From Trichlorobacter lovleyi SZ (GTDB lineage: Bacteria > Desulfobacterota > Desulfuromonadia > Geobacterales > Pseudopelobacteraceae), in assembly GCF_000020385.1 (NCBI RefSeq), contig NC_010814.1, positions 570,001-602,000 of the forward strand: 32,000 bases of DNA, read 5' to 3'. Below are positions 1 to 32,000 of the stretch, in pieces. The position numbers and the translations under genes are program-made. Under the pieces are notes generated by a model. It saw nothing but the letters and a program-made list of their open reading frames with translations, ran no database searches and was not told the origin of the DNA. Each line of letters begins with the position of its first letter. Within the stretch, counting starts at the first letter, position 1.

Positions 1-9
1 GGTACTGAT

Positions 10-591
10 ATGCATCTACCAGGTGTTAAGATTCCACTGTTGGCGCTGCTGCTGTGCGGAGCGACCGCAAGCTGGGGGGGCGACTACCTCTACGCTCCCA
101 GGCCGGTTGACGGTACTGAGCCGGGTGAAGGAGTACTGGTGCGGGAGATCACGGTAAAAAAAGGTGATACCCTTTCCCACCTTTCTAAACGCTATTCGGG
201 ACGCGGCTATTACTATCCGCAGATCCTGCTTTTTAACGAGATCAGGAATCCGCACCGGATTCAGGTCGGGCAGGTTGTGCGGGTGCCGCTTTCGCACAAG
301 GCCGGCCGGCAGGCGCAGAACAGTCCGGTGGTAGCGCAGGATCAAAGTCAGGTGCAGTCGGCTGAGCCGTCAAAGCAGGCGGCTGAAAGACCGAAAGCTG
401 TACAGCAGCCATCCCTCCGGCAGGGCGAAAAGAACGCCTACAACCATGCCATGGAGAACTTTAAAAAAGGTGATTGCGAGGCGGCAATCAAACAGTTTGA
501 CCGTTTTATCAGCCGCTACCCCTCTTCATCCCTGTTACCGGAAGCAACCTTGAACCGGGCGGAGTGCTACCTGAAGCTTTCAACAAAATAG
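10..591 (+). CDS. Secreted LysM-domain / TPR-like protein
   Basis: ATG at 10. The N-terminus has a hydrophobic signal-like segment (KIPLLALLLCGATASWG). A LysM-like stretch follows (GDTLSHLSKRY...IQVGQVVRVP). The C-terminus has a TPR/YbgF-like helix pair (AYNHAMENFKKGDCEAAIKQFDRFISRYP...AECYLKL). Confidence 0.75.
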   Translation: MHLPGVKIPLLALLLCGATASWGGDYLYAPRPVDGTEPGEGVLVREITVKKGDTLSHLSKRYSGRGYYYPQILLFNEIRNPHRIQVGQVVRVPLSHKAGRQAQNSPVVAQDQSQVQSAEPSKQAAERPKAVQQPSLRQGEKNAYNHAMENFKKGDCEAAIKQFDRFISRYPSSSLLPEATLNRAECYLKLSTK

Positions 592-653
592 CACGCGATA
601 CTTGTCTCTGATTGCTTAGACCTGATATCTCCTCACAGTTCACTCACCATATT

Positions 654-776
654 CTCCGATTCCAGTTCAAGGATGATCTCCAGGCGGCGAGGAATTCGGC
701 GACGTAGGCGTACACGCAGTACGTTGAGGAGCCGAAGGCGAGCCAACGACGAGAGGGCCTTGAAATGGAATCGGAG
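654..776. repeat. 123-nt inverted-repeat element: 19-bp arms (18/19 complementary) flanking an 85-nt core
   Basis: Left arm CTCCGATTCCAGTTCAAGG (654-672). Right arm CCTTGAAATGGAATCGGAG (758-776), whose reverse complement differs at one position. The core contains a small hairpin GCGTAC-ACGCA-GTACGT. The element sits between convergent genes and its right arm abuts the stop codon at 777-779. Confidence 0.5.
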
Positions 777-2063
777 TTACGGCCAGGTAATCACAAAGCC
801 CCGCATCCTGCCCCCCTGGGCATCCCGGTATTGTACCAGCTGCAGACCGGCCAGATCACCCCTGCGGATCTCATAGCCCTCCTTGATCTCGGAAGAGGTT
901 GACCGCATTGCCGTTGCACCGGCCAACTCTTTCAGGGTGCTGGTATAGAAGGATTCCTGGATGCCTGCCCCACTGCGGTCAATGACCTGAATGGCCTTGA
1001 TTGCGCCGTCTTTTTCGCGGAAGACACGATATTCATTGGTTTGGCCGCGATAGTTCTCCCAGCCCGGATTGTCTTTGCCATAGCCGGGGTCCAGCCCTTC
1101 TTTGGGGATAAAGGAGGGCAGGCTGCGGGGACGCCCGCTGCCATGGGAGGAAAACGCCGGTTTCTTTTCCGGCTGAGGAGCCACAGCCGGCGGAGTTGGA
1201 GCTGCTGCCGGTGCCTTTTGTTCTGAAGTGGCCTTGGAAGCCGGTGCTGTCCGGCTTGAACGGTGTTGGAACAGGCTTACCGCCACAACAACCAGCAGGG
1301 TGCCGCTGACCAGCAGGAAGGCGGTTTTGCGGTACCAGGGCTGTGACGGCTCAAAGTCACTGATCAGATGCGGTTCCTGATGCAGATCCCGGATACGCAG
1401 TTCATGCTCATGTCGGTTAAACGGTGCAGGGTCGGGCTGCAGGGTGTCGGATCGGGTATCAAGCTGTTTGCTGAAATCGGAAATGATTGAGATGCCGGGC
1501 CGCCGGGGCAGTTCATAGGTCAGCGGCGCTGCCGGTGTCTGGTCGGATTCAACCGGAACCGGCGGGTCCGGCATGAGTGACAGTTGCTGTTGAACGTTCT
1601 GCGGAGGAAAAACCGGCGGTCGCGTCAGCAGCCCGGGCGGTTCCTGTTCCGGGGAGCCTGGCTGTGGCACCGTAGTCTGTTCTTGGGTTGCGATCGGCTT
1701 TGCCGGCTGATCCTGCTGTTGCAGGAGGCTCAGGAGGGCCTGTTCCAGCTCTTCATCACTCAGGGCAGGGTCAAGTATGATTTCAAACACTGCGGAACTA
1801 TCGCTATCAATGGCGCTTGGTGCGCTGATCAGCCCGAAGCGTGCCGTGCGTTGTCCCAGCCGCGACTTCAGATGTTTATGCAGAATGTCGGCCGACAGAC
1901 CTGCCAGGTGATTCTGGATGAAAACCAGCTCGGGCTTACGGCTCTCAAGCTCTTCGATGCCGCGGTGGATCTCGCTGACCACGGTCAGGCCGGGGATCTG
2001 CCGGGCAAGCCGTTCAAACAGTGCAGTCATACGCGGTATGTCAGTTATGGCAAGTATATCCAT
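777..2063 (-). CDS. Membrane protein with N-terminal receiver-like (pseudo-receiver) domain, Pro-rich linker, one TM helix and a C-terminal extracytoplasmic domain
   Basis: I trimmed track ORF 777..2234 to the ATG at 2061-2063 (MDILAITD...), which is preceded by GGTGGGAGA. The longer form would overlap the gltX 3' end. The protein has a CheY-like alpha/beta pattern, but the phospho-acceptor position reads FIQNH rather than D. The TM segment is AFLLVSGTLLVVVAVSLF. Confidence 0.7.
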   Translation of the reverse strand: MDILAITDIPRMTALFERLARQIPGLTVVSEIHRGIEELESRKPELVFIQNHLAGLSADILHKHLKSRLGQRTARFGLISAPSAIDSDSSAVFEIILDPALSDEELEQALLSLLQQQDQPAKPIATQEQTTVPQPGSPEQEPPGLLTRPPVFPPQNVQQQLSLMPDPPVPVESDQTPAAPLTYELPRRPGISIISDFSKQLDTRSDTLQPDPAPFNRHEHELRIRDLHQEPHLISDFEPSQPWYRKTAFLLVSGTLLVVVAVSLFQHRSSRTAPASKATSEQKAPAAAPTPPAVAPQPEKKPAFSSHGSGRPRSLPSFIPKEGLDPGYGKDNPGWENYRGQTNEYRVFREKDGAIKAIQVIDRSGAGIQESFYTSTLKELAGATAMRSTSSEIKEGYEIRRGDLAGLQLVQYRDAQGGRMRGFVITWP

Positions 2064-2100
2064 GGGTCTCCCACCCTGTCGCCCCGAAAACCGCAGACCG

Positions 2101-3501
2101 TCAGTGTGCCAGGAACTCTCTGGCCCGTTCAATACGTGCAATCGTCTCGTTAACTCCCAGGGCCGTGATGATCTCGCCGATGCCGGGTGCCTGGGTGCTG
2201 CCGGACAGGGCGATCCGCAGAGGCTGACCGACATGGGGCATCTTCCATCCGCCTTCGGCGCAAATCTCCTTCAGCAGCGTATCGAACTCCGGTGCGGCAG
2301 CAGCGGTTGTTGCAGAGAGCCTGGCCGCAACAGCGCTAAAGACTGCTGCCAGATGCGGTTTGTCAAACTTGCTCAGGGCCGCCTCGTCATACTGTTGCGG
2401 TGCCTGGTAGTAGAACAAGGCCCGCTCGGCCATCTCTTCCAGGGTCTGGGCCCGCTCCTGCAGGGTGCTGATGACGCCGGCCAGATCAGGGGTTGAACAG
2501 TCCGCCACACCACGGCCTGCCAGATGGGGTTGCAGTAGTTCAGCCAGCCGGGCGGGGTTGCCGGTTTTGATGTAATGGGCGTTCAGCCAGTTCAGTTTGT
2601 CCGGGTTGAAGACCGAGGGGGAACGGCCCACATTGGCGATATCAAACTTCTGCACCATCTCCTCACGGCTGAAAATTTCATCATCGCCGTTACTCCAGCC
2701 CAGCCGTACCAGATAGTTGTTCAGCGCCTCCGGCAGGTAGCCCATATCACGGTAGGCGATCACGCTGGTGGCACCATGTCGTTTGGAAAGCCGGGCCTTG
2801 TCGCTGCCCAGAATCATCGGCACATGGGCGAAGATCGGCACCGGATAGCCCAATGCCTCATACAACTGGATCTGGCGCGGGGTGTTGTTGACATGGTCGT
2901 CGCCCCGGATGACGTGGGAGATCCGCATCAGGGCATCATCGATCACCACACAGAAGTTGTAGGTGGGGGTGCCGTCGGTGCGGCTGATGATCAGATCATC
3001 CAGCTCGGCATTGGGGAAGGCGATCCTGCCCTTGATCAGGTCGTCAAAGGCTGTTTCTCCCTCTTCCGGGGCCTTGAAGCGGATGACGTGGGGTTGATCC
3101 AGCGGCTGGTCCTGACGGTGGCGGCAGGTGCCGTCGTACTTGGGCTTGCGCCCCTCGGCCATGGCCGCCTCACGCTTGGCCTCCAGCTCCTCCGGTCTGC
3201 ACCAGCAACGGTAGGCCTTGCCTTCATCCAGCAGCTTCTGGACATGCTGCTTGTAGAGCGGAAAGTTATCGGTCTGGTAGAACGGCCCTTCATCCCAGTC
3301 CAGCCCCAGCCACTCCATCCCCTGCAGAATGGCATCCACCGATTGCTGGGTGGAACGCTCAGTGTCGGTATCTTCGATCCGCAGGATAAAGGTGCCGCCG
3401 AAATGACGGGCGTATAGCCAGTTGAACAGGGCGGTGCGGGCACCGCCAACATGCAGGTAGCCGGTGGGCGAAGGGGCAAAGCGAACGCGCAGATCAGACA
3501 T
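2101..3501 (-). CDS. gltX: Glutamyl-tRNA synthetase
   Basis: The class I HIGH region is [23 protein letters not shown] and the KMSKS-type loop is RLSKRHG. At 466 aa the length fits bacterial GltX. An AGGAG sits about 8 nt upstream of the ATG at 3499-3501. Confidence 0.97.
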
Positions 3502-3639
3502 CGGTAAAGCTCCTGTAGAATAATTCCTAAGTCATGCCGTGTAATGAAATAAGCCTTATCAGGCATCTACTTGTCAAGCATTGTTAAGGTCTGGGCCGGG
3601 GCAAAATAATGCGGCACCCGGATGAGATACTCCGTTTTT

Positions 3640-3679
3640 TTGACCAAGGTCATGCATTCTGAAAAAAGACTGATATACT
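3640..3679 (+). promoter_or_regulatory. Putative FNR/CRP-family class II promoter of hcp (TTGAC-N4-GTCAT site plus TATACT -10)
   Basis: TTGACCAAGGTCAT lies at 3640-3653 (compare the FNR consensus TTGAT-N4-ATCAA). TATACT lies at 3674-3679. The site centre is about 40-41 bp upstream of a TSS predicted about 7 nt past the -10 box, which matches the classical -41.5 geometry. Confidence 0.45.
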
Positions 3680-3744
3680 CTTCATACCACACAGCCGAGT
3701 AAAACTCATCCATGAGTTACCCACACCAACAAGGAGGATTCACC

Positions 3745-5346
3745 ATGAGCATGTTCTGTAACCAGTGTGAGCAAGCTGCCAACGGTACCGGTTGCAATAT
3801 TTCCGGAGTCTGCGGCAAGAAGCCCGATGTGGCCGCCCTGCAGGATCATCTTCTGTACGGCCTGAAGTCCCTGGCCCTGTATGCCGACAAGCTCGGCCGG
3901 GATGCCGAGATCGACCGTTTCACCATTGAGGCGCTGTTCAGCACCGTCACCAACGTGGACTTTGATCCCGAAGATATCGCCAAACTGATTCAAAAGTGTT
4001 ACCAGCTGAAAGAAAAGGCCAAGGCCGCTTCAGGCGCCGCCATCAGCGGCCCGGTGGCCGACTGGAAGCCTGCTGCCGACCTGGCCACCATGGTTGCCCA
4101 GGGAGAACAGCACGGTATCAACACCCAGCATGTCAATGAGGACATCCGTTCTACGATTGAGATCCTGATGTACGGCCTGAAAGGCATGTCCGCCTATATG
4201 GACCATGCCATGATCCTGGGCCGCAGCAACGATGAGGTCATGGCCTTTTTCCAGAAGGCGCTGGCCGCCACCACCGATGCCAACCTGGGGCTGATGGATT
4301 TCGTGGGGCTCTGCATGGAATGCGGCAAGCAGAACCTGACCGTAATGGGGCTGCTGGATACGGCCCATAATGAAACCTATGGCGCTCCGGTACCGACCCC
4401 GGTCAACCTGGGTACCAAGGCAGGCAAAGGTATCCTGGTGACCGGCCATGACCTGAAGATGCTGGAAGAACTGCTCAAGCAGACCGAAGGCAAGGGGATC
4501 AACATCTATACCCATGGCGAGATGCTGCCGGCCCACGGCTATCCCGGCCTGAAAAAATATCCGCACCTGGTGGGTAACTTCGGCGGTGCCTGGCAGGATC
4601 AGGCCAGGGAATTCCCCAACTTCCCCGGTGCCATCATCTTCAACACCAACTGCATCCAGCGTCCGGCCGACTCCTACAAGGACCGTCTCTACACCTGGGG
4701 CCTGGTACAATGGCCCGGTGTAACCCACATCAACGGCTGGGACTTCTCCGAAGTGATCAACAAGGCGCTGGAGTGTCCGTCTCTGCCGGAAAACCCGGGC
4801 CAGGAGATCCTGACCGGCTTCGGCCACAACGCCGTGCTGGGGGTGGCTGACAAGGTCATTGCTGCGGTCAAGGCCGGTCAGATCAAGCATTTCTTCCTGG
4901 TGGGCGGTTGCGACGGCGCCAAATCAGGCCGCAACTACTACACCGAGTTTGCCGAGAAGGCTCCCCAGGATACCGTCATCCTGACTCTGGCCTGCGGCAA
5001 GTACCGCTTCAACAAGCTGGAGTTCGGCGACATCGGCGGCATCCCGCGCCTGCTGGATATCGGCCAGTGCAACGACGCCTACTCCGCCATCCAGATCGCG
5101 GTGGCCCTGGCCGGCGCCTTTGAGTGCGGCGTGAATGACCTGCCTCTTTCCATGATCCTCTCCTGGTACGAGCAGAAGGCGGTCGTCATCCTGCTGACCC
5201 TGCTGTCGCTGGGGATCAAGAACATCCGCCTGGGACCCTCACTGCCGGCCTTCATCACCCCCAATGTGCTGGCCTTCCTGGTGGAGAACTTCAACATCAT
5301 GCCGATTACCACGGCTGAGGAAGATCTGAAGGCCATCCTGGGGTAG
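3745..5346 (+). CDS. hcp: Hybrid cluster protein / hydroxylamine reductase
   Basis: The N-terminal Cys cluster is MFCNQCEQAANGTGCNISGVCGK. The length and the conserved C-terminal GGCDG...ACGKYRF...GQCNDAYSAI blocks also fit. I moved the start to the ATG at 3745, which has AAGGAGG at 3731-3737. The track start at 3712 has no SD. Confidence 0.95.
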   Translation: MSMFCNQCEQAANGTGCNISGVCGKKPDVAALQDHLLYGLKSLALYADKLGRDAEIDRFTIEALFSTVTNVDFDPEDIAKLIQKCYQLKEKAKAASGAAISGPVADWKPAADLATMVAQGEQHGINTQHVNEDIRSTIEILMYGLKGMSAYMDHAMILGRSNDEVMAFFQKALAATTDANLGLMDFVGLCMECGKQNLTVMGLLDTAHNETYGAPVPTPVNLGTKAGKGILVTGHDLKMLEELLKQTEGKGINIYTHGEMLPAHGYPGLKKYPHLVGNFGGAWQDQAREFPNFPGAIIFNTNCIQRPADSYKDRLYTWGLVQWPGVTHINGWDFSEVINKALECPSLPENPGQEILTGFGHNAVLGVADKVIAAVKAGQIKHFFLVGGCDGAKSGRNYYTEFAEKAPQDTVILTLACGKYRFNKLEFGDIGGIPRLLDIGQCNDAYSAIQIAVALAGAFECGVNDLPLSMILSWYEQKAVVILLTLLSLGIKNIRLGPSLPAFITPNVLAFLVENFNIMPITTAEEDLKAILG

Positions 5347-5500
5347 GGGCAACGATCTTTTTTCGCCCTGATGCAGGTCAAGCAGCGTGGTGAGTTGTGC
5401 GGCGTACTGCTTAGTACGCCTCCGCCTCACCCCTTGCTTACCCCACACAGGGCAAAAAAATCTGCGTTGAGGATAGCTAAGGTGTCTGTGAAACATTTTG

Positions 5501-5540
5501 AATGCGGGCAGTCCCGGAAGGGGCTGCCCGCATTTGTGTC
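5501..5540 (+). terminator. Rho-independent terminator of hcp
   Basis: AATGCGGGCAGTCCC-GGAA-GGGGCTGCCCGCATT forms a 15-bp stem (one G-T pair) with a GGAA tetraloop, followed by TGTGTC. Confidence 0.7.
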
Positions 5541-5611
5541 TGTAACACAACTGAAACTTTACATCTCTGTCACATACCTGTAACATGCGCTCGCTTGTCA
5601 TGATCTGTCAG
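5540..5611 (+). promoter_or_regulatory. Array of three Pho-box-like sites (7-4-7 direct repeats) upstream of the DUF47-PiT operon
   Basis: The three sites are CTGTAAC-ACAA-CTGAAAC (5540-5557), CTGTCAC-ATAC-CTGTAAC (5567-5584) and CTTGTCA-TGAT-CTGTCAG (5594-5611). Compare the E. coli Pho box CTGTCAT-A(A/T)A(A/T)-CTGT(C/A)A(C/T). Box starts are spaced exactly 27 bp apart. Confidence 0.6.
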
Positions 5612-5637
5612 TTGTCTGATATACAAAGGAGAGCAGC

Positions 5638-6255
5638 ATGTTCGGATTGATCCCGAAAGAAGAAAAGTTTTTCAAGATGTTTCAGGATATGGGTGTCATC
5701 ATTACCGAGGGTGCCCAGCAGCTCAAGGTAATGCTGGACGATTACGTTGATCCGCTTGCCAGCCAGCGTCAGATCAAGGATACGGAGCACAAAGGCGACA
5801 ACCAGACTCACCTGATTATCAAGACCCTCAACAAGACCTTCATTACCCCGCTGGACCGCGAAGATATCTATTCCCTGGCCTCAAAACTGGATGACATCAT
5901 TGATCTGATCGACGCCTCGGCCCAGCGCTTCGTGATGTATAATGTTGAAAAACCGACCCCGGAGGCACAGCAACTGGCTTTTATTATCCTGAAATGCTGC
6001 CAGACCGTTGAGCGCGCCTTGAAGCATCTGGGAGGCAAGTTCGAGGATATCAACAACTGCTGTGTCGAGATCAATGCCCTTGAGAATGAGGCGGACCGGG
6101 TCTGCCGTGAGGCGATCAGCCGTCTGTTCGACGAAGAGAAGGATCCGATCAACCTGATCAAGTGGAAAGAGATCTACGAGACGCTGGAAAAAGCCACAGA
6201 CAAGTGTGAAGACGCTGCCAACATCCTGGAAAGCGTGGTAGTGAAAAATGCCTGA
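5638..6255 (+). CDS. PhoU-like DUF47 family protein (Pit accessory / phosphate transport regulator-like)
   Basis: The N-terminus MFGLIPKEEKFFKMF and the helical repeat with DREDIYSL...DDIID...LENEAD are typical of the DUF47/YkaA/OrfA family. AAGGAGAG lies upstream. The gene overlaps the PiT gene by 8 nt. Confidence 0.9.
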   Translation: MFGLIPKEEKFFKMFQDMGVIITEGAQQLKVMLDDYVDPLASQRQIKDTEHKGDNQTHLIIKTLNKTFITPLDREDIYSLASKLDDIIDLIDASAQRFVMYNVEKPTPEAQQLAFIILKCCQTVERALKHLGGKFEDINNCCVEINALENEADRVCREAISRLFDEEKDPINLIKWKEIYETLEKATDKCEDAANILESVVVKNA

Positions 6256-7246
6256 TATTGCCTTGATCATGCTGGTGCTGGTGATTGTCGCCGCACTGGC
6301 CTTTGATTATATCAACGGCTTTCACGATACCGCCAATGCCATTGCCACCTGTGTCTCCACCCGGGCCCTGTCGGTCAAGGCCGCCATCTTCATGGCCGCC
6401 TTCCTGAACTTTGCCGGTGCCATGGTCTCCACCAAGGTGGCCTCGACCATCGGCAAGGGGATTGTGGATGCGAATCATGTCACGCAACTGGTGGTGCTGG
6501 CCGGCATTCTCGGTGCCATTATCTGGAACCTGATTACCTGGTATTACGGCATGCCCTCTTCTTCATCCCACGCCATTATCGGCGGTATCATGGGGGCGGT
6601 CATTGCCCATTCCGGCGCCGCTACGCTGCACTGGAAGGGATTACAGAAGATCGTGATGGCATTGGTCATTTCACCGATCATCGGTGTGGCCATCGGATTT
6701 TTGTTCATGGTGATTGTCATGCGGCTGTTTCACGACAGCAATCCCGGTCCGCTGAACAAGAATTTTCGTAAGCTGCAGGTGGCCTCGGCCGCTTTTATGG
6801 CCTTTTCACACGGTACAGCCGATGCCCAGAAGTCAATGGGTGTCATCACCATGGCCCTGCTTTCCTATGGCCTGATCCCCGCCTTTGACGTCCCGACCTG
6901 GGTCAAGGTCTCCTGCGCCGTTGCCATGGGACTGGGGACTGCCGCCGGTGGCTGGCGGATCATCAAGACTATCGGCAAGGACTTTGTCAAACTGCAACCG
7001 GTGCATGGGTTCTGTGTTGAAACCGCTGCAGCCGGCGTTATTCTCGGCGCTTCCTCCATCGGTATGCCGGTCAGCACCACCCACGTGATCACCTCGACCA
7101 TTCTGGGGGTCGGGGTCTCCAAGCGCCTGACCGCGGTCAACTGGAATGTTGCCAAGCGGATCGTCTGGGCCTGGGTCCTGACCATCCCGGCCGCTGCGCT
7201 GGTCGCGTTCATGACCTATCAGGTCTTGCTGCCGTTACTTGGCTGA
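6248..7246 (+). CDS. pit: Inorganic phosphate transporter, PiT family
   Basis: The PiT signature NGFHDTANAIAT is present near the N-terminus, and a second copy (HGTADAQKSMG) appears later. The protein is polytopic and hydrophobic, 332 aa. Confidence 0.95.
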   Translation: MPDIALIMLVLVIVAALAFDYINGFHDTANAIATCVSTRALSVKAAIFMAAFLNFAGAMVSTKVASTIGKGIVDANHVTQLVVLAGILGAIIWNLITWYYGMPSSSSHAIIGGIMGAVIAHSGAATLHWKGLQKIVMALVISPIIGVAIGFLFMVIVMRLFHDSNPGPLNKNFRKLQVASAAFMAFSHGTADAQKSMGVITMALLSYGLIPAFDVPTWVKVSCAVAMGLGTAAGGWRIIKTIGKDFVKLQPVHGFCVETAAAGVILGASSIGMPVSTTHVITSTILGVGVSKRLTAVNWNVAKRIVWAWVLTIPAAALVAFMTYQVLLPLLG

Positions 7247-7277
7247 GTATCTTCTGTGAAGAATAATTGATATGTAC

Positions 7278-7308
7278 AAGGCTGCTTCTGTTTGGAAGCA
7301 GCCTTTTT
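7278..7308 (+). terminator. Rho-independent terminator after pit
   Basis: AAGGCTGCTTC-TGTTTG-GAAGCAGCCTT forms a perfect 11-bp stem followed by a T-run. Confidence 0.8.
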
Positions 7309-7323
7309 GCATTCTGCCACAAA

Positions 7324-7369
7324 CTGTTTGCACTGGCGTAACAAGCCTGTAACGTTGCTCTGGTACTGT
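7324..7369 (+). promoter_or_regulatory. Pho-box-like site and -10 candidate upstream of phoB (possible autoregulation)
   Basis: GCGTAAC-AAGC-CTGTAAC lies at 7336-7353, with a further in-phase heptad CTGTTTG at 7324. TACTGT lies at 7364-7369, exactly 10 bp downstream of the box as in E. coli Pho promoters. Confidence 0.45.
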
Positions 7370-7423
7370 TACAGTCCAGAATACACGTGTCATCTGATAT
7401 TGATGATACAGGAGATACCAGCG

Positions 7424-8104
7424 ATGAAAAAAGTCTTGATAGTTGAGGATGAACGAGATCTGGCGGAGCTGCTGGCCTATAACCTTGAAAAAGAGGGTTA
7501 TCAGGCCCTGGTGACCGGCACCGGGGTGGAAGGGCTGGAGACGGCCCGCCGCGAGTTGCCGGACCTGATCCTGCTTGATCTGATGTTGCCCGGCATGATG
7601 GGAACCGAGGTCTGCTCTGCCCTGCGGCACAGCGACAAGACCCGCGGCATACCGGTGCTGATGCTGACGGCTCGCGGTGATGAAATTGACCGTGTGGTGG
7701 GGTTTGAGATGGGGGCGGACGATTACATTGTTAAGCCGTTCTCTATGCGGGAGTTAATGTTGCGGATTCGTGCCATTCTGCGGCGCAGCAGCCAGGAACC
7801 GGATACGACTGAGCGTCAGATCACCATGGGGACGATTGTGATTGACTGTGCCAGCCACCGGGTCACCGTAGCCGGCAGCGAGATCGAGCTGACCAGCACG
7901 GAATACAAGCTGCTGCTCTATCTGGCTGAACATGGCGGCCGGGTCATGAAGCGTGAACTGCTGCTGCAGGATGTCTGGGGCTATAATTTTGTGGGCGACA
8001 CCCGTACGGTCGATACCCATGTGACCCGTTTACGTAACAAGCTGGGGGATGCCGGCGAGATGATCAAGACCGTGCGTGGCTTTGGCTACAAGCTGGAGGA
8101 ATAA
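7424..8104 (+). CDS. phoB: Phosphate regulon response regulator, OmpR/PhoB family
   Basis: I moved the start to the ATG at 7424 (MKKVLIVEDE), with GGAGA at 7411-7415. MLTARGDEIDRVVGFEMGADDYIVKPFSMREL closely parallels E. coli PhoB [32 protein letters not shown]. The C-terminal domain is a winged helix. Confidence 0.9.
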   Translation: MKKVLIVEDERDLAELLAYNLEKEGYQALVTGTGVEGLETARRELPDLILLDLMLPGMMGTEVCSALRHSDKTRGIPVLMLTARGDEIDRVVGFEMGADDYIVKPFSMRELMLRIRAILRRSSQEPDTTERQITMGTIVIDCASHRVTVAGSEIELTSTEYKLLLYLAEHGGRVMKRELLLQDVWGYNFVGDTRTVDTHVTRLRNKLGDAGEMIKTVRGFGYKLEE

Positions 8105-8106
8105 CC

Positions 8107-9852
8107 ATGTCATTCCGCTGGAAGCTGTTTCTGTCCTATATCGCACTCTCGCTGCTGATTGCCGGCGGCGGATTCGGCTACGTCAACCATCTGCTTGAAC
8201 AGCGGCTGGTGGAAGAGAGCCGCTCCAACCTGCAGCAGCAGGCCCAGCTGGCAAGACTACTGGCTGAGCAACAGCGTGCATTGCCTCCACAGGCCCTGGC
8301 CCATAAGCTCGGGGCAGCCATTAAGGCCCGCGTGACCCTGATTGCTGCAGACGGGAGAGTGGTGGGTGACTCCGACGTGCGGGATGATCAGGTTGGTAGT
8401 CTTGAGAACCACCAAGGCAGGCCTGAGGTACAGCAGGCCCTGAAGACCGGCTCCGGCTGGTCCATCCGCTACTCGGATACCCTGCGTACCACCATGCTGT
8501 ATGTGGCGCTGCCGTTACCTGCCGGCGATGCCTCGGTCATCCGCCTGGCCCTGCCGCTGGAATACTTTGATGCCGCCAAACGGGCCCTGCACAATCTGCT
8601 GGGAGGGGCCGTCACGCTGCTGCTGTTTTCTTCGCTGCTGCTCAGTATTTTTCTCTCCCGGATCACCGCCAAGCCGTTGCGTGAGATAGCCGATGCAGCC
8701 GCCCGGATCGGGGTTGGTGAGCGGGGGGTGCGGATAGCGATGGGCAAGGGAGAGGAGATTGACTACCTGGCCCGTGTCCTGAATGAGATGGCAGCCCGGA
8801 TTGAAGAGCAGATGCACAAGCTGACCTCGGAACAGCAACGCCTGGCAGCCATCCTGCGTGGTATGGGTGAAGGGGTAATGGTGACCGATACCAAGGGGAA
8901 TATCATCCTGGTCAACCCTGCCTTCCGCAAACAGTTCGGCCTGCCGGGAGAGGTGGAGGGGCGTCCGCTGGTTGAGGTCTGCCGGCATCCCGACCTGCTG
9001 CAGGCCTTTGAAGAACAACGTGAATCAGGCGATGAAGTCAGTTGCGAGATCACCATCCCGATCACCAATCTGGTGCTGATGGCCCACTGGGTGCCGTTGA
9101 CCCGTGACAGCGGCAACCGTGGTACCGTGGCGGTTTTCCACGATATCAGCGATCTGAAGCGGGTAGAAACCATGCGCCGTGATTTTGTGGCCAATGTCTC
9201 CCATGAGCTGCGCACCCCGGTCGCCGTGATCAAGGGCTATGGCGAGACCCTGCTGGATGGCGCCTTGGAAGAGTCACCGGAACGTTCGCGCCGTTTTGTC
9301 GAGATTATCGTCAGCCATGCCGAGCGTCTGACGAACCTGATCAATGATATCCTGACCCTCTCCAAGCTTGAGGCGCGGGATGCGGCTCTGACCCTGCATC
9401 CCCTGGATCTGTGCGGTACCATCCGCAAGGCCCAGATGCTGATGGAGGACCATGCCCGCAGCAAGGGGATCCGTATTGCTGCTGAATGCCCTGACGGGAT
9501 GCCCAAAGTGCTGGCAGATCAGGGACAGCTGGAACAGGTACTGCTGAACCTGCTGGATAACGCCATCAAGTACACCCCTGACGGCGGTGATGTGACCGTT
9601 GCTGCCCGGCTGGAGCAGGAACGGGTGGTGGTGGCGGTAAGTGATACCGGCATCGGTATTCCTGCCAGGGATCTGCCCCGCATCTTTGAGCGGTTTTACC
9701 GGGTTGATGAAGGGCGCAGCCGTGAACAGGGCGGCACCGGCCTGGGGCTGGCGATCGTCAAGCATATCGTGCAGCTGCATGGCGGTGAGGTGCAGGTTGC
9801 CAGCGAGGCCGGCAAAGGCAGCACCTTTACGGTGACCCTGCCAACCGTCTGA
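8107..9852 (+). CDS. phoR: Phosphate regulon sensor histidine kinase (TM-periplasmic domain-TM-HAMP-PAS-HisKA-HATPase)
   Basis: The H-box is DFVANVSHELRTPVAVIKGY (E. coli PhoR has NFFANVSHELRTP). The N/G boxes are LLDNAIKYTP...DTGIGI...GGTGLGLAIVKHIV. The gene starts 2 nt after the phoB stop. Confidence 0.85.
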   Translation: MSFRWKLFLSYIALSLLIAGGGFGYVNHLLEQRLVEESRSNLQQQAQLARLLAEQQRALPPQALAHKLGAAIKARVTLIAADGRVVGDSDVRDDQVGSLENHQGRPEVQQALKTGSGWSIRYSDTLRTTMLYVALPLPAGDASVIRLALPLEYFDAAKRALHNLLGGAVTLLLFSSLLLSIFLSRITAKPLREIADAAARIGVGERGVRIAMGKGEEIDYLARVLNEMAARIEEQMHKLTSEQQRLAAILRGMGEGVMVTDTKGNIILVNPAFRKQFGLPGEVEGRPLVEVCRHPDLLQAFEEQRESGDEVSCEITIPITNLVLMAHWVPLTRDSGNRGTVAVFHDISDLKRVETMRRDFVANVSHELRTPVAVIKGYGETLLDGALEESPERSRRFVEIIVSHAERLTNLINDILTLSKLEARDAALTLHPLDLCGTIRKAQMLMEDHARSKGIRIAAECPDGMPKVLADQGQLEQVLLNLLDNAIKYTPDGGDVTVAARLEQERVVVAVSDTGIGIPARDLPRIFERFYRVDEGRSREQGGTGLGLAIVKHIVQLHGGEVQVASEAGKGSTFTVTLPTV

Positions 9853-9907
9853 CCGGTGGTTGTACTATTGTCAAAATGCGCTAAACTTTTTTAAGGAGGC
9901 CCTGTTC

Positions 9908-10420
9908 ATGGTGATCTATCTGGTACGGCATGCAGAGGCGGTGGAGCGGTCCGAAGGGCTTGATGACGGGGTGCGCTGGCTCACCCGGAAAGGGCGCAAG
10001 GCGACGCAGAAGGCCGGTTCCCGCCTGCACAGGAAACGGGTGCGGCCGGATCTGGTCATTACCAGTCCCCTGACCCGTGCCGTACAGACCGCCGAGCTGC
10101 TGATGGCGGCGCTTGGCGAGCGTACCGAATTGATTGCCGACAGCGGACTGGCGCCTGACGCGACCCTGGAACAGCTGATAGCGTTGATCACGAGCCGTCG
10201 AAAGCTTGGCAGTATCATGCTGGTGGGACATGAACCGCTGCTTGGCCAGGCAGCTGCCCTGTTACTGGGCAGGGAAGAGGTGGCCGGGCTTGCCAAGGGG
10301 GGCTGTCTCTGTCTTGAACTGCGTGACAAACCGGACAAGCCGGCCCGCTTCCTCTGGTATGCCCCGGTGAGCGGCAAACTGATCAGTTCGGCAAAGAAAG
10401 CCCTTGTCCCCAAACCGTAA
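9908..10420 (+). CDS. sixA: Phosphohistidine phosphatase SixA (histidine phosphatase superfamily)
   Basis: I moved the start to the ATG at 9908, with AAGGAGG at 9893-9899. The catalytic RHG-type motif is LVRHAEA, and later motifs are SPLTRAVQTAE and GHEP. At 170 aa the size is typical of SixA. Confidence 0.8.
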   Translation: MVIYLVRHAEAVERSEGLDDGVRWLTRKGRKATQKAGSRLHRKRVRPDLVITSPLTRAVQTAELLMAALGERTELIADSGLAPDATLEQLIALITSRRKLGSIMLVGHEPLLGQAAALLLGREEVAGLAKGGCLCLELRDKPDKPARFLWYAPVSGKLISSAKKALVPKP

Positions 10421-11282
10421 CCGGCATAGCGGGGAGTCCTGCCCGCTGCCCGGCAGCCGCCAGCTGCTGGAGGCATATGCCGGCTGCCTGACAGCACGCT
10501 GGGACGGGCTGTTGCAGCTGCGTTACCGGACGTTGAACTGTTTTGATGTTGAGCATATCCATGACCTGCGGGTAGCCAGCCGCCGTCTGCGCGGGGCCAT
10601 TGAACAGCTGGCTCCGTTTGTCGGGACGGAGCGGATGGATCGCTTGCGGCGGCCGATCAGGAATCTGACCCGTGAACTGGGGCGGGTACGCAACCTTGAT
10701 GAGGCCCTGCTCTATCTGTCTCAAACCGGTCTTAACGGTCTGGAGCCGTTGCTGAAGTCCCTTGAGCAGCAGCGGAAACAGGAGGCGGCACAGACCCGGC
10801 GGTCGCTGGAACTGCTGGACTGCATCAAGCTGGAACGCCGGATCCGCGCTGCAGCAGCAGCACTGGTAACGCCGGATAACGTTGCTTCACAGGGGCTGCT
10901 GGCGTTGCTGTCCGAGCGCAATCTGACCCTCTACCGTCCGATTCATGCCCTGCTGCCGCTGGTGGCGGCACCGGAGATGGTGGAGGAACGGCATGCCCTG
11001 CGGATTGCGGTCAAGAAATGGCGCTATTTTAACGAGCTGCTGCATGATCTGCTGAAAAGGCCGCAGTCTGATCTGCTGGAACTGCTGCGTCAGTATCAGA
11101 CCCTGCTGGGTGATATGAACGACCGGGTGGTGATTGCGGCCCTGCTGCGTGAGGCAGTTGATCTGGCTGAAACGGTGCGGGAAACCGCCCTGGGCGGTAT
11201 CGCCCGTGAGCAGCGCAAGCTGCTTAAAAAATTATCTGCCCTGCTGGATGAAAAACCGATCCTGTATCACTTTGAGCTGTAA
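10404..11282 (+). CDS. CHAD domain protein (polyphosphate-granule associated family)
   Basis: CHAD signature helices are present: EHIHDLRVASRRLRGAIEQLAPF and HALRIAVKKWRYFNELL. The track start is a TTG at 10404 that overlaps the sixA end, so the exact start is uncertain. Confidence 0.8.
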   Translation: MSPNRNRHSGESCPLPGSRQLLEAYAGCLTARWDGLLQLRYRTLNCFDVEHIHDLRVASRRLRGAIEQLAPFVGTERMDRLRRPIRNLTRELGRVRNLDEALLYLSQTGLNGLEPLLKSLEQQRKQEAAQTRRSLELLDCIKLERRIRAAAAALVTPDNVASQGLLALLSERNLTLYRPIHALLPLVAAPEMVEERHALRIAVKKWRYFNELLHDLLKRPQSDLLELLRQYQTLLGDMNDRVVIAALLREAVDLAETVRETALGGIAREQRKLLKKLSALLDEKPILYHFEL

Positions 11283-11303
11283 TCAGCACAAGGAGCCCGC
11301 CTG

Positions 11304-12863
11304 ATGACCAAAGACCGCCTCGCCGCCATTGATATCGGTACCAACTCCATCCGCTGCATTGTGGTTGAGTGCAACAAGGATGGCAGTTTCCGCATTCTTG
11401 ATGATGAGAAGGATACGGTGCGGCTGGGAGAAGGGATTGCCGAGACCGGTGAGATCTCCGCGGCTGCCGTGGCGCGGGCCGAGGCCGCCCTGACCAGGAT
11501 GCACAAGCTGGTGACCGGCCTCAAGGTCAAGGCGATCGATGCGGTAGCCACCAGCGCCATGCGTAAGTCTGCCAACGGTCCCCGGCTGGTCAAACGCTTT
11601 TCAGAGCTGCTGGGCAGTGAGATCCGGGTCATCTCCGGTGATGAAGAGGCTGCCCTGGCTGCCCAGTCGGCCCTGCGCAACTTTGATACCCACGGTAAAC
11701 GCTTTGGCGTGATTGATGTGGGGGGGGGCAGCGTGGAGCTGATCACGGCCCAGGGGGTGCATGTGGAGGAGTTTTACTCCTTTGAGCTGGGCGCCGTGGT
11801 GATGACCGAACAGTTTTTCCGGGTTGACCCGGCCCGTGACAGTGACTATCGCAGGTTTCAGAAGCATGTCCGGGAGATCATCAAAAAGCAGCTGGACGGC
11901 GACAAGCTGGTGCTGCCCACCCTGATCGGTTCCGGCGGCACCATCAACGCCATTGCCCAGATGGCGTTGCAGCTGCGTCGCAATCCGGTGGAAAGCGTGC
12001 ATGGCCTTGAGGTGTTGCGTTCAGAGGTGGTGCATCTGCTGGCCATGCTGCAGCGGCGCGACATCAAGGGGCGCCGGGAGGTGGCGGGACTCTCTCCGGA
12101 CCGGGCCGATATCATCGTGGCCGGTGTGGGGCTGGTGGATACCATGATGGAGCTGTTCAACGCCAACACCCTGCTGGTGAATGCCCACGGCGTCCGTGAA
12201 GGGATGATTCTGGAGGCGATCAAGCGGCGCGGTATGGCGCCGGAAGCAGCCTCGCCCCGCTCATGGCGCGAATCGGTGATCAGCTTCGGCCAATCCTGCC
12301 AGATGGATGACATGCACTCCCAACAGGTGGCAACCCTTTCACTGGCCCTGTTTGATCAGCTGGCTGATCATTTCGGTCTGAAAAAACGGGAGCGGGTGCT
12401 GCTTGAAGCAGCGGCCCTGTTGCACGATATCGGTTACTACATCAGCTATCACAGCCATCATAAACACTCCTGCCACCTGATCCGCCATGCCGAACTGTTC
12501 GGCATCACCCCCCGTGAACGGGAAATGGTGGCGGTGATCGCCCGTTACCATCGTAAATCGCTGCCCAAAAAGAAACATGATGAGTTTCAGCGCCTGACCG
12601 TCAAGGAACAGGCAACGGTCGGCCGTCTGGCCGGGATTCTGCGCATGGCGGACGGTCTTGACCGGCGGCGCTGTTTCGCGGTCAGCGGGCTGCAGTGCAG
12701 GGTTGAGGGCAATCTGGTGCAGCTGGTGCTGAGCGGTGCGGAAGACCTGGCCGTGGAGCTGTTCGGCGCTAGCGCAAAAAGAGACCTCTTTGAAAAGAGT
12801 TTTGGCGTGCAGGTGCTGTTTGTGACCCAGGCGGCCTGTGCCGTCACAGAAAAGGAGCTGTAA
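11304..12863 (+). CDS. ppx: Exopolyphosphatase / guanosine pentaphosphate phosphohydrolase (Ppx/GppA) with C-terminal HD domain
   Basis: The ASKHA phosphate-1 motif is AAIDIGTNSIRCIVVE, with later motifs VIDVGGGSVEL and IGSGGT. The HD region is LLHDIGYYISYHSHHKHS. AAGGAG lies upstream of the ATG at 11304. Confidence 0.9.
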   Translation: MTKDRLAAIDIGTNSIRCIVVECNKDGSFRILDDEKDTVRLGEGIAETGEISAAAVARAEAALTRMHKLVTGLKVKAIDAVATSAMRKSANGPRLVKRFSELLGSEIRVISGDEEAALAAQSALRNFDTHGKRFGVIDVGGGSVELITAQGVHVEEFYSFELGAVVMTEQFFRVDPARDSDYRRFQKHVREIIKKQLDGDKLVLPTLIGSGGTINAIAQMALQLRRNPVESVHGLEVLRSEVVHLLAMLQRRDIKGRREVAGLSPDRADIIVAGVGLVDTMMELFNANTLLVNAHGVREGMILEAIKRRGMAPEAASPRSWRESVISFGQSCQMDDMHSQQVATLSLALFDQLADHFGLKKRERVLLEAAALLHDIGYYISYHSHHKHSCHLIRHAELFGITPREREMVAVIARYHRKSLPKKKHDEFQRLTVKEQATVGRLAGILRMADGLDRRRCFAVSGLQCRVEGNLVQLVLSGAEDLAVELFGASAKRDLFEKSFGVQVLFVTQAACAVTEKEL

Positions 12864-12865
12864 AC

Positions 12866-13063
12866 ATGGCAACCAGGGAACAACGTTACGCTGCAATTGC
12901 TGCCAAGATGAGGTGTCAGCAGATCCCCGATCTGCCGCTTAAACATGAATGGCTTGAGCTGCTGACCCGGCTTTCCCGCCAGGATGATGACCAGTTGCGG
13001 GAGCTGGGCATCACTGAACTGAGAATCTGCGCCGACCGGGCAACCCGTAACTGCCATGACTGA
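12866..13063 (+). CDS. Hypothetical 65-aa protein, translationally coupled between ppx and the DUF155 gene
   Basis: The ATG is 2 nt after the ppx stop, with AAAGGAG 8 nt upstream. Its stop overlaps the ATG of the next gene by 8 nt. I recognise no family. Confidence 0.55.
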   Translation: MATREQRYAAIAAKMRCQQIPDLPLKHEWLELLTRLSRQDDDQLRELGITELRICADRATRNCHD

Positions 13064-13892
13064 AGCGGCGGCCGGCCTGTACAGCTTTACGGCCTTTGCC
13101 GTTGGTGGCGATCTTGACCTGAACCGCCTGGCGGTACGGCTGGGGATTGACCGCAAGTACCGCTGGGAAGAACCGATGCGTCTCAATCCGGTCACCTTTA
13201 CGCCATCCGCCGGTAGCGACGCCGTCTGGGTCTACCTTTTTTATTTCGGCGGCATTGTCTTTCTGAACTGCAGCGATGACATTATTGCCCGCTGTATCGA
13301 AGGACTGAAACAGCATCTGGAGCAGCTGAGGGAACAGCCGCAACTTCGCTTCCGGGAAGACTACCGGCTGGAGATCACGCCGGACGGTGAACCGTCCATC
13401 ACCAACGACTGCGCGGTGATGCCGGTCTTTAAACAGGAACTGCTGGAAATTATCTGCTTTGTGATTGCAAAGTCGGTGGCCCTGGAGCGGATTGAAGAGC
13501 ATGTCGACGCCGTCTTTGACGAGGTGGGTGTCATGATCAGCCGCCTGGGGCAGGGGGTGCTGGAGCTGCCGGACAAGCGGCTGGCCAAACTGGCGTCGGT
13601 GGTGCTCGGTTTCAAATACACCTCCATTGCCCATATCATGGTGCTGGACAAACCTGAGAGCACCTGGGACAACGAAGAGGCAGACCGTTTTTACCTGACC
13701 ATCTCCAACCTGTTTGAACTGCGCCCCCGCTATCAGGAGATCAAGCACAAGGCCGAGACCCTGCTGGATGTCACCGATGTCTTCTCCTCCCTCTCCCACG
13801 CCCGCCGCTCCGCCCGCCTGGAGTGGATCATCATCATCCTGATCGCCTTTGAGATCATCATGGCCCTCTGGCAAAAGTTCTGGGGCGGTTGA
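13056..13892 (+). CDS. RMD1 / DUF155 family protein with C-terminal TM helix
   Basis: The overall layout fits bacterial RMD1/Sif2-like DUF155 proteins: YSFTAFAVGG..., FYFGGIVFLN, a conserved central region, and a terminal hydrophobic helix LEWIIIILIAFEIIMALW. At 278 aa the size also fits. Confidence 0.75.
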   Translation: MTEAAAGLYSFTAFAVGGDLDLNRLAVRLGIDRKYRWEEPMRLNPVTFTPSAGSDAVWVYLFYFGGIVFLNCSDDIIARCIEGLKQHLEQLREQPQLRFREDYRLEITPDGEPSITNDCAVMPVFKQELLEIICFVIAKSVALERIEEHVDAVFDEVGVMISRLGQGVLELPDKRLAKLASVVLGFKYTSIAHIMVLDKPESTWDNEEADRFYLTISNLFELRPRYQEIKHKAETLLDVTDVFSSLSHARRSARLEWIIIILIAFEIIMALWQKFWGG

Positions 13893-13940
13893 CGTAGCAG
13901 CGTTGCCTGCTACACTTGGGGCGAACCGGGGAGGTTCGTC

Positions 13941-15362
13941 ATGATGTTGATGGTGCCGGCACAGGTACGGAATGCCAGTCTGCGGATTGTGGCCATTTAT
14001 GCCTTCTTCGGGGCAATGTGGATACTTGTCTCCGATACGGTTGTGGGCTGGCTGGTGAGCGATCCTGCAATCCTGACCAGGGTGGCGCTTTTCAAGGGCT
14101 GGCTGTTTATTCTGCTTACCTCGTTACTCCTCTACAAACTCATCTCTTCTGACAACCAGAAACTGGCAAGGGCAACCGCCCTGCTGCAGGGCAGTGAAGA
14201 ACGCTTTCATACCATCTATGATTCGCTCAACGACGCCATCTTTATCCATGATGCAGAAACGGGCCGTATCCTGGATGTGAACGAGACCGCCTGCCGGCTC
14301 TACGGTTATGGCCGTGAGGAGCTGCTGAACAAGGGACTGCAGCAGTTGGGGACGGGAGAGCCGCCCTATAGCGGGGCAGAGGCCCTGGCCTGGATTCAGC
14401 GCTGCGCCGAAGGCACTCCCCAGACCTTTGAATGGATCACCGCCACAAGATATTCCAGCCGTCTGTGGGTTGAGGTCAGCATGCGTCGCGCAACCCTTGA
14501 CGGTGAAAACCGGATTGTGGTGATGGTGCGGGATATTTCCGAACGCAAGCAGGCTGAAGAGCAGCTCAGTCTGCAGCAGGCGCAACTGGAGGAACTGAAC
14601 CGGACCCTTGAAAGAAGGGTCAATGAGGCGATTGCCGAGCTGCGGCAGAAGGATGAGCTGTTGCTGCAGCAGAGCCGCCATGCCGCCATGGGAGAGATGC
14701 TGAACAATATCGCGCATCAGTGGCGGCAACCGCTTAACAACATTGCAATCTACGTCCAGAGTATGCAGCTGCTGAAGGCCTCTCACGAGCTGACCGACGA
14801 GCAGATTCAGAGCGATGTCCAGAACATCATGGCAATCATCAATTACATGTCGAAGACCATAGATGATTTCCGTACCTTTTTCAGAAACGAAAAACAGAAA
14901 CATCCGTTTTCCGTGTCAGAGGCGGCGGGCAAGGCAATCAGCTTTGTCTCGGCGCAGATGGATCATTACGGCATAAGCTGCCGCCTGGTTGTCCACGATG
15001 AGCTGACGGTTAACGGCTATCAGGCCGAGTATATCCAGGTGGTACTGAACATCCTCAACAACGCCATTGATGCACTGAACCACAGCGGCAGCCGGGATAA
15101 GCGGATTCTGGTCAGCATCAGTGCAGAGCACAACAGGGCGGTCCTGGCGATTCAGGACAACGGCGGCGGGATCCCCCCCGAAGCCTTGCCTCACATCTTT
15201 GAGCCGTACTTTACCACCAAGGGACCGGGGGAAGGAACCGGCATCGGTCTCTACATGGCAAAGAGTATCATTGAGAAGCATATGGCAGGCAGCCTGTCCG
15301 CACGTAACAGGTCCGAAGGGGCCGAATTCCGCATCTGCCTGCCGTCAGCTGACGTCGCCTGA
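13941..15362 (+). CDS. PAS-domain sensor histidine kinase (2 TM, PAS, HisKA-like, HATPase)
   Basis: ATG at 13941, with GGGAGG upstream. The PAS segment is FHTIYDSLNDAIFIHDAETGRILDVNETACRLYGY. The H-box is NNIAHQWRQPLNNI. The ATPase boxes are NILNNAIDAL...DNGGGIP...GTGIGLYMAKSI. Confidence 0.9.
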   Translation: MMLMVPAQVRNASLRIVAIYAFFGAMWILVSDTVVGWLVSDPAILTRVALFKGWLFILLTSLLLYKLISSDNQKLARATALLQGSEERFHTIYDSLNDAIFIHDAETGRILDVNETACRLYGYGREELLNKGLQQLGTGEPPYSGAEALAWIQRCAEGTPQTFEWITATRYSSRLWVEVSMRRATLDGENRIVVMVRDISERKQAEEQLSLQQAQLEELNRTLERRVNEAIAELRQKDELLLQQSRHAAMGEMLNNIAHQWRQPLNNIAIYVQSMQLLKASHELTDEQIQSDVQNIMAIINYMSKTIDDFRTFFRNEKQKHPFSVSEAAGKAISFVSAQMDHYGISCRLVVHDELTVNGYQAEYIQVVLNILNNAIDALNHSGSRDKRILVSISAEHNRAVLAIQDNGGGIPPEALPHIFEPYFTTKGPGEGTGIGLYMAKSIIEKHMAGSLSARNRSEGAEFRICLPSADVA

Positions 15363-15488
15363 ACATCTGCCCGGCCCGCCCTGCCGCTTTCTGAAAATTT
15401 TATAAAGATGTAACCTCACAGCCGCAGAACGGTAAAACCCTTCCCGTATGGTGACCTGTCTCATCACCATAACGCAGGGGGGTATCAC

Positions 15489-18326
15489 ATGTTTTTCGAA
15501 CGTAGGCATCTGAGGACGGTGGCGGCGGTTCTTGCGCTTACCATGGCAAGCAGCCTGACCGGCTGCGGTACGACAGGCTCCAGCACGACACCTGCAACGG
15601 CAGTAAAGAACGTCATTCTGGTGATCGGCGACGGCATGCAGCTGGAACATGAACGGGCAGCCAACAATTACCTGTTCGGCAACTACACGGAAGGGCTTGC
15701 CTTCTGGAAGTTCCCCTACCAGGGGCAGGCATCCACCTGGGATGTCACCACCTACAACAGGTTTGCAACCGCTGCCGGCAAGAGTGTGTGGAGTGCATCC
15801 ACTTCAACCGCAGACGACAGCACAACCTTTGATGCGCTGCTGGGGTATGACCCTGCCAAAGGGGGCAAACAGCCCTGGCCGCTGGACAGCACCGGCGACA
15901 AGACCTACCTGCTGACCGGTGCCACCGACTCCGCCTCAGCCGGCACAGCCCTGGCCACCGGCTACAAGACCGATGACGGCAACGTGGCCTGGAAGACCGG
16001 CGACCCTGAAGACGGGCGCCTGCTGACCATTGCCGAGATGTACCGCTACCAGAAAAAGGCCGCCATCGGTGTGGTTTCCACCGTGCCGTTTACCCACGCC
16101 ACCCCGGCCACCTTTGTCAGCCACAACAAATCACGCAACAACTACAAAGATATCGGCTATGAGATCATCAACTCGGTCAAGCCGGAGGTGGTGATCGGCG
16201 GCGGCCATCCGAACTACACCACCAGCTACATGGATACCCGCGATTACAACATCCTCAAGGCCTCGACCGAGTATGTCCTGGCCGAGCGTCAGACCGGTGT
16301 GGACGGTAACAGCACCATTGCCGCCAAGGCAACCGAGGCAGTCGCCAACAGCAAGAAGCTGTTCGGCCTGTTCGGCAACAGCGGCGGCCAGTTTGATTAT
16401 CCGGTGCCGTCCAACACCCCCGGCACGCCAAGCGTGGTACGGGGTAATATTGAAAACCCCTCCCTGGCCGAGGCCTCCAAGGCCGCCCTCAAGGTGCTCG
16501 CCCAGAACAAGAACGGTTTCTTTCTGATGATTGAGCAGGGGGATATTGACTGGGCCAACCATGCCAACGACTTCAAGAGCATGGTCGGCGGTGTCTATGA
16601 CCTGAACGAGACCGTCAAGGCGATTGAGAGCTATGTTGATCAGCCGGGGGATGACATCGACTGGAACAATACCCTGGTGATCGTTACCTCGGACCACGGC
16701 AACAGCTATATGCGCCTGAACAGCGCCAAGCCGCTGCAAAAGGGTGCACTGCCGCAACAGGACGCCAACAGCACCTCAAACGGCAGCTATACCCCCTCCT
16801 ATGTCTATCCCAACGGCGAAGTAACCTATGGCACCGGCGGACACACCAACGAGCTGGTCCGGGTCTATGCCAAGGGGGGCAAGACCAGCCTGCTGAACAG
16901 TTTTGAAGGGATCTGGTACGCAGGCACCAAAATCATCGACAACACCCAGCTCTACAAGGTGATGATGTCTGCCCTGGGGCTGACCGACCAGAACAAGCAG
17001 AGTTCGCTGCTGGACAAGATCATCGCCATGCTGCCGGACAGCCTGCTCTCGATCCTCAACCCGAAACTGACCACTACCCAGCTGAACAACGCCATTACCA
17101 ACGGCGCCAGGACGGTCACCAAACCCGGTATCGGCTCTGCCCTGGTGCCTGATCCCAAGGCTGCCGGTTACTACTACATGATGACCGACCGTGGTATCAA
17201 CGGTGACTACTCCTATACCGATCCGGTCAGCGGTGTGACCACCGAAGGCAAATATTTCCCGCTGCCCGCCTTTACCCCCACCATTGTCCGGGTCAAGCTT
17301 GACGGCGCCACAATCATCATCGACAAGGTCATTCCGATCGTTGACAAGGACGGTAACTACGTGACCGGTATCCCCAACGACGCCAATGACGGCCTGGCCT
17401 ATGACAGTCCGACAGCGGCGGTGGGCAGTCCCCTGGCCTACAATGAAAACGGCCTGGATACGGAAGATATGCAGGTGCTGCCCAACGGCGATTTCCTGGT
17501 GGTTGATGAACACTCCCCCAGTATCGTGGTGGTGGAAGGAACCACCGGCAAGGTCAAGGTGCGCTACACCCCGGCAGGCAAGAAGCTGACCGGCGCCAAC
17601 TACACGGTCAAGGATATCCTGCCTGTGGTCATGCTGCAGCGCCGTGCCAACCGCGGTTTTGAAAACCTGGCGCTCTCCTCCGACGGCAAGACCGCCTATG
17701 CGGTCATGCAGAGTCCGATGGGCCAGAAGAGCGATCCGAACTACAGCACCGCCTACAAGAACAGCCGGGTGGTGCGGATTGCCAGGCTTGACGTGACTGA
17801 TCCGGTCAATGCAACCGTGACCGGCCATTATGTGGTCATGCAGAGTGCCGTTGCGGACTACGCCAAGAACAGCGCCGGTCTGACCGTCAGCAACAAGCAG
17901 ACCGACATGAAATATTCGGCCGCCTCCTGGCTGGCCAAAGACAAGATCCTGCTGCTGGAGCGTGCCAACGGTAAGGCCAAGGTCTTTGTGGTTGACCTGA
18001 ACTTTGCCACCAACATGCTGGGTAAATCCTATGAAAATACCCTGGGACCTGAAGATATTGCCACCGCAGGCCTGGGGCTGGGCGGGCTGGGGATCGTGCC
18101 GGCCTCGGTCTATGAGGCCTTCTCCACCGACGAACTGCCGGCCCTGACCCTGGATGCGGCAGATGCAACCGGTACGTCACCCAGCTATGAGGTCAAGTTT
18201 GAAGGAATGGCCCTGGTGGGTGATCAGCTTCTGCTGGCCAATGACAACGACTTCGGGATTGCCGATGTTACCCTGCCCACCAAGATCTGGAAGGTCAGCC
18301 TGAAGCGTGCCCTGGGCAGCTTCTGA
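15489..18326 (+). CDS. Lipoprotein: alkaline phosphatase (PhoA family) fused to a C-terminal phytase-like (esterase-like activity of phytase) beta-propeller domain
   Basis: The signal peptide has a lipobox (LALTMASSLTGC). The PhoA motifs are VILVIGDGM, the active-site TDSASAGTALATGYKT, and DWANHAND...TSDHGN. The C-terminal half has NRGFENLALSSDGKTAY and KFEGMALVGDQLLLANDNDFG, typical of the phytase-like family. Confidence 0.88.
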   Translation: MFFERRHLRTVAAVLALTMASSLTGCGTTGSSTTPATAVKNVILVIGDGMQLEHERAANNYLFGNYTEGLAFWKFPYQGQASTWDVTTYNRFATAAGKSVWSASTSTADDSTTFDALLGYDPAKGGKQPWPLDSTGDKTYLLTGATDSASAGTALATGYKTDDGNVAWKTGDPEDGRLLTIAEMYRYQKKAAIGVVSTVPFTHATPATFVSHNKSRNNYKDIGYEIINSVKPEVVIGGGHPNYTTSYMDTRDYNILKASTEYVLAERQTGVDGNSTIAAKATEAVANSKKLFGLFGNSGGQFDYPVPSNTPGTPSVVRGNIENPSLAEASKAALKVLAQNKNGFFLMIEQGDIDWANHANDFKSMVGGVYDLNETVKAIESYVDQPGDDIDWNNTLVIVTSDHGNSYMRLNSAKPLQKGALPQQDANSTSNGSYTPSYVYPNGEVTYGTGGHTNELVRVYAKGGKTSLLNSFEGIWYAGTKIIDNTQLYKVMMSALGLTDQNKQSSLLDKIIAMLPDSLLSILNPKLTTTQLNNAITNGARTVTKPGIGSALVPDPKAAGYYYMMTDRGINGDYSYTDPVSGVTTEGKYFPLPAFTPTIVRVKLDGATIIIDKVIPIVDKDGNYVTGIPNDANDGLAYDSPTAAVGSPLAYNENGLDTEDMQVLPNGDFLVVDEHSPSIVVVEGTTGKVKVRYTPAGKKLTGANYTVKDILPVVMLQRRANRGFENLALSSDGKTAYAVMQSPMGQKSDPNYSTAYKNSRVVRIARLDVTDPVNATVTGHYVVMQSAVADYAKNSAGLTVSNKQTDMKYSAASWLAKDKILLLERANGKAKVFVVDLNFATNMLGKSYENTLGPEDIATAGLGLGGLGIVPASVYEAFSTDELPALTLDAADATGTSPSYEVKFEGMALVGDQLLLANDNDFGIADVTLPTKIWKVSLKRALGSF

Positions 18327-18367
18327 TCCTTTCAGAGCCCTGTAAGGTTGCTGTTTGTAACCAACCT

Positions 18368-18400
18368 GGCACCGGACCGCAACGGTCCGGTGCCTTTTTT
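18368..18400 (+). terminator. Rho-independent terminator after the phosphatase gene
   Basis: GGCACCGGACCG-CAA-CGGTCCGGTGCC forms a perfect 12-bp stem followed by TTTTTT. Confidence 0.9.
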
Positions 18401-18446
18401 GTGGCATATTGGTGCTGTCGGGATCTTATACGAGAGGAGTTTATTC

Positions 18447-18875
18447 ATGAAAAAGGACAAGGTGTTGTTCGTCTGCATCCATAACAGCGCCCGCAGTCAG
18501 ATGGCGGAGGCATTTCTGAATCATCTGGCGGGTGATCGTTTTGAGGCGCGAAGCGCCGGGCTTGAGCCGGGTGTGCTGAATCCGCTGGTGGTTGAGGTGA
18601 TGCAGGAGCTGGGGATTGATATCTCGGCTCATCAGACCAAGGATGTCTTTGAGATGTTCAAACGGGGCGAGATGTACAGTTATGTGATCACGGTCTGCGA
18701 CGGGGCCAGTGCCGAGCGCTGCCCAATCTTTCCCGGGATTGTCAGCCGACTGCACTGGAGCTTCAGTGATCCGGCCGCCCTGCAGGGGACACGTCAGGAT
18801 GTACGTGCAGCAGTACGGGAGATCCGGGATGAGATCAGGACTGCAGTGGAGGGGTTTGTTGCCGAGTATGCGTAA
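18447..18875 (+). CDS. arsC: Arsenate reductase, LMW-PTP / thioredoxin-coupled type
   Basis: I moved the start to the ATG at 18447, with GAGGAG at 18433-18438. The P-loop is [15 protein letters not shown] (CX5R-S). The downstream Cys pair is [12 protein letters not shown], as in pI258-type ArsC. The protein is 142 aa. Confidence 0.85.
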
Positions 18876-18910
18876 AAAAATCCGCATCTCCCTTCAACAG
18901 GGAGGTGCGG
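18874..18910 (-). terminator. Hairpin terminator serving the minus-strand small ORF (possibly bidirectional)
   Basis: CCGCATCTCCC-TTCAACA-GGGAGGTGCGG (18882-18910) forms an 11-bp stem with one G-T pair. The A7 run at 18874-18880 becomes a U-tract on the minus-strand transcript. Confidence 0.6.
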
Positions 18911-18939
18911 TTAACAGGAGACGGGTGTTGTCGCAGCTG

Positions 18940-19146
18940 TCAGATCGGCGACACCTGCTCTTCAAGCTGGCTGCAGCCGGACAGGCAGAGCCTGCCGGTG
19001 TTGCCGTTGCTGGAGTAGATGCTTTTCAACTCAGCGCCACAGGCGTAATTGATGATCTCCATCTTGAATTTGGGCAGGACATTGTCAATGGTTTTCGAGA
19101 CCGCCCTGCTGCCGCACTCCAGGCAGAATTCCTTCAGATTTTTCAT
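18940..19146 (-). CDS. Hypothetical Cys-rich 68-aa protein (possible zinc-ribbon)
   Basis: GAGGTG lies about 7 nt upstream of the ATG, and a terminator follows downstream. The Cys pattern is CLEC...C...CLSGC. The ORF is the last gene on the minus-strand signalling operon. I recognise no family. Confidence 0.5.
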   Translation of the reverse strand: MKNLKEFCLECGSRAVSKTIDNVLPKFKMEIINYACGAELKSIYSSNGNTGRLCLSGCSQLEEQVSPI

Positions 19147-19222
19147 TGCCGGTCACCTCGTATCGTTGTTGAACAGATAAGGTGAGCCTAGCATGCTGAT
19201 GTGTCAGGATGGTTGTGGTCAG

Positions 19223-22096
<2,874 letters not shown>

Positions 22097-22164
22097 GGGT
22101 TTCCCTCACTGCGCGGTAGCCGTACAGATTCTTCTGTAGCATAGATTCACGATTATGCAAACGG

Positions 22165-24174
22165 TTAGGCCGTTTCCACCCGGTTGCGGCCGTTATGTTT
22201 GGCCTGGTAGAGCGCGGTATCGGCGCGTTCGATAAAGACCTCTGCCGGTTCTCCGCAGATGTGCCGGGTAACCCCGAAGCTGCAGGTGAGCCGCAGGCCG
22301 TTGCCGAAGTCATACTGCTCGATCATGTCCCGCAGGATCTCAGCCAGCACCGCAGCCTGGGCTGTGTCGTTTTTGGGGGTCAGGATCACAAACTCTTCGC
22401 CGCCCCAGCGGCTGAAGATGTCGTGGCTCCTGATCCTGCCGGAAATCAGTTCGGCAACCTTCTGCAGCACATGGTCCCCGGCGGCATGCCCCTGGGTGTC
22501 GTTGATCTGCTTGAAGTGATCGAGATCCAGCATGATCAGCGACAAGGGAGAGTTATAGCGGCAGGCACGGGCGGTCTCGGCCACCAGCAGACCGTCAAAC
22601 ATCCGGCGGTTGTAAATGCCGGTCAGAAAATCGATCCGGGCCTCGGTTGCCAGCAGTTCGTTGGCATGTTTCAATTCCTGCTGGGCCCGGCGGCTGTCGA
22701 TGATCTCCCAGGTCACGTCAGCCAGGTAGGCGACCTCTTCGGCATCTCTGGTGGTGTAATTATTGCCCTTGTTGCCCACCCCCAGCACCGCCACAATCCG
22801 TTCATCCCGGATCACCGGTACCACCAGCTCCCGGATGACCGGCGCATGGCCGGGGGGCAGTCCCTTTTTGTTGGGCAGAGCGGCATAGTCGTTGTGAATT
22901 GCCGGGGCGCGGGTCTGGACGCACTCGGCCCAGACACCGGCCTGGTCAACGCCGTAGTGCATGCCGTGTCCTTCAGCCTTGCAGAACTCCTGCAGGGTGC
23001 GGGTGGACCAGGCCTGCAGGGTCAGGGCCTGCTGGTCCGGGTCAACAAAGTGATAGAATCCCACCGGGCTGTCACTGATCCGGCAAACCTCATCCAGGGC
23101 GTACTGCAGCAGTTCATCAACAGTATGCATGGTGGCATATTCCAGCAGCTGGTAGCGGATCTGTACCATCGCCTCTGCCCGTTGGGCCTTCTGCTCAAAC
23201 AACGCCTGACGCCGGTGCAGCAGGGACAGAGCGGCTGAACTGCCGATGCAGGTCATTAGAAACAGCAGCCCCTGGAAGATCGCCTCATTCTTCCAGTTCT
23301 TCATGATTGCGTCCGGGTTGCGGCTGATGATCACCACCAGCGGTTTGTCCATCTGCAGTTCTTTTGGCTGCAGGGTCAAGAGGGCCACCTTGCGGTATTC
23401 GCCGGTGGCATAGGCGGTGTCGGTAAAGATATTTTCCGGTTGGCCGCTCTCTTTGTGGCGGGTAAACAGGGAACCGGGTACGGCCAGGTTTTTGCCGGCC
23501 TGCCCTTCACGGTACGGCATGGTCATGAAACGGATGCCATCACCGTGGTTGATGGTGTTCCACATATCCGGGGCATAGAGGGTTGACTGCAGGATCACCT
23601 CGAAGTAGTCGGGGTCGACCCCGGCGGTGACAATCCCGGCAAAACGGCCATCCGGTCCGGGTATCATTCTGGTAATGTCGAAAACATAGGCGTTCAGCAC
23701 CGATTTGAAGGGGGGCGAGATGTAGAGCGTATCGGGATTGGGGTGCTGCTGCGGCTCACTGAAATACTGCCGGCCGGCAACATTGCGTCCGATCAGTTCC
23801 GGGCGGTTGGCAGCCAGAATGTTTCCCTTGGTATCAGTAAAAAACAGGGTGCGTATACCGGGCATGGCATCGGCCAGCACACTCAGGCGCTTGTTGGCCT
23901 GGGCCAGGTTTTGGGAGCCCTGCAATCCGGGCAGATCGCTGATCACCCCTTTCAGGGCCCGGCTGGTTGCTTCAAGCTGACGCTGGATATTCTGACCGAT
24001 TACCCTGGCCTGGGTCATCAGCCGCTGGTTTTCCTGGCTGATGGTCCGATGGCGCATGGTGGCCAGGTTGTAGGCGATGATACTGCCGATCAGGGCCAGG
24101 GCGACGATCAGCGCAAGCCAGTGCTGGCCGGTTCGTTGGCTGAGCTGCCTATCCACGCTGCTGCCCGGCGTCAT
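22165..24174 (-). CDS. Diguanylate cyclase: TM-Cache-TM-GAF-GGDEF (active GGEEF, RxxD I-site)
   Basis: The Cache-like periplasmic region includes TDTKGNILAANRPELIGRNVAGRQYF. The GAF region includes VVPVIRDERIVAVLGVGNK. The A-site is RWGGEEF, and RSHD lies 5 residues upstream as the I-site. I chose the ATG at 24172-24174, which forms an ATGA overlap with the upstream stop. The track start at 24189 is a GTG. Confidence 0.9.
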   Translation of the reverse strand: MTPGSSVDRQLSQRTGQHWLALIVALALIGSIIAYNLATMRHRTISQENQRLMTQARVIGQNIQRQLEATSRALKGVISDLPGLQGSQNLAQANKRLSVLADAMPGIRTLFFTDTKGNILAANRPELIGRNVAGRQYFSEPQQHPNPDTLYISPPFKSVLNAYVFDITRMIPGPDGRFAGIVTAGVDPDYFEVILQSTLYAPDMWNTINHGDGIRFMTMPYREGQAGKNLAVPGSLFTRHKESGQPENIFTDTAYATGEYRKVALLTLQPKELQMDKPLVVIISRNPDAIMKNWKNEAIFQGLLFLMTCIGSSAALSLLHRRQALFEQKAQRAEAMVQIRYQLLEYATMHTVDELLQYALDEVCRISDSPVGFYHFVDPDQQALTLQAWSTRTLQEFCKAEGHGMHYGVDQAGVWAECVQTRAPAIHNDYAALPNKKGLPPGHAPVIRELVVPVIRDERIVAVLGVGNKGNNYTTRDAEEVAYLADVTWEIIDSRRAQQELKHANELLATEARIDFLTGIYNRRMFDGLLVAETARACRYNSPLSLIMLDLDHFKQINDTQGHAAGDHVLQKVAELISGRIRSHDIFSRWGGEEFVILTPKNDTAQAAVLAEILRDMIEQYDFGNGLRLTCSFGVTRHICGEPAEVFIERADTALYQAKHNGRNRVETA

Positions 24175-25640
24175 GCAAAACCGATGCACTGGTTAACGGT
24201 CCGCTGCGACTGGCTGCCCTGCAGCAACCCTTCGCACTCGATCACCAGTTGTTCCATGGTCTGATGCCGGTTGTTCAGTGCTACGCCGCCGACGCTGACG
24301 GTGCAGGCCAACTCCCCTTCAGCCGTCGTAATCCTGATCTGTGCCGCTTTCTCCCGGATCCGCTCGGCAACCAGCAGGGCGTCGGCAAGCGCGGATTCAG
24401 CCAGCAGAATGCCGAAGGAGTCCTTGCCGGTCCGGCCGATCAGGTCGGTGGTCCGTAGCGATGCGCGGCAGAGGGCCGCCAGTTGCTGCATGAACTGGTT
24501 GCCGGCCGGGTAGCCGAACTGATCGTTAATCTCCTTGAACTGATCGATATCCACGATCAGAAGGGTCATGGCACGGCCGTAGCGCTGTGCCGCCGTGATG
24601 TCGCGGTTCCCCAGTTCAAGCAGTATCTTGCGGTTGTAGAGGCCGGTGACCCGGTCGCTGACGGCATAGGCGTAGATCTCCTCCTCCAGCAGCTTCTGGC
24701 GGGAGATATCCTCGATCACCGCCACATAACGGGAGATGCCGTTGTGATGATTACGGATCGGTGCAATGAGGAGGTGCTGCCAGTAGTAGTCGCCGTTTTT
24801 CTTGCGGTTGTACAGCTCACCGCTCCAGGCATAGCCGCGGCTGATGGTGCTCCAGAGGTTCTGATACACCTCGGGCGGGGTCTGACCCGACTTGAGGATG
24901 CGGGGATTGGCGCCGATCAGTTCCTCGGCGGTATAGCCGGTCAGCTCTTCCACCCGTTCGCTGACATATTCAATCGTGCCCCGGGTATCGGTAACCAGAA
25001 TCAGGTTGGGTGACTGATTCATGGCGGCAAAGAAGCGGGCGACCTGGATCTCCTTGTGCATGCGGGGCGAGAGATCCTGGGCCAGGAACACCAGATAGGC
25101 GGTCTTCTCCTGTTTCACCAGGGTCATGTGGGCCTGGATCCAGCGTTCCCGTTTGTTGACGGTCAGCGTAATGTCACGGCAGACTTCCCGTCCCGTCTCA
25201 ATCGCCTCATCGGCCATGGCAAGCAGGCCTGAATCCTGCCACCAGTCCAGCTGCCGGAAATTACCGCTGCAGCAGTTCCAGCTGGCGCACCCTGTCAGGC
25301 GGGTCATGGCCGTATTCTTATGGATACATTCACCGCTGGTACGGAAGGTGGCAATGGCCACGCCGTTCATCTGGTTGATCGGGTGCAGGCTGAACGCCTC
25401 GTCGCCGCCGCCTGACTTGAGCTGGTTCAGCCTGAAGTTGTTCAGGAAACGGTAGCTCCTGTCGGCCTTGTCAAAGTAGATCGGATAGCCGGCGGCCTGG
25501 AGATGGTTCAGGTAGCGGTAGATGGTGCGCACCCCGACATGGAAATCCCCGGCCAGCAGCTCCGGCGTCAGCTTTTCCCCGGTATCCAGTCTTTTTAATA
25601 TGGCGGTCAGTGCATCGATCTTGTTGCTGTATTTGTACAT
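24171..25640 (-). CDS. HTH (YafY/DeoR-like HTH_11)-PAS-PAS-GGDEF protein with degenerate A-site (GKDSF) and intact I-site (RTTD)
   Basis: The N-terminal HTH is LTPELLAGDFHVGVRTIYRYLNHLQAAGYPI. The PAS segment is NLILVTDTRGTIEYVSERVEELTGY. The GGDEF domain reads LRTTDLIGRTGKDSFGILL, so GG(D/E)EF is replaced by GKDSF while RxxD is kept 5 residues upstream. Confidence 0.85.
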   Translation of the reverse strand: MYKYSNKIDALTAILKRLDTGEKLTPELLAGDFHVGVRTIYRYLNHLQAAGYPIYFDKADRSYRFLNNFRLNQLKSGGGDEAFSLHPINQMNGVAIATFRTSGECIHKNTAMTRLTGCASWNCCSGNFRQLDWWQDSGLLAMADEAIETGREVCRDITLTVNKRERWIQAHMTLVKQEKTAYLVFLAQDLSPRMHKEIQVARFFAAMNQSPNLILVTDTRGTIEYVSERVEELTGYTAEELIGANPRILKSGQTPPEVYQNLWSTISRGYAWSGELYNRKKNGDYYWQHLLIAPIRNHHNGISRYVAVIEDISRQKLLEEEIYAYAVSDRVTGLYNRKILLELGNRDITAAQRYGRAMTLLIVDIDQFKEINDQFGYPAGNQFMQQLAALCRASLRTTDLIGRTGKDSFGILLAESALADALLVAERIREKAAQIRITTAEGELACTVSVGGVALNNRHQTMEQLVIECEGLLQGSQSQRTVNQCIGFA

Positions 25641-25672
25641 AAAAAAGCTGGAGGTCCTTTGCGTGGGTGCAT

Positions 25673-25701
25673 TTGACAGGTCTGAAGCAAAACAGGATAT
25701 T
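25673..25701 (+). promoter_or_regulatory. Sigma70-like promoter candidate for the 25.9-32 kb operon
   Basis: TTGACA (25673-25678), a 17-bp spacer, then GATATT (25696-25701), all in the only AT-rich stretch of this part of the window. This placement implies a 5' leader of about 190-215 nt. Confidence 0.4.
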
Positions 25702-25760
25702 GTTGGTATTATTTGTCTTTTTGTTTCCCTTTAGTCTAGCGTGGAATATAGCAGGGGTGG

Positions 25761-25778
25761 GTGACAGATGTCTGTCAC
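25761..25778. promoter_or_regulatory. Perfect 8-2-8 palindrome (operator candidate) in the divergent intergenic region
   Basis: GTGACAGA-TG-TCTGTCAC. It lies about 120 bp upstream of the HTH-GGDEF gene start and about 145-160 bp upstream of the orphan-operon start. A minus-strand TATATT (25745-25750) sits 11 bp away. Confidence 0.4.
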
Positions 25779-25923
25779 TTTAAAAAGGCGTACAAAAAAA
25801 CATATCAATGTCCGTGAAGATACTCCTCCAAATGTAACCTGATTGTTACCGTGCCCCAGCAGTTCTGACATACAGAAGGCGTACGATCCACTCATGTCAT
25901 TCGTCAGGCTGCATGAGGTCACA

Positions 25924-28374
25924 ATGCCGGAATTGCCGAGCCCTCGCCATAGAACCACTTCCGGAGAACCGGGGCAGGAACCGGCCAGACTCCGCCTGGC
26001 CCTGACGCTGGCCGGTGTCTGTCTGGAACGCCCGGAAACCATCGCTACCTCGCTCCCGTTTTCAGTGGGGGATGTGACTGCCGGGGCTGAAAGCGAGCTG
26101 CAGGCGGTGGTGGCCGGAGACAGGCGGCAGGTTGATCTGCCGTTGATCATTGAGCAGTCCAACTACTTTGCCAATATGATGAAACGGGCCGCATCGGGCG
26201 AGACCTCCCGGCGGGCAGTGGCTGATCTGGAACGGTTTCTGGCGGACAACAGCAGCAATGTCTGGGAAAACAGTTGGGTCCGCTTTCCGCTCAAGCGACT
26301 TTCGGCCTATGCCCGTCAAGTGCTGGAACGTGATCTGCTGGCAGACAAGAACAACCCGGCAACAGGGCAGCGGGCCGATGCGGCACGCTTCTTCTTCCAT
26401 GCTGCAGATGGCACGGTCATGCTGCGCCTGCCGATCAGTTACCTGATCAAGCTGGCCCTGGCCGACCTGGTCGGCTCGCAGCAGATCCTGCCGGACCTGA
26501 TCCGGCAGACCGGTATCCGCCTGCTGGGGCATTACCTGAACGACAACACCTCGCCTGAAACATTCTCTTTCAATGTAGTCTCTCTGACCCCCCGGAACGG
26601 CATGGGGGCGGCCATTGCCCGGGAGACCGCCATCCGTTTTCTGATGACCCAGCTGTTGATTCTGTACGCCAATCAGGCCTTTGGTATCACCGAGCACGGC
26701 CAGCAGGCCATGGCCTACTTTGCCCCCCATCCGCCGGTACGTCAAAAAGAGCTGAACGACCATATCCCGGACAGCTTCTACCGTGAGCTGTTCATGAGCC
26801 CCTGTCTTTCCGGCTGGGACAAGGGGGAAGACAAGTTCCGCTACATGCAGCTCTGCCACCAGGTCCTGTCCCGCAGCCAGCTCAACGCCGTGGCCAAGCT
26901 GAAGGATGCCGGGATTATCCTGAACAATCTGGTGGTGCTGCCCAATGTTTCCAATGTCAGTCTGGCCAACAACGGCACCCATATCAGCATCGGCAGCCGC
27001 AGGCTGACTGCCGCCCTGCAGGACAGCGGATCAGGCTTCAAGGCAGCCCACGAAAAGCTGCTGGGTGATCTGACCATCAAGATCAGTGAACATTTTCTGC
27101 CGCTGTTCGTCGGTTCCTACACCGCTGCACCGTTCCGGCTGGCCTACAGTGATTTTCACCCTGAAAAGGCGCTGGGGTTCCTGCCCCATGAGCTGGATTA
27201 CACCCATCTGCGGATGCTCTGGCGACGCTGGCGCAAGAAGGCGGATATCTCCATTTTCGGACAGTCGGTCACGCCGTTCGGACCCCCGGCCCTGGATTCC
27301 TTTATCAGCCGCGCCTTTGGCCTGAAAGGCGATTTTGTACCGGATTACCGTCTGGTGGATTACCTGGTCTGCCTGCTTTCAACCGATCGCAGCCCGGCCC
27401 TGAACGGCCAGCCCGGCAACACCGACCTGCTGCGGCGTGACCTGGCTGATATGGGGGTCTTTGATGAGCAGATGTCGGTCTACCTGCTCTACAAACAGCG
27501 TGAATATGCCAAAATGGGGTTTTCAGGGTTTGAAGGGCGTCACTACAGCCTGTTCCAGACCTTTCAAGGGGACATGGGCCGGGCGGCCGACCTGCAGACC
27601 CTGATCACGGCCCTGGCCTACAAGTATATGGCAGAAGGGGTAGATCACCGGAGCATACCGGATGATCCGTCTTTGGAGAGTGAACGGCGGCAGATCTTCT
27701 TTGCCACTGCCATTGGTCTGCCCACCTTCTTTGTTCGCAAGGATACGGCCAACAGCTTCCTGCACCGGATCATCACCAGAACCCAGGGAGTGCGCCCCAG
27801 TAAACGGTATCCCGGTTACCTGCGGGTCCAGATCCATGAATACCGGCTGGCACTGCTGCGTGTCCTGCGGGAGGATGCGCCCGACCTGATCGAACAGATG
27901 GGGCTGCATGATACGATTGCCGACCTTGCACAGCGGATCAGGGAACCGGAACAGTATGCAGCCGGCGGACGTCTGACCGGCGGCATCCTGGCCCATCTGG
28001 GCAGCAGCTCCGCCTTGAAAACCGAGGCCCGTGATTTTAACACCGGTGCAGAAGAGTACTATCGTATTACCCTGCGCCGACAACAGACTGCTGAGGCCTT
28101 TGACCTGTTGCAGAGTGAATGCTGCACACTTGATCAACAGGCTGCAGAGCTGGATGAACCGCTGCGTAAGGCGTTGCTGCTGATTCTGCAGGGACAGAGC
28201 GCTGATCAGTTTCTGGCTGCGGTCAGGCAGGATATCCTGCAGGAGCAGGCCGATATCCCGACCCTGCAGCGTCTGATGAACCTGCTGCTGGTAAAGGTGC
28301 ATCATGATCAGCAACAGACCATGACCGGAAGGAGTGAACCGGATGCTGCAGCACCAGTATATCGAGCGGGATAG
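25924..28374 (+). CDS. Large conserved-looking hypothetical protein (about 816 aa), soluble, no recognisable domain
   Basis: The long ORF has GC and codon character like its neighbours. The track start at 25843 is a TTG. I prefer the ATG at 25924, which has GAGG 5 nt upstream; an ATG at 25894 is an alternative. The gene's 3' end is overlapped by the next gene. No TM segments and no motif I can assign with confidence. Confidence 0.8.
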   Translation: MPELPSPRHRTTSGEPGQEPARLRLALTLAGVCLERPETIATSLPFSVGDVTAGAESELQAVVAGDRRQVDLPLIIEQSNYFANMMKRAASGETSRRAVADLERFLADNSSNVWENSWVRFPLKRLSAYARQVLERDLLADKNNPATGQRADAARFFFHAADGTVMLRLPISYLIKLALADLVGSQQILPDLIRQTGIRLLGHYLNDNTSPETFSFNVVSLTPRNGMGAAIARETAIRFLMTQLLILYANQAFGITEHGQQAMAYFAPHPPVRQKELNDHIPDSFYRELFMSPCLSGWDKGEDKFRYMQLCHQVLSRSQLNAVAKLKDAGIILNNLVVLPNVSNVSLANNGTHISIGSRRLTAALQDSGSGFKAAHEKLLGDLTIKISEHFLPLFVGSYTAAPFRLAYSDFHPEKALGFLPHELDYTHLRMLWRRWRKKADISIFGQSVTPFGPPALDSFISRAFGLKGDFVPDYRLVDYLVCLLSTDRSPALNGQPGNTDLLRRDLADMGVFDEQMSVYLLYKQREYAKMGFSGFEGRHYSLFQTFQGDMGRAADLQTLITALAYKYMAEGVDHRSIPDDPSLESERRQIFFATAIGLPTFFVRKDTANSFLHRIITRTQGVRPSKRYPGYLRVQIHEYRLALLRVLREDAPDLIEQMGLHDTIADLAQRIREPEQYAAGGRLTGGILAHLGSSSALKTEARDFNTGAEEYYRITLRRQQTAEAFDLLQSECCTLDQQAAELDEPLRKALLLILQGQSADQFLAAVRQDILQEQADIPTLQRLMNLLLVKVHHDQQQTMTGRSEPDAAAPVYRAG

Positions 28375-29332
28375 CGGTGCAGTCGTAACCGAACAGCTGC
28401 TGGGTGACCGGATGGTGCAGCTGCTCTACCATCAGGTCAGGGAAAACAGCAGCGGACTGTTTCGACTCTTGACCAGCAGCTGGTCATCACAGCTGCTGGG
28501 GGCGGTCAATTTTGATCGTCCCCTGCTGAACCGGCAGGGCTTTGCAGCCCGCTGCGGCATTGATCTGGAAGAATGCCTTGATCCACCGCACACGCTGGAT
28601 ACGGCCCGCAAGGTCTTTGAACGCAGGATCAGGTATGAACAGTGCCGCCCGCTGCCGGATGAGCCGGCTGCAGTGGTCTCGCCGGCCGATGCCCGGGTGA
28701 TCGTCGGTTCGCTGCAGGAGACGGACCTGTTCTTTCTGAAAGACAAGTTTTTCAGCTTTGAAGAGCTGATCGGGCCTGAACGCAGCTTCTGGCGTCATCG
28801 TTTTGCAAACGGTGATTTTGCCCTGTTTCGCCTGACCCCTGACAAGTATCACTACAACCATACCCCGGTGGCGGGCAAGGTGGTTGACTTCTACAGCATT
28901 GACGGTGCCTACCACTGCTGCAACCCTGCCGCCGTGGTCAGTATGGTCACCCCCTATTCCAAGAACAAGCGGGTGGTGACCCTGATCGATACCGATGTTG
29001 CAGGGGGCAGCCGGGTCGGGCTGGTGGCGATGGTGGAGGTGGTGGCCCTGATGATCGGCGATATCGTGCAGGCCTACAGCGACCAGGGCTACGATGACCC
29101 CCGTCAGGTCAGGGTCGGCATGTTTCTGAAAAAAGGACAGCCCAAGAGCCTCTACCGCCCCGGCAGCAGCACCGATATCCTGTTTTTTCAGCCCGGCAGG
29201 GTCCGCTTTGCCGCAGACCTGCTGGAGAATCAGCTGCGTAGCGGGGTAGTCAGCCGCTTTACGCAGGGGTTTGAAAAACCGCTGGTGGAGACCGACATCA
29301 AAGTGCGGTCGTTGCTGGCACTGAATAACTGA
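28343..29332 (+). CDS. Phosphatidylserine decarboxylase family (pyruvoyl-dependent) protein
   Basis: The PSD core is FRLTPDKYHYNHTPVAGKV, and the self-cleavage-type motif is YRPGSSTDILFF (G-S-S/T). I chose the ATG at 28343, with GGAAGGAG at 28327-28334. The track start at 28334 is a GTG. The gene overlaps its upstream neighbour by 32 nt. Confidence 0.85.
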   Translation: MLQHQYIERDSGAVVTEQLLGDRMVQLLYHQVRENSSGLFRLLTSSWSSQLLGAVNFDRPLLNRQGFAARCGIDLEECLDPPHTLDTARKVFERRIRYEQCRPLPDEPAAVVSPADARVIVGSLQETDLFFLKDKFFSFEELIGPERSFWRHRFANGDFALFRLTPDKYHYNHTPVAGKVVDFYSIDGAYHCCNPAAVVSMVTPYSKNKRVVTLIDTDVAGGSRVGLVAMVEVVALMIGDIVQAYSDQGYDDPRQVRVGMFLKKGQPKSLYRPGSSTDILFFQPGRVRFAADLLENQLRSGVVSRFTQGFEKPLVETDIKVRSLLALNN

Positions 29333-29341
29333 CAGGGTGAC

Positions 29342-31801
29342 ATGATCATGAAGACCTATAAAGCAGACCTGCATGTTCATTCCAGCTATTCCAACAAGCC
29401 TACCTACTGGGCCATGCGTAAATTCAACTGTCCGGAGAGCTACACCTCGCCCCGGCAGCTCTATCAGACTGCCCTGGCGCGGGGGATGCACTATGTCACC
29501 ATCACCGACCACAACGCCATCGGGGGAGCGCTGGAGATCGCCCATCTGCCCAATACCTTCATCAGCGCCGAGATTACCACCCATTTTCCGGAGAACGGCT
29601 GCAAGGCCCATCTGGTGGTGCTGCATATCTCCGAGGCCCAGTATGCTGAGATCATGGTGCTGCGTAAAAATGTCTACGAGCTGGTCGCTTACCTCAATCA
29701 GGAACGGATCGCCCACTTTCTGGCCCATCCGCTCTATGCCCAGAACGACAAGCTGACCATCGAGATTATCGAAAAGAGTTTGCTGCTCTTCACTACCTTT
29801 GAGGTGCAGAACGGCTGCCGGGCCCGCCGCTTTAACGATGTTACCGCCCGGCTGGCCGGTGCGTTGACTCCGGCCATTGTTGAACGTCTGGCGGAACAGC
29901 ACCGGATCACTCCGACAGGACCCACCCCCTGGCAGAAGGGGATGGTGGGCGGCTCCGATGACCACGGCGGCCTGTTCATTGCCCGGGCCCACACCTGCAG
30001 CCACCGGGGCGAGGATCTTGACGCCTTTCTTGACGCTGTCAGGCAGGGTAGTACCTGGGCGGAAGGGGAGCATGGCGGGCCGTTGACCATGGCCCACAGC
30101 CTCTATGGTGTGGCCCACAGCTTCTACCGCGAACGCTTCGGTGAGCGCAGGCGGAGCGCCACTCCATTTGTCAGCGCCCTGCTGGACCGTTTTTTCAATC
30201 TGGGCACGGACAAAGGCTCCTTTGTGGAAAAGATCAGGCTGTTCGTACTGAAAAACCTGCCGGAAAAACGTTCGAGCAGAGAACTTGGCTTTGAGGAGCT
30301 GCTGGACAGCGAGGCCCGGCAACTGCTTAATGATGCCCCCTTTCTGGAAGGGCTGAAAGGGGCCGACCTGAACCGGAAGATCTTCATGGTCACCAGCCGG
30401 TTGGCAAACCGGATTCTGTATCAGTACACCAACCGCTTCATGTCACTTTCGATGCAGGCAGGTTTTTTCGATTATCTCAACACGGCAGGCACCATCGGCC
30501 TGGTGCATCTGCTGATCTCTCCCTACTACCTGGCCTTTCACCACCAGCATAAAGGCAAGGAACTGATTCGCGAGATAGCGGAGCGGCTGCCGGAGATCCC
30601 GTTTTCGCCTGCAGAGGAGAAGATCGCCCTGTTTACCGACACCCTGGATGAGATCAACGGCGTGGCCATGACGATCCGGCGTCTGATCAGGACCGCCCAG
30701 GAACGGGGCATCAGCCTGACCGTGATCACCTCTGGCGATGACAGTCAGGCCGCACCCGCAGGGGTGAAACAGTTCCAGGCGGTGGGCGACTTTGTGCTGC
30801 CGGAATATCCTGAACTGAAACTGAGTTTTCCGCCTATTCTGGATGTGCTGAACTACATCGAGAAGGAAGGGATTACCCGCATCCATATCAGCACCCCCGG
30901 CACGGTCGGTCTGCTGGGGCTGCTGATAGCCCGGCTGATGAACATTCCGGTGGCCGGTACCTACCACACCGACATCCCGCAGTATGTCCGCAGCCTTACC
31001 AATGATGAATTTCTGGAGCAGGCGGCCTGGAGCTATATGATCTGGTTCTACAACCAGATGGAAGAGGTGCTGGTTCCTTCCAGCGGTACGCGGGAACAGT
31101 TGCTCTCCCACGGTCTGCCGCCGGAGAAGATGAAGCCGCTGCCGCGCTGGGTCGATACGGAACAGTTTTCGCCTGACAAACGGGTTGAGCGTTTCTGGCT
31201 TGAGCGTGGCCTCAGCGGCAGGATCACCCTGCTCTATGTGGGGCGGGTCTCACGGGAAAAGGGGCTGGATCTGCTGGTTGAGAGCTTTTGCAGGCTGATT
31301 GATGAAGGTGCGGAGCTCTGTCTGTCAGTGGTTGGCGACGGCCCCTACCGCGGGGAGATGGAGCAGGCCCTTGCCGGGTATCCGGTGTTGTTTACCGGCT
31401 ACCTGCAGGGTGAAGAGCTGCAGCAGGCCTATGCCTCGGCAGACCTGTTTGTTTTCCCCAGCGCCACCGATACCTTCGGCAACGTGGTGCTGGAGGCCCA
31501 GGCATCAGGGCTGCCGGTGATCGTATCTGATGCCGGGGGGCCCTGTGAATTGATGATTGGCGGCGAGACCGGCATGGTGTTCAGCGCCGGTAGCCAGGAT
31601 GAACTGACCGGCGCGATCCGCAGTATGACCGCCAATCGCCTGATGCTTTCCCTGATGGGAGAGAGCGCCCGGAGCTTTGCGCTGGCAAAGGCGCCACACG
31701 CATCAGATACCTACAGTACCATCCTGCAGCCCGGCCCCAGGCCGGATGCCGGTTATTCCACGTTTGGGGAGAGCCCATGTCTGCAGTCCTGTTCCTGCTG
31801 A
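29342..31801 (+). CDS. Fusion protein: N-terminal PHP-family phosphoesterase + C-terminal GT4 (group 1) glycosyltransferase
   Basis: The PHP metal-ligand motifs are DLHVHSSYS, ITDHN, AHLVVLH, LAHPL and GGSDDHGG. The GT4 part has KIALFTDTLDEINGVA, EKGLDLLVE and an EX7E-type FPSATDTFGNVVLEAQASGLPVIVSDAGGPCE. The gene starts 9 nt after the PSD-like stop. Confidence 0.9.
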   Translation: MIMKTYKADLHVHSSYSNKPTYWAMRKFNCPESYTSPRQLYQTALARGMHYVTITDHNAIGGALEIAHLPNTFISAEITTHFPENGCKAHLVVLHISEAQYAEIMVLRKNVYELVAYLNQERIAHFLAHPLYAQNDKLTIEIIEKSLLLFTTFEVQNGCRARRFNDVTARLAGALTPAIVERLAEQHRITPTGPTPWQKGMVGGSDDHGGLFIARAHTCSHRGEDLDAFLDAVRQGSTWAEGEHGGPLTMAHSLYGVAHSFYRERFGERRRSATPFVSALLDRFFNLGTDKGSFVEKIRLFVLKNLPEKRSSRELGFEELLDSEARQLLNDAPFLEGLKGADLNRKIFMVTSRLANRILYQYTNRFMSLSMQAGFFDYLNTAGTIGLVHLLISPYYLAFHHQHKGKELIREIAERLPEIPFSPAEEKIALFTDTLDEINGVAMTIRRLIRTAQERGISLTVITSGDDSQAAPAGVKQFQAVGDFVLPEYPELKLSFPPILDVLNYIEKEGITRIHISTPGTVGLLGLLIARLMNIPVAGTYHTDIPQYVRSLTNDEFLEQAAWSYMIWFYNQMEEVLVPSSGTREQLLSHGLPPEKMKPLPRWVDTEQFSPDKRVERFWLERGLSGRITLLYVGRVSREKGLDLLVESFCRLIDEGAELCLSVVGDGPYRGEMEQALAGYPVLFTGYLQGEELQQAYASADLFVFPSATDTFGNVVLEAQASGLPVIVSDAGGPCELMIGGETGMVFSAGSQDELTGAIRSMTANRLMLSLMGESARSFALAKAPHASDTYSTILQPGPRPDAGYSTFGESPCLQSCSC

Positions 31802-32000
31802 TCGCAACATTCCTGCTTGCTGCCTACCTCTGGTGGGGCTTCCGCTTTTTACCGGCTGAACGCTGGCAGATCTTTGCAACCGTGCCGGGGCGTAAAAACG
31901 GGCCGGGAAGCTGGCAGGGAATCAACTTTACCTGGTACGGTCTTTTGACCGCCAACGCCTATCTGGTGGCGGTTGCCGTGCTGCTGGTGCTGCTGGGGTC
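31777..32000 (+). CDS. Integral membrane protein, probably Lgt (prolipoprotein diacylglyceryl transferase) family; 5' partial, continues past the window
   Basis: My own translation from the ATG at 31777 (GGGGAGAG upstream) is MSAVLFLLIATFLLAAYLWWGFRFLPAERWQIFATVPGRKNGPGSWQGINFTWYGLLTANAYLVAVAVLLVLLG, with no stop before the window end. INFTWYGLL resembles the Lgt N-terminal HWYGLMY motif. The gene overlaps its upstream neighbour by 25 nt. Confidence 0.55.
   Translation, partial: MSAVLFLLIATFLLAAYLWWGFRFLPAERWQIFATVPGRKNGPGSWQGINFTWYGLLTANAYLVAVAVLLVLLG

Follow-up and report, generated by a model that had tools for sequence, protein, structure and literature searches.

Phosphorus-free membrane lipids are made by several described routes. 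Betaine lipids (DGTS) are produced by BtaA/BtaB through SAM-dependent alkylation of diacylglycerol and methylation, under Pho control, while in phosphate-starved SAR11, Sinorhizobium and Agrobacterium PlcP-Agt yields glucuronosyl- and glucosyl-diacylglycerol. Desulfatibacillum alkenivorans makes "butyramide cysteine glycerol" (BACys) lipids under phosphate limitation only, when PE, PG and CL are almost fully replaced by GlcA lipids and BACys (Ding et al., 2024; PMC11181052). The BACys head-group ion, C7H13O3N2S+ (m/z 205.064), was read by the authors from MS2 as an intact cysteine with a C4 amide; the structure is tentative, coming from MS2 only, and the glycerol link as a thioether is not proven (PMC11181052). 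The main text of that paper names no genes (PMC11181052), and we found no gene assignment in the literature searched. The sole known Lgt reaction is protein S-diacylglycerylation, carried out at an active site on the periplasmic side, with R143 and R239 assigned to catalysis and the HGGL motif to binding of the lipobox peptide (Mao et al.; PMC4728403).

Operon layout and the conserved unit

We analysed a 32,000-nt stretch of the Trichlorobacter lovleyi genome (the window), which ends in four tightly packed plus-strand genes, g1 to g4 (Table 1). The first-pass annotation of the window had described these as a four-gene operon with a shared function. The reading frames and junctions as it called them are correct (a 32-nt overlap of g1 and g2, a 9-nt gap between g2 and g3, a 25-nt overlap of g3 and g4), and the packing is real, but the operon has five genes, the last (g5; 319 aa, TIGR04442) lying past the window end. 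The g2-g3 gap is probably 15 nt, because g3 orthologues begin MKTYK, equivalent to ATG 29348, the probable true start on sequence grounds. Shine-Dalgarno-like sequences stand 5' of g2 (GGAAGGAG) and of g4 (GGGGAGAG), and terminator-like sites occur within the operon at chance frequency. The full-length g4 protein (350 aa) was taken from positions 15854-16906 of contig L004, whose g1-g3 proteins are identical to those of the window and whose g4 begins with the same 74 residues.

Table 1. Features of the window: operon genes, candidate upstream elements and context
Feature	Position	Strand	Remarks
g1	25924-28374	+	ORF, 816 aa
g2	28343-29332	+	ORF, 329 aa
g3	29342-31801	+	ORF, 819 aa
g4	31777-32000	+	5' 74 codons only; ORF cut by window end
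Sigma-70-like promoter candidate, TTGACA-17-GATATT	25673..25701	+	~220 nt 5' of g1; 10/12 matches, consensus match only; equals L004 9750-9778
Palindrome, GTGACAG-atgt-CTGTCAC	25761..25778	.	Between promoter candidate and g1
Weak Pho-box-like direct repeat, ATGTAAC-ctga-TTGTTAC	25832..25849	+	Score 11.5, shuffle p ~0.05
PAS-GGDEF protein	24171..25640	-	489 aa; upstream, divergent from operon; context
Phosphate-homeostasis-rich block	5638..18875	+	Context, outside operon
PhoU_div + PHO4	5638-7246	+	Phosphate block
OmpR-type regulator + PAS kinase	7292-9852	+	Phosphate block
CHAD	10404-11282	+	Phosphate block
Ppx/GppA	11304-12863	+	Phosphate block
Alkaline-phosphatase/phytase-like	15489-18326	+	Phosphate block
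LMW phosphatase	18348-18875	+	Phosphate block

Upstream of g1, the palindrome is kept as GTGACAGGTGTCTGTCAC in three related loci (L009-L011) and is a possible operator. Elements resembling the Pho-box-like repeat are present in L014 and L017; Pho boxes 5' of g1 orthologues are nonetheless inconsistent, which counts against a phosphate-lipid reading. The divergent neighbour, previously described as a c-di-GMP-type regulator, is indeed a PAS-GGDEF protein, but its place beside g1 is kept in the Trichlorobacter clade only.

In 60 of 61 evaluable loci g1 and g2 are adjacent, and in 56 of 59 the distance from g2 to a downstream g4 is no more than 6 kb. In relatives ranging from 100% to 36% identity, the trio g1-g2-g4 stays contiguous with all genes in one direction; it spans several phyla, being intact in the most distant relatives (L070-L074, 36-41% identity), in lineages named Nitrospirales, Acidiferrobacterales and Desulfobacterota, and in Desulfarculus. 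By contrast, the position of g3 varies: in T. lovleyi and its nearest relatives it separates g2 from g4, in 14 loci it is found upstream in divergent orientation, and most of the remaining loci lack it within the flank that was fetched. Conservation as a unit extends to g1-g2-g4 and not to the full set of four, and g3 is a separate, mobile accessory module; g5 is a clade-specific accessory gene for which we propose no role. A TRAP transporter is encoded behind the trio in some lineages, and clusters of Geobacteraceae add a Zn phospholipase-C-like protein (~26 loci). No recurrent small substrate gene was found among the called genes that flank the trio.

Predicted activities of the encoded proteins

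The g1 protein had been left as an orphan with no nameable domain, and its sequence has no match in Pfam, NCBIfam or the PDB; its AlphaFold model (pLDDT 91, pTM 0.92), however, has a glutamate-cysteine ligase fold. The best nine Foldseek matches of the model are all GshF/GshA, ahead of yeast GCL, PafA and GS, with PafA (probability 0.72) a far poorer match than GshA/GshF and the similarity remote throughout (best E 8.9e-4, TM 0.3-0.45). Conservation is almost complete at E56/E58 and complete at H353 and E537/R539; all lie on predicted strands and make up an E-x-E / H / E-x-R pattern like the one that binds metal and ATP in GS/GCL-type families. The family is compact, with 758 representatives, none carrying a Pfam domain, and no TM segment is predicted in g1. 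The model makes g1 recognisable as a cytoplasmic protein of glutamate-cysteine-ligase / glutamine-synthetase-type fold, and we propose that it is an ATP-dependent Glu-Cys (carboxylate-amine) ligase; its substrates are guesses, because the fold match is remote and no similarity to GshA is detectable at the sequence level (hhalign E 0.6).

Earlier assignment of g2 to the phosphatidylserine decarboxylase (PSD) family is borne out by PF02666 (2.6e-39) and by intact catalytic motifs (D116, H170/H173, G274-S275). Both E. coli PSD (7cnw, 2.4e-11) and a PsiD-like protein (9jer, 3.4e-5) are matched, and g2 falls under all NCBIfam Psd equivalog cut-offs. We propose a pyruvoyl decarboxylase paralogue acting on the free alpha-amino-acid end of a head group.

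The view of g3 as a phosphoesterase-glycosyltransferase fusion also holds, with a PHP phosphoesterase (residues 1-245), a helical region (247-415) and a GT4 glycosyltransferase (438-777). The GT4 domains were matched at 1e-26 to 8e-33. The PHP score in Pfam was 18.3 bits, under the cut-off of 26.4, but the fold was confirmed by an AlphaFold model of residues 1-430 (pLDDT 87.6), for which the best ten Foldseek matches are all PHP phosphoesterases (top 3.6e-8). D9, H11, H13, D56, H57, H90, H129, E154, D206 and H208 are invariant.

The 74 residues of g4 in the window do not suffice to show that it is Lgt-like; the full-length protein matches PF01790 at 4.7e-10 (39.6 bits, where the cut-off is 24.9) and fails the NCBIfam Lgt equivalog (17 versus 334 bits). 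Lgt R143, R239, E243, R246, G154 and Y26 all have equivalents in g4. Because H103 (the His of HGGL) is replaced by V and both N146 and E151 by C, g4 may nevertheless catalyse a reaction unlike that of Lgt. From its sequence, we propose a divergent Lgt-family integral membrane transferase, a PG:thiol diradylglyceryl transferase.

Phosphate context and a candidate lipid pathway

The strongest functional clue, which the first-pass annotation had missed, is the phosphate-homeostasis neighbourhood. In addition to the block in the window, which has Pho-box-like repeats at ~5540-5600, the trio adjoins phosphate genes (pst, phoU, phoBR, ppk, ppx, PhoX, phytase-like) in independent arrangements in unrelated lineages. 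Neighbours include two PhoX, GDPD, Ppx, phytase-like and CYTH-CHAD proteins in Nitrospirales, and Ppx, PPK, PhoU, PstB and PstA in Acidiferrobacterales; counts over the fetched loci were PPK 17, Ppx 12, PstB 7 and PhoB-like regulator 7. In other phyla, g3 relatives have ppk on one side and ppx-phoBR on the other. Genes of polyphosphate metabolism (ppk, ppx, CHAD), as opposed to classic starvation genes, account for many of the neighbours of the trio, which counts against a starvation reading.

Most likely, the trio converts PG to a phosphorus-free, sulfur-containing aminolipid when phosphate is short. That it forms a phosphate-linked pathway for membrane-lipid head groups we hold with good confidence; for BACys as the specific product we put the chances at about even. 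Using ATP, g1 would join glutamate and cysteine in the cytoplasm as an amide (gamma-Glu-Cys), its ligase fold supplying the amide-forming step that was missing. The diradylglyceryl group of PG would be moved by g4 to the cysteine thiol, giving a thioether lipid and freeing glycerol phosphate, so that the phosphate could be recovered. Before or after this step, g2 would strip the alpha-carboxyl from the free amino-acid end, leaving a zwitterionic 4-aminobutanoyl-cysteine head group, and the end product would be BACys lipids. Ligase, decarboxylase and S-diacylglyceryl transferase are, we infer, the three operations that a BACys head group needs: the computed sum Glu + Cys - H2O - CO2 is C7H14N2O3S (206.0725; ion C7H13N2O3S+, 205.0641). 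Against this route, the Lgt active site is periplasmic whereas g1 and g2 are apparently cytoplasmic, and we know of no BACys production by T. lovleyi. Apart from the trio, g3 probably makes an accompanying glycolipid, and may couple removal of phospholipid head groups with glycosylation. The first-pass annotation had suggested an undescribed lipid pathway in which Lgt-like chemistry builds a decarboxylated amino-acid-type head group; synteny, intact motifs and the lack of any description of g1-g2-g4 in the literature searched agree with this, though not with a unit of four genes. If true, the trio would give genes to a lipid class that has been an orphan since its description in 2024.

The same phosphate-linked role could be served by another product or order of steps, which we consider possible but rather unlikely. 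Here the acceptor of diacylglycerol in the g4 reaction would be free cysteine or serine, and the product a phosphatidylserine analogue that lacks phosphorus; g2 would turn this into a cysteamine or ethanolamine analogue, and g1 would act last, coupling the newly formed amine to glutamate or a different acid. Synteny and phosphate context are equally compatible with this, the known substrate of PSD, the homologue of g2, is a serine-type head group, and the TRAP transporter could import a different acid. The outcome would be an unrelated head group or gamma-Glu-cysteamine, an isomer with the same computed formula, C7H14N2O3S; but decarboxylation on the glutamate side (the GABA-Cys isomer) is favoured because the published MS2 reading is of intact cysteine and a C4 amide. 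It also speaks against this version that, by structure, g1 comes closest to ligases specific for Glu and Cys. It is improbable that the product is no lipid at all, the trio serving polyphosphate or phosphate storage or making a soluble low-molecular-weight thiol or amine, and g4 having another membrane function. Soluble thiols are the usual products of GCL-fold enzymes, one PSD-family member (PsiD) has a soluble substrate, ppk, ppx and CHAD are the commonest neighbours, and g3 relatives sit between ppk and ppx; yet an Lgt-family integral membrane protein with the PG-activating arginines is invariably present, and Geobacteraceae clusters add the phospholipase-C-like protein.

We give little credence to a specialised lipoprotein pathway, in which g4 would lipidate a dedicated protein or peptide, g1 would be a PafA-like protein ligase and g2 would supply or modify the lipid. 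Lgt is known only for protein S-diacylglycerylation (PMC4728403) and PafA is among the fold matches of g1, but GshA/GshF match far better, the HGGL His proposed to form part of the lipobox-peptide site is replaced in g4, and the called genes beside the trio include no recurrent small substrate gene. Chance proximity of ordinary psd, lgt and glycosyltransferase paralogues without shared function has nothing in its favour beyond the unstable linkage of g3 and g5; given the contiguity and common direction of g1-g2-g4 over such divergence and several phyla, the start/stop overlaps with ribosome-binding sites, and the failure of g2 and g4 at the cut-offs of the housekeeping enzymes, it is very unlikely, close to negligible.

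Comparison with described systems

The proposed product compares with BACys of D. alkenivorans, BACys being a lipid class of tentative structure and not a gene family: these lipids are induced by phosphate limitation in a member of the same phylum, Desulfobacterota, share diradylglycerol cores with PG and PE (PMC11181052), and by our calculation have the head-group formula of decarboxylated Glu-Cys. Like the proposed trio product, the lipid made by BtaA/BtaB carries on its diacylglycerol a head group that is zwitterionic, free of phosphorus and derived from an amino acid, but the chemistry is wholly different, with an ether in place of a thioether link and no homology to g1, g2 or g4. PlcP-Agt, like g3, brings together a phosphoesterase and a GT4 glycosyltransferase linked to phosphate genes, and GlcA lipids also accompany BACys in D. 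alkenivorans; in g3, however, the phosphoesterase is a PHP domain fused to GT4, not a calcineurin-like PlcP, and the lipid substrates are putative.

Among single enzymes, GshA and the GshF N-domain (also PafA and glutamine synthetase) are the top, consistent structural matches of g1 and share its E-x-E / H / E-x-R pattern, whereas g1 carries ~300 extra, mostly helical C-terminal residues and forms its own family. With Psd (PF02666) and the tryptophan decarboxylase PsiD, g2 has in common the PSD fold signature, the catalytic Asp, His-x-x-His and the Gly-Ser self-cleavage site that gives the pyruvoyl group, but it lies far below all Psd and archaetidylserine decarboxylase equivalog cut-offs, has a ~70-aa N-terminal extension, and would act on a thioether lipid at its free glutamyl terminus, or on a Cys/Ser lipid, instead of on phosphatidylserine. 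Finally, g4 is a multi-pass membrane protein like E. coli Lgt (PDB 5AZB/5AZC; PF01790), with a match spanning nearly the whole LGT domain. WYG, the two glycines of HGGL and the G-R-L...G signature are all retained, and R239, E243 and R246, which make up the catalytic centre for activation of the PG C3-O bond, are spaced as in Lgt. In contrast to Lgt, it has three invariant Cys in the signature and an additional N-terminal TM helix, is always encoded with a putative ligase and decarboxylase, and would use a small thiol, not a lipobox protein, as acceptor.

Operon layout and conserved core

Five genes lie in series on the plus strand across the end of the window: g1 (an orphan), g2 (PSD-like), g3 (PHP::GT4), g4 (Lgt-like) and g5 (a TIGR04442 protein). 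The first-pass annotation had described the first four as an operon, and its reading frames and junctions (a 32-nt overlap, a 9-nt gap and a 25-nt overlap) are all right. However, in contigs from other samples whose g1-g3 proteins are identical, g5 (319 aa) follows 6 nt past g4, and the operon therefore has five genes rather than four; a HigA-family antitoxin gene comes next. The g5 protein scores 207 bits against a TIGR04442 cut-off of 150, matching only positions 331-607 of the 608 in the profile, which is the C-terminal half of the model. Good ribosome-binding sites precede g2 and g4, and the true start of g3 is probably ATG 29348, since its orthologues start MKTYK. Terminator-like sites within the operon do not exceed chance level, and a sigma-70-like promoter lies ~220 nt 5' of g1. 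Between this promoter candidate and g1 is a perfect palindrome, kept in T. thiogenes and related MAGs (L009-L011), which may be the operator of some regulator; it includes Pho half-site sequence, but in inverted instead of direct orientation, and bare CTGTCAC occurs in the window at a chance count. Elsewhere in the window, the glutamyl-tRNA synthetase gene region is overlapped in its 3' part by an ORF of 484 aa that no Pfam model matches; this ORF may be no real gene or have a wrong start.

Coordinates of the operon genes and of other features discussed (in the window, unless a fetched contig is named)
Feature	Location	Strand	Remarks
g1	25924-28374	+	816 aa
g2	28343-29332	+	329 aa
g3	29342-31801	+	819 aa
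g4	from 31777	+	74 codons up to window end; full length (350 aa) on L004 15854-16906
HigA-family antitoxin gene	L004 18227-18747		directly 3' of operon; small ORF on opposite strand
Palindrome GTGACAG-N4-CTGTCAC	25761-25778		candidate operator
484-aa ORF	777-2231	-	
Pho-box-like direct-repeat array	5540-5600		11-bp phasing; upstream of PhoU_div/PHO4 operon
Genes added in Geobacteraceae	L028 14430-15917 and 9024-9758		DUF2062, Zn phospholipase-C-like, DUF3108/DUF6134-like
735-aa protein	L010 13403-15610		between g2 and g3
TPR/TRAP genes	L070 12281-16119; L074 5081-8900; L076 13527-14270		
Short g3 relatives	L079 8001-9746; L080 8001-9812		7.7-Mb genome; Thermoanaerobaculia MAG; N-terminal region homologous to g3 1-430
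Acyltransferase and FeeM-family N-acyltransferase pair	L080 14356-15794		

To follow the genes across genomes, 59 genome loci with g1 relatives were fetched, and the contigs of the most distant relatives found by exhaustive search were added. Of 61 evaluable loci, 60 have g2 directly after g1, and g4 lies no more than 6 kb downstream of g2 in 56 of 59. This trio (g1, g2 and g4) is contiguous even where g1 identity falls to 36-41% (L070-L074), as well as in Nitrospirales (L076), Desulfarculus (L077) and Acidiferrobacterales (L078). Source names in the g1 family span Geobacterales, Desulfobacterales, Desulfobulbaceae, Syntrophorhabdaceae, Gammaproteobacteria, Nitrospirales and Acidobacteriota (where the contig stops right after g1), and every named member is annotated 'hypothetical protein'. 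By contrast with the trio, g3 is a mobile module. Of the 24 loci where it was found, 7 in all have it downstream in the same orientation and 14 have it upstream and divergent; T. lovleyi and its nearest relatives carry it between g2 and g4. The g5 gene is largely limited to the Trichlorobacter clade (with weaker matches in two other loci); the GGDEF neighbour stays within that clade. The four genes read earlier as one unit of a candidate undescribed lipid or glycoconjugate pathway do form a real operon, but what is conserved is a core of three genes, to which movable modules are added; the earlier interpretation was right in spirit and differs in the unit.

Other genes accompany the trio in particular lineages. 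In Geobacteraceae, a DUF2062 membrane protein is found beside it in 33 loci and a Zn-dependent phospholipase-C-like protein in about 26, together with a DUF3108/DUF6134-like protein; T. lovleyi has neither the first nor the second. The T. thiogenes-type loci encode a 735-aa protein, whose gene lies close to the trio in 18 loci; searches of Pfam, NCBIfam and PADLOC gave no match for it, and on comparison g1 is related neither to it nor to g5. Downstream of the trio, Nitrospirales and the most distant g1 relatives carry a gene for a TPR protein of the TAtT type, accompanied in some cases by a TRAP transporter (DctP, DctQM); these genes may function in moving a substrate, or glycerol phosphate that is set free.

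Protein families of the operon

The g1 family, in an alignment of 42 members, is compact, looks like an enzyme family and keeps many charged residues without variation; no transmembrane segment is present in g1. It has no match among Pfam or NCBIfam models, including those for GCL, GCS2 and GS, and none in the PDB by phmmer sequence or profile search, while hhalign against E. coli GshA (E 0.6) gave no sequence-level similarity. The first-pass annotation had proposed a Foldseek search with the predicted structure, and this gave GshF and GshA as best matches. With an AlphaFold model of high confidence (mean pLDDT 91, pTM 0.92), the nine best PDB matches are all glutamate-cysteine ligases, GshF leading (3ln7; 8.9e-4, probability 1.0) and Francisella and E. 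coli GshA following (3nzt, 1v4g, 2d32, 1va6; probability 0.75-0.97, TMt 0.39-0.45); next come yeast GCL, the Pup ligase PafA and glutamine synthetases. The similarity is remote (TM 0.3-0.45) and surfaced by structure comparison only. H353 and E537-x-R539 are invariant and E56-x-E58 nearly so, and every one of these residues falls on a predicted beta strand; the pattern would fit the metal and ATP ligands of the GS/GshA superfamily. We conclude that g1 is a predicted ATP-dependent carboxylate-amine ligase of the GCL/GS fold.

By its sequence, g2 is a PSD-family protein, as had been called: residues 90-294 match PF02666 with 135.4 bits (gathering score 22; 2.6e-39). The catalytic D116, the H170/H173 pair (His-x-x-His) and the G274-S275-S276-T277 self-cleavage site are present; an alignment to E. 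coli PSD 7cnw (2.4e-11) covers the PAD and YHxxH segments but not the Gly-Ser site, which was placed by motif. A match to a PsiD-like decarboxylase was also found (3.4e-5). As a canonical phosphatidylserine decarboxylase g2 was rejected, as it falls far under every NCBIfam Psd equivalog cut-off (135.4 vs 371 for NF001941; 78 vs 111.75 for TIGR00163).

The g4 protein at full length likewise passes the Pfam LGT gathering score (PF01790; 39.6 vs 24.9 bits, 4.7e-10), with residues 49-292 on profile positions 9-239 of 240, and was rejected as a canonical Lgt at 17.3 bits against an equivalog score of 334. It has no PDB match by sequence or by a 15-sequence profile, and carries an extra N-terminal helix. 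Across 15 orthologues it retains the WYG motif, the GG of HGGL, the signature GEGLGRLACISFGCCYGK and W-R-x3-E-x2-R. The signature was aligned by hhalign, with weak support (E 0.15), onto that of E. coli Lgt, GLGAGRLGNFINGELWGR. On motif spacing, R165 would correspond to R143 and G176 to G154, with C168 and C173 in place of N146 and E151; GGAVFVG against GGMSFHG puts V120 in place of H103; and R257-E261-R264 has the spacing of R239-E243-R246. R165, R257, E261 and R264 are invariant. In E. coli Lgt, R143/R239 with E243 and R246 form the centre activating the PG C3-O bond, and the lipobox peptide is proposed to bind at HGGL (PMC4728403). Since the donor-activating residues are kept and the His of the proposed protein-acceptor motif is lost, g4 looks as one would expect if it transferred diacylglycerol to an acceptor other than a lipoprotein. 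Three cysteines (residues 168, 173 and 174) are invariant inside the signature GRLACISFGCCYG, where they replace N146 and E151; metal binding, a disulfide and thiol chemistry are possible roles.

For g3, the earlier PHP::GT4 call was right. Both Rossmann lobes of the glycosyltransferase were found (PF13439 and PF00534/PF13692; 1.1e-26, 1.1e-30 and 7.8e-33). The PHP part stays under the PF02811 cut-off (18.3 vs 26.4 bits, covering motifs I-II only), and a PDB profile search gave no match, but the fold is supported by a structure model built with database homologues (pLDDT 87.6), whose ten best Foldseek matches are all PHP phosphoesterases (among them RNase AM 7ug9, 3.6e-8, and TM0559, TMt 0.63-0.66), and by an invariant metal-ligand set (H11, H13, D56, H57, H90, H129, E154, D206, H208). 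The two domains are separated by a helical region (247-415). Homologues of the N-terminal 430 residues occur in many phyla, usually GT4-fused, some annotated PHP or PHP-associated, and the best NCBIfam match of g3 is GlcNAc-PG synthase (115 vs a cut-off of 480). A reading as anti-phage defence, suggested by a Pfam match to PF20706 (GT4-conflict), was rejected, as neither g1-g5 nor the 735-aa neighbour has a PADLOC match and the context is metabolic. In two unrelated genomes, short g3 relatives (581-603 aa), with Pfam matches to the GT4 N-lobe only, occupy exactly the place between ppk and ppx, and phoB/phoR-like genes come next; the linkage of these relatives to polyphosphate genes is conserved.

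Phosphate genes around the trio

Genes for phosphate homeostasis are abundant in the window (PhoU_div with PHO4, a PhoB/PhoR-like pair, CHAD, Ppx/GppA, a 945-aa alkaline-phosphatase/phytase-like protein and an LMW phosphatase). The Pho-box-like array consists of the repeats CTGTAAC-acaa-CTGAAAC, CTGTCAC-atac-CTGTAAC and TTGTCAT-gat-CTGTCAG, and resembles a PhoB site serving a phosphate transporter of the Pit type. The association of the trio with such neighbourhoods is strong. In Nitrospirales it is flanked by two PhoX genes and genes for GDPD, Ppx, a phytase-like protein, an inositol phosphatase and CYTH-CHAD; in Acidiferrobacterales, genes for a histidine phosphatase, Ppx, PPK, PhoU, PstB and PstA come after it; and L070 and L074 encode secreted phytase-like and Exo_endo_phos proteins nearby. 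Within 10 kb, the fetched loci hold PPK (17 loci), Ppx (12), PstB (7) and a PhoB-like regulator (7); distant loci, from Desulfobacterium, Desulfobacula and a 'delta proteobacterium', are among them. When the regions 5' of g1 orthologues were scanned for Pho boxes, the outcome was inconsistent (a weak box in the window, p about 0.05; good ones in L015 and L023; none in most), so the phosphate link rests on the neighbourhood. Many of these neighbours are polyphosphate genes, and the trio may accordingly have a role in phosphate storage instead of starvation. The acyltransferase pair of L080 adjoins PhoU and an LMW phosphatase; it resembles OlsA/OlsB of ornithine lipid synthesis, and would be a second module for phosphorus-free lipids in the same Pho neighbourhood.

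A candidate route to sulfur-containing aminolipids

Under phosphate limitation, Desulfatibacillum alkenivorans replaces PE, PG and cardiolipin almost completely by glucuronosyl glycerolipids and BACys, 'N-butyramide cysteine glycerols', which are new aminolipids containing sulfur, built on the usual glycerol cores of diacyl, acyl/ether or diether type (Ding et al., 2024; PMC11181052). Their structure is tentative, assigned from MS2 with a head-group ion C7H13O3N2S+ at m/z 205.064, and the main text proposes no genes (Ding et al., 2024; PMC11181052). Within the literature searched (TIGR04442, Lgt paralogues, the three-enzyme combination, and the Pho regulon with PSD or Lgt), the gene set is undescribed and the term BACys appears in no other paper. 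By computation, the neutral head group C7H14N2O3S (206.0725) is exactly Glu + Cys - H2O - CO2. The trio can supply the three operations needed, namely amide ligation, decarboxylation and attachment of diradylglycerol to a cysteine thiol.

Gene structure, synteny, folds and motifs, and phosphate neighbourhoods are observations made here, and what is said of the occurrence, conditions and formula of BACys comes from the paper; all substrates, the order of the steps and the link to BACys we infer as follows. The GCL-fold g1 would form the amide of gamma-Glu-Cys, the Lgt-type g4 would transfer diradylglycerol from PG onto its thiol, and the putative pyruvoyl enzyme g2 would decarboxylate the glutamyl end to give 4-aminobutanoyl-cysteine. 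A pyruvoyl decarboxylase requires a free alpha-amino acid, and the glutamyl end would be attacked because that is where gamma-Glu-Cys has one. The isomer gamma-Glu-cysteamine has the same composition; 4-aminobutanoyl-cysteine better fits the C4 amide and intact cysteine of the authors' assignment. With PG as donor, glycerol phosphate would be released and lipid phosphorus thereby recovered.

Names looked up for ten g1-cluster representatives were all of Syntrophorhabdaceae and Thermodesulfobacteriota, with no Desulfatibacillum among them. Several points weaken the proposal. The fold match of g1 is remote, g4 is without H103, N146 and E151, and an Lgt active site, which in E. coli is on the periplasmic side (PMC4728403), is at odds with the cytoplasmic look of g1 and g2. 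Weighing these points, we regard it as likely that the trio is a phosphate-linked pathway for membrane-lipid head groups. The best explanation is one that leads to a phosphorus-free thioether aminolipid, and we give about even chances to the specific assignment to BACys. A fuller reading, to which we lean slightly less than to its opposite, is that lipid synthesis here has taken over an Lgt-family enzyme from protein lipidation, acting on gamma-Glu-Cys from a hitherto unrecognised GCL-fold ligase, and that the trio is the genetic basis of the 'sulfur-and-nitrogen-for-phosphorus' BACys, with phosphorus recycled as glycerol phosphate; this thioether-linked class would be encoded in Desulfobacterota, Nitrospirales and Gammaproteobacteria, and g1 relatives are also named from Acidobacteriota.

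A major way for microbes to cope with scarce phosphate is to exchange phospholipids for lipids without phosphorus, a response that is read from lipid biomarkers in sediments and aquifers. If the trio makes BACys, an orphan class of phosphorus-free membrane lipids would gain its genes, and its producers could be mapped in genomes and metagenomes; the g1 family already includes bioremediation Geobacter relatives, Nitrospirales and Acidiferrobacterales, and T. lovleyi, T. thiogenes and Desulfarculus baarsii are examples of cultivable strains. The tentative head-group structure would also gain a biosynthetic rationale as sulfur-linked 4-aminobutanoyl-cysteine. By analogy with PlcP-Agt, the GlcA lipids induced along with BACys would be explained by the GT4 of g3. 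To our knowledge, the PlcP-Agt, BtaAB, OlsBA/OlsF and Sqd routes do not account for the aminolipids with sulfur that were described from a sulfate reducer in 2024; beside these routes, the trio would be a pathway variant of phosphate-starvation lipid remodelling, with new reaction types in three well-known enzyme superfamilies, above all an Lgt-family enzyme acting on a small molecule.
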